Positions 1-64,000 of a stretch of 64,000 nucleotides of DNA are shown here, piece after piece. The notes beneath the pieces were generated by a model, which worked only from the letters and a program-made list of their open reading frames with translations, searched no databases and had not been told where the DNA came from. The DNA is from an uncultured Gemmatimonadales bacterium. Its GTDB lineage: Bacteria > Gemmatimonadota > Gemmatimonadetes > Longimicrobiales > RSA9. Location: the NCBI GenBank assembly GCA_963798845.1, contig CAWCUS010000002.1, positions 544,001 through 608,000 of the forward strand, read 5' to 3'. A program made the translations under genes and the position numbers. Numbering within the stretch: position 1 is the first letter of the stretch; each line of letters starts with the position of its first letter.

Positions 1-13
1 AGAGGGCGCTGGG

Positions 14-256
14 TTGCGGGTTCTTTCAACGAACGGCGCGAGCACGCAGCAGACAGATGAAGTAACGGTCGTCGAATGGGAGTGGATTGCAACTGTACCC
101 ATTTTGGAAGACCATCGTTGGATTGAGCCAGGGGAGACAATTGTTGACAACATCATCTTCAACATTCCCGCCCCGATTCAGGGACCACTCAGACTCGAAT
201 TAGTCGTTGCGTCAAAGAAGTACTCGTGGTGCGCGAGTTCAGTGTCAGTTCCATGA
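14..256 (+). CDS. 3' part of a hypothetical cassette gene (probably starts before the window)
   Basis: Open frame ending TGA at 256; lower-GC cassette-like composition; lies upstream of first attC-like site. Confidence 0.5.
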   Translation: MRVLSTNGASTQQTDEVTVVEWEWIATVPILEDHRWIEPGETIVDNIIFNIPAPIQGPLRLELVVASKKYSWCASSVSVP

Positions 257-264
257 GGAGAGGA

Positions 265-399
265 ATGATGGCGGAAAAGGGCGGTTCCAAGGAGAGGAAG
301 CTGGTCACGGAACAAAAGAAGAAGTCCAAGGACCAAGTGCGTAGGATCGAGACGGAAAAGCAAAAGACCAAAGACAAAGCTGGCAAAGGCAAGCAGTAA
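265..399 (+). CDS. Small Lys-rich basic protein, 44 aa (MMAEKGGSKERKLVTEQKKKSKDQVRRIETEKQKTKDKAGKGKQ)
   Basis: Hand-translated, below ORF-track cutoff; purine-rich RBS GAGGAGAGGA directly upstream. Confidence 0.5.
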   Translation: MMAEKGGSKERKLVTEQKKKSKDQVRRIETEKQKTKDKAGKGKQ

Positions 400-464
400 G
401 TTCTCGACATGCCTGCCCGTTGGCGCGTTGAAGCGCTGGGCTGGTCTGAGGAGGGCCCAACAGC

Positions 465-617
465 AGATAACAAACGGTTGGCGCCTGCGCTCGCTTTGCT
501 CGCTCCGGAGAACCCCGCATTAACGTCCTGGCGCCGGTTGAGCGAGAGCGTAGTCTCGATGGGAGCGGCGCCTGGTTAGGTCGCGGAGGCGGGGTCGCCA
601 ACCTGGAAACGTTATCT
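465..617 (+). repeat. attC-like site 1
   Basis: AGATAAC-AAACGGTTGGCGCC ... GGTCGCCAACCTGGAAAC-GTTATCT. Confidence 0.88.
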
Positions 618-823
618 GAAAGCCACTGCCCGAACGGCAACTCGCCGGGAAGCACCTTGGACCGGACTATCGTTCGGTAGGCATAGCATGTTGAGTGACA
701 ATCAACTTGACGTGTCCGAAGCCCGGCAGGCACTTTGACCGTCGTTGTTTGCAGTCGAGAGCGAGTTGGACGTCACACTACATTGGCGGCTGATTTCGAA
801 ATGCCAGCCGCGCCAGGAGTGAC

Positions 824-1285
824 ATGGAGAAGCGCGAGGCCAAATGGAAAATGGTGGGGTCGGTTCTTGGGGGATTGGGCGTCATCGGATCGCTTGTATT
901 CGTTGCGCTCGAGATCCGTCAGAACACCGAGGCCGTGCGCAGCGCAACGATACAGGCTATCTCGGAGCAATCATTCACAGCAGTAGCCCAGCTTGTTGAG
1001 AATGCCGATCTCCGCACGGCTTACGAGGCGGCGAGCACAGGAGCGACTCTCACTCCGGAACAACGTTTCCAGCTGAAGATGTTCTACCTCGGGATCATGC
1101 GGCTCCAGCAGAACCGGTATCTCCAATCTCAGCTGGGCGTACTCGATATGAACACGCTCCTTTTCGTCGGTGGGCGGGGTGGCGCGTACGATTTGCCATT
1201 CTTCGCTGAGTATTGGGCCGAAGATCGCGACCAATATCCCCCTGAGTTCCAAGACTTCGTTGAGCGCGTACTGCTTCCGCAATAA
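824..1285 (+). CDS. Hypothetical cassette protein with N-terminal TM helix (related to 7192..7719)
   Basis: GGAG upstream; hydrophobic VLGGLGVIGSLVFVALEIRQNT followed by helical domain ending FFAEYW...YPPEFQDFV. Confidence 0.75.
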   Translation: MEKREAKWKMVGSVLGGLGVIGSLVFVALEIRQNTEAVRSATIQAISEQSFTAVAQLVENADLRTAYEAASTGATLTPEQRFQLKMFYLGIMRLQQNRYLQSQLGVLDMNTLLFVGGRGGAYDLPFFAEYWAEDRDQYPPEFQDFVERVLLPQ

Positions 1286-1524
1286 GGGGGCTCTCCGTGA
1301 GCGTCAATGGAGTTGTGTTGCCCTGGCCTAGCGGCGCCGGTTGGCATGAAGTCGGTGCTGCCGCAATCCTTTCGCGGCAGATCGCTGCGGTCGCTGGCGG
1401 TTGCCAAGCTGTGGCAGCAGACTTCGGAGTCGTTAGAGATCGCTCTGGGATCCAATCCACGTACACAGAACGGGTTGGCACGGCGTCCAAGTAGATAGCC
1501 ATGCCGGCACGGGCAGTGGCCATC

Positions 1525-1693
1525 AGATCACTCCGCATGGCCGTTTGCTCGCTTCGCTCGCACACCAGCCGGAGTTGCGAGAGGATCTGAACGGAAAGAG
1601 CTTGGGCCGGCTGGACGCGCCCTCTAGCGGAGGTCGCCGCCTGCGGCGGCTCGCTCCGCCGCCGGGCGCGTCGGCCATGCTTTTTCGTTATGT
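1525..1693 (+). repeat. attC-like site 2 (divergent sequence, R'' AGATCAC)
   Basis: AGATCAC-TCC-GCATGGCCG ... CGGCCATGC-TTTTTC-GTTATGT; perfect 9-bp inner inverted repeat. Confidence 0.7.
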
Positions 1694-1757
1694 GCCAGCT
1701 CCGACGGCTGGTTGTTAGATTAGAGGGAGCAGGAATACCCCCTTTGTCGAGGTGCTC

Positions 1758-1985
1758 ATGCCGAACGTGGATCTCTCCGAAATTCTGCGACTGCCGGTGT
1801 CGGAGCGAATCGACGTTGTCCAGCAGATCTGGGACAGCGTCGCCGCGGATGCAGACGCGGTGCCGGTAAAGCCCGAACAGCGAGAGGAGTTGGATCGGCG
1901 GCTGAAGGAGCATCAGGAGAACCCGGATGACGTCGTGGAGTGGAACGAGGTTGAGAAACGGATCCGCTCCCGTCACAACCTGTGA
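1758..1985 (+). CDS. Putative addiction module antitoxin (TIGR02574-like)
   Basis: LPVSERIDVVQQIWDSV...QREELDRRL...W.EV pattern; overlaps downstream toxin (GTGA). Confidence 0.85.
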   Translation: MPNVDLSEILRLPVSERIDVVQQIWDSVAADADAVPVKPEQREELDRRLKEHQENPDDVVEWNEVEKRIRSRHNL

Positions 1986-2275
1986 AGGTCATCCTTCGCA
2001 GCATTGCAGAACAGGATGTCGCGGCAGCAGTCGGATGGTACGAAGAGCAGAGCTCAGGTCTGGGTGATCGCTTTCTGCTGAACGTCCGTGCTGCACTCGA
2101 GCGGATCGGAGAACATCCGGAGGCGTACCCCCTGGTGCACCCTCCGCACCTACGACGGATCTTGCTGTCGGATTTCCCCTACGGGTTGTTCTACCTGATG
2201 GAGCTGGACCGAGCTGTGGTCACGGCGTGCTTCCACGTGCGGCAGAATCCGAAGCGCTGGAGCAGTCGTGGCTGA
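1982..2275 (+). CDS. RelE/ParE family toxin
   Basis: AEQDVAAAVGWYEEQSSGLGDRF...HPEAYP...RRILLSDFPYGLFY...CFHVRQNP. Confidence 0.88.
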   Translation: MKVILRSIAEQDVAAAVGWYEEQSSGLGDRFLLNVRAALERIGEHPEAYPLVHPPHLRRILLSDFPYGLFYLMELDRAVVTACFHVRQNPKRWSSRG

Positions 2276-2297
2276 AAGGGCGCTGCGCTCCGCCGGC

Positions 2298-2450
2298 ACA
2301 TAACAAACGGTTGGCGCCTGCGCTCCCTGCGGTCGCTCCGGGGAACCCGGCGAATGACCTGTTGGCTGGAGGAAGGGCTGCGGGTAATTCAGAAGATGGG
2401 GCGCGATCCGGCGAATTGGACGCCGGGTCGCTCACCTGGAAACGTTAGGC
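2298..2450 (+). repeat. attC-like site 3
   Basis: ACATAAC-AAACGGTTGGCGCC ... GGGTCGCTCACCTGGAAAC-GTTAGGC. Confidence 0.88.
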
Positions 2451-2469
2451 GCCACTGCTGGTGGTTCAT

Positions 2470-2844
2470 ATGCCCAAGAAGGAGCAGTACAGGAAGAAGC
2501 AGATGCGGGATCTGGCTCGGGTTGCGTATGAGCGTGAACTCGAGGCGGGGCTCGAACAGCTACGCGAGCCGTTCCATGCCTGGGAGAACGGGGACATGGA
2601 CGCGAGTGAGTTGTCGCTGCGGATATCGTTCTTCTCGATGGATGCGCAGAAGCGGATTGAAGGGGTCTACTCCGGCTTGGACAAACGTACCCTGGTCGCG
2701 CGGGGCGTCGCGCTGGGTTTGCTGGAAGAGGCAGACCTTCCGCCGAAGCTGAAGGAAGAACTCACCGGGGCCATCGATTTCTTCAGGTCGCAATCCCAAC
2801 GTGAGGCAGAGGAGGACGCGGCCAAGAAGGGCAGCGGCGCCTAA
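2470..2844 (+). CDS. Hypothetical helical cassette protein
   Basis: Single ORF filling the cassette; TAA stop lies inside R'' box GCCTAAC. Confidence 0.75.
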   Translation: MPKKEQYRKKQMRDLARVAYERELEAGLEQLREPFHAWENGDMDASELSLRISFFSMDAQKRIEGVYSGLDKRTLVARGVALGLLEEADLPPKLKEELTGAIDFFRSQSQREAEEDAAKKGSGA

Positions 2845-2990
2845 CAAACGGTTGGCGCCTGCGCGGCCTGCGGCCGCGCCGGAGAACCCGCCGCGGCCGC
2901 CTGGGAGCTGGTAAGGTTCGTGTGGCTTCGAATGGTGATCGCGCTCTGGAGGTTTCGGCGCGGCGGGTCGCCAACCTGGAAACGTTAGAC
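2839..2990 (+). repeat. attC-like site 4
   Basis: GCCTAAC-AAACGGTTGGCGCC ... GGGTCGCCAACCTGGAAAC-GTTAGAC. Confidence 0.9.
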
Positions 2991-3510
2991 GCCATGCTTG
3001 CGGTGTGGTGATGAGATAAGGTGCAGGTCGGTCGTCTTTGGAAGAGAAGCGAGCGCATGAGCACGAAAGCAGTACCCATGATCCATGTGCCTGATGTCCG
3101 TGCGGCGGTCGAGTGGTACAAAATGGTGGGCTTTCGATTCTTGGAAGGGCATGAGGAGGATGGGGAAATGACGTGGGCGGCGCTCTCGCTGGGGTCAAGT
3201 GAGTTGATGCTTAACGCCGGCGGCCGCGCTAGTGACGCCGAGCGCAGGGACGTCGATCTCTACGTCTACTCTGAGGATGTCGCAGAAGTCTTCGAGCGCC
3301 TCAAAGGAAGGGTAGATATCATTGCACCGATCAGTGACACGTTCTACGGGAATAGGGAATTCATTGTCCGGGATCTCAACGGCTTCTTGTGAGTTCCCCG
3401 AATTCTGACCGCTGATCTCTCGAAAATCTGGCCGGCTGAGGAGCCTCCGTAGAATACTGTAGTCCCGTCCCGGGCAGGATGGAGTTCCTGTCAGATGGAG
3501 GCGGGGGAGG

Positions 3511-4920
3511 ATGCTCAGGGTGATCGATCGACATGCGGTGCATGCGCTGCTGGAGGCGGGGCAGAAGCAGACGGAAATCGCGAGGCAGCTGGGGATCTCG
3601 GAGCGGTCTGTCCGTCGGATCTCGAAGGAGCCGCCGGTGGCGGAGGGAGACGATGCGGCGGAGAGGAAGCGCCGGGGGATCGGGCGTCCCGCGGTGCCGG
3701 AGGCGGTGAAGCGCCGGCTGGTGGATCTGATCGCGGAGGATCCCGAGGCTCCACCCCTGGAATACCTGCGTCAGCTTCGGGAGGAGGGGGCGGAGCTGGC
3801 GGAGAGCACCTTCTACCGGGTCTTCCGGTTGGAGAAGGGGAAGCTGCCGGCGGAGCTGATGGTGCGGTTCGAGGGGGTGGCCGGGGAGTTCGCCCAGTTC
3901 GATTTCGGTCAGGCCGACGTCCGGCTGCTGGATGGACGGAAGAAGCGAGTTCACTTCGCGGCGTACCGTCTGAAGTACTCGCGGTGGGTGTGGGTGGTGA
4001 TCGTGCCGGACGAGCGGATCGAGTCACTCGTCCGGGCACTCCTGGCCGGCTTCGAGCATTCGGGCGGGGTGCCGCTCCGGGTGGTCTTCGACAATCCGAA
4101 GACGGTGGTGGTGGGCCGCGACGACCGGGGCCGGCCGATCTGGAATTCCACGCTGGCCCAGGTCGCCATCGACTATGGCTTCACGATCGAGCTGTGCACG
4201 CCCAGGAGCCCGCAGCAGAAGGGATCGGTGGAGAATCTGGTGGGGTGGGTGAAGCGGAGCTTCTTCCGGGCCCGCCGCTTCGCTGAGCTCGACCAGGACC
4301 TCCCCCGTCAGCTCCTGGACTGGCTGATCGGGGGGAATGAGGAGCGGCCATCCCGGGCCACGAAGGAGATCCCCAAGATCCGGCTGACCGCAGAGCAGGC
4401 GCGGATGAAGCCGCTGGCCATCCCGCCGGCCGAGTACGGTCTGCGTTACGCTGTCCACGTGGGACCCACCGCGCTCGTGGACTTCCAGGGCGTGCGCTAC
4501 GCCATGCCGGCGGGTGCGTGCGGGATCCCGGCCACGCTCCACCTGTACCCGGACCGGCTCCGGATCGTCACCACCGGCGCCCGCTTCGAGGCCACCCACC
4601 CCAGGTTTCCAAAGATCGGAAACACCAGCTACCTGCCCGGCCAGCGGGCCGAGCAGCTGGCGGCCGTGGCCGGTGCACGGAAGCGCCTCTACTTCATGCG
4701 GGAGCGAATCCTGGAGCTGGGGCCCGTAGGAGAGGGCTACCTGACGGAGCTCATCCACGCCCGACCCCACACATGGAAAGGAGACGTGGAGCGCCTCTTC
4801 GCCCTGCTCGAGGAGCTCGGCCAGGAGCGCTTCCTCCGCCTGCTCCAGCGCGCGCTCTTCCAGCGGCTGATCGGAGCTGAGTACGTGATCGGGCTGGCGG
4901 CGAAGGAGGTGGCCTCATGA
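3511..4920 (+). CDS. istA: IS21 transposase IstA
   Basis: N-terminal HTH; AQFDFG, VFDNPKT, QQKGSVENLVG DDE motifs. Confidence 0.93.
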   Translation: MLRVIDRHAVHALLEAGQKQTEIARQLGISERSVRRISKEPPVAEGDDAAERKRRGIGRPAVPEAVKRRLVDLIAEDPEAPPLEYLRQLREEGAELAESTFYRVFRLEKGKLPAELMVRFEGVAGEFAQFDFGQADVRLLDGRKKRVHFAAYRLKYSRWVWVVIVPDERIESLVRALLAGFEHSGGVPLRVVFDNPKTVVVGRDDRGRPIWNSTLAQVAIDYGFTIELCTPRSPQQKGSVENLVGWVKRSFFRARRFAELDQDLPRQLLDWLIGGNEERPSRATKEIPKIRLTAEQARMKPLAIPPAEYGLRYAVHVGPTALVDFQGVRYAMPAGACGIPATLHLYPDRLRIVTTGARFEATHPRFPKIGNTSYLPGQRAEQLAAVAGARKRLYFMRERILELGPVGEGYLTELIHARPHTWKGDVERLFALLEELGQERFLRLLQRALFQRLIGAEYVIGLAAKEVAS

Positions 4921-5693
4921 AGACTCCGGTGCCGCTGGACGACCTCGACGCCATGCTCAAGCGCCTCCACATGCCGACCATCCGGCGCCTGTATGCGGAC
5001 CTGGCGATCCGGGCCGAGGAGGAGGGCATGAGCTACCGCACCTTCCTCGAGCTGCTGGTGGCCGAGGAGATCGCTCACCGGGCGCAGACCCGGATCACCC
5101 GGTCCGTCCGCAAGGCCCGCTTCCCCTTCCTCCGCACCATCGAGGAATTCGACTTCACCTTCCAGACCAGCGTCCGCCTCCAGATGCTCGGCACGCTGCT
5201 GGGGCCGGAGCTGGTGAGCGAAGGCCGGTGCGCCATCTTCAGCGGCCCGCCGGGTCGAGGGAAGACCCACATGGGGGTAGCCATCGGCTACCGAGCGATC
5301 CAGAACGGATTCGAGGCCCGATTCACCACCGCGGATGAGCTGATCGGCGCCCTCTCCAACGCGGCCGCGGAGGGACGGCTGGACGAGGCGCTCGAACCCT
5401 ACGTCCACCCCCACGTCCTGATCATCGACGAGCTCGGCTATCAGAGCTATGCCGCCGATGCCGCCAACGTGCTCTACCGGGTGGTCAACGACCGCTACCT
5501 CAGGCACCGACCCATGATCGTCACCACCAATAAGCCTCTGGCCGCCCTCGGTCAGGTGCTGCATGATGCCGATCTTGCGGAGGCGATCCTCGACCGGCTC
5601 CTGGAGCGCGGCACTCACTTCGTGCTCCGCGGCCGCTCCTACCGCACCCGCCATCTCAAACAGGAGGAGACCCCGGACTCTGAAGCCGCCTAG
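4917..5693 (+). CDS. istB: IS21 helper ATPase IstB
   Basis: Walker A GPPGRGKTH, Walker B LIIDELGY, IVTTN, AILDRL. Confidence 0.95.
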   Translation: MKTPVPLDDLDAMLKRLHMPTIRRLYADLAIRAEEEGMSYRTFLELLVAEEIAHRAQTRITRSVRKARFPFLRTIEEFDFTFQTSVRLQMLGTLLGPELVSEGRCAIFSGPPGRGKTHMGVAIGYRAIQNGFEARFTTADELIGALSNAAAEGRLDEALEPYVHPHVLIIDELGYQSYAADAANVLYRVVNDRYLRHRPMIVTTNKPLAALGQVLHDADLAEAILDRLLERGTHFVLRGRSYRTRHLKQEETPDSEAA

Positions 5694-5849
5694 CTCACGC
5701 TCCCGGCCGGCCAGAATTTCGAGAATTAACCGGACATAGTTCAGAGAACCCACATGGCTGACGTTTGGACAGCAACTCGAGGCCGCAGAGCAATCGGATG
5801 CTACTCCGAGCGTCTGAGGCCCAGCGTCTAGAGGGGCGCAATCACGGCG

Positions 5850-6955
5850 CTTGAAGTCAACTTTGAAGTGCAACGTTCATAGTGTTGATCCGGGCTGATT
5901 CTCATATATCTCCGCGGGGGTGAGGAAGCCGAGCCGCTTGCGGGGTCGGTGGTTGAGGGCGGCAGCGATCCGGTCACAGTGGATCTGGGTGACTCGAGCC
6001 ATGCTCTGACGCTTCGGGAGATACTGCCGGATGAGGCCGTTCGTGTTCTCGCAGGTGCCTCGCTCCCAGGAGTGGTGGGGAGCGGCGAAGTAGACCGTGG
6101 CGCCGGTGGCCTTCTCCAGGGCTTTGTAGCCGTGGAACTCGGTCCCATTGTCGAGGGTGACGGTTCGGATGCGGCGGCCGGCGTTGCGGATCAGGGAAGT
6201 GGCGCACCGGTTCGTGGCGTCGGCGGTCCGGCCGCGCAGCTTGCCGAGGAGCAGGTAGCCGGTCTTCCGGTCCACCAGGGTGAGGACGCAGTGGCGGTCG
6301 GAGGATCCGATGACCGTGTCTCCTTCAAGGTGGCCCACGCGCGAGCGGTTCTCTGCGCCGGGCGGTCGCTCGGAAATGGGACGCTTGCCGGCAAGACGGC
6401 CGCGGCTGTCGTAGCTGCGGTAGCGCTTCCACTTCTTCTTCCTCGCGCCGCGCAGGTACTGATAGAGGAGGCCGCCCCTGCGGCGGTCCTCCCAGACGTA
6501 GCGATAAATGGTCTCGTGGCTGATGCGGAGCACGCCCGCCCGGGCGAGTCGGCCAGTGATCTGCTCGGGGCTCCACAGCTGCTGGAGCAGCGAACAGACC
6601 AGGGCCCAGTCATCGCCGCGGAAGCGTCGGTTCCGTCGGGATCGCGTGCGGCGGCCGCGGGTCATCTCGTCGGCCACCGCCGGCCGGTAGGCGCGGTCCT
6701 GTCTCGAGTTGCGCGTGATCTCCCGGCTGATCGTGCTCGGACTTCGGTCCAGCGCGCGGGCAATGCCGGCCTGACTGAAGCCTTGTTTTCTGAGCGCCGA
6801 GAGTGCATGTCGTTCACCTGAGGTGAGCTGGTGATATCCCATGAGCCCCTCCTATTTCTTGGTCGAAACAGGAAGCTCTGGGGTGTCCCAGCTCATCTCA
6901 ACCCCGGCACTCCTTCGAGCGGAGTCGAGCGTTGCACTTAGTTTGTGAATCCAAG
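5850..6955 (-). mobile_element. IS30-family insertion sequence
   Basis: 26-bp imperfect IRs (CTTGAAGTCAACTTTGAAGTGCAACG / CTTGGATTCACAAACTAAGTGCAACG), 3-bp direct repeat GCG (5847-5849, 6956-6958). Confidence 0.9.
5877..6842 (-). CDS. IS30 family transposase
   Basis: STISREI.RN, WSPEQI, ISHETIYRY, GHLEGDTV, TLDNGTEF, WERGTCENTNGLIRQYLPK. Confidence 0.95.
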   Translation of the reverse strand: MGYHQLTSGERHALSALRKQGFSQAGIARALDRSPSTISREITRNSRQDRAYRPAVADEMTRGRRTRSRRNRRFRGDDWALVCSLLQQLWSPEQITGRLARAGVLRISHETIYRYVWEDRRRGGLLYQYLRGARKKKWKRYRSYDSRGRLAGKRPISERPPGAENRSRVGHLEGDTVIGSSDRHCVLTLVDRKTGYLLLGKLRGRTADATNRCATSLIRNAGRRIRTVTLDNGTEFHGYKALEKATGATVYFAAPHHSWERGTCENTNGLIRQYLPKRQSMARVTQIHCDRIAAALNHRPRKRLGFLTPAEIYENQPGSTL

Positions 6956-6957
6956 GC

Positions 6958-7109
6958 GTATAATAAACGGCTGGCGCCTGCGCGGCCTTCGGCCGCTCCG
7001 GAGAAACCCGGCGCAGCCGTCCTTGAGCGGTCCGACTGACATGTAGTTTCGAAGGTTGTTGAGCCGGGGAGGCCTGGCGCGGCGGGTCGCCAGCCTGGAA
7101 ACGTTATCG
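6958..7109 (+). repeat. attC-like site 5
   Basis: GTATAAT-AAACGGCTGGCGCC ... GGGTCGCCAGCCTGGAAAC-GTTATCG; compensatory GGCTGGCG/CGCCAGCC. Confidence 0.82.
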
Positions 7110-7191
7110 GCCAGCGCAGAGACGGATGGTCCGACGCAGAATATTGTTGAGTACGAATCTCCTGCGACCGTAGACTGCGAGGTTACCTCTG

Positions 7192-7719
7192 GTGAACTGG
7201 AATGCGATACAAGCCGTTGCCGAGCTCGTCGCGGCGTTTGGGGTCCTCGCGAGCCTGCTCTATTTGGCGTCGCAGGTGCGGGACGCCTCTCTCGAGGGAC
7301 AACGGTCCAGGTACAACGAGTTGTCCGCGAGGGTTACGGACATTTCCAGAGACTGGGCAATCAACGACACACTGTCGGACATCATGTTCCGCGGGCTCCG
7401 CAACCCCTCCGACCTCGGACCCGCCGAGATCTTCCGGCTGTACTCGTCGATCTACGGGACCATGAAGGTCTGGGAGGCATCCTATCACTACTCGCTCCAG
7501 CGTGGCGTACATGCCTGGGGAGCCAGTGGACTCCGAGCGACAATGTCGTCCCTGATGGCGTTCCCGGGGATGCAGCATTACTGGAGGTCACGACGTTCGT
7601 GGTTCTCGAGCGACTTCCAGGACGAGGTAGATCGAGTAGTCGAGTTGGGAGCTCCCCGGATGGATGAGGACTACGGTGATTCGGTGGAGTCGGCGGCACC
7701 TCATGCACGGCCCAGCTGA
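7192..7719 (+). CDS. Hypothetical cassette protein with N-terminal TM helix (related to 824..1285)
   Basis: WNAIQAVAELVAAFGVLASLLYLASQVR...PGMQHYWRSRRSWFSSDFQDEVD. Confidence 0.78.
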   Translation: MNWNAIQAVAELVAAFGVLASLLYLASQVRDASLEGQRSRYNELSARVTDISRDWAINDTLSDIMFRGLRNPSDLGPAEIFRLYSSIYGTMKVWEASYHYSLQRGVHAWGASGLRATMSSLMAFPGMQHYWRSRRSWFSSDFQDEVDRVVELGAPRMDEDYGDSVESAAPHARPS

Positions 7720-7759
7720 TCCTCCAAGCGTGGCGACGTCGACCGATGGCGGCGCCGGC

Positions 7760-7935
7760 CGATAACACAGTTTCGATCGGACTCGAGCTCCTTGAGGAGC
7801 AGAGAAGCAATGGCGTCCGGGATCGGCAGTTCAAGGCCGGCGTTCCTGGGCCTCTGGTGAGGAGATTGCAGTTTCGAAGGTGGCCGCGCGCTGGAGCTTT
7901 CGGCGCGGCGGGTCGCCAACCTGGAAACGTTAAGT
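7760..7935 (+). repeat. attC-like site 6 (left arm not of the family type)
   Basis: CGATAAC at 7760; right ~85 bp match sites 4/7 and end CTGGAAAC-GTTAAGT. Confidence 0.72.
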
Positions 7936-7995
7936 GCCATCACGTTGGCTCGCCCCAAGCGTTAGATTGAGGCGGCTACCAACGGGAGGAACTCA

Positions 7996-8202
7996 ATGAA
8001 GTACCGCGTGCTGATCGAGCAGGACGAGGCCGGTTTTTTCGTGGCTGAGGTGCCGGCTCTGCCTGGGTGTGTGAGTCAGGGCGATACGCGGCGGGAGGCG
8101 CTCGCCAACATCCGAGAGGCGATCGCGGGTTATCTGGAGAGCCTCGAGGATCACCAGGAGCCGGTGCCTCCCTCGATCCATGAGGAGATCGTGGAGGTGT
8201 AG
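7996..8202 (+). CDS. hicB: HicB family antitoxin
   Basis: YRVLIEQDEAGFFVAEVPALPGCVSQGDTRREALANIREAI; GGAGG RBS. Confidence 0.92.
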   Translation: MKYRVLIEQDEAGFFVAEVPALPGCVSQGDTRREALANIREAIAGYLESLEDHQEPVPPSIHEEIVEV

Positions 8203-8427
8203 GTGGCCGAGCTGCCAGTCGTCTCGGGACGCGAGGCAGTGAAGGCGTTCGGCAGGATTGGCTACGGTGTCGATCGCCAGCGTGGAAGTCACATCATTCT
8301 GAGACAGGCGGAACCCCCTCATCGCCGCCTGACGATTCCGGACCACAAAGAACTTCGGAAGGGAACGTTACGGGCTCTGATCCGACAGGCTGGATTGTCG
8401 GTGGATGAGTTCGCCGCGTTGCTCTAG
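8203..8427 (+). CDS. hicA: HicA family toxin
   Basis: RQRGSHIIL...LTIPDHKELRKGTLRALIRQAGL. Confidence 0.92.
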   Translation: MAELPVVSGREAVKAFGRIGYGVDRQRGSHIILRQAEPPHRRLTIPDHKELRKGTLRALIRQAGLSVDEFAALL

Positions 8428-8482
8428 AAACAGCGAAACCGCTCGTTCGGTCAGCATCTCGAAGCTGGTTGGGCGTGACGGC

Positions 8483-8633
8483 AATAGACAAACGGTTGGC
8501 GCCTGCGCGGCCTGCGGCCACTCCGGAGAACCCGCCCCGATTAGCTGGACTCTGGTGAGATTCGTGCAGTTTCGAAGGTGATCGCGCGCTGAAGGTTTCG
8601 GCGTGGCGGGTCGCCAGCCTGTGAACGCTGAGC
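8483..8633 (+). repeat. attC-like site 7 (degenerate R boxes)
   Basis: Body closely resembles site 4; boxes AATAGAC and GCTGAGC deviate from AAC/GTT. Confidence 0.75.
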
Positions 8634-8767
8634 GAAAGGTGCCTTTGGAATCCCAATGGGACGTCAGACAAGGGAGAGAAGGAGGGATGCTGGAGGAGAC
8701 GTGGCGATGTAACTGAAGTGAATAGGGCGGACGGCTGGCGACGCCCGAAATATCAAGCGGAGGCGCG

Positions 8768-9265
8768 ATGCGAAGAAACCCCTCAGCGACGGTGACGGAA
8801 TTCCTCGAGAGTCTTCCGGGTGACCGGCAGAGGACCGTGGAGGCAGTACGGGCCCTGATTCGGCGACACCTGCCCCATGGATACGAGGAGGTGGTGGCGA
8901 AGAATATGCTGGTCTACCAGGTGCCGTTGAGCCGGTATGCGGATACGTACAATGGCTATCCGTTGTGGTATGTGGCCTTGGCGTCGGAGAAGTCGTATCT
9001 CTCGCTTCACCTGATGCCGGTCTACGGGAGCGCTATCTACGCGGATCGCCTAAGGGAGGGCTTCCGGAAGGAAGGCAAGCGCCTGAACATGGGTAAGGCA
9101 TGCGTGCGGTTCCGCAAGATCGAGGACCTAGCCCTCGATCCGATCGGTGAACTGGTTGGAAGCGTGTCGGTTGATCGTTGGGTGGAGATTGCCCAAAGTG
9201 CGCGATCTGGAAGGTCGCGGGACGGGTCCGCTGCTCGCGCGACAGCCCGTGGGAGGGACGGATAG
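8768..9265 (+). CDS. DUF1801/YdhG-like protein
   Basis: TVTEFLESLP...LP.GYEE...YVALASEKSYLSLHLM...MGKACVRF. Confidence 0.8.
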   Translation: MRRNPSATVTEFLESLPGDRQRTVEAVRALIRRHLPHGYEEVVAKNMLVYQVPLSRYADTYNGYPLWYVALASEKSYLSLHLMPVYGSAIYADRLREGFRKEGKRLNMGKACVRFRKIEDLALDPIGELVGSVSVDRWVEIAQSARSGRSRDGSAARATARGRDG

Positions 9266-9372
9266 ACGCGGTGGGGAAGCGTTGGTTGGGGATTGTCCCC
9301 GCCGAGGTGGTGCGGCGACGATCGCCTGGTTGGTCGGCGATCGATCGCCGCTCCAGCGTCATCGGGGCTGAT

Positions 9373-9482
9373 GATCAACCACCGGATGCGGAATCAGGAC
9401 GCCATGCTTGCCGAGCTTCGTGCTGCCGGGGCGGAGGTGGAGCACCCGCTCGAAAGTTAGCGCCGACCTGGAAACGTCAAGC
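9373..9482 (+). repeat. attC-like site 8 (degenerate, GTC core)
   Basis: Right end CGCCGACCTGGAAAC-GTCAAGC; left box GATCAAC tentative. Confidence 0.55.
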
Positions 9483-9524
9483 GCCATTCCCAACCAGAGG
9501 AACGCGCGTGTCGAAAGCGGCGGC

Positions 9525-10037
9525 ATGATCGACGGTCCCCACATCGAGGTGGCGGACGGCATGGCCGTCGTAGGTATTCATTGTCCCATGAGCTTCACCG
9601 AGCCGATGATGCGGGAGCTGTGGCAAGAGTTTCGGCCAAGGGTCAAGGATGTAAAAGGCAGAGCATCGGACAGCTTCATCTCGATGCGCGTCTATGACGA
9701 ACCGGTGGGAGCGGCGCCCGCTCCGGGATCGAAATTCGAGCAGTGGGCGGCGGTCGAGGTGGACGCATCAGCGGAGGTACCGCAGGGAATGGACTCTCAC
9801 AGGCTCGCGGGTGGGCTGTACGCAGTATTCACCCACCGCGGTCGAGCGGACGCGTTCGGAGATGTGGTACGTTACATCTACGGAGACTGGCTGCCGAGAT
9901 CAGAGTTCGAGCTGGCAGATCGTGAGTTTTTCGAAGTGTTGGGGCCTTCGTATCGTCCGGATGATCCGGAGGCGAGCGAGACGATCTGGATTCCTGTCCA
10001 GGAACGAGGCAGGCCCGGAGATCGGAACGGCGCTTGA
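9525..10037 (+). CDS. GyrI-like small-molecule binding protein
   Basis: WAAVEV...VPQGM...GGLYAVFTHRG...YIYGDWLPRS...FEVLG...SETIWIPV. Confidence 0.85.
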   Translation: MIDGPHIEVADGMAVVGIHCPMSFTEPMMRELWQEFRPRVKDVKGRASDSFISMRVYDEPVGAAPAPGSKFEQWAAVEVDASAEVPQGMDSHRLAGGLYAVFTHRGRADAFGDVVRYIYGDWLPRSEFELADREFFEVLGPSYRPDDPEASETIWIPVQERGRPGDRNGA

Positions 10038-10050
10038 CAGACGGTTTCAC
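10032..10050 (+). repeat. Truncated attC-like remnant (R'' only)
   Basis: GCTTGAC-AGACGGTT; 10024-10038 is 14/15 complementary to cassette start 9476-9490. Confidence 0.6.
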
Positions 10051-10071
10051 ATCCCTGCCCCGGGGGCAAAG

Positions 10072-10719
10072 ATGACTCGTGTACGTGTCCACAATTTCAC
10101 GATCTCGCTCGACGGCTACGGAGCCGGGCCGCGCCAGACTCGCGAGGATCCGCTCGGCGTGGGTGGTGAGGAATTGCACGACTGGTACATCCCGACGCGC
10201 ACCTTCCAGCGCATGGGTGGGAAGACCGGCGGCACCACCGGCGTCGATGATGATTTCGCGGCGCGATTCGGGCAGGACGTCGGCGCGTGGATAATGGGAC
10301 GCAACATGTTCGGCCCGATTCGCGGTCCGTGGCCGGACGACGCCTGGCGCGGCTGGTGGGGAAAGAACCCGCCCTATCACGGCCCGGTCTTCGTGCTGAC
10401 CCATCATGCCCGCCCGCCGGCCGAGATGGAAGGCGGTACGGTCTTCCACTTCGTCACGGGCGGTATCCGTGAGGCGCTGGAGCGCGCCACTGCGGCTGCG
10501 GCCGGGAAGGACGTGGAGATCGGAGGCGGCGTGGCGACGGTCCGCCAGTACCTCGAAGCGGAGCTCATCGACGAGCTGCACGTGGCGATCGCGCCGAGGT
10601 TGCTCGGATCGGGCGAGCATCTCCTGTACGGCCTCGATCTCACGGCCCTGGGCTATGAGTGCACCACCCACGTGCCGACCGCCGGCGCAACCCATGTCGT
10701 GCTGACAAGAAAGGAGTGA
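10072..10719 (+). CDS. Dihydrofolate reductase-like (RibD C-terminal) family protein
   Basis: ISLDGYGAGP, IMGRNMFGP, VFVLTHH, IGGGVATVRQYL, IDELHVAIAP. Confidence 0.88.
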   Translation: MTRVRVHNFTISLDGYGAGPRQTREDPLGVGGEELHDWYIPTRTFQRMGGKTGGTTGVDDDFAARFGQDVGAWIMGRNMFGPIRGPWPDDAWRGWWGKNPPYHGPVFVLTHHARPPAEMEGGTVFHFVTGGIREALERATAAAAGKDVEIGGGVATVRQYLEAELIDELHVAIAPRLLGSGEHLLYGLDLTALGYECTTHVPTAGATHVVLTRKE

Positions 10720-10779
10720 CTGGGGAGGGACCAGAATGTGCAGGCGCTGCGACGGATCGCTGGGTGCTGAGGCTGTGAG

Positions 10780-10945
10780 ACTGCGGCTCCGGCGAACCCG
10801 GCGCTACCGGGGACGTCGGGTCGCCGGGCATCGCTCATGCCCACGGAAGCGTCGTGTGGAAGCGTACGAGTACGGGCGCTTCGGCTGGGTGCGAGATCCG
10901 GAGGGAAACAGGTTCGAGTTTTGGGAGCCCGCGGCGCGCGTGTAG
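10780..10945 (+). pseudogene. Degraded VOC/glyoxalase C-terminal fragment
   Basis: EYGRFGWVRDPEGNRFEFWEP without an intact N-terminus; start boundary approximate. Confidence 0.6.
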
Positions 10946-10964
10946 GGGGCGAGGAGACTGCGTC

Positions 10965-11612
10965 GTGTGCCACGAGGCCATCATCGACCTTTATGAACGC
11001 CACGCTCGCGACTATGACCGGGATCGCAGCCGTGGGCTTCAGGAGCGAGCATGGCTCGATCGATTCCTGGCATTGGTCGATCCGACGGCGCCGGTTCTCG
11101 ACCTCGGCTGCGGAGTCGGTGAGCCGATCGCCCGCTACCTGATCGAGCGTGGATGCGAGATCGTCGGGGTGGACTCGTCGCCCAGTATGGTTGAGATCTG
11201 CCGCGCTCGCTTTCCGGCGACCAGGTGGCTGGTGGGCGACATGCGGCACCTACGCTTCGACCACCGGTTCGCGGGTGTTGTCGCCTGGGACAGCTTCTTC
11301 CATCTGCACATGGATGACCAGCGCAGGATGTTTCGACGTTTTGCCGCCCATGCACTGCCCGGCGCTCCCCTGCTGTTCACGAGCGGGACGTCGGAGGGAG
11401 AGGCGATGGGTTCGTATCACGGCGAACCGCTGTACCATGCCAGCCTGGATCCGGCGGAATACCGGTCCCTGCTGAGCGCCAACGGCTTCGCGGTCCAGGC
11501 TCACACCATGGAGGATCCCGAGTGCGGGAAGCACACGATCTGGCTCGCCACGAAGGCCGCGCCGAGAGGGAAAGGCGCAGATCACGCTGGGCGTGACGGT
11601 TCCCACGGATGA
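10965..11612 (+). CDS. Class I SAM-dependent methyltransferase
   Basis: VLDLGCGVGEP, GVDSS, VGDMR, AWDSFFHL. Confidence 0.88.
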   Translation: MCHEAIIDLYERHARDYDRDRSRGLQERAWLDRFLALVDPTAPVLDLGCGVGEPIARYLIERGCEIVGVDSSPSMVEICRARFPATRWLVGDMRHLRFDHRFAGVVAWDSFFHLHMDDQRRMFRRFAAHALPGAPLLFTSGTSEGEAMGSYHGEPLYHASLDPAEYRSLLSANGFAVQAHTMEDPECGKHTIWLATKAAPRGKGADHAGRDGSHG

Positions 11613-12028
11613 TCTCGCCGCTGAGGTGGAGGGGTTCTTCGGTGAGCACGCCGTTGATCCAGTCGACCAACGCTCGGCGGGTGGTGCTGAGCGCCGCGGT
11701 GCTCGTGTTGACGGCGCTGGCCTGGGGAGCGCTCTACGGGGGGATCCGTCAGCTGCCCCGCGCAGAGACCGTTGGCCAGCGAGTGGAGACCTGGATCCAG
11801 ATCGCAGGGGGGGTCCTGAGTGCGGTCACCGTCCTCACCTGCTTTCGGCATCACGAGTGGACGCGCTGGCTCCGGGCGGTCTGGGCGACATCCCTGGTGC
11901 TGGCGGCGGGGCTTTCCGGACTCGTGTGGGGTCCACCAATGCCTCTCATCGCACTGCTCCTGGCTACAGGGGCGCTATTCGTCGTCCTTGTCCTCGCGTG
12001 GGCCATGCGCGCCGGAGGCGTCCGGTGA
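11609..12028 (+). CDS. Hypothetical membrane protein (~4 TM)
   Basis: Four hydrophobic segments; ATGA overlap with upstream gene. Confidence 0.6.
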   Translation: MISPLRWRGSSVSTPLIQSTNARRVVLSAAVLVLTALAWGALYGGIRQLPRAETVGQRVETWIQIAGGVLSAVTVLTCFRHHEWTRWLRAVWATSLVLAAGLSGLVWGPPMPLIALLLATGALFVVLVLAWAMRAGGVR

Positions 12029-12177
12029 AGGCTCGTGGGCGGCATTGATGCGGGCATCGCCGCCGGGCGGGCATCCGGCTCAGGGGTGGGGTGCCGCGGG
12101 TGTCCCGGGGATGTCCTCGATGCGCGTGTGGCGCTCCGGGCCACTCCGGAGCGCCACACGTGCCGGCCTTCGCGGCG

Positions 12178-14415
<2,238 letters not shown>

Positions 14416-14709
14416 TCAGCGAGTGGTGTGTTCAGCGTCGGATACGACCGAGCCCCGGCCGGGCGCCTGGAGGCGCACGCACCGCGGCGTCGTCGCGTGA
14501 GGACGGGCGGTGCGGCGGCGCAGGGGGTACTGTGGCCACAATGCCCCGGCCCGGACGCCGACGCAAGGGCTCGCGGCCGGCGCTGGCCCAGTGGTCCCGG
14601 GGCCGGGATCCCCGGCGCCGGGGGTCGGCTGGTCGGCCATCGAGCGGGCGCCGCCTCTGCCACAAGACCCTGTCCCCGGTACGCGGCGCCCTGTATAGTC
14701 TACGGACCC

Positions 14710-15371
14710 ATGCCCCCCGCCCTGGTCTCCCTGGCTACAGCCCTCGCAGGCCGCTACACCGTCGGCGACGCCATCGGCGCCGGTGGCATGGCGACCGTGT
14801 CCGTGCCCGCGACGGGAAGCACGGCCGCGACGTCGCGCTCAAGGTGCTCCGCCCGGAGCTGGTGGAGGCGCTGTGGCGCGAGCGGTTCCTGCGCGAGATC
14901 CGCCTGGCGGCCAGCCTCACGCACCCGAACATCCTGCCGTTCCACGATTCGGGCGATGCGGACGGCGTGCTCTGGTTCACCATGCCGCTCGTCGAGGGTG
15001 ACACGCTGCGGGACCGCCTGGAGCGGGAAGGACGGCTCGCGGAGAACGCGGCGGCGCTGCCTTACACGGCGCAGCTCCGGGCGCTGCTGGCCGCCGTGTC
15101 CGGGCGGCGCGAAGAGGCGCTCGAGATCCTCGCCACCGTGGACGAGTCGGCGCTGGACGGCCACCACACCTTTCACCTGGCCGAGTCGTACGCCGTGGCC
15201 GGTGCGCACGAGCGCGCCGTCGCGCTCCTCGATCGGGCCGTGACGCTCGGGTTCTACCCCCACGACTACTACAGCCGGCTCTGCCCGTTCCACGATGCGC
15301 TGAGGGGCCGTGACGATTTCGCCCGGGTCGCCGCGCGCGCGGCGGAGCGGTCCGCGGCGTTCCGGGCGTAG
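14710..15371 (+). pseudogene. Ser/Thr protein kinase remnant (frameshift ~14798 plus large internal deletion)
   Basis: GRY...IGAGGMATV | RARD.KHGRDVALKVLRPEL...HPNILPFHDSG...MPLVEGDTLRDRL then jumps to a helical C-terminal tail; no HRD/DFG. Confidence 0.8.
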
Positions 15372-15521
15372 CCAGCGCTCGCGTCGACGCCGGCGCGCCC
15401 GCTCCAGGAGTCCGGATCCCGCCCATCCCGGCAGAGCAGGAAAGCGCGATGCCGTTGACGCGAAAGGACGCTCCGACACATGCTCCCCCCACACCCTGCC
15501 ACGCGAGGCTCACCGCCGGAC

Positions 15522-16928
15522 ATGACGCCCATGATCGACCGTCTCGCCGCGCTTCCGCGGCTGGCCGAAGTCCCCCGCGAGCAGCTCCAGTGGCTGCTGG
15601 ACCACGCCGAGTTTCAGCGCGGGGAGGATGGCGCGACCTACCACGGTGTGGGCGCCAACGAGCTCGTGGGCCTCTTCCTGCTGGTCTCCGGCCGGTTCTC
15701 CATCCGGATGACCAGGGGCGGTGTGGAGCGGGAGATCCGGGAGATCCTGCCGGGCGCCGTCACGGGGTTCCTGCCCTACTCGCGGATGAAGGACCCGGAG
15801 GGCTACGTGGTGGCGGACGGTCCGGTGGAGTTCGTTTTCCTGCGGATCGAGGACCTGCCGGCGCTGGCGACGCACTGCTACGAGCTCACGGCGATCTGCG
15901 TGCACGAGATGCTGGACCGGGTGCGGGTGTTCAAGTCAGAGGACAAGCGCCAGGAGAAGATGGCGGCGCTCGGCCGGCTCTCCGCCGGGCTCGCGCACGA
16001 GCTGAACAACCCGGCGTCTGCGGCGGCGCGGGCGGCGAGAGGGCTGGACGCGGCGCGCCGTGAGCTGGTGGTGGCGTCGCGGGAGCTCGGCGCGGCAGGT
16101 CTCGGAGAAGCCGGACTGCGAGGGCTGGAGCAGCTGCAGGCGACGGCGCGGCGGTCTGTCGCGGACGGGATCTCGCCCACGGCGAGAGCGGCGCTGGAGG
16201 ACCGGATCGGGGCGTGGCTGGGGGAGCGCGGAATCGAAGCGGGACTCGCGTTCCCGCTCGCGGAGCACGGGATCACGGTGGCCGAGCTCGAGGCCGCCGC
16301 TCCCGCGTTCGATGGGATGCAGCTCGGTTCGGTGCTCCGCTACCTCGCCGCGGACTGCGAGCTGCGGGCGCTGGCCGCGGACATCGTGTCGGCGGCGGAG
16401 CGGATCGACGCGCTCGTGGCCGCTGTCAAGAAGCACACGCACATGGACCGCGGGCGCGGGATCGAGCCGATCCGGCTGGCCGAGCACCTGGCGGATACCG
16501 TGACGCTCATGCGCTCGAAAGCGGCCCTGAAGGGGGCCTCCCTGGAGCTCAGCGTCGGGCCGGACCTGCCGCCGGTGGACGGGTCGGTGTCGGAGCTGAA
16601 CCAGGTATGGATGCACCTGGTGGACAACGCCATCGACGCCGTGGCGGAGTCGGGCCGGATCGAGATCGACGCGACAGTGGAAGGCGGCTACGTCGTCGTC
16701 CGGGTCGTCGACGACGGTCCCGGGATCCCCGAGGAGCTGCAGGAGCGCGTGTTCGACCCGTTCTTCACCACCAAGGAGGTCGGGGAGGGACGCGGGCTGG
16801 GACTCGACATCGTTCGGACCGTGGTGGGCAGCCACCACGGCACGGTGCGGCTGCGGTCCGTTCCCGGCCGAACGGAGTTCCGCGTGGCGCTGCCCGCGGG
16901 CGGGACCGGCGGCGAGATCGTCCGGTGA
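15522..16928 (+). CDS. Sensor histidine kinase with N-terminal cNMP-binding-like domain
   Basis: EKMAALGRLSAGLAHELNNPA, LNQVW.HLVDNAIDA, DDGPGIP, FDPFFTTK, GRGLGL. Confidence 0.9.
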   Translation: MTPMIDRLAALPRLAEVPREQLQWLLDHAEFQRGEDGATYHGVGANELVGLFLLVSGRFSIRMTRGGVEREIREILPGAVTGFLPYSRMKDPEGYVVADGPVEFVFLRIEDLPALATHCYELTAICVHEMLDRVRVFKSEDKRQEKMAALGRLSAGLAHELNNPASAAARAARGLDAARRELVVASRELGAAGLGEAGLRGLEQLQATARRSVADGISPTARAALEDRIGAWLGERGIEAGLAFPLAEHGITVAELEAAAPAFDGMQLGSVLRYLAADCELRALAADIVSAAERIDALVAAVKKHTHMDRGRGIEPIRLAEHLADTVTLMRSKAALKGASLELSVGPDLPPVDGSVSELNQVWMHLVDNAIDAVAESGRIEIDATVEGGYVVVRVVDDGPGIPEELQERVFDPFFTTKEVGEGRGLGLDIVRTVVGSHHGTVRLRSVPGRTEFRVALPAGGTGGEIVR

Positions 16929-17503
16929 AGGGGAAGGATGGCCGCCCCGTCATGGCGTTCCGCGACCGTGCCGCCTGGGCGCAGTGGCTCGAAGCGAACC
17001 ACGACCGCTCCCCCGGGCTGTGGCTGAAGCTGGCGAAGAAGGGGAGCGGCGTGCCGAGCGTCAGCCGGGAGGAGGCGCTGGGAGTGGCGCTCTGCTACGG
17101 GTGGATCGACGGCCAGGCGGCGGCGCTGGATGAGCAGCACTGGCTCCAGCGCTACACGCCCCGCACCGGCCGCAGCAAGTGGTCGCGGCGAAACCGCGAG
17201 GCCGCGCTCCGGCTGATCGAGGCGGGAGTAATGCGGCCTCCCGGGCTGGCGGCGGTGGAGGCGGCGCGGGCGGACGGCCGCTGGGACGCCGCGTACGCCC
17301 CCCAGAGCGAGATCACCGTCCCGCCGGACCTGGCGGCTGCGCTCGATCGGCACCCGGCGGCGCGGGCGCGCTTCGAGGAGCTGGACAGCCGGAACCGCTA
17401 CTCGATCCTCTACCGCATCGGCGACGCGAAGAAGCCGGAAACCCGGCGGCGCCGGATCGACACGTTCGTGGAAATGCTGCGCCGGGGAGAGACGATCCAC
17501 TAG
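16925..17503 (+). CDS. YdeI/OmpD-associated family protein
   Basis: WAQWLEANH, ALCYGWIDG, YTPR...SKWS, VPPDLAAAL, AKKPETRRRRI. Confidence 0.88.
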   Translation: MKGKDGRPVMAFRDRAAWAQWLEANHDRSPGLWLKLAKKGSGVPSVSREEALGVALCYGWIDGQAAALDEQHWLQRYTPRTGRSKWSRRNREAALRLIEAGVMRPPGLAAVEAARADGRWDAAYAPQSEITVPPDLAAALDRHPAARARFEELDSRNRYSILYRIGDAKKPETRRRRIDTFVEMLRRGETIH

Positions 17504-17538
17504 CCGGCCAGACGCTCGCCCGCTCACAGGAGACAGCC

Positions 17539-18696
17539 ATGCGACTCCGGCCCACGCTCCTTCTCGGTCTCGCCGCCTGCGGCGCCGCACCATCCGCGAC
17601 GCAGGGGCCGACGTTCGACATCCGGCGCATCGACAGGGGCAGCGGCTCGGGGTCGCTCCTGACGCTGGCGGACGAGGACGGGGACGGGCACGTGGACATC
17701 CTGGCGGGGGGCGAAGGGAGCGTGACGGTGCTGCGGGGGGACGGCCGCGGCGGGTTCGCGGCGCCGGTGCGGTTGGCCGCCGGCGAGAACCCGGTGTGCG
17801 CGGCGGTCGGGGACCTGGACGGAGACGGTCGGCTGGACGCGGTCGTCGCCAACCACGACACGCACTACGTCACGCTCCTGTTCGGCGGCGAGCAGGGCCT
17901 CGCGTCGCGGCGCCAGGTGCGCGTGCCGGTGGAGCTGGAGCCGCACCCCCACGCGGTGGCGGTGGCGGACCTCGACGAGGATGGTCACCTCGATTTCGTG
18001 GTGGACGACCGGCAGGGGGAGCGCCTGCTCGCGTTCCGCGGCGCGGGGGACGGTACGTTCGAGGTCGCCCGCCCGGTCCCGGTCGGCGGCGACCCGTACC
18101 GGGGCATGGCCCTGGCCGACGTGAACGGGGACGGCCACATGGACGTGGTCACGCCGAACCCGCGCACCGTTGCGGTCCAGCTCGGCGACGGCCGGGGCGG
18201 CTTCACCCCGGGCGCGCGCCTGGACGCATCGGACGTGCGCCCCTTCAGCGTGGCGGTGGGCGATTTCGACGGCGACGGCGTGGCCGACGTGGCGGCGGCC
18301 AGCGGCGAGCAGGTGGGGCTGCTGGGCGTGTGGCGCGGGACGGGGGGCGGGGCGTTCGAGCCGGCGCCGGGCTCGCCGTTCACCATCGCGCAGGGACCGG
18401 CCACGGTGGTCGCCGCGGACGTCACGGGCGACGGCGTGGACGACCTCCTGGTGACCAGCTACGCCGGCGCCGAGCTGGCCATCTTCCCGGGCTCCGCCGA
18501 CGAGGGCATGGGGGCCGCGGGTGGCGCGTTCCAGGGCGCGACCGGCCCCACGCGCATCGCGATCGCGGACGGCCCGTGGGGCCTCGCTGCCGGGGACGTG
18601 AACGGGGACGGCCGGGCGGACATCGTCGTCGCCAGCGATGGCGCCACGACGCTCACCGTGCTGCTCGCGCGGGGCACGGACGCGGGACGCGAATGA
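17539..18696 (+). CDS. FG-GAP/VCBS repeat protein (putative lipoprotein)
   Basis: Seven D.DGDG..D repeats; LAAC lipobox; AGGAG RBS. Confidence 0.88.
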   Translation: MRLRPTLLLGLAACGAAPSATQGPTFDIRRIDRGSGSGSLLTLADEDGDGHVDILAGGEGSVTVLRGDGRGGFAAPVRLAAGENPVCAAVGDLDGDGRLDAVVANHDTHYVTLLFGGEQGLASRRQVRVPVELEPHPHAVAVADLDEDGHLDFVVDDRQGERLLAFRGAGDGTFEVARPVPVGGDPYRGMALADVNGDGHMDVVTPNPRTVAVQLGDGRGGFTPGARLDASDVRPFSVAVGDFDGDGVADVAAASGEQVGLLGVWRGTGGGAFEPAPGSPFTIAQGPATVVAADVTGDGVDDLLVTSYAGAELAIFPGSADEGMGAAGGAFQGATGPTRIAIADGPWGLAAGDVNGDGRADIVVASDGATTLTVLLARGTDAGRE

Positions 18697-18707
18697 AGGA
18701 GAGGCGC

Positions 18708-19211
18708 ATGGCGATCCTGTTCCGGACGCTGGTCTACGGCTCGCTGTTCGTGGCGGCGCTGCTGGTGCTCCTTCCCGCTCGGCTGCTCGAGTGGTCGGGG
18801 ATCGGTCGCCCGTCGCACGTCGGCGCGGTCCAGGTCGCGGGGCTGGTCGTGCTCGGGATCGGCGCCGTGCTCGCCGCGTGGTGCGTCCTGGCCTTCCCGC
18901 TGGTGGGGCGGGGCACGCCCGCGCCGTTCGACCCGCCTCGCCGCCTGGTGACCTCGGGGCCGTACCGCTGGGTGCGGAACCCGATGTACGTGGGCGCGGT
19001 CCTCTCGCTCACCGGGGCTGCGCTCTACTACGGCTCCATCGTCCTGGCCGCGTACGGCGTGGCGTTCCTCCTGGCGGCGCACCTGTTCGTGACCGCGTAC
19101 GAGGAGCGCGCCCTCCAGCGCACGTTCGGCGCCGAATACGAGGCGTACCGCGCCCGCGTCGGCCGCTGGCTGCCCCGCCTGCCTCGCCTGCCTCGCCCTC
19201 GCCGCGGCTGA
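18708..19211 (+). CDS. Isoprenylcysteine carboxyl methyltransferase/PEMT family protein
   Basis: GRGTPAPFDPPRRLVTSGPYRWVRNPMY...EERAL..FGAEYEAY. Confidence 0.88.
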   Translation: MAILFRTLVYGSLFVAALLVLLPARLLEWSGIGRPSHVGAVQVAGLVVLGIGAVLAAWCVLAFPLVGRGTPAPFDPPRRLVTSGPYRWVRNPMYVGAVLSLTGAALYYGSIVLAAYGVAFLLAAHLFVTAYEERALQRTFGAEYEAYRARVGRWLPRLPRLPRPRRG

Positions 19212-19351
19212 CCGGCTTCCCCCCGCAAGCCGGGGCGGGCGGTGGAAGCAGGCGCCCGGGATCGGGCGCGCCCGACCGACAGGGCTGGTGCCGGCGGCCG
19301 CCGGCCACCTACTTTCCGACCAGCCCCTTCAGACCCACCGGACCCTCCGCC

Positions 19352-19714
19352 ATGGACCCCACGACGATTGTCGCGCCAGAGCTTCCCCGTCTTGTCACCG
19401 GGCGCCTCGAGCTGCGCTCCTTCACGCTGGACGACGCCGCGCGGCTGCGGGAGCACGCGGGCGACGCCCGGGTGGCCGGCACCACGCTCCGCATCCCGCA
19501 CCCCTACGAGGAGGGGATGGCGGAGGAGTTCATCCGCGCCATGCCCGCGGCCCGACTCGGAGGCCAGCTGACCTGGGCCGTCGCCCGACCGGAGGAAGGG
19601 CTGCTTCGCCAGCACGTCGTGGCCCGCGGGAAAGTGGAGGACCTGGTGGTGTGCGGCGCGCTGCGGTCGGACTGGACCGGCATGACGGGGACGCGGAACG
19701 GCGGGCCGCCATGA
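19352..19714 (+). pseudogene. RimJ/RimL-type GNAT acetyltransferase with internal deletion
   Basis: RLELRSFTLDDA...IPHPY N-terminus joined directly to EEGLLRQHV...EDLV C-terminus; acetyl-CoA binding core missing. Confidence 0.75.
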
Positions 19715-21429
19715 GAGACACGCCCATGCCGTCGCGCGATCTCATTCGCCGCACGCCGCGCTTCCTGCCGGACCCGCGGGCGGCCATTCTCGGCGCGCTC
19801 GGCGCCCTGCTGGTGGCGGGTCTCGGGGCGGCGAGACCCCGCGTCGCCTCGGCGCAGGCGGCGCGGGTCGTGGACGGGCTGCTGATCCAGGGCGGCGTGG
19901 CGGTGCGCCGCGAGGCGCCGGACGAGGCGGTGGACATCCTGCTGGAGCACGGCGACGACTTCCTGTTGCTGCGCGGCGCGGTCGAACCCGGCGGGTACGA
20001 GACCACGGACACGCTGGACGCGGCGGGGCTGTTCATCCACTCCGCGAACCCGTTCCTCGCCGAGGCACGCCTGGCGCCGTCGCCGAATCCCGTGGACCGG
20101 ACCAGCGCCATGTACGTGCTCCGGACGGGGGCGAGCCCGGCGTCGCCGGCCCGGTGGCTCGTCGGACCGTACGGGTGGCGCCGGGTGGAGGCCGCCGAGA
20201 ACCACCCGGCGGGACCCGTGGACGGGCGAGCGGGGTGCTACGCGCTGACCACGGGAGAGTGGGGCGAGCCGGGCTTCGTCCTGAATCGCACCGGGGCGTG
20301 GTTCCCGGACTCCCTGCGGCTCACCTGGCAGTACCAGTGGCCGTACGGCACGTCGCCGTTCCTGGTGGCGACGGACGGGCGGGGCCGCGTGCGCGGGAAG
20401 CGCATCACCTACTACGGCTGGAAGACCCCGGCTCCCGACTCCCTGGAAGTCATGTTCAGCACCGGATTCCAGATGGCCTGGTTCCTGGGCACGCGGGCCG
20501 CCGACACGGAAAGCGCGGGACGGCGGACCGGGGCGGCGCCGCACCGCGACGGCGGCTCCGCCGACTTCACGGGTGAGCTGGCCTACCTCACCGACGGCGG
20601 CACCGACATCCGGGCGACGGCGCGGCTCACGAGGATCCCTTGCCCCGAGAGCTCGGCGGCCGACCGTTCGCCCCCCGGCCGCGCCAGGAGCGTCGCCGGC
20701 GAGAGGCCGGACGGGGACGCGGAGCAGGCGTCTCCTGCCCCGTCGTCGCCCCGCTGGTCCGTCGAGCTGGAGGGCGGCCCGGTCTGGCAGAGCTACAACG
20801 ACGTCGAGATCCCGAACGACGGCTCCGCCACCCGGTTCTCCCTCTACGACCTCGCCGGCGCGGGCCCGTGGGCGGCGGGCCGCGTGTACGTCACGTGGAA
20901 CTTCGCCGGGCGACACGGCCTGCGACTGCTGCTGGCCCCGCTGACCGTCCGGGCGACGGGGGTGCCGGCGTCGCCGATCTCGTTCGCGGGCGAGGACTAC
21001 GCGGCCGGGATGGCCACGGAGGCGACGTACACGTTCAATTCGTACAGGCTCACGTACCGCTACCGGTTCCACGAAGGCGCGCGGACGCGGGCGTGGATCG
21101 GGTTCACCGCGAAGGTCCGCGACGCCGTGATCTCGCTGGAGCAGGGCGCGACGACGAGCGAGAAGACCGATCTCGGCTTCGTCCCGCTGCTCCACCTGGC
21201 CGGCGACTGGCGCGTCGCCCCGCGCTGGACGGCCGGCGTCGACATCGATGCCCTCGCGGGCGGCCCGGGGCGGGCCGAGGACGCATCGCTGAAGCTGGGC
21301 TACGACCTGGCGGACCGCTGGAGCGTCCGCGTGGGCTATCGCATGGTGGAGGGCGGCGCGGACGTCGAGCCGGTGTACACGTTCGCGTGGCTGCACTACG
21401 CCGTGGCGTCGGTGGTGCTGCGGCTGTAG
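19711..21429 (+). CDS. Exported hypothetical protein with C-terminal outer-membrane beta-barrel-like domain
   Basis: Signal-like hydrophobic stretch; last ~225 aa show alternating aromatic beta-strand pattern. Confidence 0.6.
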   Translation: MRDTPMPSRDLIRRTPRFLPDPRAAILGALGALLVAGLGAARPRVASAQAARVVDGLLIQGGVAVRREAPDEAVDILLEHGDDFLLLRGAVEPGGYETTDTLDAAGLFIHSANPFLAEARLAPSPNPVDRTSAMYVLRTGASPASPARWLVGPYGWRRVEAAENHPAGPVDGRAGCYALTTGEWGEPGFVLNRTGAWFPDSLRLTWQYQWPYGTSPFLVATDGRGRVRGKRITYYGWKTPAPDSLEVMFSTGFQMAWFLGTRAADTESAGRRTGAAPHRDGGSADFTGELAYLTDGGTDIRATARLTRIPCPESSAADRSPPGRARSVAGERPDGDAEQASPAPSSPRWSVELEGGPVWQSYNDVEIPNDGSATRFSLYDLAGAGPWAAGRVYVTWNFAGRHGLRLLLAPLTVRATGVPASPISFAGEDYAAGMATEATYTFNSYRLTYRYRFHEGARTRAWIGFTAKVRDAVISLEQGATTSEKTDLGFVPLLHLAGDWRVAPRWTAGVDIDALAGGPGRAEDASLKLGYDLADRWSVRVGYRMVEGGADVEPVYTFAWLHYAVASVVLRL

Positions 21430-21591
21430 CGGGGGATATCGCGGCGGGCGTCGTGGCAGCCGTGGCGGTGGGGCCGACCACCTCGGGGCCGCACGGTGAA
21501 GGGTGCCGCCTCGGCGGCCGTACGGCGGCCACGGGCGGCCCGGGCCCCACGGGCCGCCGCGGGCCAAACGACCACACCACACGCTGACCTC

Positions 21592-22050
21592 ATGTATCGG
21601 CACACGCAGACCGGAACCTGGCTGGTGGCGGCGATCCTCACCGGGCTGGTCGGCATGGCCGCGGCCCTGGTCGTGGCTCCCCTCGAGGACGCGGGGCGCC
21701 CCGCGCTATGGGCCGCGCTGCCCGGCCTGGTGCTGATGGGGGGCGCCGCCATCGTCTTCCGCTCCCTCACCGTGACCTTGCAGTCGGGCGTGCTCGGCTG
21801 GCGCTTCGGCCCCGGCGTGTTCGGGAGCTCGGTCCACGTCGCCGACATTGACGCAGTCGAGCCCGCGCGCACCTCGCTCATGGCCGGATGGGGCATCCAC
21901 TGGACCCGGCGCGGCTGGCTGTACAACGTGAGCGGCCGCGACGCCGTGCTCGTGCGGATGCGCAACGGCAGGTCCTTCCTGCTGGGCACCGACGAGCCCG
22001 ATCGGCTGGTCCGGGCCATCCGCGACGCCATGGCTGTCGCCAAGCGCTGA
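21592..22050 (+). CDS. Hypothetical membrane protein (2 TM plus PH-like soluble part)
   Basis: YRHTQTG, TM pair, GWGIHW..RGWLYNVSG..AV...LLGTDEP. Confidence 0.75.
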   Translation: MYRHTQTGTWLVAAILTGLVGMAAALVVAPLEDAGRPALWAALPGLVLMGGAAIVFRSLTVTLQSGVLGWRFGPGVFGSSVHVADIDAVEPARTSLMAGWGIHWTRRGWLYNVSGRDAVLVRMRNGRSFLLGTDEPDRLVRAIRDAMAVAKR

Positions 22051-22109
22051 GCCCCGCGGATGCCGGCCGCCCCGGCACCCGCGCCGCGCCTTCGCGTTCC
22101 CTGGGCGCC

Positions 22110-22336
22110 GGGTGCCTCCCCGCGCGCAATGACGCTGCTTCGGCGAGGGGTGCCTCCTCGCGCGCAATGACGCTGCTTCGGCGACGGGTGCCTCCTCGCG
22201 CGCATGACGCTGCTTCGGCGAGCGGGTGCCTCCTTGCGCGCAATGACGCTGCTTCGCGGGCGCTGCCTCCTTCAGGGCCCTGACGCTGCTTCGGCCGCGG
22301 GTGCCTCCTTGCGCGCCATAACGCTGCTTCGCGGGC
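22110..22336. repeat. Tandem array of six ~38-bp units
   Basis: Consensus GGGTGCCTCC-YYGCGCGCAA-TGACGCTGCTTC-G(G/C)...; unit starts 22110, 22148, 22186, 22224, 22261, 22299. Confidence 0.92.
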
Positions 22337-22340
22337 AGTC

Positions 22341-22432
22341 CCGTCGCCAGGACGTCCGCTGCCGCCATGGCGGTGCCCCGGCTCGGGGTGCCGTCGCCAG
22401 GATGTCCGCTGCCGCCATGGCGGTGCCCCGGC
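22341..22432. repeat. Two-copy direct repeat, 50-bp period
   Basis: CCGTCGCCAGGAYGTCCGCTGCCGCCATGGCGGTGCCCCGGC at 22341 and 22391, containing palindrome CCGCCATGGCGG. Confidence 0.88.
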
Positions 22433-22456
22433 GCGCAACCCACCGTCATTTCGCAA

Positions 22457-22572
22457 GCCAGCCGCCAGCCGCCAGCCGCCGGCTGCCAGCCGCCAGCCGC
22501 GCCAGACGCCAGCCGGAGGGCCGCCAGCCCGCCCGCCAGCCGGCCAGCCGGCCAGCCGGCCAGCCCGCCAGC
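22457..22572. repeat. GCCAGCC-type 7/8-mer simple repeat
   Basis: Directly visible. Confidence 0.85.
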
Positions 22573-22779
22573 TGCGCGCGCAGCCCGCTCGGGCAAAGCG
22601 CCGGTCTCGCGCGTGTGGTCGGGGCGAGTCGGGCGTTTCCCGGCCACTGTGAGGCAGACGCCCGGGGCGACAGGGAAGGCGAGGAGGGCTTGGGGGTTTG
22701 CGGGACGATACGGGCACAACGCCCGCCGGCCCCCGATCGGGCGCGCGGCAACGGGGGTTTGCTGGGCGAGGAGGGGAGC

Positions 22780-23703
22780 ATGGATGCGGACGCGGTCATC
22801 GCGGCGTTGGCGGCGCGACAGCATGGCGTGGTCACCCGGGCCCAGCTCGGAGAGGCGGGAGTGGCGCCGCACCTGGTGGACTGGCGGATGTCCCGTGGGC
22901 GGCTGCGTCGCGTGCACCGGGGCGTCTTCCTGGTTGGGCCGGTCGAGGTGCCGCGGGCGAGGGAGATGGCGGCGGCGCTGGCGTGCGGGCCGGCGGCGGT
23001 GGTGAGCCATCGAAGCGGGGCGTCGCTCTGGGGGCTGATCGATGGAAGGGCCCGGCCCGCGCAGGCGGAAGTGATCGATCCGGTCGGCGACTGCCGTCGT
23101 CCGGGGATCACGGTTCACCACATCCGGACGCTCCGACGCGAGGAGGTGACCCGGCTGGAGGGGATTCGCGTCACCACGCCGGAGCGGACGCTGTACGATC
23201 TCGCCGGCGTCGCGAGCGCGCGGGAGCTCGAGCGTTGGGTGGCGGAGGCACTGGCGCGGGGGCTGACGCGTGAGCGCCGTATCCAGCGTCTGCTGGAGCG
23301 GCACCCGCGCGGCCCCGGTTCACGACTCCTGCGCGACCTGCTGGACGAAGGCGCGCCGGCCCGGACCCGCTCGGAGGCGGAAGAGCGGTTCCTGGCGCTG
23401 GTTCGAACGGCGGGCCTGCCACGGCCGGAGGTCAACGTCCGCGTGGCCGGCCTCGAGGTCGACGTCCACGCGGCCGGCCTGGAGGTGGACTTCCTCTGGC
23501 GGGCGGCGCGGCTGGTGGTGGAGGTGGACGGACGCGCCTATCACGGCCGCGGTCGAGCGTTCGAGCGCGACCGCCTTCGCGACGCGACGCTCGCCGCGGT
23601 CGGCCTGCGCGTGGTTCGGGTGACGTGGGGGCAGCTGACGAGGGAGCCGCTGGCGGTGGTCGCCCGGGTCGCCGGAGCGCTCGCCGCCGGACGGACCGGC
23701 TGA
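22780..23703 (+). CDS. AbiEi N-terminal domain + DUF559 (Vsr-like endonuclease) protein
   Basis: LAARQHGVVTRAQL...LRRVHRGVF; VTTPERTLYDLA; TRSEAEERF...EVDFLW...VVEVDG..YH...DRLRD..L...GLRVVRVTW. Confidence 0.88.
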   Translation: MDADAVIAALAARQHGVVTRAQLGEAGVAPHLVDWRMSRGRLRRVHRGVFLVGPVEVPRAREMAAALACGPAAVVSHRSGASLWGLIDGRARPAQAEVIDPVGDCRRPGITVHHIRTLRREEVTRLEGIRVTTPERTLYDLAGVASARELERWVAEALARGLTRERRIQRLLERHPRGPGSRLLRDLLDEGAPARTRSEAEERFLALVRTAGLPRPEVNVRVAGLEVDVHAAGLEVDFLWRAARLVVEVDGRAYHGRGRAFERDRLRDATLAAVGLRVVRVTWGQLTREPLAVVARVAGALAAGRTG

Positions 23704-23778
23704 GCACGAGCGGCTGTAGCCCGGACTCCCGGCTGAGCGCACAGCGCCCGGGCGGCGCTTGCCCCCTGGCCGGGGGGG

Positions 23779-23827
23779 CGGCCCGCGAGGATCACCTTCC
23801 CGCCCCCGCCGCCTGCGGCCAATTTGC
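23779..23827 (+). promoter_or_regulatory. 49-bp element copy 1, promoter-like
   Basis: 48/49 identical to 26510-26558; TTCCCG-N17-CAATTT upstream of HupE/UreJ gene. Confidence 0.55.
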
Positions 23828-23892
23828 CGGCCGACAGCCCCCTCGGACGTATGCGTGGCGGGCGTCGCCGCGGCGCCCTACCTTCCGCGCCC

Positions 23893-24669
23893 ATGTCGTC
23901 GGAGATCCTGGTGTACCTGCGACTCGGTCTCGAGCACATCCTCGACCCGCGCGGCTACGACCATATCCTCTTCCTGGTGGCGCTGACCGCCGTGTACGCG
24001 CCGCGGGAGTGGCTGCGGGTGGTGGTTCTGGTGACCGCGTTCACGGTGGGGCACACGATCACGCTCGTCCTGGCGACGCTGGACCTGGTCCGCGTCCCGT
24101 CCGACCTGGTCGAGCTCCTCATCGCCCTCACCATCCTCTCAACCGCCCTCCTCAACGCCGCGGAGCTGCGCTGGACGGCCACGCACCGCGTGCGAAGCGA
24201 CGGCCGCGCCCGCGACGGCCGCGCCCGCAGGCCTGCGCGTGGGTCCGACCGGCTGCGAGCCGTCGAGCGGCGGCGAGCTTTCGCGGCCGGTGGAGCGGGC
24301 GGATCCGGGGCCGCCGCCGTGGCCACCGCCGTGGCCGCCGCCGGGGCCGCCACGGCGGACACCCTGGAGCCGCCCGGGGCACGATCAGCCAAGTACGCCC
24401 TCGCCCTCTGCTTCGGGCTGATCCACGGGCTGGGCTTTTCCACCTTCCTGCGCGCCGCGCTGGGCGCGGAAGTGCGCATCGTCCTGCCGCTGCTGTCTTT
24501 CAACGTGGGGCTGGAGCTGGGGCAGATCGCCATCGTGGCGTCGATCATGGCGCTCGCCGGGCTGGCCACGGGCAGCCTGAGGGTCCCCCGCCGCGGCTGG
24601 ACGCTGCTGCTGTCCGGCGCGGCGGGCGTGGTCGCGCTCGGCCTCGTGATCGAGCGGCTGCCGGGGTAG
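23893..24669 (+). CDS. HupE/UreJ family membrane protein
   Basis: LGLEHIL...GYDHILFL, TAFTVGHTITL, FGLIHGLGF, FNVGLELGQ. Confidence 0.9.
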   Translation: MSSEILVYLRLGLEHILDPRGYDHILFLVALTAVYAPREWLRVVVLVTAFTVGHTITLVLATLDLVRVPSDLVELLIALTILSTALLNAAELRWTATHRVRSDGRARDGRARRPARGSDRLRAVERRRAFAAGGAGGSGAAAVATAVAAAGAATADTLEPPGARSAKYALALCFGLIHGLGFSTFLRAALGAEVRIVLPLLSFNVGLELGQIAIVASIMALAGLATGSLRVPRRGWTLLLSGAAGVVALGLVIERLPG

Positions 24670-24671
24670 GG

Positions 24672-24792
24672 ACGCCGCTCCGCTCGCCGCTCCGCTCGCC
24701 GCCGCTCGCCCCGCCGCTCGCCGCTCCGCCGCTCCGCCGCTCCGCCGCTCCGCCGCTCCGCCTCGCCGCTCGCCGCCCGCCGCCCCGCCGCT
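24672..24792. repeat. CCGCTCCG/CCGCTCG simple repeat between convergent genes
   Basis: Directly visible. Confidence 0.85.
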
Positions 24793-26354
24793 CAGGCCAC
24801 CACGATCCCGGCCACCAGGTACAGCACGGCCGCTGCTGCTGCCGCCGCCAGCCCCAGCGGCAGCTGGCTGAGTGTGTGGTCCATGAGGTCGGCGCCGGTG
24901 GAGAGGGAGGCGAGGATGGTGCTGTCGCTCAGGGGCGAGCAGTGGTCGCCGAACACGGCGCCGCCCACCACGGCACCGAAGCACAGCGACAGGAACGTGG
25001 GGTCCGGGTGGACGGCCCAGGCCAGCGGCATGGCCAGGGGGAACACCACGGCGAAGGTGCTGAACGAGCTGCCGATGGCGAACGAGGCGGCCATGCACAC
25101 GACGAACAGGGCCGCGGGGAGGATGGCGCCCGGCAGGGCGGTGGCGGTGGTCTCCACCAGGTAGGCGGCGGCGCCGACGGAGCGGGAGACCTCCCCGAGC
25201 GTCACGGCCAGCCCGAGCACCACGGCGCCGATGGTCACGCCCTTGATCCCATCGATGACGCCGTCCACGGCGTGGGTGAGGCGCATGCCGCGCAGAAGCG
25301 CCAGCAGGAACGCCACGGCTACGGCCAGCAGGAACGCTTCGGCGATGGGCACCCGGATCGAGCCCAGGTCGCCGCGCACCAGCGGCGGCACCACGCCGGA
25401 GGCCGCGACGGCGAGGAGCGCGCCCAGGGGGAGGAGGAAGTCCACGATCGACGGCCGGTAGCCGTCGGGAACGCGCCCACCCTCGAGCTCGGCGGACGAC
25501 AGCGGCGAGGCGCCGGGGCGGTCCAGCCCGCCGCCGGCGCGGGAGCGCTCGCGGGCCGCGCGCAGACGCCGCCCCTCCCACGGCAGCACCTCGAGGGCGA
25601 AAAGGAGCGCCGCGGCCACGACCAGGAGGGCGTAGAAGTTGGCGGGAATCGAGCGGAAGAAGAAGGAGACGGCCTGGCCCTGCGTCGCCAGGAGCGGCGT
25701 GGTCCCGGCCACCAGCCCGGCCACGTAGAGCGGCCACGCGTTCAGCGGGACCAGCGACGCAACGGGCGACCCCGTGGTGTCGGCCAGGAACGACGCCTCC
25801 TCGTGCGACACGGCCGCCCCTTCCAGCACCGGCCGCGCCGTGGTCCCCGTGAGCACCGCCGAGATGGTCCCGCCCTGGTGGATCACGAGCCCCAACGCCC
25901 ACGTGAACAGCTTGGCCGAGCGCGGCCCCCGCACCAGGCGACGACCGGCCCACGCCGCGAACCGCGCCGCACCGCCCGTCCGGCCCCAGAGCCCGATGAG
26001 CCCGCCCAGCCCCCAGAAGTAGACCAGGATGATGACCGCGAACGACTCCGTCGCCAGCGCCGGGACGAAGAACGCGGCGACGACGTTGGCGCGCCCGACC
26101 ACCACGCCGCCCACCACGATGCCGAACGCCAGCGCGCTCACCACCTCCCGCGTGGCGAACGCCAGCGCCAGCGCCGAGAGGGCGGGGACGAGCGACGCCC
26201 AGCCGTAGTGGGCCGCGGTGCCGACGGGGCCCGTGCCGCCGGCGCCGGCCCACGTGCCCGCGCGGACCGCCTCGCCCGCGCCGCCGCCCAGCGAGGCCGC
26301 CACCACCGCACCCGCCACGATGACGGCGGCTGCAGCCGCTCGTCGCCTGCCCAT
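24792..26354 (-). CDS. Na+/H+ antiporter NhaC family transporter
   Basis: VSHEEASFLADTTGSP, SFAIGSSFSTF, GAVVGGAVFGDHCSPLSDSTILAS, DHTLSQLP; start uncertain. Confidence 0.85.
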   Translation of the reverse strand: MGRRRAAAAAVIVAGAVVAASLGGGAGEAVRAGTWAGAGGTGPVGTAAHYGWASLVPALSALALAFATREVVSALAFGIVVGGVVVGRANVVAAFFVPALATESFAVIILVYFWGLGGLIGLWGRTGGAARFAAWAGRRLVRGPRSAKLFTWALGLVIHQGGTISAVLTGTTARPVLEGAAVSHEEASFLADTTGSPVASLVPLNAWPLYVAGLVAGTTPLLATQGQAVSFFFRSIPANFYALLVVAAALLFALEVLPWEGRRLRAARERSRAGGGLDRPGASPLSSAELEGGRVPDGYRPSIVDFLLPLGALLAVAASGVVPPLVRGDLGSIRVPIAEAFLLAVAVAFLLALLRGMRLTHAVDGVIDGIKGVTIGAVVLGLAVTLGEVSRSVGAAAYLVETTATALPGAILPAALFVVCMAASFAIGSSFSTFAVVFPLAMPLAWAVHPDPTFLSLCFGAVVGGAVFGDHCSPLSDSTILASLSTGADLMDHTLSQLPLGLAAAAAAAVLYLVAGIVVA

Positions 26355-26509
26355 GCGCTCCGTCACGTCGGTCCACTCCCCGTGTGCGGTTTGGCCGGCC
26401 CGCAGGCAATTCCGGTTGCCGCCCCCGGACAGCGCAACCCCGGCGCACCGCGGCGCCGCTCCGTCCGTGCCCGCGTCCATCGGGGCCGGCCTGGCAGCGC
26501 TCCACGAGC

Positions 26510-26558
26510 CGGCCCGCGAGGATCACCTTGCCGCCCCCGCCGCCTGCGGCCAATTTGC
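26510..26558 (+). promoter_or_regulatory. 49-bp element copy 2, sigma70-like promoter
   Basis: TTGCCG-N17-CAATTT ~50 bp upstream of M1 peptidase start. Confidence 0.6.
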
Positions 26559-26608
26559 GCAATCCGTTTCGGCGAACAGCCCCGCCAGACAAACCCAGGA
26601 ACAAACCC

Positions 26609-28747
26609 ATGCGCATTTCGCCGTCGCCGGCGCTCCGCCGTATCGCTTTCCGCCTTGCCATGTGCGCGCTGGCCGCGCCAGCGCTCATGCCCGCCCCCGC
26701 TGCCGCGCAGCACTGGCTGCACGACGACGGGAGCAAGACGAACAGGTCCATGTTCCGTCCGGTCGAGCAGTGGCCGGACCCGAACGAGTACCGCAACGCC
26801 GCGGGCGCGCCCGGGCACGCCTACTGGCAGCAGAAGGCGGACTACGTCATCGAGGCGACGCTGGACACGGCGAAGCACGCGCTCACGGGAACGGAGCGGA
26901 TCACCTACCACAACAACTCGCCGGACGCGCTGCCCTTCCTCTGGCTCCAGCTCGATCAGAACGTGCGCTCGATCGAGCACAGCCGGACGTACCCGATGCA
27001 GGGCGCGCTGCCCGAGCGGGTGAGCGAAGGCTTCCGCCGCTACGTGGGGCTGAGCCAGTTCGACGGCGGGGACCGGATCGAGCGGGTGCAGGTCGTCGCC
27101 GGCAGCGGCCGGCTGGTGGATGCGCCGCACCGGATCAACAACACGATCATGCGCGTGGACCTGCCTGAGCCGCTGGAGCCGGGCGGCCAGGTGCAGCTCG
27201 AGATCGACTGGAGCTACGCCATCCCGGACCGCGGACGGGGCGGGAAGGAGCTGGTGAGCGACGGGTGGATCTACGAGATGTCGCAGTGGTTCCCCCGCAT
27301 GTCCGTCTACGACGACGTGAACGGCTGGCAGACCGACCAGTTCCTCGGCCGCGGCGAGTTCTACCTCAACTTCGGCGACTACGACGTCACCCTCACCGTC
27401 CCGTGGAACCACATCGTCGACGGCACCGGCCTGCTCCAGAACCCGGAGCAGGTGCTGACCGCCACGCAGCGCCAGCGGCTCGAGCGCGCGTACACGAGCG
27501 AGACGCCCGTTTTCATCCGCACCGCCGACGAAGTCGACGACCCGTCCAGCCGCCCCGTGCAGAAGGGGATGCTGACGTGGCACTTCAAGGCGCAGAACGT
27601 CCGCGACTTCGCCTGGGTGAGCTCGAAGACGTACGTGTGGGACGCGGCCGGCTTCCGCTACGCCGACGACGCCGGCCGCCTCATCCGCGTCCACTCCCTC
27701 TACCCGCGCGACGCCATGCCGCTGTGGGACAAGGTGAGCACGCGGGCCACGCTCCAGACGCTCAAGACCTACGGCCGCATGGCGTTCGAGTTCCCCTACC
27801 CGAAGGCGGTGAACGCCAACGGCCCCGCAGGCGGGATGGAGTACCCCATGATCGCGTTCTGCGGCGCCCGGCCCCAGCCGGACGGGACCTACTCGGACCG
27901 CACCGAGCAGGCGCTGATCAGCGTCACGGTGCACGAGGTGGGGCACAACTGGTTCCCCATGATCGTGGCCAGCGACGAGCGGAAGTGGACGTGGATGGAC
28001 GAGGGGCTGAACACGTTCCTCCAGTACTATGGTGAGCAGGATTACGCGAAGACGTACTGCGGAAAGGAGTGGACGCAGAACGATAGCTGCACGTTCCCGG
28101 GCGAGCGCGGGCCGGCGCCGGCGATCGTCGGCTACATGCGGGACCCGGACCAGGAGCCGATCATGACGGAGTCCGACCTGATCGCCAAGGACTTCGGCAA
28201 CAACGGCTACGCCAAGCCGGCCACGGGGCTGCACATGCTCCGCGAGACGATCCTGGGGCAGCAGGCGTTCGACCAGGCGTTCAGCGGGTACGCGAAGGCG
28301 TGGGAGTTCAAGCACCCGCAGCCGGCCGACTTCTTCCGCTCCATGGACGAGGGCGCGGGCGAGAACATGGCGTGGTTCTGGCGCGGCTGGTTCTACACCA
28401 CGCACGCCAACGACCAGGCCATCAAGGGGGTGAGCGCCCAGGACGCGAAGGAGCTCCTTGGCGGCGACGCGGCCGCTGGCCACTACTACCGCATCACCGT
28501 CGAGAACAAGGGCGGGCTGATCATGCCGCTCCAGATCCAGGCCAGCTTCACCGACGGCAGCACGCAGCGCTTCGACCTGCCGGTGGACGTCTGGCGCGGG
28601 AACGAGCTGGAGTTCACCGAGGGGTTCTTCTCCGACAAGGACCTGGTGAGCGTGGTGCTCGACCCCGACGAGGCGTTCGCGGACGTGGACCGGGACAACA
28701 ACACGTGGACCGCCAAGGCCGTGGAGGGGAATGCGGGGCGGCGGTAG
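26609..28747 (+). CDS. M1 family metallopeptidase (exported)
   Basis: YWQQKADY, GGMEYPM, HEVGHNWFPM, WMDEGLNT. Confidence 0.93.
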   Translation: MRISPSPALRRIAFRLAMCALAAPALMPAPAAAQHWLHDDGSKTNRSMFRPVEQWPDPNEYRNAAGAPGHAYWQQKADYVIEATLDTAKHALTGTERITYHNNSPDALPFLWLQLDQNVRSIEHSRTYPMQGALPERVSEGFRRYVGLSQFDGGDRIERVQVVAGSGRLVDAPHRINNTIMRVDLPEPLEPGGQVQLEIDWSYAIPDRGRGGKELVSDGWIYEMSQWFPRMSVYDDVNGWQTDQFLGRGEFYLNFGDYDVTLTVPWNHIVDGTGLLQNPEQVLTATQRQRLERAYTSETPVFIRTADEVDDPSSRPVQKGMLTWHFKAQNVRDFAWVSSKTYVWDAAGFRYADDAGRLIRVHSLYPRDAMPLWDKVSTRATLQTLKTYGRMAFEFPYPKAVNANGPAGGMEYPMIAFCGARPQPDGTYSDRTEQALISVTVHEVGHNWFPMIVASDERKWTWMDEGLNTFLQYYGEQDYAKTYCGKEWTQNDSCTFPGERGPAPAIVGYMRDPDQEPIMTESDLIAKDFGNNGYAKPATGLHMLRETILGQQAFDQAFSGYAKAWEFKHPQPADFFRSMDEGAGENMAWFWRGWFYTTHANDQAIKGVSAQDAKELLGGDAAAGHYYRITVENKGGLIMPLQIQASFTDGSTQRFDLPVDVWRGNELEFTEGFFSDKDLVSVVLDPDEAFADVDRDNNTWTAKAVEGNAGRR

Positions 28748-28772
28748 GCGGGGCAGCTCGAGGGCCGGAGCA

Positions 28773-29363
28773 ATGCTCCGCTTCGTGCTCGGCGTCGTTT
28801 TCTTGCTCGGCTCACCGGTTCTGGCGTCGGGGGGCCGGCCCGCGGCCGCGCCGGGAGCGGTCTCGGGCGGCGAGGACATGGCCGTGCCGTCCGGGTACGC
28901 GCACGACCTCCACATCGCCTACGGCGACATGGCCATCGAGGGCGACGTCGTCGCCGGCCGCATCCGCATGTTCACGAACGACCTGGAGAAGGCGCTCGGT
29001 CCGCTGGTGAACGCGGACGCCATGACGCTGGACGCCGGGCCCGAAGCGGACGCGCTGGTCCTGCGCTATATCCGGGAGCACCTCGTGATCGAGGTGCCCG
29101 GTGCGACGGCGGATGCGCCGGCGGTCACACTCGATCCGAAACTGCTGGAGAGCGGCGAGGACGAGCTCGACCGGGAACCCGTCTGGTGGGTCATCGTGGA
29201 GTACCGGGCGCCGCGGGATGTGGGCGAGATCCACGTCCGCAACACACTGCTGTTCGAGCTGTTCAAGGACCAGCGGAACATCATGAAGTTCGTGCGCTTC
29301 CCCGAGCAGAAGCAGAAGACGTTCTACTTCGCCCGCGGCGAGGAGCACGCGGTGGTGAAGTAG
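28773..29363 (+). CDS. DUF6702-like exported protein
   Basis: H.LHIAY, RIRMFTNDLEKAL, NTLLFELFKDQRNI; follows M1 peptidase. Confidence 0.7.
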   Translation: MLRFVLGVVFLLGSPVLASGGRPAAAPGAVSGGEDMAVPSGYAHDLHIAYGDMAIEGDVVAGRIRMFTNDLEKALGPLVNADAMTLDAGPEADALVLRYIREHLVIEVPGATADAPAVTLDPKLLESGEDELDREPVWWVIVEYRAPRDVGEIHVRNTLLFELFKDQRNIMKFVRFPEQKQKTFYFARGEEHAVVK

Positions 29364-29371
29364 GGGAGCGA

Positions 29372-31123
29372 ATGTCGCAACGGACCCGGCGCGGTCTCTG
29401 GCCGCTGGCCCTCCTCCTGTTCGCGACCGCGTGCATCCACAACCCGATCGGCGGTCGCCCGGTGCCGACGACCCTCCGCTATCCCGTGGTCCCGCTGCCC
29501 CGACGCGTGATCCCGATGGAAGGCACCTTCCGACTGGATGCGGGCACGCGCATCGTCCTGGCCGACAGCGGGGATGCCGAGCTGCGGCAGATCGCCGATC
29601 TGTTCGCGGCCCCGCTCCGGGAGGCGTCCGGCCTGCCGCTCCCCGTCCTGGCCGGGACCGGCTCCGCGGATGCGGCAGCCGGACATGCGATCTCTCTGGG
29701 ACTGGATGCGGACGAGGACTGGCCGTCGCCGGAGGCCTACCGCCTCGAGGTTACCGCGGTCGGCGTCACTCTCACGGCTCCAACGCCCACGGGACTGTTC
29801 CGGGGCACGCAGACGCTGCGGCAGCTGCTACCCGCGTCGCTGGAATGGTCGGCAGCGGCAGGAACGGCGGCGGGAAGCGGCGCGGAGGGCGGGCCGGGGA
29901 CGGGCTCGGCCCGGGCCTGGACCGTGGCGGCGGGCATCATCGAGGACGCGCCGCGCTTCCCGTATCGCGGCATGCACCTGGACGTGGCGCGGCACGTGTT
30001 CCCGGTGCCGTTCATCAAGAAGTACATCGACCTGCTGGCGCTCTACAAGTTCAACACGTTCCACTGGCACCTCACCGATGACCAGGGCTGGCGCCTGGAG
30101 ATCCGGAAGTACCCGCGGCTCACCGAGGTGGGGGCGTGGCGCGCGGAGACGCAGGTGGGGCGGGAGTCGGACCCCTTCGTTGGAGACTCGACGCCGTACG
30201 GCGGCTACTACACGCAGGCGCAGGTCCGCGACATCGTGGCGTACGCTGCAGCGCGGCACATCGCCATCATCCCCGAGATCGAGATGCCGGGCCACGCGCT
30301 CGCGGCGCTGGCGTCGTACCCCGGACTGGGGTGCGGGCCGGGGCCGTACGAGGTCGGCACGCACTGGGGGGTCTACGAGGACATCTTCTGCCCGAAGGAA
30401 GCGACCTTCGCCTTCCTGGAGAACGTGCTACTGGAGGTGATGGAGCTGTTCCCGGGGCCGTACATCCACGTCGGCGGAGACGAAGCGCCGAAGGATGCGT
30501 GGGAGCGGAGCGACACGGCGCAGGCGGTGATCCGTCGCGAGGGGCTGGCCGGCGAGACGGAGCTCCAGAGCTGGTTCATCCGCCGCATCGAGCGGTTCCT
30601 GGGCGCCCACGGCCGCAGGCTGATCGGCTGGGACGAGATCCTCGAGGGCGGCCTCGCCCCCGCGGCCACTGTCATGTCGTGGCGCGGAATGGAAGGCGGA
30701 ATCGAGGCGGCGCTCGCGGGGCACGACGTGATCATGACGCCCACCAGCCACCTGTACTTCGACTACTACCAGGGCGACCGCGCGACCGAGCCGCTGGCCA
30801 TCGGCGGCTTCACGCCGCTTCGGAAAGTGTACGCGTTCGACCCGGTGCCGGCCGCGCTGAGCGGCGATGCCGCTCGCCACGTCCTGGGAGCTCAGGGGAA
30901 TGTCTGGACCGAGTACATCACCACGCCGGAACAGGTGGAGTACATGGCCGTGCCGCGGATGCTGGCGCTCGCCGAAGTCGTATGGTCGCCGGCGTCGGCC
31001 CGCGACTGGGACGACTTCTCCGTCCGCCTGCGGGCGCAGCTCGAGCGGCTGCACGCGCTGGGCGTCCATTATCGGGCCCCGGATTCCGCTCCCGCGGCCG
31101 AGGCGGCGCCGCTCGAGCGGTGA
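29372..31123 (+). CDS. Beta-N-acetylhexosaminidase (GH20)
   Basis: DAPRFPYRGMHLDVARH, HWHLTDDQGWR, PEIEMPGH, HVGGDEA, GAQGNVWTEY. Confidence 0.95.
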   Translation: MSQRTRRGLWPLALLLFATACIHNPIGGRPVPTTLRYPVVPLPRRVIPMEGTFRLDAGTRIVLADSGDAELRQIADLFAAPLREASGLPLPVLAGTGSADAAAGHAISLGLDADEDWPSPEAYRLEVTAVGVTLTAPTPTGLFRGTQTLRQLLPASLEWSAAAGTAAGSGAEGGPGTGSARAWTVAAGIIEDAPRFPYRGMHLDVARHVFPVPFIKKYIDLLALYKFNTFHWHLTDDQGWRLEIRKYPRLTEVGAWRAETQVGRESDPFVGDSTPYGGYYTQAQVRDIVAYAAARHIAIIPEIEMPGHALAALASYPGLGCGPGPYEVGTHWGVYEDIFCPKEATFAFLENVLLEVMELFPGPYIHVGGDEAPKDAWERSDTAQAVIRREGLAGETELQSWFIRRIERFLGAHGRRLIGWDEILEGGLAPAATVMSWRGMEGGIEAALAGHDVIMTPTSHLYFDYYQGDRATEPLAIGGFTPLRKVYAFDPVPAALSGDAARHVLGAQGNVWTEYITTPEQVEYMAVPRMLALAEVVWSPASARDWDDFSVRLRAQLERLHALGVHYRAPDSAPAAEAAPLER

Positions 31124-31232
31124 AGCACCGCCAGCCGCTGCCGCTCAGACGGCAACAATGGCCCGCTCGCGGGTATCCGGTCGTGAGCGGGCTGCCACCC
31201 GGGCCCCGCGCCAACCTCGACACCCCTGACGT

Positions 31233-32948
31233 ATGAAGCGCTATCATCTGCCGCTCCTGATCGCGGCCGGCCTGGCCGCGTGCACCTCCGCGCCTCCGCC
31301 CGCGTCACCGGTCCCGGCGACCGCGCCCCGCGACGGCGCCGTCGACACGCAGCGGGCCGGCACCGCCCCCACACCCGTCCCGGAGGCCTCGCCCGCACCG
31401 TCGTCTCCCGGTGCGCCCTCGGCCGCGCCCGTTCCGCCGTCGGCGCCGGCGGGCTGGTGGCTTGCCGACGCCACCGGGGACGCTCCGGGTGCCGGGGTGG
31501 AGGCGGCGTACCGGGCGCTGGCGGGGAAGGAGCCGAAGCGGACGGTCGTGGTCGGCGTGATCGATTCTGGCGTCGACACTTCGCACGTGGACCTGCACGC
31601 GAACCTGTGGACGAACCCCGGCGAGGTGCCGGGGAACGGGGTGGACGATGACGGGAACGGGTATGTCGACGACGTGCGCGGCTGGGACTTCATCGGCGGC
31701 GCCGGCGGCGACGTGGACGAAGACACGTACGAGGTGACCCGGCTGTACGCGGCGTGTCAGGCGCAGCCGGCGGGCGAGGACCGGGTCGTGGCCGGAGACG
31801 TGTCGTGCGCGACGATCGACTCGGCGTTCGACGCCCAGGTCCGGCAGACCCGGCAGCAGCTGGCGCAGGTCCAGAACGTGGGCGCGGCCGCCCAGCGCGC
31901 CACCGACATGCTCCGGGACCAGGTCGGCGGCGACAGTCTGACCGTGGATGCGGTCCGGGCCCTGGTGCCGATGCGCTCCGACGTCCGCCAGGCCCAGACG
32001 ATCTACCTCCAGCTCGCGGCCATGGGCATCACGCCAGAGATGATCGCGAACGAGCGGGATCGTCTGCAGGGCGCGCTGGAGCACTCGCTCAACCCCGACT
32101 TCGACCCGCGCCCAATCGTGGGCGACGACTACGCCGACCTGACTCAGCGCCACTACGGCAACACCGACGTGGTCGGCCCCGAGGCGGAGCACGGCACCGG
32201 CGTGGCCGGGATCATCGCCGCGGTGCGCGGCAACGGGATCGGCCAGGACGGGGTCGCGCCGAGCGCCCGCATCATGGTCGTGCGCACCGTCCCGGACGGT
32301 GATGAGCGCGACAAGGACGTCGCCAACGCCATCCGCTACGCCGTGGACAACGGAGCGAATGTCATCAACATGAGCTTCGGCAAGGGCTTCTCCCCCGGGA
32401 AGCCGGCGGTGGACGCGGCGGTGCGGTACGCGGAGTCCAAAGGCGTGCTGCTGGTCCACGCGGCCGGCAACGAGGGCGAGGACCTGGCGGTGGCCGGGAA
32501 CTACCCGAACCGCTTCTACGCCGATGGCGGCGAGGCGTCGAACTGGATCGAGGTCGGCGCGTCGGACTGGCACGGCGGCGAAGGGCTGGCCGCCTCGTTC
32601 AGCAACTACGGTCAGAAGCAGGTGGACGTCTTCGCCCCCGGCGTTTCCATCACGACCACCGCACCGGGAAACGACTACCAGACGGGCGACGGCACCAGCT
32701 TCGCCGCGCCGGTGGTCACCGGCGTCGCCGCGCTCATCATGGCGTACTACCCGGAGCTGACCGCGCAGCAGGTCCGGCAGGTCATCCTGGACTCCGCTCG
32801 GCCGTACGGCTCGACCCAGGTGGACGTCCCCGGCTCGCCCGGCGAACGCACGCCCTTCAGCCGTCTTTCCGCCACCGGCGGCGTCGTGGACGCGCGCGCC
32901 GCGCTCGAGCTGGCCGCGAAGGTCGCGGCGGGCGGCGGGGGCAAGTAG
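31233..32948 (+). CDS. S8 family (subtilisin-like) serine peptidase, lipoprotein
   Basis: VIDSGVD, HGTGVAG, AAGN, GTSFAAPVVTG; LAAC lipobox. Confidence 0.95.
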   Translation: MKRYHLPLLIAAGLAACTSAPPPASPVPATAPRDGAVDTQRAGTAPTPVPEASPAPSSPGAPSAAPVPPSAPAGWWLADATGDAPGAGVEAAYRALAGKEPKRTVVVGVIDSGVDTSHVDLHANLWTNPGEVPGNGVDDDGNGYVDDVRGWDFIGGAGGDVDEDTYEVTRLYAACQAQPAGEDRVVAGDVSCATIDSAFDAQVRQTRQQLAQVQNVGAAAQRATDMLRDQVGGDSLTVDAVRALVPMRSDVRQAQTIYLQLAAMGITPEMIANERDRLQGALEHSLNPDFDPRPIVGDDYADLTQRHYGNTDVVGPEAEHGTGVAGIIAAVRGNGIGQDGVAPSARIMVVRTVPDGDERDKDVANAIRYAVDNGANVINMSFGKGFSPGKPAVDAAVRYAESKGVLLVHAAGNEGEDLAVAGNYPNRFYADGGEASNWIEVGASDWHGGEGLAASFSNYGQKQVDVFAPGVSITTTAPGNDYQTGDGTSFAAPVVTGVAALIMAYYPELTAQQVRQVILDSARPYGSTQVDVPGSPGERTPFSRLSATGGVVDARAALELAAKVAAGGGGK

Positions 32949-32980
32949 GCCGCGACCAGCACCTGCGTCCACGCGGGGCC

Positions 32981-33011
32981 GGGGCGCGACGCCGTGCGGG
33001 CGTCGCGCCCC
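32981..33011. terminator. Perfect 13-bp hairpin between convergent genes
   Basis: GGGGCGCGACGCC-loop-GGCGTCGCGCCCC. Confidence 0.6.
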
Positions 33012-33021
33012 GTTGCCGGCT

Positions 33022-33375
33022 TCAGCTCCGGCCCTTCACGCGCACCAGGTACGCCCCGCTCCCGAGATCGACGGCCCATTCGGCGACCCGGTGCGCCAGC
33101 CACCCGTTCAGCGCGTCGCGCACCACGCCCTGGAGAACCGGCTGGCCAGGTGAGCCAAGGCCCCGGCCCGTGATCACGCGCACGACGTCACCGGGCGCGC
33201 TCGCCGCGACGCGGCCCAGGAACATCTCCAGCCGGCGCTCGGCCTCGTCTGCGCTCGAGCCGTGCAGGTCCAGCTCGTCGGCGACGATGGCCGAGTGAAG
33301 CGTGCGCGGCACGGCCGACGGCGCCGACGCGTCCGGCCCCGGCCTCTCCTTCTTCCGCTTCCGCTTCCTGCCCAC
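33022..33375 (-). CDS. Smr/MutS2 C-terminal domain protein
   Basis: ELDLHG...VRVITGRGLGS...GAYLV; GGAGG before GTG. Confidence 0.85.
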   Translation of the reverse strand: MGRKRKRKKERPGPDASAPSAVPRTLHSAIVADELDLHGSSADEAERRLEMFLGRVAASAPGDVVRVITGRGLGSPGQPVLQGVVRDALNGWLAHRVAEWAVDLGSGAYLVRVKGRS

Positions 33376-33458
33376 GTCCCCCTCCGCCGTTGTTCGCGTC
33401 CGTCGCGGGCTCGCGTGAAGCCGTGCCCGACGTCCTCCGCCCTCCCGGCGCCCTGGCG

Positions 33459-34763
33459 CTACCGAAGCCTGTAGATCAGCAGCGCCGCGCGCTCCGCAGA
33501 CTTCGCGATGGAGGCGAGGTCCACGTCCTCGTCGGGCGTGTGGGCGCCCTCCCCCTCGACGCCGAGCCCCCCCAGCGCGCCGAGCGCAACGTGCCCCGCC
33601 GCGAAGGACAGGTCGGAGGCGCCGCGGCCGCCCGGGTCGAACTCGACCACGGCGCCGTAGCCCAGGTCGCGGCTTGCCCGGTCGTAGAGGGAGAGGAGCT
33701 GCCGGTTCCCGGCCGTGGGCGGCATGCCGGGATAGCCGTCGAAGAAGGTGATCGCGGCGGTCGTCCCGGGGAGGTGCCGGGCGACGATCGCCTCCATTCG
33801 GAGCCGGGCGCTCGCCAGCTGCTCGTCGCTGATGGTCCGGATGCCGCCGTGCACCACCACGCGCTGCGCCACGATGTTCGTCTTGGACGACGCGCTGCCC
33901 CGCACGGTCTCCGGGTCGTAGTCGACATCCGTCCCGCCCACGATCACGGCCGGGTTGAACGTCAGGTACTCCTCCCCTTTCAGCTCGGTGTAGAACGCGT
34001 CCAGGATGCGGGCGGCCTCGAACACGGCCCCGGCGCCCGTCTCCCCGGAGAAGATCCCGGACGAGTGCGCCGTGTGGCCGCCGACCTCCAGCAGCCAGGT
34101 GGTCGAGCCGCGGCGGGCGGTGCTGGCGAAGTCGTGCTCGTCGCCGGAAATGGCAGTCTCGAACTCCAGGGCGACGTCGCTCGAGTCGGCCAGCGCCACC
34201 AGCGGAGCCCGGGCATCGGCGAGCGGCTCGCCCGGCGACTCCTCGTCTCCCGTGAAGATGACGCGGATGGTCCGCCCTTCCAGCGCGCCGACCGCCCGGA
34301 GCGCCCGCAGCGCCATGAGGATGGCGGTGTTGCCGCCCTTCATGTCGTTGACGCCCGGCCCCCTCGCCGTCATGCCGTCGCGCTCGAACCACCCCTCGCC
34401 CTCGAGCGCCGTGTCGAGGTGGCCGATGAGGAGGATGCGCTTGCCGACGGGCCCGGTGCGTTCGGCGACGAGGTGGCCGGCGCGCCCCACGGCGCCGCCC
34501 GGGATCCAGCGCACGCCGAAGCCGAGGCTCCGGAGCTCCGGGCCCATCATCCCGGCAAGACGGCGGATGCCGGCGGTGTCCTGTGTTCCGCTGCCGATGC
34601 GCACCTGCCGGGCGAGGAGATCGATGCCTTCGTCCTCGTGGTCGCGGATGTAGCGCGAGATCTGGCGCTCCCGGGCGTCGAGCTGGGCGAGGAGCGGGGC
34701 GGGCGGCGCGGCCACGAGCAGCGCGGCGGCCAGGGCGGCGGAAACGGCGGCGAGTCTGATCAT
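33459..34763 (-). CDS. M20 family metallopeptidase (carboxypeptidase G2-like)
   Basis: LIGHLDT, GPGVNDMKGG, GDEES, GGASD-like GASD, GAHTPDE. Confidence 0.9.
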   Translation of the reverse strand: MIRLAAVSAALAAALLVAAPPAPLLAQLDARERQISRYIRDHEDEGIDLLARQVRIGSGTQDTAGIRRLAGMMGPELRSLGFGVRWIPGGAVGRAGHLVAERTGPVGKRILLIGHLDTALEGEGWFERDGMTARGPGVNDMKGGNTAILMALRALRAVGALEGRTIRVIFTGDEESPGEPLADARAPLVALADSSDVALEFETAISGDEHDFASTARRGSTTWLLEVGGHTAHSSGIFSGETGAGAVFEAARILDAFYTELKGEEYLTFNPAVIVGGTDVDYDPETVRGSASSKTNIVAQRVVVHGGIRTISDEQLASARLRMEAIVARHLPGTTAAITFFDGYPGMPPTAGNRQLLSLYDRASRDLGYGAVVEFDPGGRGASDLSFAAGHVALGALGGLGVEGEGAHTPDEDVDLASIAKSAERAALLIYRLR

Positions 34764-34843
34764 GAGGCCAGTGTCGGGGACGGGGACCAGGCGCGCAACC
34801 GCACGTCCACGCGCCGGATGACGGCACGCGCTATATTGCCGCC

Positions 34844-35098
34844 ATGCCGAACTGCACACACGAAGACGCGATCCGCGACGTCACCCCCAGCGGTGACGGC
34901 TGCAAGGAGTGCCTGGAGACCGGCGACGCGTGGGTTCACCTCCGCCTCTGTCTCACGTGTGGCCACGTCGGGTGCTGCGACTCGTCGAAGAACCGCCACG
35001 CGAGCAAGCACGCCCGCGACGCCGGCCACCCCATTGTCCAGAGCTTCGAGCCGGGCGAGACCTGGCGGTGGTGCTACGTGGACCGGACGGAAGTCTGA
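34844..35098 (+). CDS. UBP-type zinc finger protein
   Basis: CTH...CKECL...WVHLRLCLTCGHVGCCDSSKNRHASKH...WCYVD. Confidence 0.92.
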   Translation: MPNCTHEDAIRDVTPSGDGCKECLETGDAWVHLRLCLTCGHVGCCDSSKNRHASKHARDAGHPIVQSFEPGETWRWCYVDRTEV

Positions 35099-35149
35099 CC
35101 CGCGGCCTCGCGCCGCGGGCTGCCCCCGCGGTCTCGCGACGTCAGGCCG

Positions 35150-35557
35150 CTACTTCTTCTTCCGCTTCGCCTGACCCTTCCGCTTTCCGCCTCCGCTGAC
35201 CGTGGCGGCCATCGCTTCGAACGCCGCACGCTGGCGGTGGAAGCGCCACCAGAGGAAGAGAACGGCGCCGGCGATCACCTCTACGATGACGCCGGCGACC
35301 ACCGACCAGGCGAACAGCACCGCCCCGAGGATCAGGAGGACGATGCCGGCGCTCAGGAACGCGACCCGCCAGTTCCGCATCATCCGGTAGGACTCGTCGG
35401 GCGTCCGCTCGGCGAACATCTCGATGAGCTTCTCCTGCGTCGCGCTCACCTCGCCGAACTGCTGCTTCGCCCGCTGTTTCTTCAGCTGAGGCGGCTCCTT
35501 GCCGGGCCTGAATCCGCGGATCTGCGGCTGCGGCCCCTGTCCCCTGCGACGCGACAT
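35150..35557 (-). CDS. Hypothetical 2-TM protein with basic termini
   Basis: Codon-typical ORF, two hydrophobic helices. Confidence 0.7.
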   Translation of the reverse strand: MSRRRGQGPQPQIRGFRPGKEPPQLKKQRAKQQFGEVSATQEKLIEMFAERTPDESYRMMRNWRVAFLSAGIVLLILGAVLFAWSVVAGVIVEVIAGAVLFLWWRFHRQRAAFEAMAATVSGGGKRKGQAKRKKK

Positions 35558-35668
35558 TTATGCTGCTCCTGTGGCTCCGAGTCCCCGCTGGCGTACCGGT
35601 GAAGGTACCCGCAACCGGCACACCAGCAAGGGGGCGATGCGCGCAGGGGAGGCGCAGCCCGCCCAGGC

Positions 35669-35762
35669 TCAGGAGAGGCTGGCGAGCAGCCGGTCGAGCG
35701 CGGCGTAGCTCTCGTTGAGCCCGCCCTCCATCCCAGTGCGCCCGGTACCGCGATCCATTCGT
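35669..35762 (-). pseudogene. Possible C-terminal remnant of SRPBCC/AHSA1 protein
   Basis: TGMEGGLNESYAALDRLLAS resembles the terminal helix of the family; no N-terminus. Confidence 0.45.
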
Positions 35763-35849
35763 TCAAGAAGACGGCCAGGGGAACGCTGCCCGTCGGCTCC
35801 CGGATTCACCGGGGTGGTGCGCGCGGGCAGGAGAGGGACAGGTTGATCC

Positions 35850-35927
35850 GCAGCAGGCAGCAGGCAGCAGGCAGCAGGCAGCAGGCAGCAGGCAGCAGTC
35901 AGCAGGCAGCAGGCAGCAGGCAGCAGG
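35850..35927. repeat. (GCAGCAG)x11 heptamer repeat
   Basis: Directly visible, one variant unit. Confidence 0.92.
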
Positions 35928-35988
35928 GTGGCATGCGGCCGCCGGCTGGCGGCAGGCGGCAGGTGGCAGATCCGGAAGGAGGGGCGAG

Positions 35989-36228
35989 ATGCCGGTGGTT
36001 CTGGACGAGGAGCGGCGGAAGCGGATGAAGGCGAGCCTCCAGGGGCTGTACCTTGAGGAGTTCGACGAGGAGCTGAGCGATTTCCGGGCAGAGCGGGTGC
36101 TGGACTTCTTCCTCGAGACGGTCGGTCCCCAGGTGTACAACCAGGCCGTCCAGGATGCCCGCGGCTGGATGCACCGGAAGCTGGACGACCTGGACGGCGA
36201 GGTCTACGTCGCGGCCCGGCCCGTGTGA
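35989..36228 (+). CDS. DUF2164 family protein
   Basis: EEFDEELSDFRAERVLDFFLETVGPQVYNQAVQDA; AAGGAGG RBS. Confidence 0.88.
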   Translation: MPVVLDEERRKRMKASLQGLYLEEFDEELSDFRAERVLDFFLETVGPQVYNQAVQDARGWMHRKLDDLDGEVYVAARPV

Positions 36229-36333
36229 GGAGGACGCGCCCCGTCGCCAAGGAGGCGCGGGCGCGGGCGCTGCACGGCGAGGTGCTTGCCTCTCCGTGAG
36301 CGTGGAACTGGGGGTACCGAGAAAGGACGGGCC

Positions 36334-36921
36334 ATGAAGTGGATGCGTGGCGTTTGGCTGGTGGCGGTGGGCGTGCTGTTGCCGGGCGGCTGCGCGCACG
36401 GGCGGCAGGAGCCGGAGGTGCGCAAGGGAGCCGACCCGGTCCAGATGCGCGTGCGTCGGATCGTCGGCACGGATACGCAGGTCGTGCGCGTGCGGCCCGT
36501 TTCGGTGGACAGCGTGACGCTCGCCGTACCGACCGACTCGGCAGGCCCGGGGCCGGGGGAGTGCGCGCAGCCGGTGACCATCGATGGGGACCGGGTGCTC
36601 AGGCTGCGCTGGCCCGATGACAATGGGGGCGGGAGGCGCTCCGTGTCGGTGACGCTCGACTCGGCGGGCGACGTCGTTTCCTACAGCGACGCCCGCGGCT
36701 CGTCGCTGGACCGCCAGCCCGTCGACGCCTCGGCACCCGGGACGATCATCATGCTGGCGTTCGGCCGCAGGCAGGCCCTCGTGATGAACCGGGGCGGCAA
36801 AGACGCGGGGAGCTTCGTGGTCCCGTTCGGCGACGCGCTCCGCTCCTCCCGGCTGGACCGTCCCCGCGAGCGGATCCGCGAGATCCTGCGCCGGTGCCGC
36901 GGCGACGCGGGTGCGCGGTGA
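36334..36921 (+). CDS. Hypothetical lipoprotein
   Basis: AAAGGA RBS; signal ending LLPGGC. Confidence 0.65.
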   Translation: MKWMRGVWLVAVGVLLPGGCAHGRQEPEVRKGADPVQMRVRRIVGTDTQVVRVRPVSVDSVTLAVPTDSAGPGPGECAQPVTIDGDRVLRLRWPDDNGGGRRSVSVTLDSAGDVVSYSDARGSSLDRQPVDASAPGTIIMLAFGRRQALVMNRGGKDAGSFVVPFGDALRSSRLDRPRERIREILRRCRGDAGAR

Positions 36922-36961
36922 CGCGGGCGCCCCATGTCCGTGGGCCGGGGCGGCAAGCTCC

Positions 36962-38395
36962 TCAGTCGCCGCCCGCGCAGAAGCGCGCCATCTCTTTCGA
37001 CGCCCGCTCGCTGCGGACGGCCACGCCGTCGAAGGCGCGGCAGACAGCGCGCGCACCGGGCTGGATCCGGTGGGCGAGCTCCAGCGACCGAACGGCGGCC
37101 GCCGTGTCGCCCCGGGCCAGCAGCGCGCGCGGAATGTAGAAACCCGCGTTGACGTAGGCGAGCGCGAGCGAGCGCGCCGCGGCCTGGGCACCGAGCGTGT
37201 CGCTGTCCGTCAACCGGCGGTGTAGCGCATCCAGGTCGAGATCCCGCGCCAACGTGGAAAGCGACGGCACGTCCCGCCCCTCCAGCGCCCGCGTGACCGC
37301 CTCGACCCTCGCGAGCGCCCGGGTCTCCCTGTCGATCCAGCGGTGCAGCGCCTCCCCGGTACGGCGCACGTCTCGCGCCCGGCCGAGGCGCGCGGCCGCC
37401 GCTCCCGCAGAGTCGACCGCGGCACCGAGCCCCGCGTCCAGCCCCTGGAAGCTCGCCGCCAGTCGGGAGTAGGCGAGGAACGCGTCGTGAAGGCGACCTG
37501 CGTCCTCGGCCGTGGCGGCCGCATCCCGCCCGGCGCTGAAGCGCGCCCGCACCCAGGACGAGTCGACCGGCGCGAGGCCCGTCCGCTGGGCGAGCAGCTC
37601 GAGCCACTCCACCGCGTCCCCGGCCACCGACGCCGGCGGCCAGCCGTGCGGCCCCGGGTACGACACCACCGCGTGGTCGACGCGCCGGCCGTCCAGCATC
37701 TCCGCGGCGTGCCACACCTCACCGTAATTGAAGTCGAGCGTGCCCGCGCCGAGGAACGCCGGCGGCAATGGCTTCCCCTCGGCTTCCAGCACCAGGCGCA
37801 TGGAGGGAAGGAGCGCCGCACCGAGGCTGACAATGGCGGGGAAGTGGTCGGGCGAGGAGGAGGCGAGGAGCCACGCCAGCCGCGCGGTGCCGGAAAAGCC
37901 GACCAGATAGAGGCGGTGGAGATCCAGCGACAGCGTCGCGGCGGCATCGTTGACCATCGCCTCCACGGCCGCCTCGCTGTCCTCGAATGACGTGGGGCGG
38001 TCACTGCTGGTGTCGTACGAGCTGAGGATGACGTACCCGAGGTTCGAAGCCGCGGGGCGGAACACCTCGAGCGGCAGCAGCGCCCGGCCGCGCGGGTCCA
38101 TCAGGATCAACGCCGGCCACGATCGCGCGCCGTCGTACGCGGGCGGAAGGAACAGGGCGTAGCTCCTGGTCGTGTCCGCCGACGTCACGCGCCGCGGCAC
38201 GAGGACACCCGCTGCAGCGGCGTCAGCCCCGGCCTGCTGCGCCTGGGCGGGGGAGGGGAGCGCGATCATGGCCGCGGCGAAGCGCGCGGCCAGCGCGGTC
38301 AGGACGGCCCGAACGGAGGAGCGTCGAAGCGGGGCGTTCACGGAAAGAGAACGCGCCTGGCGCAGAGGCCGTGACGCGACCCCGGTCCGTGTCAT
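36962..38395 (-). CDS. Alpha/beta hydrolase-like protein with helical C-terminus
   Basis: SYALFLPPAY, RLYLVGFSGTAR nucleophile-elbow motif, GTLDFN, GPHGWPP. Confidence 0.72.
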   Translation of the reverse strand: MTRTGVASRPLRQARSLSVNAPLRRSSVRAVLTALAARFAAAMIALPSPAQAQQAGADAAAAGVLVPRRVTSADTTRSYALFLPPAYDGARSWPALILMDPRGRALLPLEVFRPAASNLGYVILSSYDTSSDRPTSFEDSEAAVEAMVNDAAATLSLDLHRLYLVGFSGTARLAWLLASSSPDHFPAIVSLGAALLPSMRLVLEAEGKPLPPAFLGAGTLDFNYGEVWHAAEMLDGRRVDHAVVSYPGPHGWPPASVAGDAVEWLELLAQRTGLAPVDSSWVRARFSAGRDAAATAEDAGRLHDAFLAYSRLAASFQGLDAGLGAAVDSAGAAAARLGRARDVRRTGEALHRWIDRETRALARVEAVTRALEGRDVPSLSTLARDLDLDALHRRLTDSDTLGAQAAARSLALAYVNAGFYIPRALLARGDTAAAVRSLELAHRIQPGARAVCRAFDGVAVRSERASKEMARFCAGGD

Positions 38396-38712
38396 TCCTC
38401 CGGCTCCTCGTCCTCGCTCGCTTCCAGACCCACCACCTCGCCTTCGAGCCCCATGGCCTCCAGCCGGTCCACGCGGGCGTCCACCACGGCGAACGTCGTG
38501 ATCAGGATGAGGAAGAGGTCGACGAGGAAGATCCCCGTTCCGACGAAGCTGAGCCAGCCGCCGTCGCCGAACCAGATGACGGCCGCGGCGCCCAGGGCGA
38601 CGGAGAACGTGCCGAGCACCGAGAGCCGGGACCGGAGCGTGGGGCGGGGGGGGTGGCCCCAGTGTCGCTCGGGGAGGAGCAGCCCTTCCCTCTTCAGCTC
38701 TTCCAGCGGCAT
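38392..38712 (-). CDS. Small 2-TM hypothetical protein
   Basis: MPLEELKREGLLLPE...; translationally coupled on both sides. Confidence 0.7.
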   Translation of the reverse strand: MPLEELKREGLLLPERHWGHPPRPTLRSRLSVLGTFSVALGAAAVIWFGDGGWLSFVGTGIFLVDLFLILITTFAVVDARVDRLEAMGLEGEVVGLEASEDEEPEE

Positions 38713-41198
38713 CAGTCTTCCCCCTCCGCCGGCGGCTCCGCGGGGACGGGCGCGTCGGCCTTGCCAGCCCGCCGACCGGCTTCCTTGGTTTCGGCGGGCG
38801 CCTGCGCCTGGTCGCGGAAGAATTCGAAGAAGGACTGGACCTGGAAGTGGAGTCCGCCCGTGCGCCGCTTGACGGCGACGGTGGGGCAGTGGGCGCTCTG
38901 GGCGAGCGTCCACGTGACCTTGCCGAGGACGTGGCGGCCGCCGATGCCACCCGGGCCGGCGCCCAGGACCAGGAGGTCGTAGCCCTGGCTCATGGCCCGG
39001 ATCCGGTCCACCGGGGCGTTGGAGTACTCCGCGCGGAAGTGGACGGTGAGCCCGTCCAGCTCCACCGGCTCTTCCCAGGCGTCGAGCTCCACGCCGGCCG
39101 CTTCGCCCACGGCGTGCGCCATCTCCAGGACGCGCTCCTCCACGGTGTCCCGGTGAGTATCCTCCGGGAAGATCGTGACCACGTCGATGACCTCGGCGTC
39201 CATGGCGCGGGAAAGGCCGTACCCCACGGCGAACGCGACCTGCGCCTGGAGCGGGTTCGAGGCGGGGAACAGCACGCGTCGAACGGGTCGATCCACGTTC
39301 TGGATCACCACGAAGTTGGAGTTCGCCTGCCTCAGGATCGCGTCCAGGTTGCTCCCGAGCACGCGGTTGCGCCCTCGCGTGTGGCCGCGCCAGCCGAGCA
39401 CGCAGAAGTCCGCGCGGCGCGTCTCGATGGTGCGGATGATGGCCGTGGCCGGGCGGTGGGCGAGGCGGACGACGAGCTCCACCTCGACGCCCAGGTCGCG
39501 CAGCATGCGGGCGACGCCCCGCACTTCCTCCCGCCCCTCCTCCACCAGCCGCAGCCCGGCGGAGATCGGTAGCTGCTCGGGAACCGTGACCACGTGCAGG
39601 AGGAGCACGTGGCGGTCCAGCGAGCGGGCGATCCCCGCAGCGGTGCGCACCAGCCCTTCCACACCGTACGGCCGCGCGATGGGCAGGACCACGGGCGGCT
39701 TGCCCGACGTCTCCAGCACGGTCCGCTCCGCCACCACCACCGGGACGGGCTCGAGGTCGCGCACGCGACGTCGCGAGTACAGGAAGTAGACCGCACCGCC
39801 GGCGGCGAGCCACCCCACGGCCGTGAGCAGCACCCCCGTGCTGAAGTGGAGCATTTGGCTCGCGATGACCGCCTGTATCGCTATGGCCAGGAGCGGCACC
39901 GCGGGGAAGAAGGGGGTGACGTACCCGTAGGCCATTCTGTCGCCGTAGCGCCAGCGGATGAACACCGAGGACGCGTTCACCATGAAGAAGAGGAGCAGGA
40001 ACATGAGCGACGCCGAAGCGGCCACGCCCTCCAGCGGGAGCGCCACCAGCATGAACAGGATCAGCGCGCCACTCCCCGCCAGCGCCAGGTGCGGGGTCCT
40101 CCGCTCCGGGTGGATGCGTGAGAAGAAGCCGGGGAGGAAGCGGTCGCGCCCCATGGCGAAGCTCACGCGGGTGGCGGAGAACGTCGTCGCATTGAGGGCG
40201 CTCATGGTGGAGAGCAGGCCGCCCAGGAGGATCACGATGTTGCCGTATGGCATGACCTGCGCGGCCGCGCGCGCCAGCCCCAGCTCCTTCACGTCCCCCA
40301 GCCACTGCCACGTCGAGGGCTCCCCGGGCGGCGGGTCGATGGCGCCCAGCAGCGCGATGCTCACCAGCAGGTAGGTGGGAATGACGATGATCATGGCCGT
40401 GACCACCGCCTTCGGGATCGTGCGTTTCGGGTCCTTCACCTCCTCCCCCGCCTGGACGATGACCTCGAACCCCTCGAACGCCACGTACGTGATCCCCATG
40501 GCCAGGAACACGCCAGCCAAACCGTTGGGCGCGAACGGCTTGAACGCCGCCAACCGCTCCGGATTGTGCAGCAGCACCAGCAGCCCGCCGCCCACGAAGA
40601 GGAAGATCACCAGCACCTTCGCCATGGTGACGAACCGGCCCGCGGCGCCCGTCTCGCTGGCGCCCCGGAAGTTGATGAAGAAGAAGACCAGCGCGATGGC
40701 CACGCCGAAGGCGAGCTCCGGCGCGTTGTGCGGGAGCGCCGCCATGAATCCGGCCGCGGACAGGTCCAGGCCGCCCACGCGCAGGATCTCCACCAGAAAG
40801 CTGCCGAATCCGAGCGCGTAGAGGCTCCCCGCCACGGAGTGGGCGAACCAGCTCATCGACCCGGCGAGGAAGCTGAACGGACCGGGGAGCGCCTGGCGGA
40901 TGAACACGTAGCTCCCGCCCGCCGATGGCATGGCGCTCCCCAGCTCCGCGTAGACCAGGGCCGTGAGCAGGGCGACGATCCCGTTCAGCACGAACGCCAG
41001 GAGCAGCGCCGGCCCCGCGCGTCCGGCGGCGGACCCCACCAGCACGAAGATGCCCGCCCCGATCATGGCGCCCACGCCGATGAGCGTGACGTCCCAGAAG
41101 CCCAGGTCCCGGGTCAGCTCGACTGAGCCGCCACCCGCCGGCCCGCCGCCTGCTCCACCGCCACCGCTGCCGCGGCGGCCGGCGTCGCTCACGACCAC
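38712..41198 (-). CDS. APC family amino acid permease with C-terminal universal stress protein domains
   Basis: LIGVGAMIGAGIF, YAELGSAMPSAGGSY, AFEGFE, EEVKDPKRTIP; USP-like VLGSNLDAIL and VLGKVTWTL..AHCP. Confidence 0.9.
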   Translation of the reverse strand: MVVSDAGRRGSGGGGAGGGPAGGGSVELTRDLGFWDVTLIGVGAMIGAGIFVLVGSAAGRAGPALLLAFVLNGIVALLTALVYAELGSAMPSAGGSYVFIRQALPGPFSFLAGSMSWFAHSVAGSLYALGFGSFLVEILRVGGLDLSAAGFMAALPHNAPELAFGVAIALVFFFINFRGASETGAAGRFVTMAKVLVIFLFVGGGLLVLLHNPERLAAFKPFAPNGLAGVFLAMGITYVAFEGFEVIVQAGEEVKDPKRTIPKAVVTAMIIVIPTYLLVSIALLGAIDPPPGEPSTWQWLGDVKELGLARAAAQVMPYGNIVILLGGLLSTMSALNATTFSATRVSFAMGRDRFLPGFFSRIHPERRTPHLALAGSGALILFMLVALPLEGVAASASLMFLLLFFMVNASSVFIRWRYGDRMAYGYVTPFFPAVPLLAIAIQAVIASQMLHFSTGVLLTAVGWLAAGGAVYFLYSRRRVRDLEPVPVVVAERTVLETSGKPPVVLPIARPYGVEGLVRTAAGIARSLDRHVLLLHVVTVPEQLPISAGLRLVEEGREEVRGVARMLRDLGVEVELVVRLAHRPATAIIRTIETRRADFCVLGWRGHTRGRNRVLGSNLDAILRQANSNFVVIQNVDRPVRRVLFPASNPLQAQVAFAVGYGLSRAMDAEVIDVVTIFPEDTHRDTVEERVLEMAHAVGEAAGVELDAWEEPVELDGLTVHFRAEYSNAPVDRIRAMSQGYDLLVLGAGPGGIGGRHVLGKVTWTLAQSAHCPTVAVKRRTGGLHFQVQSFFEFFRDQAQAPAETKEAGRRAGKADAPVPAEPPAEGED

Positions 41199-42928
41199 AG
41201 CCCGACGGGGCGGAACGCGTCCACGTCCACCAGCCCATGGTCAGTGATCTTGAGCGACGGGATCACTTCCAGCCCGAGGAACGACATGGCCATGAACGGG
41301 TCGTGGAGCGGGGAGCCCAGCGCGCGTGCGGCCGCCACGACCGCATCGAGCTGCTCCCGCACCAGTTCCACGCCCGCGAGCGACATGAGTCCCGCCACGG
41401 GCAGCGGCAACGTGGCCAAAACCATCCCGTCCCGGGCGACGGCGAGCCCGCCACCCGTCCGGGCCACCGCCTGCGCGGCCCGCAGCATGTCCCGGTCCGT
41501 GGCGCCGACGACGATGATGTTGTGGTGGTCGTGAGCCACCGTGCCGGCCATCGCCCCCACGTTCAGCCCCATTCCAGCCACCAGCCCCAGTCCCACGCGG
41601 CCGGTGCCGTGGTGCCGCTCGATCACCGCGATCTTGAGGAGGTCCCGACCCGGGTCCGCCACCACGAACCCATCCACCACCGTCGGCTCCAGCCGCTCCT
41701 CTCGGGTGACCAGCTGGTCCGGTACGACGCGGATCACCCGCACCCGTCCGCTCCCGCCCGGCGCGCCGGCGCCGACCCCGGGCTCTGGCGTCGCCGCGGG
41801 AATGCGCAGGTCCACGGCATCCCAGTCGACGTGCATGGAGGGTGGCGGGGGGGGAGGCGGGTCCGGGAGCGGGGCGACCATGGCCCCGTGGCGGGCCACG
41901 AGCTTGCCGCCGGCGTAGACGGCCGCCGCCCGGAAGTCTTCCAGGTCGCGCACCACCACGAGGTCCGCTCGCCGACCGGGAGCGATGGCGCCGCGGTCCG
42001 CCAGGCCGAAGCAGTCCGCCGCGTTCAGCGTCGCCAGGCGGATGGCCTCCAGCGGATCCAGGCCCTCGGAAACGGCGATGCGGATCATCGCATCGATGCC
42101 GCCCTCGTCCAGGAGGTCGCCCGGCTGCCGGTCATCCGTGCACAGAGCCACGCGCCGGAGGTTGCCGGGCGTGAGCGCCGGGAGGAGCGCCCGGAGGTTG
42201 CGGGCGTTCGTCGCCTGGCGCAGGAACACCCAGAGCCCGCGCCGCAGCTTCTCGGCGGCTTCCGCCGGCGTGGTGCACTCATGGTCCGAGCGCGGCCCGG
42301 CGGCCACGTAGGCGTTGAGCGCCTTGCCGGTCACGCCCGGGGCGTGGCCGTCCACCGGTCGGCCCGCGAACGCGTCGAGCTTGGCGGCCATTTCGGGGTC
42401 GCCGTGGATCGCGCCCGGGTAGTTCATGACCTCCCCCAGTCCGAGCACGCGCGGGTGGAGCAGCCCGGCGAGCGTCGCGGCATCGAGGCGGGCGCCGGCC
42501 GTCGCCATGGGCGTGGCGGGGACGCACGAGCTGACCATGACGAAGACCGACAGCGGCAGCCTGTCGCTCGCCTCCAGCATCCACCGCATCCCGTTCAGCC
42601 CGTGGACGTTGGCGATCTCGTGCGGGTCAGCGACCACGGTCGTCGTGCCGCGGGGAAGGACCGCGCGCGCGAACTCCGGTGGCGCCACCATGCTCGACTC
42701 GATGTGGACGTGGGCGTCGATCAGCCCGGGAACGAGAAAGGCGCCGTCGAGGTCCACCGTCTCTGCCGCTTCGTAGCCAGGGCCGAGCCCCGCCACGAAA
42801 GCGTCCGCCACCGCAACGTCGACCGTCTCCACCTCGTCCGTGAGAACGTTCACCACATGGCCGTGGGTGAAGAGGACGTCGGCTGGTTCATCGCCGCGGG
42901 CCACGGCCAAGAGGTGCGCTCGGTCCAT
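41189..42928 (-). CDS. ade: Adenine deaminase
   Basis: PGLIDAHVHIESSM, DPHEIANV, GEVMNYPG, DGHAPG, DHEC, TDDR, AHDHHN. Confidence 0.95.
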   Translation of the reverse strand: MDRAHLLAVARGDEPADVLFTHGHVVNVLTDEVETVDVAVADAFVAGLGPGYEAAETVDLDGAFLVPGLIDAHVHIESSMVAPPEFARAVLPRGTTTVVADPHEIANVHGLNGMRWMLEASDRLPLSVFVMVSSCVPATPMATAGARLDAATLAGLLHPRVLGLGEVMNYPGAIHGDPEMAAKLDAFAGRPVDGHAPGVTGKALNAYVAAGPRSDHECTTPAEAAEKLRRGLWVFLRQATNARNLRALLPALTPGNLRRVALCTDDRQPGDLLDEGGIDAMIRIAVSEGLDPLEAIRLATLNAADCFGLADRGAIAPGRRADLVVVRDLEDFRAAAVYAGGKLVARHGAMVAPLPDPPPPPPPSMHVDWDAVDLRIPAATPEPGVGAGAPGGSGRVRVIRVVPDQLVTREERLEPTVVDGFVVADPGRDLLKIAVIERHHGTGRVGLGLVAGMGLNVGAMAGTVAHDHHNIIVVGATDRDMLRAAQAVARTGGGLAVARDGMVLATLPLPVAGLMSLAGVELVREQLDAVVAAARALGSPLHDPFMAMSFLGLEVIPSLKITDHGLVDVDAFRPVGLWS

Positions 42929-43065
42929 GCTTCGGCTCCGGTGGATGGTCCGGGAGGGAGTCGGGTCTGCAAGCCTACAGCACCGCGTGCGGCGGCGCGA
43001 GGGGTCCGGGAGGGTGTCCGGTCAGGTGGGCCGTCCGCTCCGCACCGACAGCCGGGGCAGACGAT

Positions 43066-43104
43066 CGATCGGCGGGAGCCACGGCCGCGGCTCCCGCCCG
43101 ATCG
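43066..43104. terminator. Hairpin immediately downstream of small ORF
   Basis: CGATCGGCGGGAGCC ... GGCTCCCGCCCGATCG. Confidence 0.5.
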
Positions 43105-43105
43105 G

Positions 43106-43282
43106 TCAGACGCGCTGGAGCTTCTTGCGCTTCACGTTGTAGCGCATGGACTTCGAGCGCTGCACGCTGCCGTCGGACAGCGCGCGGTACACGGTCTTCA
43201 ACGCCGCGTCCGGCTCCCTGCGGTCCGACCAGAACAGGTCGGTCGGGGTGCCGTCTGCATTCGCGATGGGGATCCTGGCCAT
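43106..43282 (-). CDS. Small basic protein, 58 aa (MARIPIANADGTPTDLFWSDRREPDAALKTVYRALSDGSVQRSKSMRYNVKRKKLQRV)
   Basis: Hand-translated, below ORF-track cutoff; GGAGGA RBS, high GC3, followed by hairpin. Confidence 0.7.
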   Translation of the reverse strand: MARIPIANADGTPTDLFWSDRREPDAALKTVYRALSDGSVQRSKSMRYNVKRKKLQRV

Positions 43283-43571
43283 ACGTCCTCCGGGTGCTCG
43301 TGGGAATCGCAGGCCGCGGATTCGGCTTGAAATTCAGTGAGAGCATTTATACCCGCCTGCGCCGCTCCGGGTCCCCGGGGAGCTGTCCTGGCGCCTCCAG
43401 CGGGCTGCACAGGCCCGACCTGAGATTCTGGCGTTTTCGCTGGCGGGCAACGCAGATTGGTGCCCCGTCCGGCCAACCTATCCGGCGGCCGGACGCGTCA
43501 CTGTGGCTCTGCGGCCCCTACCCGAACAGTGAGGTGATGGTCATGCGTGTTCGCTTCCCGAGGAGCGCCCG

Positions 43572-44177
43572 ATGAACCCCGGCCTCCTCCAGCTGCTCCG
43601 TGTACTGCATGTCGTCGGTGGCGCTTTCTGGTTCGGCGCCACGGTCATGATGACAGCGTTCGTCGGGCCGAGCGTCGAGGCCGCCGGTCCGGCAGGCGGC
43701 CAGGTCATGGGTCAGATCACGACCGTTCGGAAGCTGCATTTCTGGATGTTCGTGGCCTCCACCACCACGCTCCTCAGCGGGCTCTGGCTGTACGAGTGGC
43801 GTTCCGGCGGATTCAACGGTGGCTGGGTACTCTCGACGCCGGGGCTCACGTACACCGTGAGCGGCCTCTTCGCTCTGGCCGGCAGTCTGGTGGGCGGGGG
43901 GATGGTGGGTCGCTCCGCGAAAGCGCTCGCGGCGCTGGCCGGAGCCCCGCCGCCTCGCCGCGTTCCGGCCCCCGCGATGGCGGGCGGCGCCGGTGGCGCC
44001 GCATCCGTGCCGGCCGCCGCCGCCGGTGCGACGGCCGCCGCCGCCGTGCCGGCCGCCGCCGCCGCGCCGCCGCCGGAGGTCCTGCGCCTCGCGAAGCGAA
44101 TGAAGGTGGGCTCCAGAATCGCCACCGCGCTCCTGACGCTGGCCCTCCTCGGCATGGCGGTGGGCCGCTACATCTGA
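43572..44177 (+). CDS. Hypothetical 4-TM membrane protein with Ala/Pro-rich insert
   Basis: LLRVLHVVGGAFWFG; AGGAG RBS. Confidence 0.75.
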   Translation: MNPGLLQLLRVLHVVGGAFWFGATVMMTAFVGPSVEAAGPAGGQVMGQITTVRKLHFWMFVASTTTLLSGLWLYEWRSGGFNGGWVLSTPGLTYTVSGLFALAGSLVGGGMVGRSAKALAALAGAPPPRRVPAPAMAGGAGGAASVPAAAAGATAAAAVPAAAAAPPPEVLRLAKRMKVGSRIATALLTLALLGMAVGRYI

Positions 44178-44262
44178 TGCCGCACGGCTGGACCGTCGGC
44201 GTACGCCGGCGACCGGAGTCTCGACCGTCGCGGCGGGCTCCGGGCGGCTGCGGCGCCGACGC

Positions 44263-47200
44263 TCAGCCCCCGGACTCCTCTGCCGCTCTGTCGGGCTCCG
44301 GCGCCTTCGGCGTGATGGCCGGGAGCTTGCCCTCCATGCGCGTGTTGAAAGCCGGCACCGTGGTGTCCATCAGTGTGTGGTACGCCGTCGTGGCCGACGC
44401 CAGCTCCGACTCCAGGGACCGGAGCCATGCCATCTGCGCGTCGGTGGGCCGGTGGTCGGCGCCGCCCTGGACATCACCGCCGCCAGAGCCGAGGTCGGCC
44501 GAGAGCCAGACGTACTGCAGGTAGAGCCGGTTCTGCTCGACGTACCACTTGTCGTCGGAGTTGAGCTCCTCGCGAGTGAGGAAACGGAGCTCCACGTCCA
44601 TCATCGCGCTGTCGAGCGCGGCCAGCGGAGCGGCGACGCTGTCCTCCTGCGCGTGCGACTTCCCGAGGTCCTCGACCTGCCTGCGCATGATCTCGAGCCG
44701 GTTGGTCATGGCGACCACCGAGTCGATCCCCGCCCGCACCCGCAGCTGCGCGGCCGTGGAGGCTGCCAGCGCGTCATCCGACGCCGGGATGGCCGCGTCC
44801 TTCACCACGTGCAGCGGCTGCGTCAGCGTATCCCCGCCCACGACGACGCGCACCGTGTAGTCGCCGGGGCCGGCGAGCGGGCCCTGCCGCTGCGGCGCCT
44901 CGGTCCCCCAGTGGATGATGGGCCGCGTCTCCTTCCCCTTGAAGCGCGCGCCTTCCCAGATGTGCGGGTTGAGCGGCGCGAGCGTACGCAGCTCGGGCTG
45001 CTTCGGGCCGTCGTAGCGGAGGTCCCAGGTGACGCTGTTGACGCCGGCGCGCGGCGCAGCCTCGATGGTTCGGATCACCTTCCCGGCCGCGTCGAGGACC
45101 TGGACCGCGGCCACGGTGTCGGGCATCCGCGCGACCCGGTACAGGATCTCCGCGGTCCCGCTGCGGGCGTGGCGGATGCCGGGGCGAGGACGGAACAGGT
45201 AGGCGTCGGCGTCTGCGGGGACGGCGTCGCTCTGCTCCAGACGGGTGATGTCGCGCATGACCCACAGCCCGCGCCCGTACGTGGACACGACGAGGTCGTG
45301 GTACACGGGCTCGACCGCGATCCAGCTTACCGGCGCGGCCGGCAGCCCGGTCTGGAGCTGCGTCCACTTCGCGCCGTCGTCCATGGAGTAGTAGAAGCCG
45401 TGGCCCGTCCCCGCGAACAGCATCCCCTCCCGGTTCGGATTCTCGGCAACAGTCATGACGTAATCGAGCGGGTGTTCGTGGGGGAGCCCGTCGCTGATCT
45501 TCGTCCAGCTCTTCCCGTAGTCGGTGGTGCGGTACACGTACGGGTCGCGGTCGTCCATGAATGGCAGTCCACGGTCACGTACGCGGTGCCCGCGTGGAAG
45601 TGCGAAGGCTCGATCCGCCGGATCGTCCCCCATTCCGGCAGCCCGCCCACGTTCTTCGTCAGGTTCGTCCAGTTCTTCCCGCCGTTGCGGGTGATCCAGA
45701 TCAGGCCGTCGTTCGTGCCCGCCCAGATCAGCCCGCGCTCGAGCGTCGATGGCGCGATCGCGAAGACCACCTCCCCGTAGTACTGGCCCAGGTTGTCTCC
45801 CGTGGCGTGCGCCGGCTCCTCCCCGGGAATGCCACCGGAGAAAGCGATGCGCGACGGATCCTGTGTGGACAGGTCCGGGCTGATCACGTCCCAGCTCTGC
45901 CCCCGGTTCCGCGTCCGGAAGACCACCTGGCATCCGTAGTAGACGGTCTCCGGATCGAACGGGTCGATGGCGAGCGGCGGCGTCCAGTGGCACCGGTACT
46001 TGAGCACGTCCGGCGGCGAGTCGAGCGTGTGGATCCACGGGCTCACGCCCCGGGCCAGGCCGGTCCGGGCGTCGTAGCGGGTCACCGTGTTCGCGTAACA
46101 CGTGGCCCAGACGATGTCCGGGTTCGTCGGATCCGGGAGCGTGAACCCGGACTCGCAGCCGCCCAGCGGCCCTTCCCACCGGGGCCGCGCACGACCGCCG
46201 TATCCCCAGGTCTCGTCTTCTCCCTCGATGGCGGCGCGGCGCGGCGGATTCGCGTCGGGCGGCGCGTACGAAGGCACGTTGTCCACGGACACGGGCGAGT
46301 TGCTGGGGCCGCGCATCGAGCCGTCGTCCTGGCGGTTGCTGTAGACCCAGTAGGGCGTGCGGCGGTCCACCGCCACGTGGTACATCTGCCCGATCGGGAG
46401 GCGGACGTACTGGAAGTTGCGCCCGTGGTCGCGCGTCACGCCGGCGCCGCCATCGCCCGTGACGATCCAGTGGTCGGGGTCCAGCATGTCCCACCATACG
46501 TCGTGGCAGTCGCCGCACCCGCCGGCTTCCTCCGGGAACGTCTTCCCCCCGTCCGTGGAGCGGTGCGAGCTGCTGTTCATGACCACCACCTCGTCCGCGT
46601 CCACCGGATTCACCGCCAGGCGGATGTAATAGCCGGCACGGCCGATCAGGGTCCGGTCCCAGCTCACCACGTCCCAGGTCTTCCCGCTGTCATCGGAGCG
46701 CCAGAGCGAGCCCTGCGACCCCGTCTGGATCAGCGCGTACACCCGGTCGGGCCGCGACGGCGCCACGGCAACGTCGATCTTGCCGACGGGCGGGTTCGGC
46801 AGCCCCTCACCGTCGATCCGCGTCCACTCGTCGCCGCCATCGCGCGTGACGTACACCCCGCTCCCGGGGCCGCCGCTGTGCATGACCCAGGTGTGCATGA
46901 CCACGTCCCACGCCCCGGCGAAGAGGACCTCCGGCCGGGTCGGGTCCATGGCCAGCCCGGAGCAGCCCGTGTTCTCGTCCACGAACAGCACGCGGCTCCA
47001 GTGCTCGCCGCCGTCCTCCGTCCGGTAGACGCCGCGCTCCTGCTGTGGCCCCGTGGCGCGGCCCAGCGCGCAGACGAAGACCGTGGCGGCGTCCGTGGGG
47101 TGGACGATGATGCGCCCGATCCGCCCCGTTTGCTCCAGGCCCATGTGGCGCCACGTCTTCCCGCCATCCTTGGAGCGGTACACGCCGTCGCCCATGATGT

Positions 47201-47576
47201 CGGCGTCCCGGATCGCCCACGCCTCTCCCGTCCCCGCCCACACGATGTCCGGGTCGCTCGGCGCCACTGCCAGCGCGCCGATCGCCTGCACCGGCTGGTC
47301 GTCGAAAACCGGCTCGAACGTCTCGCCGCCGTCCACGGTCTTCCACACCCCGCCCGACGCCGCGCCCAGGTAGAACGTCGACGGACGCCCCGGCACTCCC
47401 GCGACGGCCGCGATCCGGCCCGCGCTCGCCGGCCCGAGATAATCGAAATGGAGGGCCGCCGGCTGGCTCACCTGCGGGCCACGGCTCTGGCCCCGCCGCT
47501 GCGCCACCACGATGGACGGAAGGGCGATGATGAGCGCGAGCGCCGCGCCCAGGGGAACGCGCGTCAGTGGCCGCAT
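44263..47576 (-). pseudogene. VPS10/sortilin-like BNR-repeat (glycosyl hydrolase-like) protein with single frameshift near 45560
   Basis: GRIAAVAG, repeated S.DGG.TW; frame changes at VTVDCH|FMDDRDPY; may be a sequencing error. Confidence 0.8.
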
Positions 47577-47859
47577 GCTGCCTCCCACGTCGGGAATGGA
47601 GAACGGGATGGTGTGACTCCGGCCGGTCCGCACATGCTATCTCGCGAGGGGCACACGAACAACCGGGCGGCCGACCCATCGGGCGCCGACGGGTCCCGCA
47701 GGGGCCGGGAGCAGTCCGCAGCGATCCTCGCCGGCGCCGTAATCCCGGTTCCCGCGGTAGCCTTTCATTGGCAAGACGTTTGCACCTATCTCACATGAGC
47801 CCAACAGGTTGCGGCTCAATGGGCGCAATCGGAGAAACCTTCGCGGCAGGAGGAGCAGC

Positions 47860-48468
47860 ATGGCGGGCGAACGCTACATGACGATGGACCACGAGCGGAT
47901 CCGGGAGTGGGTGGAGGAGCGCGACGGAAAGCCGTCCACCGTCCGCTCCACCCACAGCGACGATGACGCGGGCCTGATCCGGCTCGACTTCCCGGGCTAT
48001 TCCGGCGGCGACTCGCTGGAGGAGATCTCGTGGGAGGAGTGGTTCGAAAAATTCGACGACAGCGGCCTCGTGCTGCTTTTCCAGGAGACGCTTTCGTCGG
48101 GCGGCCAGAGCAGCTTCAACAAGCTCATCAGCCGCGAGACGGCAGAGGAGAACGACAGCGCCGAGTGGGTCGGCGGCGAGGGTCGCCGGGGCGGCTCGCG
48201 CCCGTCCGCGAGCCGCGAATCCGCGAGCCGCGACTCGCGCTCCTCCGGGCGCGGGGGCAGGCGGACCGGGCGAGTGAACCTGAACACCGCCACGGCCCAG
48301 GAGCTCGATACCGTCTTCGGCATCGGCCCGGCAACGGCGGAGAAGATCGTGCGCTACCGCGACCAGGAGCTCGGGGGCGAGTTCCACAGCGAGCATGACA
48401 TCACCCACATCCCCGGCATCGGCGACAGGACGGCCGAGGCGATCCTGCGGAATGCGCGCGTGCGCTGA
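47860..48468 (+). CDS. Conserved small domain fused to ComEA-like helix-hairpin-helix domain
   Basis: DHERIREWVEERDGKP...LEEISWEEWFEKF; C-terminal VNLNTATAQEL..GIGPATAEKIVRYR...IPGIG; AGGAGG RBS. Confidence 0.8.
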   Translation: MAGERYMTMDHERIREWVEERDGKPSTVRSTHSDDDAGLIRLDFPGYSGGDSLEEISWEEWFEKFDDSGLVLLFQETLSSGGQSSFNKLISRETAEENDSAEWVGGEGRRGGSRPSASRESASRDSRSSGRGGRRTGRVNLNTATAQELDTVFGIGPATAEKIVRYRDQELGGEFHSEHDITHIPGIGDRTAEAILRNARVR

Positions 48469-48486
48469 AGCCGGCCAGGCCGGGAA

Positions 48487-50229
48487 TCACCCCTCCGGGT
48501 CCACGCGGAACACTACCGCTTCCAGCCCTCCGACCCCGCCCGCGGGGAAGCGGCCGGCGACCCGACCGTCGGCGCCGACGGACACCCGGGCCGCATTCCC
48601 TGCTCCGAGAAGGGGTGAGATCGTGTAGCGGCCCGGCGCCATCGCTTCCGCGGGCAGGGTCAGTCGCACCGATTCCAGCGGTCGGGACCCGAGGTTCGCC
48701 ACCACCAGCGCGGTCTCGTCACCGGCGCGGCGCACGAATGCCATGACCGTGTCGCTCCCGGTGTCGAGCGGGAGGAAGTCGCCGCGGCCGAGCGCCGCAC
48801 TGCCGGTGCGGAGGTGGATCAGCGCCCGGTAGTGGTTGAGGAGCGAGCCCGGTTCGTCGGACTGCGCTTCCACGTTGGCGGTGAGCGAGTCGGGGTGCGG
48901 CGGCTCCCAGGGCATGGCGGAGGTGAAGCCGAGCCCGGGTCGGGTCGCCCAGGGCATGGGCGTGCGCAGCCGGATGTCGCCCCGGCGCTTGTCCCCCGTC
49001 ATGCCCAGCTCCTCGCCGTAGTAGACGAACGGGAAGCCGGGGAGCGTGAGGAGGAGGGTTGCGGCGAGGCGCGCGCGGGGCTCGTCGCCGTGGAGATCCG
49101 TCATGGTGCGCGTCTGGTCGTGGTTGCGCAGCAGCGTGGCGTAGCGGTGGTCGGGGATCGTGCGCTCGAGTCGCCCGACCTGGGCTTCGAGCGTGCTCTT
49201 CGAGCCCGAGCGGACGGCGCCCAGGATGGCGTCCGACAGTCCGAACATGAAGTAGCTGTCGAGCTGGTCCGGGTAGTACTCCAGGATGGCGCCGATGCTG
49301 TCCATGACCTCGCCCACGGTGAACACGGCGGGGTCCATGGCTTCGAGGGCGTCCTGGTAGTCGCGCAGCCACGGGTGCACCGCGGGCACGCTCTTCCACT
49401 CGCCGTCGGCCCCCTCGAAGAAGTGGGCGACGGCGTCCAGGCGGAAGCCGTCCACCCCCATGCTGTCCAGCCAGAAGCGGGCGATCCGCCCGGCCTCGGC
49501 GGTCACGGCCGGGTTCGCGAGGTCCAGGTCCGGCATGCCGCTCCAGAACAGTCCGTAATAGAACTCGTCGCGGTACGGGTTCCTGTGCCAGGTGGGGGCC
49601 TGCCATCCGGGCGAGGGCTGCGGCGCCGGCGCCCACCGGTACCAGTCGTGGTACGCGGAGGCCGGGTCCAGGAGCGCCTGGCGGAACCACGGGTGCTCGG
49701 ACGAAGTGTGGTTCAGCACGAGGTCGAACAGGATCCGGATCCCCCGACGGTGCGCCTCGTCGGCGAGCCGGCGGAAGTCGGCCTCCGTGCCGTAGTCCCG
49801 GTTGACTGCGAAGTAGTTGGTGACGTCGTACCCGTGGTACGAGGGCGACTCGTTCACGGGCATCAGCCAGATGCATCCGGCGCCGAGGTCGTCGCTCGTG
49901 GCCGGGTCCCCGTCGTTGATGTAGTCGAGTCGGTCGATCAGCCCGCGGAGATCGCCCACGCCGTCGCCATCACTGTCCTGGAAGGAGCGCACGAACACCT
50001 CGTAGCAGACCGTGCTCCGCCACCAGTCACCCGGCTCCGAAGCGCCGGCTCCGGTGGCGGCGGTCTGGGCCGTGAGCCGTCCGGGAGACACCGCCGCCAC
50101 GGCCGCCGCCAGCGCGATCGCGCCGATGGCGATGGCGGAGGCGCCCGGGCCCTTGGCGCCGGGGCAGGCGGTCTTCCGGCCGATTGCGGCCTTCTCTGCG
50201 GGTGGCTGGACGGCGAGCGAGCGAGTCAT
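48487..50229 (-). CDS. GH13 alpha-amylase family protein
   Basis: YEVFVRSFQDSDGDGVGDL, DLVLNHTS, GFRLDAV, VGEV, NHDQ, YYGEELGM; start uncertain. Confidence 0.93.
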   Translation of the reverse strand: MTRSLAVQPPAEKAAIGRKTACPGAKGPGASAIAIGAIALAAAVAAVSPGRLTAQTAATGAGASEPGDWWRSTVCYEVFVRSFQDSDGDGVGDLRGLIDRLDYINDGDPATSDDLGAGCIWLMPVNESPSYHGYDVTNYFAVNRDYGTEADFRRLADEAHRRGIRILFDLVLNHTSSEHPWFRQALLDPASAYHDWYRWAPAPQPSPGWQAPTWHRNPYRDEFYYGLFWSGMPDLDLANPAVTAEAGRIARFWLDSMGVDGFRLDAVAHFFEGADGEWKSVPAVHPWLRDYQDALEAMDPAVFTVGEVMDSIGAILEYYPDQLDSYFMFGLSDAILGAVRSGSKSTLEAQVGRLERTIPDHRYATLLRNHDQTRTMTDLHGDEPRARLAATLLLTLPGFPFVYYGEELGMTGDKRRGDIRLRTPMPWATRPGLGFTSAMPWEPPHPDSLTANVEAQSDEPGSLLNHYRALIHLRTGSAALGRGDFLPLDTGSDTVMAFVRRAGDETALVVANLGSRPLESVRLTLPAEAMAPGRYTISPLLGAGNAARVSVGADGRVAGRFPAGGVGGLEAVVFRVDPEG

Positions 50230-50353
50230 GGCTTGGCTCCGTTCCCGATGGTGGTTCGCGACGCGACTGTGATAGGTTGCGGGCGAGGATTCCGCAATCC
50301 ACACTGCACCATCCTCCACTCCTCGCCCGGGAGCCGTCCATGAGAGACAGCCG

Positions 50354-51367
50354 GTGAGCGTTTTCACGCTGACCAACGAGCACGGCCTGGAGGCCCGGGT
50401 GACGGACTTCGGGGGAATCCTGCTCTCGCTGCTGGTGCCGGACCGCGCGGGGCGCCTCGGTGACGTGGTCCTCGGCTTCGACCGTCCCTCGGACTACCAC
50501 TCCAACCCCGCGTACTTTGGCGCGCTCGTGGGGCGCTACGCCAACCGGATCGCACGGGCCCGCTTCGAGCTGGACGGCCGGGTCCACGTGCTGGCGGCGA
50601 ACGAGCCGCCGCACCACCTGCACGGCGGCCTGCGCGGCTTCGACCGGGTGACGTGGGAGGCGGAGCCGGTCCGGGACGACGCCGGGGACGGGCTGGTCCT
50701 CCGCTACACGAGCCCGGACGGCGAGGAGGGCTATCCGGGCACGCTCGACGTGCGCGTGCGCTACACGCTCACGGCCGCGGATGAGCTGGTGCTGGACTAC
50801 CACGCGGCCGCCGATCGGGCGACGCCGGTGAACCTCACACACCACAGCTACTTCGATCTCGCGGGGGGCGCCGGGTCCGACGTGCTGGGCCACGTCCTCA
50901 AGCTCGGCGCCGCGACGTTCACGCCGGTGGACCCGACGCTGATCCCCACCGGCGAGGTCCGGGCCGTGCAGGGGACGCCGTTCGACTTCCGGAGCCCCCG
51001 GCGCCTGGGCGAGCGCATCTTCGACCACGACGACCAGCTCCGGTTCGGCGGGGGGTACGACCACAACCTGGTCCTCGGGGCTCCCGGGGACGACGGCCTG
51101 CGCTTCGCCGCGCGCCTGGCCGAGCCCCGGACGGGGCGGGTGCTCGAGATCCGCACCACGGAGCCCGGTCTCCAGCTATACTCCGGCAACGGCCTCGACG
51201 GCTCACTGGTGGGGAAGGGAGGACGGCGCTACGGCCCCAGGGCGGGGGTGGCGCTGGAGACGCAGCACTTCCCCGATTCGCCGAACCACCCGAACTTCCC
51301 ATCCACCATCCTGAGGCCCGGCGAGGCGTTCCGTTCCCGCACGGTCCACCGGTTCCTTTCGGAATGA
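50354..51367 (+). CDS. galM: Aldose 1-epimerase
   Basis: GRYANRI, HLHGG, EEGYPG, NLTHHSYF, GYDHN, LETQHFPDSPN. Confidence 0.95.
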   Translation: MSVFTLTNEHGLEARVTDFGGILLSLLVPDRAGRLGDVVLGFDRPSDYHSNPAYFGALVGRYANRIARARFELDGRVHVLAANEPPHHLHGGLRGFDRVTWEAEPVRDDAGDGLVLRYTSPDGEEGYPGTLDVRVRYTLTAADELVLDYHAAADRATPVNLTHHSYFDLAGGAGSDVLGHVLKLGAATFTPVDPTLIPTGEVRAVQGTPFDFRSPRRLGERIFDHDDQLRFGGGYDHNLVLGAPGDDGLRFAARLAEPRTGRVLEIRTTEPGLQLYSGNGLDGSLVGKGGRRYGPRAGVALETQHFPDSPNHPNFPSTILRPGEAFRSRTVHRFLSE

Positions 51368-51386
51368 CCGGAGCGAGAGACGCGCA

Positions 51387-54119
51387 ATGAAGCGCCGGGA
51401 GTTCGTCCGTGCCATGGCCGTCGCCGGGGCCTACCCGCTGGTCGGGAGCGCGACCGTCACCGGCCCGTGGGCGTCGCCCCAGGCATCGCCCTCGCCCCGC
51501 GGAGGCTCGGCGCGTCTGGACACGGGCTGGCGGTTCACGCGTGGGGACCCGGAAGGGGCAGCGTCGCCCGCGCTCGATGATGGGACCTGGGAGCCCGTGG
51601 TGCTGCCGCACACGGCGAGGATCGAGGCGCTCGTCACCGGCGAGCCGGGGTCGCCGACCGCGCAGTGGCAGGGCATCTGCTGGTACCGCCGCCCGCTCCG
51701 CATCCCCGTTGAGGCGGCCGGGAAGAAGGTGTACCTGGAGTTCGAGGCGGCCATGAACGTGGCCGAGGCGTTCCTGGACGGAGAGCGGATCGGCGGTCAC
51801 GCGGGCGGCTTCCTTCCCTTCGTGCTGGACCTCACCGGCCTGGTGCAGCCCGGGCGGACGTCCCTGCTGGCGGTGCGCCTGGACAATGCCGACAACCCGA
51901 TCACGGGCCCCAAGCCGCTGCCGCTCCTCGACTTCAACACCTACGGCGGGCTGTACCGGTACGTCCGGCTGGTGGTGAAGGACCGGCTCCACATCACCGA
52001 CCCGATCCTGGCCGACGAGCCCGCCAGCGGCGGCGTGTTCGTCCGCTACCCTGAGGCGAGCCACGAGCGCGCCGTCGTCCGGGTCCAGACCCACGTCGCC
52101 AACGAATACGACGATCCCCGCACCTTCCGCGTTCGCACGACCCTCGTCGACGACGGGGACCAGGAAGCCGCCCGCGCGGTTTCGGGGCCGGTGACGCTGG
52201 CGAGCGGCGAGGCCAGGGCGGTGGTCCTGGAGATCACGGTGGACGCGCCGCGGCTCTGGAGCCCGGCCGAACCGAGCCTGTACACGCTCCGTTCGGACGT
52301 CCTGGCCGCGGGTCCCGGGCCGGGTGTCGTCGACGCCGAAGAGACGCGCATCGGCCTTCGTCGGATCGAGGTCTCGGTGGATGGCGGCTTCCGGATCAAC
52401 GGCGAGCGCATGTTCCTCCGGGGGACGAACCGGCACCAGGAGTACCCGTACGTGGGCTATGCCCTGCCCGCGGCGGCGCAGCGCCGGGACGCGCGCCGGA
52501 TCAAGGACGCGGGCTTCGACTACATCCGGCTGTCCCACTACCCCCAGGCGCCCGCCTTCATGGACGCGTGCGACGAGCTGGGGCTGGTGGTGATGGACTG
52601 CCTCCCGGGGTGGCAGTACTTCGGCAAGGACCCGGCCTTTGCGGAGCTCCAGTACCGGCGCACCCGGGAGCTGCTCCGTCGCGACCGCAACCACCCCTGC
52701 GTTGTGCTGTGGGAGGTGTCGCTGAACGAGACGGCCATGCCGCCGGAGTTCATCTCGAAGACCCAGGCCATCGCCCACGAGGAGTACCCGGGCGACCAGA
52801 TGGTGACCTGCGGCTGGGTGCGCGGCTACGACGTCCTCATCCGCGCCCGCCAGCACGGCGGCTGCGCCGGAATCGAGGACGTGCCGTGCCTCGTCAGCGA
52901 GTACGGGGACTGGGAGTACTACGCCATGACGGCTGGCTTCGACCAGCAGGACTACGCGGCGCTGTCTTCCGACGCGAGCAACAGCCGCCAGCTCCGGTGG
53001 CAGGGGGAGGCGGCCATGCTCCAGCAGGCGACGAACTTCCAGGAAGCCCACGACGACAACCTCGCCTCGCCGGCGTTCGCCGACGGGCTGTGGGTCATGT
53101 TCGACTACAACCGCGGCTACGCGCCGGACATCGAGTCGTCCGGGTGCATGGACCTGTTCCGGCTGCCCAAGTATTCCTACTGGTTCTTCCGCAGCCAGCG
53201 CTCGCCGCACGAGCGGCTCGCCCGGGCGGCCTCGGGGCCGATGGTGTTCATCGCCAGCGAGTGGACGCCTGCTTCCTCGACGGTTGTGCGCGTGTTCAGC
53301 AACTGCGAGCAGGTGGAGCTGCGGCTGAACGGCGTGCGGGTCGGCCGGCAGGGGCCGGACCGGGATCGCAAGAGCCGGCACCTGGCGCACCCGCCCTTCA
53401 CTTTCCACGCGCGGGACTTCGTGCCCGGGACGCTGGAGGCGGTGGGCTACATGGACGGCCGGCCGGCGGCGAGCCACACGTTGCGGACGCCCGGCCCGGT
53501 CGAGCGGCTCGGGGTCTCGTTCGACCTGACCCCGCCGGACACCACCGGAAAGGACCTGCTCTTCTGCCGTGCCCGGCTGGAGGATGCGGCCGGCACCGTG
53601 GTCCCGGACGCGTGGGAGAACGTGGCCTTCGGCGCCACGGGCGACGGGCGGCTGGTGGGCACCGACCCGTTCTCGAGCGACGCCGGCATCGCCAGCATCC
53701 TCCTGGAGACGCCCCCGGAGATGGAGTCCGCCGCAGTCTACGCCCTCTCCATCATTCGCGGGCCGGAGGGAGCGGCGCGGGTGCTGGCCGGAGCTGCGGC
53801 GCTGCCGATGCAGGCGTTGGGCTCGGCGGCCGGACCGGCGCGGTCGCCGTCCGCGGCCGGCTCACCCGAGGGCCCCGGATCCGGGGAGCCGGCGCCGCCG
53901 TACGACGTGCGCTTCACGACGGACGGTAGCGAGCCGGGGCCTGCATCGCCGCGCTACGCCGCCCCGATCGCGGCGGAGGGGCCGGTGCGTGCCGCGTTGC
54001 TCGTGGAAGGGCGCGTGGTGGCCTCGCTGGACGAAAGGACGGAGAGGTTCCGGATCCGGGGCAGCAGCGCGCCACCCCGACGCACGCCGTTCCGACACAC
54101 GAACCCGGGGCCGGAGTGA
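51387..54119 (+). CDS. GH2 glycoside hydrolase (beta-galactosidase-like), Tat signal
   Basis: MKRREFV Tat motif; GTNRHQEYP, IRLSHYPQ, RDRNHPCVVLW..SLNET, SEYG. Confidence 0.92.
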   Translation: MKRREFVRAMAVAGAYPLVGSATVTGPWASPQASPSPRGGSARLDTGWRFTRGDPEGAASPALDDGTWEPVVLPHTARIEALVTGEPGSPTAQWQGICWYRRPLRIPVEAAGKKVYLEFEAAMNVAEAFLDGERIGGHAGGFLPFVLDLTGLVQPGRTSLLAVRLDNADNPITGPKPLPLLDFNTYGGLYRYVRLVVKDRLHITDPILADEPASGGVFVRYPEASHERAVVRVQTHVANEYDDPRTFRVRTTLVDDGDQEAARAVSGPVTLASGEARAVVLEITVDAPRLWSPAEPSLYTLRSDVLAAGPGPGVVDAEETRIGLRRIEVSVDGGFRINGERMFLRGTNRHQEYPYVGYALPAAAQRRDARRIKDAGFDYIRLSHYPQAPAFMDACDELGLVVMDCLPGWQYFGKDPAFAELQYRRTRELLRRDRNHPCVVLWEVSLNETAMPPEFISKTQAIAHEEYPGDQMVTCGWVRGYDVLIRARQHGGCAGIEDVPCLVSEYGDWEYYAMTAGFDQQDYAALSSDASNSRQLRWQGEAAMLQQATNFQEAHDDNLASPAFADGLWVMFDYNRGYAPDIESSGCMDLFRLPKYSYWFFRSQRSPHERLARAASGPMVFIASEWTPASSTVVRVFSNCEQVELRLNGVRVGRQGPDRDRKSRHLAHPPFTFHARDFVPGTLEAVGYMDGRPAASHTLRTPGPVERLGVSFDLTPPDTTGKDLLFCRARLEDAAGTVVPDAWENVAFGATGDGRLVGTDPFSSDAGIASILLETPPEMESAAVYALSIIRGPEGAARVLAGAAALPMQALGSAAGPARSPSAAGSPEGPGSGEPAPPYDVRFTTDGSEPGPASPRYAAPIAAEGPVRAALLVEGRVVASLDERTERFRIRGSSAPPRRTPFRHTNPGPE

Positions 54120-54274
54120 TCGCCGTGGGGAACCCGCGTCTGCGCTTCGGCCGCATGTCCAACTGGACTGCCCGGCGCCGCGGCTCGGATCGACCTCACG
54201 TTTTCCGTGACCGGTTGTCCCGGGACCGGCTCGCAGCCAGGTCGCTGAAATGCGTGTCGAATCCACGAATCTTG

Positions 54275-54313
54275 TTGACAGAATGGTCGCCACAGATTAT
54301 CGAAATATATCTT
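54275..54313 (+). promoter_or_regulatory. Possible susC promoter region
   Basis: TTGACA at 54275 in an AT-rich patch; -10 ambiguous. Confidence 0.35.
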
Positions 54314-54526
54314 TCCCTCCTGGAAACCAGCCGTGACGCAGCACGTCAGGGTGTCGAGACACCAGTGCGACCAGCGGCAGGACCCGACTCTTCACGCCGG
54401 GGCCGTACCCGCGCATGGCTGGCCTGCGGGATACGCGGATTTCAAGGCTCGCAGGTTTGACACGGTTCTCCCCTCGCCCCGGGTCGCTGGCTGGCCAGGG
54501 CGGTTGTCGTACTCTCAGCTTGGAAG

Positions 54527-57499
54527 ATGTCCATGGGACGAACACGCTACAGCATCATCGGTGCGCTCCTGGCGGTGCTCGGTGCAGCACCGCTCCACGC
54601 GCAATCGGCTACAGGTGCGGTCGGCGGACGCATCGTAGACGAGTCCACGCAGCAGCCGCTTGCAGGCGTCCAGGTCAGCATCGCCAACCGCGGGTCGATC
54701 ACCCGGGACGATGGGGTCTACCTCATCACGAACGTGCCGGTCGGCACGTACAACCTCCGGACCACGATGATCGGCTATGCCGAGACAACGCAGTCCGTCA
54801 CGGTCGCCGCGGGCGAGACGGCTGTGGTGAACCTGGCGTTGTCGGTCCAGGTGATCGGCCTGAGCGAGATCGTTGCGACCGGCTACGGCCACCAGCGGGC
54901 CGGTGACATCACCGGTTCCGTGAAGCAGGTCAACTCGGCGCAGTTCAACACCGGTGCCGTTGTAAGCCCGCAGAAGCTGATCCAGAGCAAGATCGCGGGC
55001 GTGCAGGTGGTGGACAACAACGAGCCGGGTGGCGGGCTCAGCGTCCGGATTCGCGGCGCCACCTCCATCAATGCCAGCAGCGAGCCGCTCTACGTCATCG
55101 ACGGGCAGCCCCTCGGCACCGGCGCCGGCGGCGGAATCGCCACCTCGGGGCGGGACGCGCTGAACTTCCTCAACCCGGAGGACGTCGAGAGCATCACGGT
55201 CCTCAAGGACGCTTCAGCCGCGGCCATCTATGGGGCCAACGCCGCCAACGGCGTGGTCCTCATCACGACGAAGCGCGGGCAGGGCGGACCGCAGCTCCTG
55301 TACAACGGCTCCGTGTCCGCCTCCGCGGTCACCCGGCTGCCGGATGTGCTGAATGCGGAGCAATTCGCGGCGGCGGTGCAGGAGTACGCTCCGGCCCGCA
55401 CATCCTTGTTGCTGAACGCGAACACCGACTGGTTCAACGAGATCGCCCGAACCGGCTACGGGCAGGAGCACAACGTTGCCCTGTCGGGCTCGGGCGAGAC
55501 CAACGCCTACCGGCTGTCGATGGGGTACACGGAGCAGACAGGCGTGATCAGGTCTTCGTCGACGGACCGGTTGTCCCTGGGCGTGAATTACGATCAGCGT
55601 CTGTTCGACGACGCCTTCAAACTCACACTGAACGTCAAGGGTTCCCGCCAGCAGGACCAGCTGGTCCCCTCCGGCGTGATCGGGAACGCGGCCTCCATGG
55701 CGCCGACGCAGCCGGTGCTCGATCCCACGAGCGCGACCGGCTACTGGGATTGGAACACGACGAACGCCTCGCCGTCCAATCCGCTTGCTACCGCCGCCCT
55801 CGCCAAGAACAACGCGACGACCTATCGCAGCGTCGGCAACGTGCAGGCGGGCTACGCGTTTCCCTTCGTCACGGGCTTGAAGGCGAACCTGAATCTCGGC
55901 TATGACGTCGGCAAGATGAATCGGACCGACTTCGTGCCGAACAACCTGGCGGCCGAAATCCGTGAGCGGCACGGCCTGCTGAGCCTCACCAACAACACCG
56001 AGGCCAACTCGGTCCTGGAAGGTTATCTGACCTATGCGGCGCCGCTGTCCATCGTGCCGGGCGCCATCGACCTGACGGGCGGCTACTCCTACACGGGGCA
56101 GCACAGAGACAATACCTGGTACACGGGGACGGGTCTGACCAGCAACCTTCTGGGTGAGAACGGCATCACGTCGGCCGACAACGTTGCGAACGGCCAGAAC
56201 ATCACCGACTACAAGCTGATCTCCTTCTTCGGCCGGCTCAACTACAACGTCAGCGACCGCTACCTGTTGGCGGCGACGCTCCGTCACGACGGCTCCTCGC
56301 GCTTCGGCGCCGGCAACCAGTGGGGCACGTTCCCGTCGGTGTCCGTCGGCTGGCGGATCTCGAACGAGTCGTTCTTGCGGGACGTGGCGGGTCTTTCGGA
56401 CCTCAAGCTCCGCGCGTCGTGGGCGAAGACGGGCAACCAGGCGTTCGGCGACTACCTCCAGTATTCCACGTACACCTACAGCGACCCGCTGACGCAGTAC
56501 CAGTTCGGCGACGAGTTCGTCACGACGATCCGCCCGAGCGCGGTGGATCCCAACATCCACTGGGAGTCGACAGAGTCCTGGGACGTGGGCCTCGACTACG
56601 GGTTCATGAACCAGCGTTTCAGCGGCTCCATCGACTGGTACGTCAAGAACACCAATGACCTGATCTTCACCATTCCGGTGGCGGCAGGCACCAACCTTTC
56701 AAATTACGTCACCACGAACATCGGCAGCATGAAGAACCAGGGCGTCGAAGTCAGCCTGGATGCCAAGCTCCTGGATGGCGGCGATGCTGGCCTGAGCTGG
56801 ACGGCCGATTTCACGGCGTCCCACAACACGAACGAACTGACCAGCATCAATCCGACCCAGAGCGTGTCCCAGATCCTGACCGGCGGCATCTCCGGCGGCG
56901 TGGGCAACAACGTCGAGGTGTTCGAGCCGGGCTCGCCGATCAGGTCGTTCTTCGTGTACGAGCAGTTGTACGACGACAACGGCAACCCGATCGAGGGGAG
57001 CTACGCCGACCTGAACAACGACGGCCTCATCAACGACTCCGACCGCCGGCCGTTCCACGATCCGTCGCCGAAGTGGATGCTGGGCCACTCGTCGTACTTC
57101 AACTACCACAAGGTCGACGTGAGCTTCACGCTGCGGGCGTACCTGGGCAGCTACGTGTACAACAACGTGGCGTCCTCCCTGGGCGCCTACCAGAACCTCA
57201 CGGGCGCAGGCATGCCGGCCAACCTGGACGCTTCCGTCCTGGAGACGGGCTTCGTGGTGCCGCAGTATTACTCCGACTATTACGTCCAGGACGCGTCGTT
57301 CCTGCGCATGGACAACATCTCGCTCGGCTACGGCTTCTCATACCGTGGCCAGCCGTTGCGCATCTTCGGAACCGTGCAGAACGCATTCACCATCACCGGT
57401 TACAACGGCGTGGATCCGACGGCCGGGCTCAACGGCATCGACAACAACATCTATCCGCGCTCCCGCACGTTCACCGCTGGCCTGAACGTCCGGTTCTAA
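54527..57499 (+). CDS. susC: SusC/RagA family TonB-dependent outer membrane protein
   Basis: PLYVIDG, LNPEDVESITVLKDASAAAIYG.NAANGVVLITTK, DGSSRFG, YPRSRTFTAGLNVRF. Confidence 0.95.
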   Translation: MSMGRTRYSIIGALLAVLGAAPLHAQSATGAVGGRIVDESTQQPLAGVQVSIANRGSITRDDGVYLITNVPVGTYNLRTTMIGYAETTQSVTVAAGETAVVNLALSVQVIGLSEIVATGYGHQRAGDITGSVKQVNSAQFNTGAVVSPQKLIQSKIAGVQVVDNNEPGGGLSVRIRGATSINASSEPLYVIDGQPLGTGAGGGIATSGRDALNFLNPEDVESITVLKDASAAAIYGANAANGVVLITTKRGQGGPQLLYNGSVSASAVTRLPDVLNAEQFAAAVQEYAPARTSLLLNANTDWFNEIARTGYGQEHNVALSGSGETNAYRLSMGYTEQTGVIRSSSTDRLSLGVNYDQRLFDDAFKLTLNVKGSRQQDQLVPSGVIGNAASMAPTQPVLDPTSATGYWDWNTTNASPSNPLATAALAKNNATTYRSVGNVQAGYAFPFVTGLKANLNLGYDVGKMNRTDFVPNNLAAEIRERHGLLSLTNNTEANSVLEGYLTYAAPLSIVPGAIDLTGGYSYTGQHRDNTWYTGTGLTSNLLGENGITSADNVANGQNITDYKLISFFGRLNYNVSDRYLLAATLRHDGSSRFGAGNQWGTFPSVSVGWRISNESFLRDVAGLSDLKLRASWAKTGNQAFGDYLQYSTYTYSDPLTQYQFGDEFVTTIRPSAVDPNIHWESTESWDVGLDYGFMNQRFSGSIDWYVKNTNDLIFTIPVAAGTNLSNYVTTNIGSMKNQGVEVSLDAKLLDGGDAGLSWTADFTASHNTNELTSINPTQSVSQILTGGISGGVGNNVEVFEPGSPIRSFFVYEQLYDDNGNPIEGSYADLNNDGLINDSDRRPFHDPSPKWMLGHSSYFNYHKVDVSFTLRAYLGSYVYNNVASSLGAYQNLTGAGMPANLDASVLETGFVVPQYYSDYYVQDASFLRMDNISLGYGFSYRGQPLRIFGTVQNAFTITGYNGVDPTAGLNGIDNNIYPRSRTFTAGLNVRF

Positions 57500-57514
57500 C
57501 GAAGGGGACGGAAC

Positions 57515-59083
57515 ATGACCATCAGAAGATTGAAGATCGGGGTTGCGGCCGTCCTCCTGGCTGCCGGCATGGCCGGCTGCACGGACCCGACGGTGCTGCC
57601 CAAGAGCACGGTCACGACGGCGAACATCTTCACGGACCCGGGCTCGTACCGCGCATTCCTTGCGAGGATCTACGCCGGGCTCATCGTGACCGGGCAGCGC
57701 GGGCCGGCTGGGAACGCGGACATCCAGGGCATTGACGAGGGATTCAGCGAGTACCTGCGGCTGTACTGGTACCTGCAGGAGGTGCCGACCGACGAGGCAG
57801 TGATCGGCTGGAACGACCCCGGCCTTCCGACGTTGAACACGGACAGCTGGGGTGCGAGCAACAACATGGTCAACGCCATGTACTACCGCATCTACTTCCA
57901 GGTCATGCTGGCCAACGAGTTCCTGCGTCAGACGGTCGACGACTCCCTCGCGGCGAGGGGGCAGAGCGATCTCATGGATCAGGTGCACCAGTACCGTGCC
58001 GAGGCGCGGTTCCTGAGAGCGCTCAGCTACTGGCACGGGATCGACCTCTTCGGGAACATCCCGCTGGTGACGGAGGACGACCCCCTGGGCACGACACCGC
58101 CGAAGCAGGCGACGCGGGCCGACCTCTTCAACTACGTCGTCGGCGAGCTCGAGGACATCAAGAGCCAGCTGCCCGCGCCGGCGCCGACCAGCTATGGCCG
58201 GGCAACTCAGCAGGCGGCGAACATGCTGCTGGCGGAGCTGTACCTGAACGCGGGCGTCTACACGGGGACGCCGGATTGGCCGAACGCCCTGGCGTATGCC
58301 GAGGCGGTCATCAACTCGGGCAACTACAGCCTGAACCCGGTGTTCCGCAACAACTTCACGGCGGACAACAACCTGTCGCCTGAGATCATCTTCGCGGCCC
58401 CGCAGGACGGCAGCCGCACACAGACGTGGGGCGGGATGACGTTCCTGGTCCACGCCGGCTGCGGTGGCAACATGTCGGCGGCCGACTACGGCATGGACTA
58501 CTGCTGGGGCGGGTACCGCCTGAAGCAGCAGGTCTACAACCTGTTCACCCCCGGGGATGCGCGCGGCGCGTTCTTCTGGACGGACGGTCAGACGGTCACC
58601 GTGGACCAGATCGGCGACTTCAAGTACGGCGTCGCTGCGCCGAAGTTCACCAACAAGAACTCGGACGGCACCAACGCCTCGCAGCTCACCATGATCAGCA
58701 CCGATTTCCCCATCTTCCGGTTGGGTGAAGCGTATCTGATCTACGCCGAGGCCGCGGTGCGGTCCGGCACGAACCTGGGCCAGGCGCTGACCTACGTGAA
58801 CGACTTGCGGGAACGGGCGTTCGGCGACGCCACCCATGACATCACGGCGGGTGATTTGACCTTACCGTTCATACTGAACGCGAGGGCCCGCGAGCTGCTG
58901 TTCGAAGCACGGCGTCGAACGGACCTGATCCGCTTCGGCCTGTTCTCGGGAAGCAGCTACCTGTGGGCATGGAAGGGCGGCGCCGCGAACGGGCAGGCGA
59001 TTCCCGAGACCATGGATCTCTATCCGCTACCTGCGAACGAGATCATCGCAAACCCGAACCTCACGCAGAATCCGGGTTACTGA
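57515..59083 (+). CDS. susD: SusD/RagB family lipoprotein (starch-SusD-like)
   Basis: MAGC lipobox; EARFLRALSYW, FRLGEAYLIYAEA, RELLFEARRRTDLIRFG, NPNLTQNPGY. Confidence 0.95.
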   Translation: MTIRRLKIGVAAVLLAAGMAGCTDPTVLPKSTVTTANIFTDPGSYRAFLARIYAGLIVTGQRGPAGNADIQGIDEGFSEYLRLYWYLQEVPTDEAVIGWNDPGLPTLNTDSWGASNNMVNAMYYRIYFQVMLANEFLRQTVDDSLAARGQSDLMDQVHQYRAEARFLRALSYWHGIDLFGNIPLVTEDDPLGTTPPKQATRADLFNYVVGELEDIKSQLPAPAPTSYGRATQQAANMLLAELYLNAGVYTGTPDWPNALAYAEAVINSGNYSLNPVFRNNFTADNNLSPEIIFAAPQDGSRTQTWGGMTFLVHAGCGGNMSAADYGMDYCWGGYRLKQQVYNLFTPGDARGAFFWTDGQTVTVDQIGDFKYGVAAPKFTNKNSDGTNASQLTMISTDFPIFRLGEAYLIYAEAAVRSGTNLGQALTYVNDLRERAFGDATHDITAGDLTLPFILNARARELLFEARRRTDLIRFGLFSGSSYLWAWKGGAANGQAIPETMDLYPLPANEIIANPNLTQNPGY

Positions 59084-59107
59084 TCCCGGACGCAGCATCT
59101 GCATTCC

Positions 59108-59150
59108 CTGCAGCCCCGCCGCCTTCCGGGTGGCGGGGCTGCAGCATTTT
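59108..59150. terminator. Intrinsic terminator between susD and convergent amylase
   Basis: CTGCAGCCCCGCC ... GGCGGGGCTGCAG followed by CATTTT. Confidence 0.75.
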
Positions 59151-59159
59151 CCACTACCG

Positions 59160-61184
59160 CTACTGCCGCACCGTCGCCCGGCTGCCCACCAGGTTGGTGG
59201 CGATGGTGAAGTCCACAGTGTCGCCGGGCTCCAGCAGCAGTGGGCCGGAGCGCACCTGGTAGCCATCGCCCGTGGTCCCGGCCAGGAATTCGATCTGGCC
59301 GCCGCTGGCCATCAGCGACTCACGCAACATGAAGCGTCTGCCGAGGCCGGGGCTCGCGGTCCCCAGTCGGCTGGTCGTGCTGCCGTTTGCGGCGTAGACC
59401 TCCATGGGCATCGCGTAGTTGTTCGTGACGTAGACGGTGACGGGGGCCGGCCGCGTTCCCTGTCGCCGCTGGCTCAGGAGCACCAGCCCTTGATCCGTCG
59501 TGAGGGCGAGCGTGTCCGCGTGCACCGTGCCGGTCGCACCCGTGTAGCCGTCTTCGAGCTCGGCGCCGTCTGGGAAGGTGCCGAAGACAGGAATGCGCTT
59601 TGCCCCCGTCGGCTGGTCCAGCGCCACCAGCACGCGGTCGGTGGTCAGGTCCAGCTGGAGCGTGCGGCTGAAGATGTACGGCTCCGCCTGTAGCTCGCGG
59701 TGCATGCCCGAGCCGACTGCCGGATGCGCCCGCCGGAACCGCCCCAGCTTCTGCCAGTGCCGCAGGATCTCCGCCGTGCGGCCTCCCCGTGCCAGGTCGT
59801 CCCAGTTCATGAGGCCGCGCAGGTTCGCATCGCCCTGCGCGCCGGCCACGTGGAGCGGACGCGCGAGCTCATCGCCGTAGTAGATCTGTGCGCCGCCCGG
59901 GGCCAGCAGCAGGCGGGTGCCCGCCTCGAACGGGTGGCTGCGGTCCGGGTCGTACGGCGAACCGTCGTCGTGCGAGCTGAGGTAGTTCAGAATGGCCTCG
60001 CCGCCCAGCGGGCCGGACAGCGACGCGGAGTACCGGGCGTAGAGGCTGTCCAGGGAGCCGTGCTCGGCCTTGAACCCGAAGTTGATGAGACCGTCGTATC
60101 CGTAGTCGAAGAAGTCGACAGTGCGGTCGCCGTAGTCGAACGACCGACCCTGCGCCGGGCTCCAGCCATAGACCTCGCCCAGCATGAAGAAGGGCAGGTC
60201 GTCCAGGACCTTGTCGGGGTGCGCAAGCTTCCAGTCCGTGAAGGCGCGGTCCGCTTCATGTTTCAGCTCGGCGCTGACCGCCGCCTCGATATGCTTGGCC
60301 GTGTCCACCCGATAGCCGTCGAAGCCCAGCTCCCGGACCCAGTCGGTGAGCCACTTGATGACGTAGAAGCGGGGCGCGCGAGGGTAGCCGGTGCGCTGGA
60401 AGAAGGAGTCCAGGGAAGCCGTCTCGCGATCAAGGCGGCCTTCACCACGCCATTTGTCGACGAGCCAGCCCGGGAGGTCGACGGGCGTGTCCCGATCGGT
60501 ACGGATGTCGGGCAGGTTGGCCACCAGCGTGCAGTCCACGGTGGTGGCGAAGTCCTGGTACGTGCAGCGCGGACCGGTTCGGACCCAGCTGTCGGGCCAC
60601 CGGGGATCCTCCGGCGTCACGGGACCGGTGTGATTGACCACGGCGTCCATGAGCACACGGATGCCGTGGCGGTGTGCCGCGTCGACGACTGCACGCAGGT
60701 CGGCCTTCGTGCCCAGGGCGGGGTCCACTTCCGTCCAGTCGCGGGTCCAGTAGCCGTGATAGCCGTAGGTCTTCCCGGCGCCCTCGTCCACGGCGCCCCG
60801 GATCTGCTCTTCGAAGGGTGTCATCCACAGGACGTCTACGCCCAGACTGTCGAAATAGCCGTCCTCGATCCTGCGCAGCACGCCCGCCAGGTCGCCGCCC
60901 TCGAAGCTTCGCAGCTTCGCGCCGTCGTTCGCCCGGCCGAGGGCGCGGTCGTTGGTCGAGTCGCCGTCCAGGAAGCGGTCGGTCAGGAGGAAGTAGACCG
61001 TGGCGTCGTTCCAGAACACCGACGGGTCGCCCAGATCGGCCGCCCACGCAGGCAGGGCCTCCGGTGTCGATCCCGGAGGGTTGCCGCTGCAGGCAGCCAG
61101 GAACGCCGCGCCCAGTCCGAAGGTCAGAGCGCCGAGCGCGTTGGCCATCACCCGGCGGAGCAGATCCTCGCGAGGATGTCTCAT
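59160..61184 (-). CDS. GH13 alpha-amylase lipoprotein with extra C-terminal domain
   Basis: LAAC lipobox; YFLLTDRF, GGDL, YHGYW, DAVVNHTG, GYRVDTAKH, GEVY, SSHDD. Confidence 0.92.
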   Translation of the reverse strand: MRHPREDLLRRVMANALGALTFGLGAAFLAACSGNPPGSTPEALPAWAADLGDPSVFWNDATVYFLLTDRFLDGDSTNDRALGRANDGAKLRSFEGGDLAGVLRRIEDGYFDSLGVDVLWMTPFEEQIRGAVDEGAGKTYGYHGYWTRDWTEVDPALGTKADLRAVVDAAHRHGIRVLMDAVVNHTGPVTPEDPRWPDSWVRTGPRCTYQDFATTVDCTLVANLPDIRTDRDTPVDLPGWLVDKWRGEGRLDRETASLDSFFQRTGYPRAPRFYVIKWLTDWVRELGFDGYRVDTAKHIEAAVSAELKHEADRAFTDWKLAHPDKVLDDLPFFMLGEVYGWSPAQGRSFDYGDRTVDFFDYGYDGLINFGFKAEHGSLDSLYARYSASLSGPLGGEAILNYLSSHDDGSPYDPDRSHPFEAGTRLLLAPGGAQIYYGDELARPLHVAGAQGDANLRGLMNWDDLARGGRTAEILRHWQKLGRFRRAHPAVGSGMHRELQAEPYIFSRTLQLDLTTDRVLVALDQPTGAKRIPVFGTFPDGAELEDGYTGATGTVHADTLALTTDQGLVLLSQRRQGTRPAPVTVYVTNNYAMPMEVYAANGSTTSRLGTASPGLGRRFMLRESLMASGGQIEFLAGTTGDGYQVRSGPLLLEPGDTVDFTIATNLVGSRATVRQ

Positions 61185-61268
61185 GTTCTCGCTCTCAGAG
61201 ACGCGGAGCCGCGCGCCTGTAGTATACCGATTTCGCCGACCGACCCCCCGGCCTTCGAAGATCGGCGG

Positions 61269-62798
61269 TCATCGATCGTCGATCGTCGCCGCCGTCTCGT
61301 CCCGATCCTCCACGCGCAGCGTCAGCGCCGCGGCGAGCACCAGGGACGCACCGCCCACCAGCAGGGCGTAGATCGCCTCGCCGTGGAAGAACTTCCCCAC
61401 GATGAAGCCGAGCGCGGCAGCCGCCACGATCTGCGGGATCACGATGAAGTAGTTGAACACGCCCATGTAGTAGCCCATCTTCGACGGCGGCAGCGACCCC
61501 GTCAGGATGGCGTACGGCATGGCCAGGATGCTGGCCCAGGCGATGCCGATGCCCACCATGGAGCCCAACAGCAGCCGCGGGTCCTGGATGACGAAGATCG
61601 ATCCGAACCCCACCGCGCCGATCACCAGGCAGATGGCGTGCGTCATCCTGCGGCTCGTCCAGCGCGCGAGCACGGGCAGCCCGAACGCAACCAGGGCCGC
61701 CACGCCGTTGTAGACGCCGAAGCCGACACCCACCCAGTTCGCCCCCTCGTTGTACAGCGCCGAGGTCGTGTCGGCGGTGTGGTAGATGTTCGCCGTCACG
61801 CCCGGTGTCGTGTAGATCCACATGGCGAACAGCGCGAACCAGGAGAAGAACTGCACCCAGGCCAGCTGTTTCATGGTCCGGGGCATGTCCTGGAAGTCGT
61901 TCAGGATGGTGATGAAGGCGTTGTCGTATCGGCCCCCGCGCTGCATCAACCCGCCCGCGATGAGCAACAGCCCCACGACGCCTATGCCTGCCGACAGGAT
62001 CATGACCTGGCCGGCCTGCTCCCGGCTGAGCCAGTAGCTGAACGCCACACCCACGGCCACGCAGGCCAGACCGACCGTGACCTGCCGGGCGCCGTTCGCT
62101 GCGTATTCCTGCGACGTTCGGCGATCCCTGAGGACGCCCTCCCGCGCCCGGTTCTCCTCGAACGACGCCATCTGCTCCGGCGAGTATTCCCGCGACCGGA
62201 CCACCGTCCACAGAACCGCGGCGAAGAACACCACGGCGCCAATGTAGAAGGACAGCCGCACCGACTCTGGGATCATGTGCATCGGCGCTTCGTTGCTCAC
62301 GCCGAGATAGCGCGTGAGCAGATACGGCAGCACGGAGGCCACGACCGCGCCGATTCCGATGAAGAAGCTCTGCATGGCGAACCCGATGGTTCGCTGCGTC
62401 GACGGCAGGTTGTCGCCCACGAATGCGCGGAACGGCTCCATCGAGATGTTGATGGAAGCGTCCATGATCCACAGCATGCCCGCCGCCACCCACAGAACGG
62501 GCGAGTTGGGCATGGCCACCAGCGCCAGCGAGGCCAGGATGGCGCCACCCAGGAAGTAGGGACGCCGCCGGCCCAACCGATTCCAGGTGCGGTCGCTGAA
62601 GTAGCCGACGATGGGCTGCACCACCAGCCCCGTCACCGGGGCCGCGATCCACAGGATCGGGATGTTCTCGACCCGGGCACCCAGCGTCTCGAAGATGCGG
62701 CTCACGTTCGCGTTCTGGAGAGCGAAGCCGAACTGGATGCCCAGGAAGCCGAAGCTCATGTTCCAGACCTCCCAGAACGACAAGCGCGGCTTCTGCAT
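61269..62798 (-). CDS. MFS sugar (maltose-type) transporter
   Basis: WNMSFGFLGIQFGFALQNAN, QPIVGYFSDRTW..LGRRRPYF, MEPFRAFVGD, MGVFNYFIVIPQ. Confidence 0.92.
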   Translation of the reverse strand: MQKPRLSFWEVWNMSFGFLGIQFGFALQNANVSRIFETLGARVENIPILWIAAPVTGLVVQPIVGYFSDRTWNRLGRRRPYFLGGAILASLALVAMPNSPVLWVAAGMLWIMDASINISMEPFRAFVGDNLPSTQRTIGFAMQSFFIGIGAVVASVLPYLLTRYLGVSNEAPMHMIPESVRLSFYIGAVVFFAAVLWTVVRSREYSPEQMASFEENRAREGVLRDRRTSQEYAANGARQVTVGLACVAVGVAFSYWLSREQAGQVMILSAGIGVVGLLLIAGGLMQRGGRYDNAFITILNDFQDMPRTMKQLAWVQFFSWFALFAMWIYTTPGVTANIYHTADTTSALYNEGANWVGVGFGVYNGVAALVAFGLPVLARWTSRRMTHAICLVIGAVGFGSIFVIQDPRLLLGSMVGIGIAWASILAMPYAILTGSLPPSKMGYYMGVFNYFIVIPQIVAAAALGFIVGKFFHGEAIYALLVGGASLVLAAALTLRVEDRDETAATIDDR

Positions 62799-63034
62799 GG
62801 CGGGTTCTCCTTGACGGAAATCGGATGGGGTCCGCCTGCCCAACGGGGAACCCCGGGCAATTTGCACGGTTCGCCCCGAAACCGCGAGGCTCGCGGGCCA
62901 GTGATCGGAGCGCAATGCTCCCCCGGGGGCCGTTCGCGCCATCCGGGCTGGCGCGTGGAGGCGACGGCGGCATATGCTGGTCTTGCTCTCGCTCGCGTGC
63001 GTGTTGCCAGACCCAGACGAACAGGAAGAGAAGC

Positions 63035-64000
63035 ATGCAGCGTTCGACCCGACGGTGGACCCAATGTCTCGTGGTCGTGGCCGCGGGTGCGGGGCTCCTC
63101 CCCGTACGCGCATCCGCGCAGGCCTCCGTCCCGCTCGCATCGCCGGACGGCCGCAACCAGGTGACCGTCCAGGTCCACGACGGCAAGCTCTCCTACAGCG
63201 TCCAGCGCGACGGCCGCAACATCATGATGCCGTCGCGCCTCGGGCTCGAGTTCCGCACGGTCCTGCCGTTGCGCGACAGCCTGGAGATCGTGGGCGTGAA
63301 GCGGGACAGCCTGGACGAGACGTGGACGCAGCCCTGGGGGCAGGTGGCGAACGTTCGCAACCACTACAACGAAGCCCGCGTCACGGTACGGGAAACCGCC
63401 TCGCCCGGGCGCCACTTCAATGTCGTGTTCCGCGCTTTCGACAATGGCGTCGCTTTCCGCTACGACGTCCCGGCCCAGCCCGGCTTCGGTCCGTACGAGA
63501 TGATGGACGAGCTCACGGAGTTCGCCTTCGCTCTCGACGGCCACGCCTGGTGGATCCCCGCCGGGCTGTGGAACCGCTACGAGTTCCTCTACTCCGAGTC
63601 GCCCGTCAGCCGACTGCCCCTGGTCCACACGCCCCTCACGGTCGAGATGCAGAACGGGGTCTACGTGGTGATTCATGAGGCCGACCTGGAGGACTATGCG
63701 GCGATGAATCTCCAGGGCACCAACACCCGCACGCTCACCGCGTCGCTGGCACCGTGGGCGGACAGCGTGAAAGTGCGGGGGGACGCGCCGCTGGTGAGTC
63801 CGTGGCGGACGATCGAGATGGCGGACCGGGTCGAGGACCTGGAGCCCTCGGTGATGGCGCTCAACCTGAACCCGCCCAGCAGGATCGACGACACCAGCTG
63901 GATCGAGCCGATGAAGTACATCGGGATCTGGTGGGGGATGCACATCAACGTCAACACGTGGAGCGAGGGGCCCAAGCACGGCGCGACCACCGCCAACATG
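63035..64000 (+). CDS. GH97 alpha-glucosidase (SusB-like), runs off window end
   Basis: Hand-translated: SPDG, DETWTQPWG, RNHYNE, FRAFDNGVAFRY, SPWRTI, LNLNPP, SWIEPMKYIGIWWGMH, GPKHGATT. Confidence 0.92.
   Translation, partial: MQRSTRRWTQCLVVVAAGAGLLPVRASAQASVPLASPDGRNQVTVQVHDGKLSYSVQRDGRNIMMPSRLGLEFRTVLPLRDSLEIVGVKRDSLDETWTQPWGQVANVRNHYNEARVTVRETASPGRHFNVVFRAFDNGVAFRYDVPAQPGFGPYEMMDELTEFAFALDGHAWWIPAGLWNRYEFLYSESPVSRLPLVHTPLTVEMQNGVYVVIHEADLEDYAAMNLQGTNTRTLTASLAPWADSVKVRGDAPLVSPWRTIEMADRVEDLEPSVMALNLNPPSRIDDTSWIEPMKYIGIWWGMHINVNTWSEGPKHGATTANM

What the first reader, a model, noticed from the sequence alone, without database searches (positions are those of the whole stretch)
464..10050. 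Integron-like cassette array with a lineage-specific family of ~150-bp recombination sites and no integrase in view
Seen: nine related sites (465, 1525, 2298, 2839, 6958, 7760, 8483, 9373, 10032) separate one- or two-gene units, all on the + strand. Each cassette start is the reverse complement of its own end: GTTATGTGCC/GGCACATAAC (1687/2295), GTTAGGCGCC/GGCGCCTAAC (2444/2836), GTTATCGGCC/GGCCGATAAC (7103/7757), GTCAAGCGCC/GGCGCTTGAC (9476/10029). Stop codons overlap the left box at 2842 and 10035. Established: this is the signature of cassettes that excise as circles and reinsert at G|TT, and TA cassettes plus homogeneous sites typify sedentary chromosomal integrons. Inference: an active or recently active cassette system in a probably little-studied lineage, with the recombinase upstream of base 1 or elsewhere in the genome.
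Basis: partly seen in the sequence, partly recalled or inferred. Interest (0 to 1): 0.85.

Follow-up and report, generated by a model that had tools for sequence, protein, structure and literature searches.

The report
Integron-like array with HARP-domain recombinase
The window holds the far half of a real, mobile gene-cassette array of the integron kind, but the recombinase at its head lacks the insertion that defines integron integrases and carries a fork-binding HARP-like domain instead, which points to an undescribed second kind of integron.

Summary
The repeats are real. They are the distal half of a 22-kb array of 20 cassettes (G000:C2:532010-554040; window -11990 to 10040). In 18 of 20 cassettes the start is the reverse complement of the cassette's own end; this holds for 48 of 380 wrong pairings. 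A covariance model finds 19 sites in this genome and sites in 12 of 60 relatives. Across 66 distinct sites, 20 of 26 base pairs show compensatory changes. Synteny with the sister species stops exactly at the first G|TT, and cassette order and content differ beyond it. Some cassettes are 99-100% identical where the flanks are 87%.

The recombinase lies 12.2 kb upstream of the window, 227 bp before the first cassette and on the same strand. It is the sister group of IntI in a quick tree. It lacks the IntI extra domain (26 residues where VchIntIA has 68) and has an N-terminal HARP-like domain. The same gene heads arrays in 12 further genomes and on a Chryseobacterium plasmid. The sites have an uninterrupted 8-bp L stem plus a side hairpin rather than single bulged bases.

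Nine searches of the held library found no description of this. Catalysis, the strand used and the role of the HARP domain are inferred. I rate it a new variant of a known kind.

The parts
1..463 (+). Tail of cassette 12, which starts at C2:543705 (window -295). It holds ORFs 14-256 and 226-399 with no Pfam match. This is one of the two cassettes whose start and end do not match (7/10).
464..617 (+). attC-like site, R1 family
   Evidence: 137.4 bits; fold
611..1531 (+). Cassette 13, with ORF 824-1285 (153 aa, no Pfam match)
   Evidence: 8/10 start-end match
1523..1693 (+). Heterologous attC-like site of another sequence family
   Evidence: Direct reading. Not matched by R1. The minimum-energy fold does not recover the L pairing.
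1687..2304 (+). Cassette 14: antitoxin (Unstab_antitox, 1752-1985) and ParE toxin (1982-2275)
   Evidence: 10/10
2297..2450 (+). attC-like site, R1 family
   Evidence: 129.1 bits
2444..2845 (+). Cassette 15, with ORF 2461-2844 (127 aa, no Pfam match). Its stop codon lies in the R'' box.
   Evidence: 10/10
2838..2990 (+). attC-like site, R1 family
   Evidence: 155.7 bits; ssDNA fold z-score -5.3
2984..6964 (+). Cassette 16: a Glyoxalase/VOC gene (3021-3392) cut by insertions
   Evidence: 8/10
3388..5754 (+). IS21-family element (istA 3511-4920, istB 4917-5693). A second copy, 99.7% identical and inverted, lies at C2:535226-537591.
5877..6842 (-). IS30-like transposase gene (HTH_38 + rve)
6957..7109 (+). 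attC-like site, R1 family
   Evidence: 137.9 bits
7103..7766 (+). Cassette 17, with ORF 7192-7719 (175 aa, no Pfam match)
   Evidence: 10/10
7757..7935 (+). Composite site: R'' box, then a gene fragment, then the right half of an R1 site
   Evidence: 38.4 bits for 7801-7935; reading
7929..8489 (+). Cassette 18: HicB (7996-8202) and HicA (8203-8427). The same cassette sits behind three different sites in G000, G001 and G032.
8482..8633 (+). attC-like site, R1 family, with a decayed R' box (GCTGAGC)
   Evidence: 136.6 bits
8627..9379 (+). Cassette 19, with a DUF1801 protein (8768-9265). Start and end do not match (5/10).
9323..9482 (+). Decayed site. Only the right half is recognisable.
   Evidence: 13.4 bits, E 0.004
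9476..10038 (+). Cassette 20 (last): a GyrI-like / Cass2 'integron-associated effector binding protein'. Its stop codon lies in the R'' box.
   Evidence: 10/10
10029..10048 (+). Truncated left box; end of the recognisable array
10743..10825 (+). Weak remnant of a site core
   Evidence: 13.7 bits, E 0.0035

Best explanation
This is a chromosomal gene-cassette platform that works like an integron. Each cassette is a gene or gene pair followed by its own ~150-nt folding site. The outer boxes of the site are RYYYAAC and GTTRRRY, and the crossover is at G|TT of the right box. New cassettes enter at an attI-like site 227 bp downstream of the recombinase gene.

The recombinase is not a canonical IntI. 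It is a tyrosine recombinase from the sister group of IntI, with all catalytic residues. It has no IntI extra domain (I2 helix). It has an N-terminal domain of the HARP / UvsW-N / XPB-N class, which in other proteins binds forked and branched DNA. It is transcribed in the same direction as the cassettes.

The sites fit such an enzyme. The L stem is an uninterrupted 8 bp with no single bulged bases. The asymmetry comes instead from a side hairpin that makes a three-way junction.

Shown here: the cassette anatomy, the crossover position, base pairing in a single strand (by covariation), cassette turnover and exchange between genomes, and the repeated linkage of this recombinase type with such arrays.

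Inferred: that this enzyme catalyses the exchange; that one folded strand is the substrate (by analogy the - strand); and that the HARP-like domain reads the junction in place of the I2 helix.
For: ARRAY. It holds 20 cassettes, and 18 of 20 have complementary ends against 48 of 380 controls. R1 finds 19 sites in the genome: 17 in this array and 2 on contig C5.

FOLDING. All 14 intact sites fold alike as ssDNA, at -25 to -45 kcal/mol. On 66 distinct sites from 7 genomes, 95.8% of cells are paired, against 85.5% when shuffled and 31-40% when slid. Twenty of 26 pairs carry changes on both sides. That is 134 such cells against 37.9 expected, exceeded by 0 of 500 shuffles.

CROSSOVER. The HicBA cassette follows three unrelated upstream sites in three genomes. 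Homology begins at ACGTTAAG, and two of the three copies share the downstream site.

MOBILITY.
- G000 and G001 are collinear at 86.6% identity up to C2:532009, the base before the first GTT. Cassette order and content then differ.
- Shared cassettes are 99.1-100% identical between these two species.
- G032 and G036 share cassettes at 96.4-97.9% while their recombinase genes are 69% identical.

RECOMBINASE.
- It scores 204 bits on TIGR02249, in two pieces that skip model positions 180-234.
- It aligns to VchIntIA 2a3v residues 9-171 and 240-318, with 26 residues where IntIA has 68. It aligns end to end with XerA.
- RKHRHY are invariant in 14 family members.
- The best structural match of the model (pLDDT 84) is 2a3v, E 3.5e-16.
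- In the quick tree, IntI forms a clade (support 98), the array-linked family forms a group (85), and the two together form a clade (95) apart from XerD and XerA-like proteins.

LINKAGE. The gene sits at the head of the array and is co-oriented with it in G000, G001, G005, G013, G032 and G036. The same holds in G010 (twice) and G015, which have other site families. It holds in a MAG locus, L013, and on a Chryseobacterium plasmid. In a fresh test set, 4 of 6 loci with at least 3 kb downstream have 5-18 sites, all downstream and none upstream. Of the 12 R1-positive relatives, 9 have this recombinase and 2 have a canonical IntI. G032 is a single contig with at least 13 sites and no canonical IntI.

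HARP-LIKE DOMAIN.
- Pfam HARP matches 5 of 13 members, best E 4.8e-4.
- The best PDB hit of the domain profile is SMARCAL1 HARP 4o66, E 0.054.
- The profile finds 455 proteins at E up to 1e-10. I picked 20 to scan: 8 are SNF2 helicases, and 7 of those list Pfam HARP.
- The best Foldseek hit of the domain model is 4o66, E 0.058. By VIA-align, UvsW-N scores Z 7.5, XPB-N 5.4-6.3 and 4o66 4.2.
- HARP proteins bind forks, ss/ds junctions, bubbles and Holliday junctions (PMC4035279, Introduction passages).
Against: - There is no direct evidence of recombination. No circular or deletion junctions appeared in the only runs that hold the sequence, which hold small shares as short contigs.
- The genome also carries a canonical IntI gene with a frameshift, and G001 carries two. 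Action in trans is therefore not excluded for these two genomes.
- Three loci with this recombinase type have no array: L017, G276 and G314.
- Three R1-positive relatives show no such recombinase, but their sites lie at contig ends.
- The evidence for the HARP domain is weak at every single step. Pfam scores are under the gathering cut-off, PDB E-values are about 0.05, and Z values are below 8.
- Wobble counts do not show which strand folds: 31 GT/TG against 17 AC/CA.
- The covariation alignment was fitted to the model's structure, which favours that structure.
- The tree is a quick search with SH-aLRT support only, a midpoint root and 36 rows. Some rows have long branches or odd composition.
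- Two of the 20 cassettes break the end-complementarity rule.
Confidence: 0.78

Rival explanations
1. This is an ordinary integron remnant (CALIN). The cassettes were assembled, and are still moved, by a canonical IntI encoded elsewhere: the frameshifted gene at C2:1322-2273, or one since lost. On this reading the neighbouring recombinase is an unrelated Xer-like or island integrase.
For: Canonical IntI genes exist in G000 (197 + 216 bits, in two frames) and in G001 (328 and 323 bits), and in 13 of 60 relatives. IntIs are known to accept diverse attC sites (abstract of PMC2095811, seen in the listing). [quoted passage not shown]
Against: Only 2 of the 12 relatives with R1-type sites have a canonical IntI, against 9 of 12 with the HARP-type gene. 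G032, G036, G013 and G033 have arrays and no match over the IntI cut-off. The HARP-type gene sits at the same place, a few hundred bp before the first G|TT and co-oriented, in at least 13 genomes from different genera and on a plasmid of another phylum. The canonical IntI of G000 has its own cassette with a different, 68-nt site that has a one-base bulge. The cases in Cury 2016 had fewer than three attC sites; here there are 5 to 20.
Confidence: 0.12
2. The repeats are a dispersed structured repeat (REP/MITE-like, or an RNA element such as a terminator) that accumulated between genes. On this reading the cassette-like features come from homologous recombination between repeats.
For: The sites are GC-rich, structured, intergenic and conserved in sequence within the lineage. 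Covariation by itself cannot tell DNA folding from RNA folding.
Against: In the own genome, 17 of 19 sites lie in one array, all in one orientation. Each unit's start is complementary to its own end, which dispersed repeats do not explain. The same gene cassette follows unrelated site families, with the junction at G|TT. Rfam has no match. The array starts at a fixed point next to a recombinase gene.
Confidence: 0.04
3. The recombinase is the cognate integrase, but its N-terminal domain has nothing to do with site recognition. It could be a regulatory or oligomerisation module. On this reading the enzyme reads the folded or double-stranded sites as Xer reads dif.
For: The HARP assignment is weak at each step. 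The G013 homologue lacks most of the domain yet heads an array. The Bacteroidota sites lack the side hairpin (direct reading).
Against: The domain is conserved from Gemmatimonadota to Bacteroidota family members, with W36 and W43 invariant. Its relatives in SNF2 helicases are substrate-recognition domains for branched DNA.
Confidence: 0.25

Closest known systems
Canonical integrons (IntI + attI + attC cassette arrays), in particular sedentary chromosomal integrons
   Same: The cassettes are promoterless genes followed by an imperfect palindrome with RYYYAAC...GTTRRRY boxes. The crossover is at G|TT. An attI-like entry point lies next to the integrase gene. The cassette content is typical: toxin-antitoxin pairs, a Cass2/GyrI-like protein, a VOC protein and many unknowns. 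IS elements are inserted. Arrays differ between close relatives. The recombinase is the nearest relative of IntI by tree and by structure.
   Different: The integrase lacks the ~35-residue IntI-specific domain and scores below the TIGR02249 cut-off. It has an extra N-terminal HARP-like domain. The sites have an unbroken 8-bp L stem and a side hairpin instead of single extrahelical bases. The integrase is co-oriented with the cassettes; from recall, this also occurs in the 'inverted' integrons of Treponema and others.
XerA / XerCD recombinases, including Xer-mediated integration of folded single-stranded phage DNA (CTX phage)
   Same: The catalytic and core-binding domains have the same size and architecture, with no IntI insertion. 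NF040815 (XerA) scores almost as high as the IntI model. Xer can use a folded single strand as substrate (abstract of PMC3442271, seen in the listing).
   Different: The gene is not at a dif site. It has an N-terminal extra domain. It is linked to arrays of 5-20 sites with cassettes. The genome has separate Xer-like genes.
[quoted passage not shown]
   Same: A tool that requires the intI_Cterm profile would probably report this array as a CALIN. That is an inference; IntegronFinder could not be run here.
   Different: The array is not orphaned. A conserved recombinase heads it.
HARP / substrate-recognition domains of SMARCAL1, T4 UvsW and archaeal XPB
   Same: The fold class and weak sequence similarity of the N-terminal ~75 residues match.
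   Different: Here the domain is fused to a tyrosine recombinase instead of a helicase motor. No such fusion turned up in the searches of the held library.

Membership tests
Integron integrase IntI (TIGR02249 / intI_Cterm definition) | Score over the curated cut-off of the IntI model | tested here: not met
   204 bits against a cut-off of 265. NF011946 scores 139.9 against 435. All five orthologues tested also match in two pieces, below the cut-off.
Integron integrase IntI (TIGR02249 / intI_Cterm definition) | IntI-specific additional domain (I2 helix, ~35 residues near patch III) | tested here: not met
   Model positions 180-234 are unmatched. There are 26 residues where VchIntIA has 68. None of the 14 aligned family members has an insertion.
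Integron integrase IntI (TIGR02249 / intI_Cterm definition) | Tyrosine recombinase catalytic residues R-K-H-R-H-Y | tested here: met
   R216, K241/K244, H306, R309, H332 and Y341 are invariant in alignment A2. Phage_integrase scores 145 bits.
Integron (functional platform) | attC sites: R''-L''...L'-R' imperfect palindromes with RYYYAAC / GTTRRRY that fold as single strands | tested here: met
Integron (functional platform) | Extrahelical single bases in the folded attC stem | tested here: not met
   The L stem is 8 unbroken pairs in the consensus. The asymmetry comes from a 28-30-nt side hairpin. By contrast, the site next to the canonical IntI of this genome has a one-base bulge.
Integron (functional platform) | Cassettes carry their own attC and recombine at G|TT | tested here: met
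Integron (functional platform) | attI next to the integrase gene | tested here: met
   Synteny between G000 and G001 ends at the base before the first GTT, 227 bp after the stop codon. A palindrome CCGAAC-N4-GTTCGG lies 10 nt before it, and similar motifs occur in G005, G032 and G036. Function was not tested.
Integron (functional platform) | Cassette gain, loss and reordering | tested here: met
   Comparative evidence only. No excision junctions were seen.
Integron (functional platform) | Promoter Pc driving the cassettes | not tested
   No promoter scan or expression data was obtained.
XerA (NF040815) | Score over the curated cut-off | tested here: not met
   195.1 bits against 220 for the window genome's protein. 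Of the other family members scanned, L013 scores 228.5, and L015 (218.8), L017 (215.3) and G010 (212.2) fall below.
HARP domain (PF07443) | Score over Pfam's gathering cut-off | tested here: not met
   19.6 bits against 25. Five of 13 members match, all under the cut-off.
HARP domain (PF07443) | Homology to HARP domains of SNF2 helicases by profile and fold | tested here: inconclusive
   The domain profile reaches SNF2 proteins at E 1e-16 to 1e-22, and 7 of 8 sampled list HARP. 4o66 is the best PDB hit by sequence profile (E 0.054) and by Foldseek (E 0.058). The VIA Z for 4o66 is only 4.2, with UvsW-N at 7.5.

The most novel reading that the evidence does not exclude
HARP-domain tyrosine recombinases define a second, old and widespread class of integron. 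It is the sister of the IntI integrons. It occurs in Gemmatimonadota, in other phyla (Bacteroidota plasmids, and MAGs labelled Dehalococcoidia, Latescibacteria and Clostridiales) and on plasmids. In this class, recognition of the folded single-stranded site depends on a fork- or junction-binding domain fused to the N-terminus, not on the I2 helix. Recombination of folded attC DNA would then have arisen twice, or before the I2 helix existed. Part of the 'orphan' attC clusters (CALINs) in databases would be complete integrons of this class.
Probability: 0.45. Interest if true: 0.92.

Novelty: new variant of a known kind. Interest (0 to 1): 0.85.

Why it matters
The extra domain with the I2 helix is treated as the feature that defines integron integrases. 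It is also treated as the innovation that let them recombine single-stranded DNA (start of the abstract of PMC7790495, seen in the listing; PMC4889954 passages). Detection tools require it.

This lineage lacks that domain yet heads arrays of 5-20 mobile cassettes in many genera. If confirmed, it would do four things:
- widen the definition of an integron;
- explain some arrays now filed as integrase-less;
- give a natural experiment on how structure-specific recombination evolves, with a different recognition module on the same catalytic core;
- offer a new recombinase and site pair for engineering.

It also shows that a poorly studied soil and sediment phylum exchanges cassettes across genera.

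Tried and rejected
- Rfam, gathering thresholds, whole window: no family matched.
- R1 on 80 loci around distant recombinase relatives: nothing apart from one hit at E 0.99. The site sequence family is therefore lineage-specific.
- Earlier notes of this scan: nothing by place or by sequence.
- Public runs: four metagenome runs from one study hold 6-16% of the sampled words as short contigs. Laid at 90% identity they give only scattered pieces. Loose ends fall at site borders and a few joints lie between sites, many with sides under 30 nt. There were no circles, and I draw no habitat or activity claim from them.
- Which strand folds: wobble-pair counts are not decisive.
- Fold of the heterologous site 1523-1693: it is stable (z -3.2), but the minimum-energy structure does not show the expected L pairing.
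- Sites beside the canonical IntI of G001: one of four candidates folds as a neat hairpin. I left that question there.
- Protein atlas on the N-terminal part: the best score was 0.86, among unnamed Bacteroidota clusters. It is a lead only.
- The strict scanner finds nothing next to the canonical IntI genes. This is expected, because it demands an unbroken stem.
- Literature: nine searches found no paper on an integron integrase without the extra domain, on a HARP-recombinase fusion, or on these arrays. This covers only the held open-access library.

Full report
WHAT IS IN THE WINDOW. The window is G000:C2:544001-608000 of a 4.26-Mb, 70% G+C genome in 6 contigs. Proteins of close relatives are labelled Longimicrobiales and Gemmatimonadota by their sources. 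The repeat finder returns the left halves (5 copies) and right halves (6 copies) of a ~150-nt unit.

I built a covariance model, R1, from 14 intact copies. In the window it scores five sites at 129-156 bits, one half site at 38 bits and two remnants at about 13 bits. The site at 1523-1693 is intact but belongs to another sequence family. Rfam has nothing here.

THE ARRAY IS LARGER THAN THE FINDING. Box motifs and R1 show that the array begins at C2:532010, 11,990 bases before the window. It ends near window 10040 and holds 20 cassettes. In 18 of 20 cassettes, at least 5 of the 6 bases outside GTTA/TAAC at the cassette start are complementary to the bases before the next site's AAC. This holds for 48 of 380 wrong pairings. 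Cassettes 12 and 19 break the rule, and several sites are truncated. An IS21 element and an IS30-like gene sit in cassette 16.

Cassette genes are typical for integrons: Unstab_antitox + ParE, HicB + HicA, a reversed ParE-like pair, a VOC protein, DUF1801, DUF3800, and a GyrI-like protein that also matches Cass2, Pfam's 'integron-associated effector binding protein'. Most have no family.

THE SITES FOLD. As single-stranded DNA, every intact site gives the same shape:
- an outer TAAC/GTTA stem;
- an internal loop of 5 and 8 nt;
- an unbroken 8-bp stem (GGTTGGCG/CGCCAACC);
- a three-way junction. A long stem (ACCCGCCGCG/CGCGGCGGGT) stacks directly on one side, and a small hairpin plus the conserved CTCCGGAGAA lies on the other.

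RNAalifold finds the same shape. On 66 distinct sites from seven genomes:
- 95.8% of cells pair, against 85.5% in shuffles and 31-40% when the partner is slid;
- 20 of 26 pairs show changes on both sides;
- 0 of 500 shuffles reach the observed values.

That alignment was fitted to the model, which favours the structure. Even so, the compensatory changes are plain in the raw MAFFT alignment (GTTGCCG/CGGCAAC, GGCTGG/CCAGCC). Shorter sites of 88-112 nt in G032 and G036 keep the same three-way plan. Wobble pairs do not tell which strand folds.

WHERE THE CROSSOVER IS. The HicBA cassette (window 7929-8489) also occurs in G001 and G032. It follows three unrelated sites there, and homology starts at ACGTTAAG. 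Two of the three copies share the downstream site. Cassettes therefore own the site at their 3' end and join at G|TT of the right box, as in integrons.

THE CASSETTES MOVE. G000 and G001 (same genus) are collinear at 86.6% identity through the recombinase gene up to C2:532009, the base before the first GTT. After that, only a few cassettes are shared, and in another order. Collinearity resumes near C2:559516 at 77%.

Shared cassettes are 99.1-100% identical between these two species. G032 and G036, of different genera, share cassettes at 96.4-97.9% although their recombinase genes are 69% identical.

THE RECOMBINASE. A 359-377-aa tyrosine recombinase gene ends 227 bp before the first G|TT, on the same strand.
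- Its best NCBIfam model is the integron integrase, but at 204 bits (cut-off 265) and in two pieces that skip positions 180-234. XerA follows at 195 bits.
- Against VchIntIA (2a3v) it aligns over residues 9-171 and 240-318, with 26 residues in place of 68. It aligns end to end with archaeal XerA.
- Fourteen family members share this layout and all six catalytic residues.
- The AlphaFold model (pLDDT 84.3) matches 2a3v best, at E 3.5e-16.
- In a quick IQ-TREE of 36 proteins, canonical IntIs form a clade (support 98), the array-linked family forms a group (85), and both together form a clade (95) apart from XerD and XerA-like proteins.

The tree rests on SH-aLRT support only and a midpoint root. 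Some rows have long branches and odd composition. The careful search did not finish.

THE N-TERMINAL DOMAIN. The first ~75 residues are conserved, with W36 and W43 invariant.
- Pfam HARP matches 5 of 13 members, best E 4.8e-4, all under the gathering score.
- The best PDB hit of the domain profile is the SMARCAL1 HARP domain 4o66, E 0.054.
- Against 1.84 billion representatives, the profile finds 3,797 proteins at E up to 0.001 and 455 at E up to 1e-10, often as 2-4 tandem copies.
- I picked 20 of these, the top-ranked and the long ones. Nine are tyrosine recombinases with 3-4 copies. Eight are SNF2 helicases, seven of which list HARP. Three are small proteins.
- The domain model (pLDDT 80.6) has 4o66 as its best Foldseek match (E 0.058). 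By VIA-align the scores are T4 UvsW N-terminal domain Z 7.5, archaeal XPB N-terminal domain Z 5.4-6.3 and 4o66 Z 4.2. These Z values are middling.

Human HARP binds forks, ss/ds junctions, bubbles and Holliday junctions, but not plain single or double strands. Its HARP domains transfer that activity to other motors (PMC4035279, Introduction passages).

LINKAGE ACROSS GENOMES. R1-type sites occur in 12 of 60 relatives. The HARP-type gene occurs in 19 of 60 and a canonical IntI in 13 of 60. Of the 12 with sites, 9 have the HARP-type gene and 2 a canonical IntI. These tallies include the unpublished genomes G016, G017, G020 and G038. No locus-level claim rests on them.

The gene heads the array, co-oriented, in:
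- G001, G005, G013, G032 and G036, with a truncated copy in G033;
- G010 (two loci) and G015, whose sites belong to other sequence families;
- MAG locus L013, at 44% identity;
- a Chryseobacterium plasmid, at 36% identity, annotated 'site-specific tyrosine recombinase/integron integrase'. There the cassettes again have complementary ends, and an IS110 and a group II intron are inserted.

As a test, I sampled 300 further genomes of the phylum. Twelve carry the gene (families f1 2/6, f2 8/49, f7 2/23, all other families 0). Of the six new loci with at least 3 kb downstream, four have 5-18 sites, all downstream and none upstream. G276 and G314 have none. L017 (Psychroserpens, 32% identity) and G028 (N-terminal domain not matched) also have none. 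Many other contigs end just after the gene.

TWO SYSTEMS SIDE BY SIDE. G000 also has a canonical IntI gene at C2:1322-2273, split by a frameshift near 1827. A co-oriented cassette follows it and ends in a 68-nt site with a one-base bulge in the L stem. So within one genome, the integrase with the extra domain goes with bulged sites, and the one without it goes with unbulged, branched sites. This rests on few canonical sites; only one of four candidates in G001 folds cleanly.

MECHANISM, AND WHAT IS INFERRED. The data show the anatomy, the folding constraint, the crossover point, the turnover and the linkage. They do not show catalysis. By analogy with IntI, I propose three things:
- The enzyme binds one folded strand. 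On the - strand the side hairpin lies on the arm where IntI sites carry their extrahelical bases (comparison with the aadA7 site from recall).
- The enzyme exchanges one strand at AA|C / G|TT, and replication resolves the product.
- The HARP-like domain reads the junction.

The Bacteroidota sites lack the side hairpin, and G013's protein lacks most of the domain. The last point is therefore the weakest.

WHAT IS KNOWN. Cury et al. 2016 define IntI by the ~35-residue domain. They found 21 recombinases lacking it near attC sites, always with fewer than three sites, and concluded that these are not IntI (PMC4889954, passages). [quoted passage not shown] A review lists Gemmatimonadota among integron-bearing phyla (PMC8618304, passage). 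Nine searches of the held library found no description of an integron headed by a recombinase without the extra domain, nor of a HARP-recombinase fusion. Subscription journals are not covered.

VERDICT. The unexpected part lies 12 kb upstream of the window: the integrase. I rate the finding a new variant of a known kind, with interest 0.85.

Noticed in passing
G000:C2:1322-3540 (locus L010), outside the window: A small canonical integron. The IntI gene (TIGR02249, 197 + 216 bits) is split by a frameshift near 1827. A co-oriented, low-GC cassette follows and ends in a 68-nt attC with a one-base bulge.
   Followed up: partly
G000:C5:360206-361121, - strand (locus L011): Two R1-type sites with no recombinase nearby flank a cassette that is 93% identical to one in the main array. 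This is a secondary-site or orphan cluster.
   Followed up: partly
L009:6331-6509, 7400-7578, 14536-14714 (C2:532331-532509, 533400-533578, 540536-540714): Three copies (90-98% identical) of a 179-nt cassette with at most a ~58-codon ORF. The array of G306 is full of similar ~190-nt cassettes at 343-nt spacing. Their function is unknown.
   Followed up: no
proteins P0124, P0128, P0131, P0133, P0136, P0140, P0142, P0166, P0187: Tyrosine recombinases of 583-789 aa with three or four tandem HARP-like repeats ahead of the SAM_4 and catalytic domains. I did not see their genomic context.
   Followed up: no
L120 (NZ_CP041688.1:7041-26033): The cassette array on the Chryseobacterium plasmid carries an IS110 transposase gene and a group II intron reverse transcriptase gene, both in the opposite orientation.
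   Followed up: partly
window 10072-11612: Just past the last recognisable cassette lie a RibD_C-family gene (10072-10719), a weak site remnant (10743-10825) and a methyltransferase gene (10854-11612). These are probably decayed cassettes. Synteny with G001 resumes only near window 15516.
   Followed up: partly
window 22085-22435 and 35836-35963: Tandem repeats of 38 nt (about 8 copies) and of 7/14 nt (GCAGCAG/GCAGG). They are unrelated to the array.
   Followed up: no
window 17654-18634: Repeated coding units with D-x-D-G-D-G motifs, probably a calcium-binding or FG-GAP-like repeat protein. I did not check them against a family library.
   Followed up: no
window 12091-15243: A 1050-codon open frame with no Pfam match, overlapped by long frames on the other strand. 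In 70% G+C DNA it may not be a gene.
   Followed up: no

Follow-up and report, generated by a model that had tools for sequence, protein, structure and literature searches.

Integrons, as characterised in sections of PMC4889954, combine a recombinase gene and an insertion site with an extended array of small cassettes that mostly point the same way and hold toxin-antitoxin pairs, glyoxalases and unknowns. Their sites are homogeneous and typical of the species. Each has AAC...GTT at its ends and combines R and L boxes with an unpaired spacer, the R''-L'' arm alone bearing extra material, and the cassette ends imply circular intermediates. In the part of PMC5027507 that describes attC sites, the R''-L'' arm bears 2–3 single extrahelical bases, the first and last of which are about 6 bp apart, and the spacer arms measure about 5–6 nt. 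The integrase IntI is marked by a specific extra domain close to patch III (Messier and Roy 2001, cited in passages of PMC9668308 and PMC4889954). Clusters of attC sites without an integron integrase are termed CALINs, and the portion of the survey by Cury et al. that treats other recombinases (PMC4889954) counts no more than 50 recombinases other than IntI in the vicinity of attC sites; the ones that fell between IntI and Xer adjoined fewer than three sites and were judged not to be IntI.

The locus described here resembles integrons in its recombinase gene, insertion site, array, cassette contents, site layout and cassette ends. It differs in its enzyme, which lacks the insert that bears the I2 helix of IntI, scores under the TIGR02249 cut-off and carries an extra N-terminal domain, and in its sites, which form a branched three-way junction with no single extrahelical bases and score poorly under a canonical model. 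As in a CALIN, there is no IntI within reach of the array, but here a conserved recombinase clade heads it; pipelines that demand an IntI-specific profile would report such an array as a CALIN or miss it. Single-strand folding has a precedent at dif in CTX phage, where XerCD uses a folded single strand as substrate and the enzyme lacks the IntI insert. We found no insert-less integron-like system in the literature searched. The window analysed is a stretch of 64,000 nucleotides from a Gemmatimonadales bacterium (genome G000, contig C2), and probably holds the distal end of a sedentary cassette platform that resembles an integron.

The cassette array and its repeats

At its window end, the array holds eight sites, all in the same orientation, between window positions 465 and 9486 (Table 1). 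The whole array measures 21 kb with about 20 cassettes, starting 12 kb to the left of the window and ending at site 8. The repeats are real: allowing up to two mismatches, CCTGGAAACGTT has nine matches against 2.39 expected, a count reached by 0 of 100 shuffles, and a left-arm 15-mer has five against 1.23. The family model R2 finds seven sites within 462–9486, five of which are its own training rows, and gives a single match of 14.7 bits in the remainder of the window; site 2 is unmatched at E ≤ 1. An inverted copy of the IS21-family element, 99.7% identical, lies in the array to the left of the window (C2:535226–537591).

Table 1. Positions of the array features, the attI-like core and the adjacent recombinase gene (window coordinates unless prefixed C2).
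Feature	Position	Strand	Details
Tyrosine recombinase, 377 residues	C2:530650–531783, left of window	same strand as array
attI-like core	ends C2:532010		GGTAAC-GCAGTA-GTTAAGT
Site 1	465–617	+	Read directly; fold [4x7] 8 bp [28x0] 7 bp; R'' AGATAAC 465–471; spacer AAAC 472–475; L'' GGTTGGCG 476–483, then ~28-nt left-arm branch and distal stem; L' CGCCAACC 596–603; spacer TGGAAAC 604–610; R' GTTATCT 611–617; R2 141.6 bits (training row)
Cassette ORF, 153 aa	824–1285	+	No Pfam family
Site 2, divergent	1524–1693	+	Direct reading and fold; R'' CAGATCAC; spacer TCC 1532–1534; L'' GCATGGCCG 1535–1543; L' CGGCCATGC 1672–1680; spacer TTTTTC 1681–1686; R' GTTATGT 1687–1693
Toxin-antitoxin cassette	1752–2275	+	Antitoxin PF09720 and ParE-family toxin PF05016
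Site 3	2298–2450	+	Family left arm; right box CGCTCACC with 2 mismatches; R2 127.2 bits (training row)
Cassette ORF, 127 aa	2461–2844	+	No Pfam family
Site 4, best family copy	2839–2990	+	[4x7] 8 bp [28x0] 10 bp; R2 165.6 bits (training row)
Cassette ORF, glyoxalase family	3021–3392	+	PF00903; end cut by insertion sequence
IS21-family element inside cassette	3388–5754	+	istA 3511–4920; istB 4917–5693
Second transposase gene, inside the same cassette	5877–6842	-	HTH_38 and rve; presumably IS30-like
Site 5	6958–7109	+	Outer triplet AAT; [4x7] 8 bp [29x0]; R2 139.3 bits (training row)
Cassette ORF, 175 aa	7192–7719	+	No Pfam family
Site 6, hybrid	7759–7935	+	R2 45.1 bits over 7798–7939 (not a training row)
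HicB/HicA toxin-antitoxin cassette	7996–8427	+
Site 7	8483–8633	+	Family left arm; right end decayed (CCTGTGAACGCT); R2 146.6 bits (training row)
Cassette ORF, DUF1801	8768–9265	+
Site 8, last and weakest	9321–9486	+	Ends ...CCGACCTGGAAACGTC; R2 20.3 bits (not a training row)

A sequence-only reading of this DNA had set out the family plan as AAC-AAAC-GGTTGGCG ... CGCCAACC-TGGAAAC-GTT, which we find at 469–613 and 2843–2986, together with a compensatory change in site 5 that is also present (GGCTGGCG at 6969–6976 with CGCCAGCC at 7088–7095). Site 2 had been described as unrelated in sequence but sharing the spacer asymmetry of the family. The asymmetry is there, with TCC and TTTTTC around GCATGGCCG and CGGCCATGC, but site 2 is not unrelated, because it and the family both carry the left-arm module GCTCGCTTCGCTCGC; its outer triplet is CAC, where the family has AAC. 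Direct reading of site 6 gives the order R'', a remnant of a reverse-strand cassette and the right half of a family site, and its R'' (GGCCGATAAC) matches the first bases of its own cassette. Site 7 ends in GCT in place of GTT.

The spacers of 4 and 7 nt, which had been taken with an extra T on the right arm as marks of a new class, do occur but are not constant, since 5x6 and 4x6 spacers are found in the same array. Related genomes also show a skew of +3 in 12 of 29 canonical attC sites that adjoin true IntI genes (2x5, 3x6, 4x7 or 5x8; 6x8 also arises by the same parse). The supposedly extra T is base-paired in the consensus fold, its partner being the final A of the left-arm GAGAA: the pair is A-T in all 15 family sites and, across an alignment of 134 sites, AU in 102, GU in 8, GC in 3, UA in 2 and unpaired in 9. 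Neither feature is therefore diagnostic, and the real unpaired material is a branch of about 28 nt on the left arm.

Fold and class of the sites

The consensus fold of the 15 family sites reveals a three-way junction formed by this branch on the R''-L'' (left) arm, an 8-bp L box and a distal stem. The general plan, over about 145 nt, is an R box (TAAC/GTTA with cassette-specific flanks), an unpaired spacer of about 4 nt on one arm and 6–7 nt on the other, an L box of 8–9 bp, the junction and the distal stem. Among 134 distinct sites from 11 genomes, in an alignment fitted to the model, which itself favours pairing, paired cells amount to 90.2% compared with 72.5% in shuffles and 28–40% when the partner is slid. 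Covariation supports the junction, with both sides changed at 26 of the 31 pairs, and pairing reaches 97% in the L box, 87% in the branch helix and 94% in the distal stem. The branch helix does not form everywhere: 32–38 of the 134 sites leave two of its pairs unpaired, and in window sites 1 and 3 the branch contains a direct repeat, not an inverted one. Fold energies show no preference for the bottom strand, either in these sites or in the canonical sites of the lineage.

Under one and the same constrained-fold parse, the canonical extrahelical pattern (1 nt, 5 to 7 bp, 1 nt) was found in 0 of 39 sites of this class and in 19 of 29 canonical sites from the same lineage. The true distinguishing marks of the sites are the lack of single extrahelical bases and the branched left arm. 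R1, a stand-in covariance model built from 18 canonical Gemmatimonadales sites and distinct from IntegronFinder's attC_4, gives 37–103 bits on canonical sites (12 untrained), 7–16 bits on the sites in the window (15.8 bits for site 4) and no more than 24 bits on this class anywhere. All but one of the 135 matches to R2 fall in loci of the recombinase clade. R1 and R2 are each specific to their own site class; the attC_4 model might still call these sites attC.

The neighbouring recombinase

The recombinase gene adjoins the array and is co-oriented with it. Its product scores 204 bits with TIGR02249 (cut-off 265), leaving model positions 180–234 unmatched, and has 26 residues where IntI has 68 when compared with VchIntIA (2A3V); the IntI insert of about 42 residues is absent. 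The linker from K to H measures 58–59 aa (59 aa in this enzyme), against 99–101 in eight canonical IntI and 63–69 in Xer, and the catalytic residues are invariant. Models of XerC and XerD give 173 and 163 bits (cut-offs 335 and 330), and the tree places the enzyme on the IntI side, in a clade that is sister to IntI (bootstrap 97, SH-aLRT 91). A short, Xer-length catalytic linker and a dif-like attI core are shared with Xer systems, whereas the clade falls outside the Xer group, has arrays of many sites (tens per locus) rather than one dif, and occurs in a genome that retains separate Xer-type genes. Recombinases of CPR belong to the same wider short-linker group of the tree; the present clade differs in being directly sister to IntI, in its branched sites of about 145 nt and in a weakly HARP-like N-terminal domain, which is absent from the CPR and DPANN relatives in the comparison set.

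This domain, an extension of about 100 residues relative to IntI, weakly resembles HARP/XPB domains. The HARP family PF07443 matches residues 33–61 at 17 bits, below the Pfam gathering score of 25, and 38 of the 61 clade members match it at E ≤ 1 (best E 8.8e-5). The top PDB profile match and the top Foldseek match are both 4O66, the HARP domain of SMARCAL1 (Foldseek E 0.046), and the predicted model has a pLDDT above 90 for residues 23–90.

Linkage of the recombinase clade to the sites

Arrays lie downstream of the clade gene, in the same orientation, at 11 of 14 loci, the loci in G279, G401 and G015 having none. The order of gene then array persists as protein identity falls from 89% to about 47%, and the same co-oriented layout is seen in canonical integrons of this bacterial order. 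The earlier proposal of a distinct class of cassette site with a non-IntI recombinase is borne out by the insert-less gene next to the array, by its orthologues heading such arrays and by the low canonical-model scores. Of the signs that had been named as speaking against it, namely a high score (here under the stand-in model R1), a canonical bulge and a typical IntI next door, none was seen.

An ordinary integron array, whether a CALIN or an array separated from its integrase, might instead be served in trans by a canonical IntI, with the neighbouring gene an unrelated Xer-like or mobile-element integrase. Canonical IntI genes are present in G001, G393, G339 and G015, and the source genome has one, though frameshifted, on the same contig 530 kb away with its own small array (C2:1239–8200). 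Because the R boxes (TAAC/GTTA) are identical in both site classes, action in trans is possible where such a gene exists, and IntI enzymes accept diverse attC sites in the results presented in part of PMC2095811. We nevertheless consider this explanation unlikely. Seven of the 11 array-bearing genomes, one of which is a single contig, yielded no canonical IntI; the gene-then-array order holds across the range of identity given above; and the extrahelical bases read by IntI are missing from the sites. Moreover, the canonical IntI genes in these genomes head their own arrays of canonical sites, on which R2 has no matches except one of 21 bits. As to the neighbour being an Xer protein, it is the two other Xer-type genes of the source genome that fall in the Xer group of the tree. 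A search for an IS91-type transposase found none, and its control search was equally silent.

Cassette boundaries and the attI-like core

G000 and G001 belong to one genus. From the stop codon to the base before the GTT of GTTAAGT at C2:532010 their identity is 98.7%, and beyond it they diverge, such that the platform is conserved and the contents differ. In 13 of 15 cassettes, R'' fits the first 10 nt of its own cassette better than those of the next. Cassettes shared with G001, G013 and G032 occur there in other contexts beside other sites: the cassette at 588–1531, which contains the 153-aa ORF, is 85% identical to one in G013 that is flanked there by other sites, and the HicB/HicA cassette (7905–8627) is 86% identical to one in G032. 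At the level of sequence, the cassette ends, the conserved attI junction and the cassettes common to different genomes fit integron-type capture. Three parts of an integron are present, namely imperfectly palindromic sites that combine R''/R' (...AAC / GTT...) and L''/L' boxes with an unpaired spacer, a putative attI point at GTT beside the gene and an array of cassettes each made of ORF and site.

The repeats are intergenic and fold stably, as would be expected of non-recombining elements that simply separate genes (REP-like palindromes, terminators or miniature transposons). That they are such elements is most improbable given the cassettes found beside other sites in several genomes, the complementarity of R'' to its own cassette start, the variable contents behind a conserved platform and the restriction of the repeats to arrays behind one enzyme clade.

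Several observations would suit double-stranded inverted repeats that undergo an Xer-like two-strand exchange with no folding, their palindromy reflecting paired protein-binding arms. The insert associated with single-strand recombination is absent from the enzyme, the dif-like attI core in G001 has 7-bp inverted arms around 6 bp, and one cassette ORF in G013 has kept its R'' flank beside a different site interior, as if both site ends could recombine. We regard such an exchange as quite improbable: diverse L-box and stem sequences stay complementary, the changes on both sides of most pairs fit pairing and not sequence-specific arms, the arms are unequal in branch and spacer length and so provide no symmetric duplex core, and the layout mirrors that of attC sites.

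Discussion

Cassette capture from folded strands is the reading that we prefer. By analogy with IntI, two recombinase monomers would occupy the R and L boxes, a single strand would be cut at the AAC/GTT triplet, cassettes would be excised as circles and inserted at attI, and the junction would be resolved through replication. We hypothesise that the branch stands in for the extrahelical bases, acting both as a marker of strand and polarity and as a guard against a further cut at the L box. The N-terminal domain may read this branch and thereby substitute for the missing I2 helix; its weak likeness is to HARP, XPB-DRD and UvsW-N, which are domains that read branched DNA. The chances seem to us about even that a lineage sister to IntI runs a working cassette capture with no I2 insert, a possible branched-DNA-reading domain and branched attC-like sites free of extrahelical bases.

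The pairing of an array with a sister enzyme of IntI that lacks a segment thought essential for site reading bears on the origin of integrons. If the proposal is true, folded-strand cassette recombination would either be older than the mechanism based on I2 and extrahelical bases or have arisen twice, and such enzymes would own part of the unexplained CALIN pool as well as many unannotated arrays in environmental genomes.

Recombinase at the head of the array

The window spans C2:544001-608000 of the source genome, and the array starts 12 kb further left, at C2:532010; the open reading frame of a tyrosine recombinase ends 227 nt before the first cassette (see the table). Of the families matched, this protein fits the integron integrase model best, scoring 204 bits (cut-off 265) with positions 180–234 unmatched, and 26 residues stand in place of 68 in the solved VchIntIA. 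In the clade to which it belongs, the GKGxKDR lysine motif and HxLRH lie 58–59 residues apart, versus 99–101 in IntI and 63–69 in Xer proteins. A sequence-only reading of the window had suggested a divergent or non-IntI recombinase, and the enzyme heading the array indeed has no IntI insert.

A maximum-likelihood tree of 63 proteins, 14 of them from the clade (one from the unpublished genome G017), was rooted on Xer; the long-branched L075 row was excluded, and the insert columns were removed because too few rows fill them. IntI is monophyletic (100/100), the new clade is recovered at 97/87, and the two together with one MAG protein form a joint clade under the Xer root (97/91). L075, from Marinobacter sp. 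QJJ-212, is a short-linker recombinase (60 aa, very long branch) whose gene directly adjoins a canonical IntI gene. A search of the source genome (G000) for PF04986, as a sign of an IS91-type origin of the recombinase, gave no match; control genomes were equally silent, which makes this a weak result.

Linkage of the clade to cassette arrays

The clade is common. Of 61 close relatives, 20 have an orthologue (E <= 1e-40; including the unpublished G016 and G017), the clade is present in 22 of 401 evenly drawn Gemmatimonadota genomes (E <= 1e-55), and over 120 protein clusters at or above 44% identity, mostly named XerD or plain recombinase, occur in metagenomes. The DNA downstream of 14 clade loci was examined with R2, a covariance model of the window-type sites. 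Eleven loci (in G000, G001, G032, G036, G010, G013, G309, G289, G393, G339 and G326) contain 5–26 matches each, all 3' of the gene and on the same strand, establishing the linkage of enzyme and arrays; the sequence-only reading had proposed to identify co-occurring recombinases, and the insert-less clade is one. The downstream DNA of the other three (G015, G279 and G401) contains no R2 match, and a geometry scan found two sites, none and one there, respectively.

The main rival explanation is that a canonical IntI may act in trans on window-type sites in genomes that have one. The source genome does carry a frameshifted canonical IntI gene followed 3' by a small array of at least seven co-oriented canonical attC sites (38–100 bits under R1, a covariance model of canonical Gemmatimonadales attC sites), and relatives G015, G009, G001, G056 and G031 have intact IntI genes. 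Among the array-bearing genomes, no canonical IntI was detected in G032, G036, G010 and G013 at E <= 1e-50, nor one above the cut-off in G289, G326 and G309; these seven are 92–98% complete, G032 and G289 being single contigs.

A related short-linker enzyme that shares the N-terminal motif has its own array in a cultured Psychroserpens isolate, and bench work is therefore feasible. The sites there are AAC...GTT stretches of ~127 nt, and their spacer polarity indicates that array and gene are divergent. A site 20-mer sought in all species genomes gave 10 stretches, with about one chance match expected; matches on small contigs assigned to other phyla may reflect misbinning, and those in Aliiroseovarius (L127) and in locus L125 were rejected as sites under R2. 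Exact 12-mer repeats beside 80 distant relatives gave few arrays by a method that misses heterogeneous sites.

Sites and cassettes

By reading, eight sites lie within positions 1–9600 of the window, all co-oriented and each with one or two small open reading frames upstream. Site motif counts in the window are far above chance expectation, and the remaining 54 kb contain no comparable match to R2. Rfam, which itself has no attC model, gave no family on the window at gathering thresholds. The cargo is typical of integrons: a ParE toxin with its antitoxin, HicA/HicB, a DUF1801 protein, small unknown proteins, and a glyoxalase interrupted by an IS21-family element that adjoins a second transposase gene. 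Two copies of this element lie inside the array in opposite orientation and are 99.7% identical (G001 has a copy of 84% identity); such a pair could lead to inversion or deletion of the cassettes between. Two further family sites, distant from the array, form a small satellite cluster on contig C5, around a cassette that has 93% identity to C2:540704-541466 and to a G001 cassette.

Coordinates of the recombinase, sites, cassettes and related loci
Feature	Location	Strand	Remark
Clade recombinase	C2:530650-531783	same as array	tyrosine recombinase, all catalytic residues
Site 1	window 465-617	+	
Site 2	window 1524-1693	+	divergent
Site 3	window 2298-2450	+	
Site 4	window 2839-2990	+	
Site 5	window 6958-7109	+	
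Site 6	window 7759-7935	+	hybrid
Site 7	window 8483-8633	+	right end decayed
Site 8	window 9321-9486	+	weak
Shared cassette	window 588-1531		in G013, 85%
Shared cassette	window 7905-8627		in G032, 86%
Shared cassette	C2:532627-533258		in G001, 99%
IS21-family copies	window 3388-5754; C2:535226-537591	opposite	
Satellite sites	C5:360210-361116 (L019)	-	
Canonical integron	C2:1239-8200 (L018)		outside window; IntI with typical insert, frameshifted near C2:1830
Putative attI junctions	L017 2010; L114; L112; L118; L120; L143; L144; L148		
Psychroserpens sp. AS72 locus	L024 85-8185 and 9940-11004		
Marinobacter gene pair	L075 9980 and 11060	+ and -	

Comparison with canonical attC sites

R1 was trained on 18 canonical sites as a stand-in for the IntegronFinder attC model. 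It gives 37–103 bits on canonical sites, 12 untrained ones included, versus 15.8, 9.9 and 7.2 bits on window sites and no more than 24 bits across the window-type class. Conversely, of seven canonical loci, six have no R2 match and one has a single match of 21 bits. The proposal that these sites are a distinct class, poorly matched by a model of canonical sites, therefore holds for this stand-in. Parsed by constrained folding, 19 of 29 canonical sites of this lineage have the textbook pattern (3–6 bp, one extra left-arm base, 5–7 bp, one extra base); the same parse finds the extra-base pattern in none of 39 TAAC/GTTA sites behind the insert-less enzyme, 28 of which have a left-arm bulge of at least 10 nt. 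A right spacer 3 nt longer than the left had been put forward as a distinguishing mark. It is not one, because in this parse the right spacer exceeds the left in 23 of the 29 canonical sites, by 3 nt in 12, and the skew is therefore normal for this lineage.

Fold of the window-type sites

In the consensus of 15 family copies, an 8-bp L box, a distal stem and a left-arm hairpin branch meet in a three-way junction. The distal stem opens with an A-T pair, so that the 'extra T' assigned to the right arm in the initial description is base-paired; the CC/GG pairing proposed beside it was dropped in favour of the junction, which has covariation support. R2, built from these copies, has 135 matches in 23 loci, and the 134 distinct sequences were used for pair counts. 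In this alignment 90.2% of cells are paired, versus 72.5% when shuffled and 28–40% with slid partners; fitting to R2 favours pairing, and the slid controls, which retain relatedness, still fall far short. Changes on both sides are seen in 26 of 31 pairs, with compensatory change in the L box, branch helix and distal stem alike, and we regard the fold as established. L-box sequences vary between site families around a constant geometry: spacers of about 4 nt on the left arm and 6–7 nt on the right, 8–9 bp, a left bulge of 22–30 nt, then 8–10 bp.

Comparison of top- and bottom-strand fold energies gave no bottom-strand bias and no class difference (mean top minus bottom -0.32 for window-type sites, n = 134, vs -1.28 for canonical sites, n = 29; p 0.29). 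Conservation extends beyond the GTT triplet in all sites (GTTAnnnGCCAT), and G(A/G)AAC lies immediately 5' of GTT in nearly all sites of every family. These unpaired spacer bases are conserved in sequence, unlike those of classical attC sites.

Shared cassettes and the putative attI junction

The source genome and its congener G001 (enzyme 89% identical) are 98.7% identical between the stop codon and the last base ahead of GTTAAGT at C2:532010, and have different cassettes beyond; we therefore place a putative attI junction at this GTT. The G001 attI-like core is a perfect, dif-like 7-bp inverted repeat around 6 bp, and a tandem duplication of AACGCAGTA is seen at the putative junction in that genome. 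Putative junctions of nine genomes share (A)TAA-N2-6-A/GTTA (slash, junction), a short inverted TAAC/GTTA core.

The 10 nt ending in the AAC of a site are the reverse complement of the first 10 nt of its own cassette, which match better than those of the next cassette in 13 of 15 cassettes (two of the 15 indexed by eye). Such own-start complementarity is what circular cassettes would require. It fits crossover at the right or left end alike; the putative attI junction favours the right (GTT) one. Some cassettes are found again in other genomes, adjoining other sites. Window 588-1531 and L120 (G013) 3674-4618 hold the same cassette open reading frame with the R'' flank kept (CAGATAAC or CAGATCAC) and site interiors of different families, as if interiors were swappable at both ends. 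Four public runs of one study, with small shares and contigs only, gave short matches to the window, from related sites and from insertion sequences; loose ends starting after 7932 (GTTA) and leading into other cassettes were too weak to count as excision evidence.

N-terminal domain

Recombinase residues 1–105 match no Pfam family above threshold. At E <= 1, HARP (PF07443) matches 38 of the 61 clade members (best E 8.8e-5; 17 bits in the G000 recombinase), and when a profile of 14 N-termini is compared with the PDB, the SMARCAL1 HARP domain, 4O66, ranks first (E 0.027). AlphaFold models contain a confident beta-beta-alpha-beta-beta-alpha domain at residues 23–90, for which Foldseek again places 4O66 first (E 0.046) and archaeal XPB N-terminal domains next. 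These lines agree, each below threshold, and weakly suggest a HARP-like domain. An ESM Atlas search with the N-terminal part was uninformative (best score 0.81), and the extension is absent from CPR and DPANN relatives in the compared set. XPB and UvsW domains recognize DNA that is distorted or branched. HARP proteins bind ss/ds DNA junctions and other branched DNA (PMC4035279).

Discussion

Possession of the IntI-specific insert is what defines an integron integrase in the field, and recombinases lacking it are dropped by standard pipelines (PMC4889954, PMC9668308); the I2 helix of the insert, together with the extrahelical bases, is credited with setting strand choice and preventing the second cut (PMC4792948). 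We propose that the present system would work in the manner of an integron, in which the branch would take the place of the extrahelical bases and the N-terminal domain, perhaps, that of the I2 helix; the reaction chemistry, the strand that reacts and the function of the N-terminal domain are inferred here. Smyshlyaev et al. (PMC8138268) describe the insertion in an integron-like subgroup as one that 'is not fully conserved', and draw no link from such proteins to arrays. In the openly accessible papers searched, we found no insert-less integrase clade with arrays, no branched attC sites and no HARP-recombinase fusion. If true, a clade without insert and extrahelical bases that heads long variable arrays would be a natural test of what folded-DNA recombination needs. 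It would be a candidate for a pre-integron state or a parallel solution, and would account for some arrays now filed as integrase-less.
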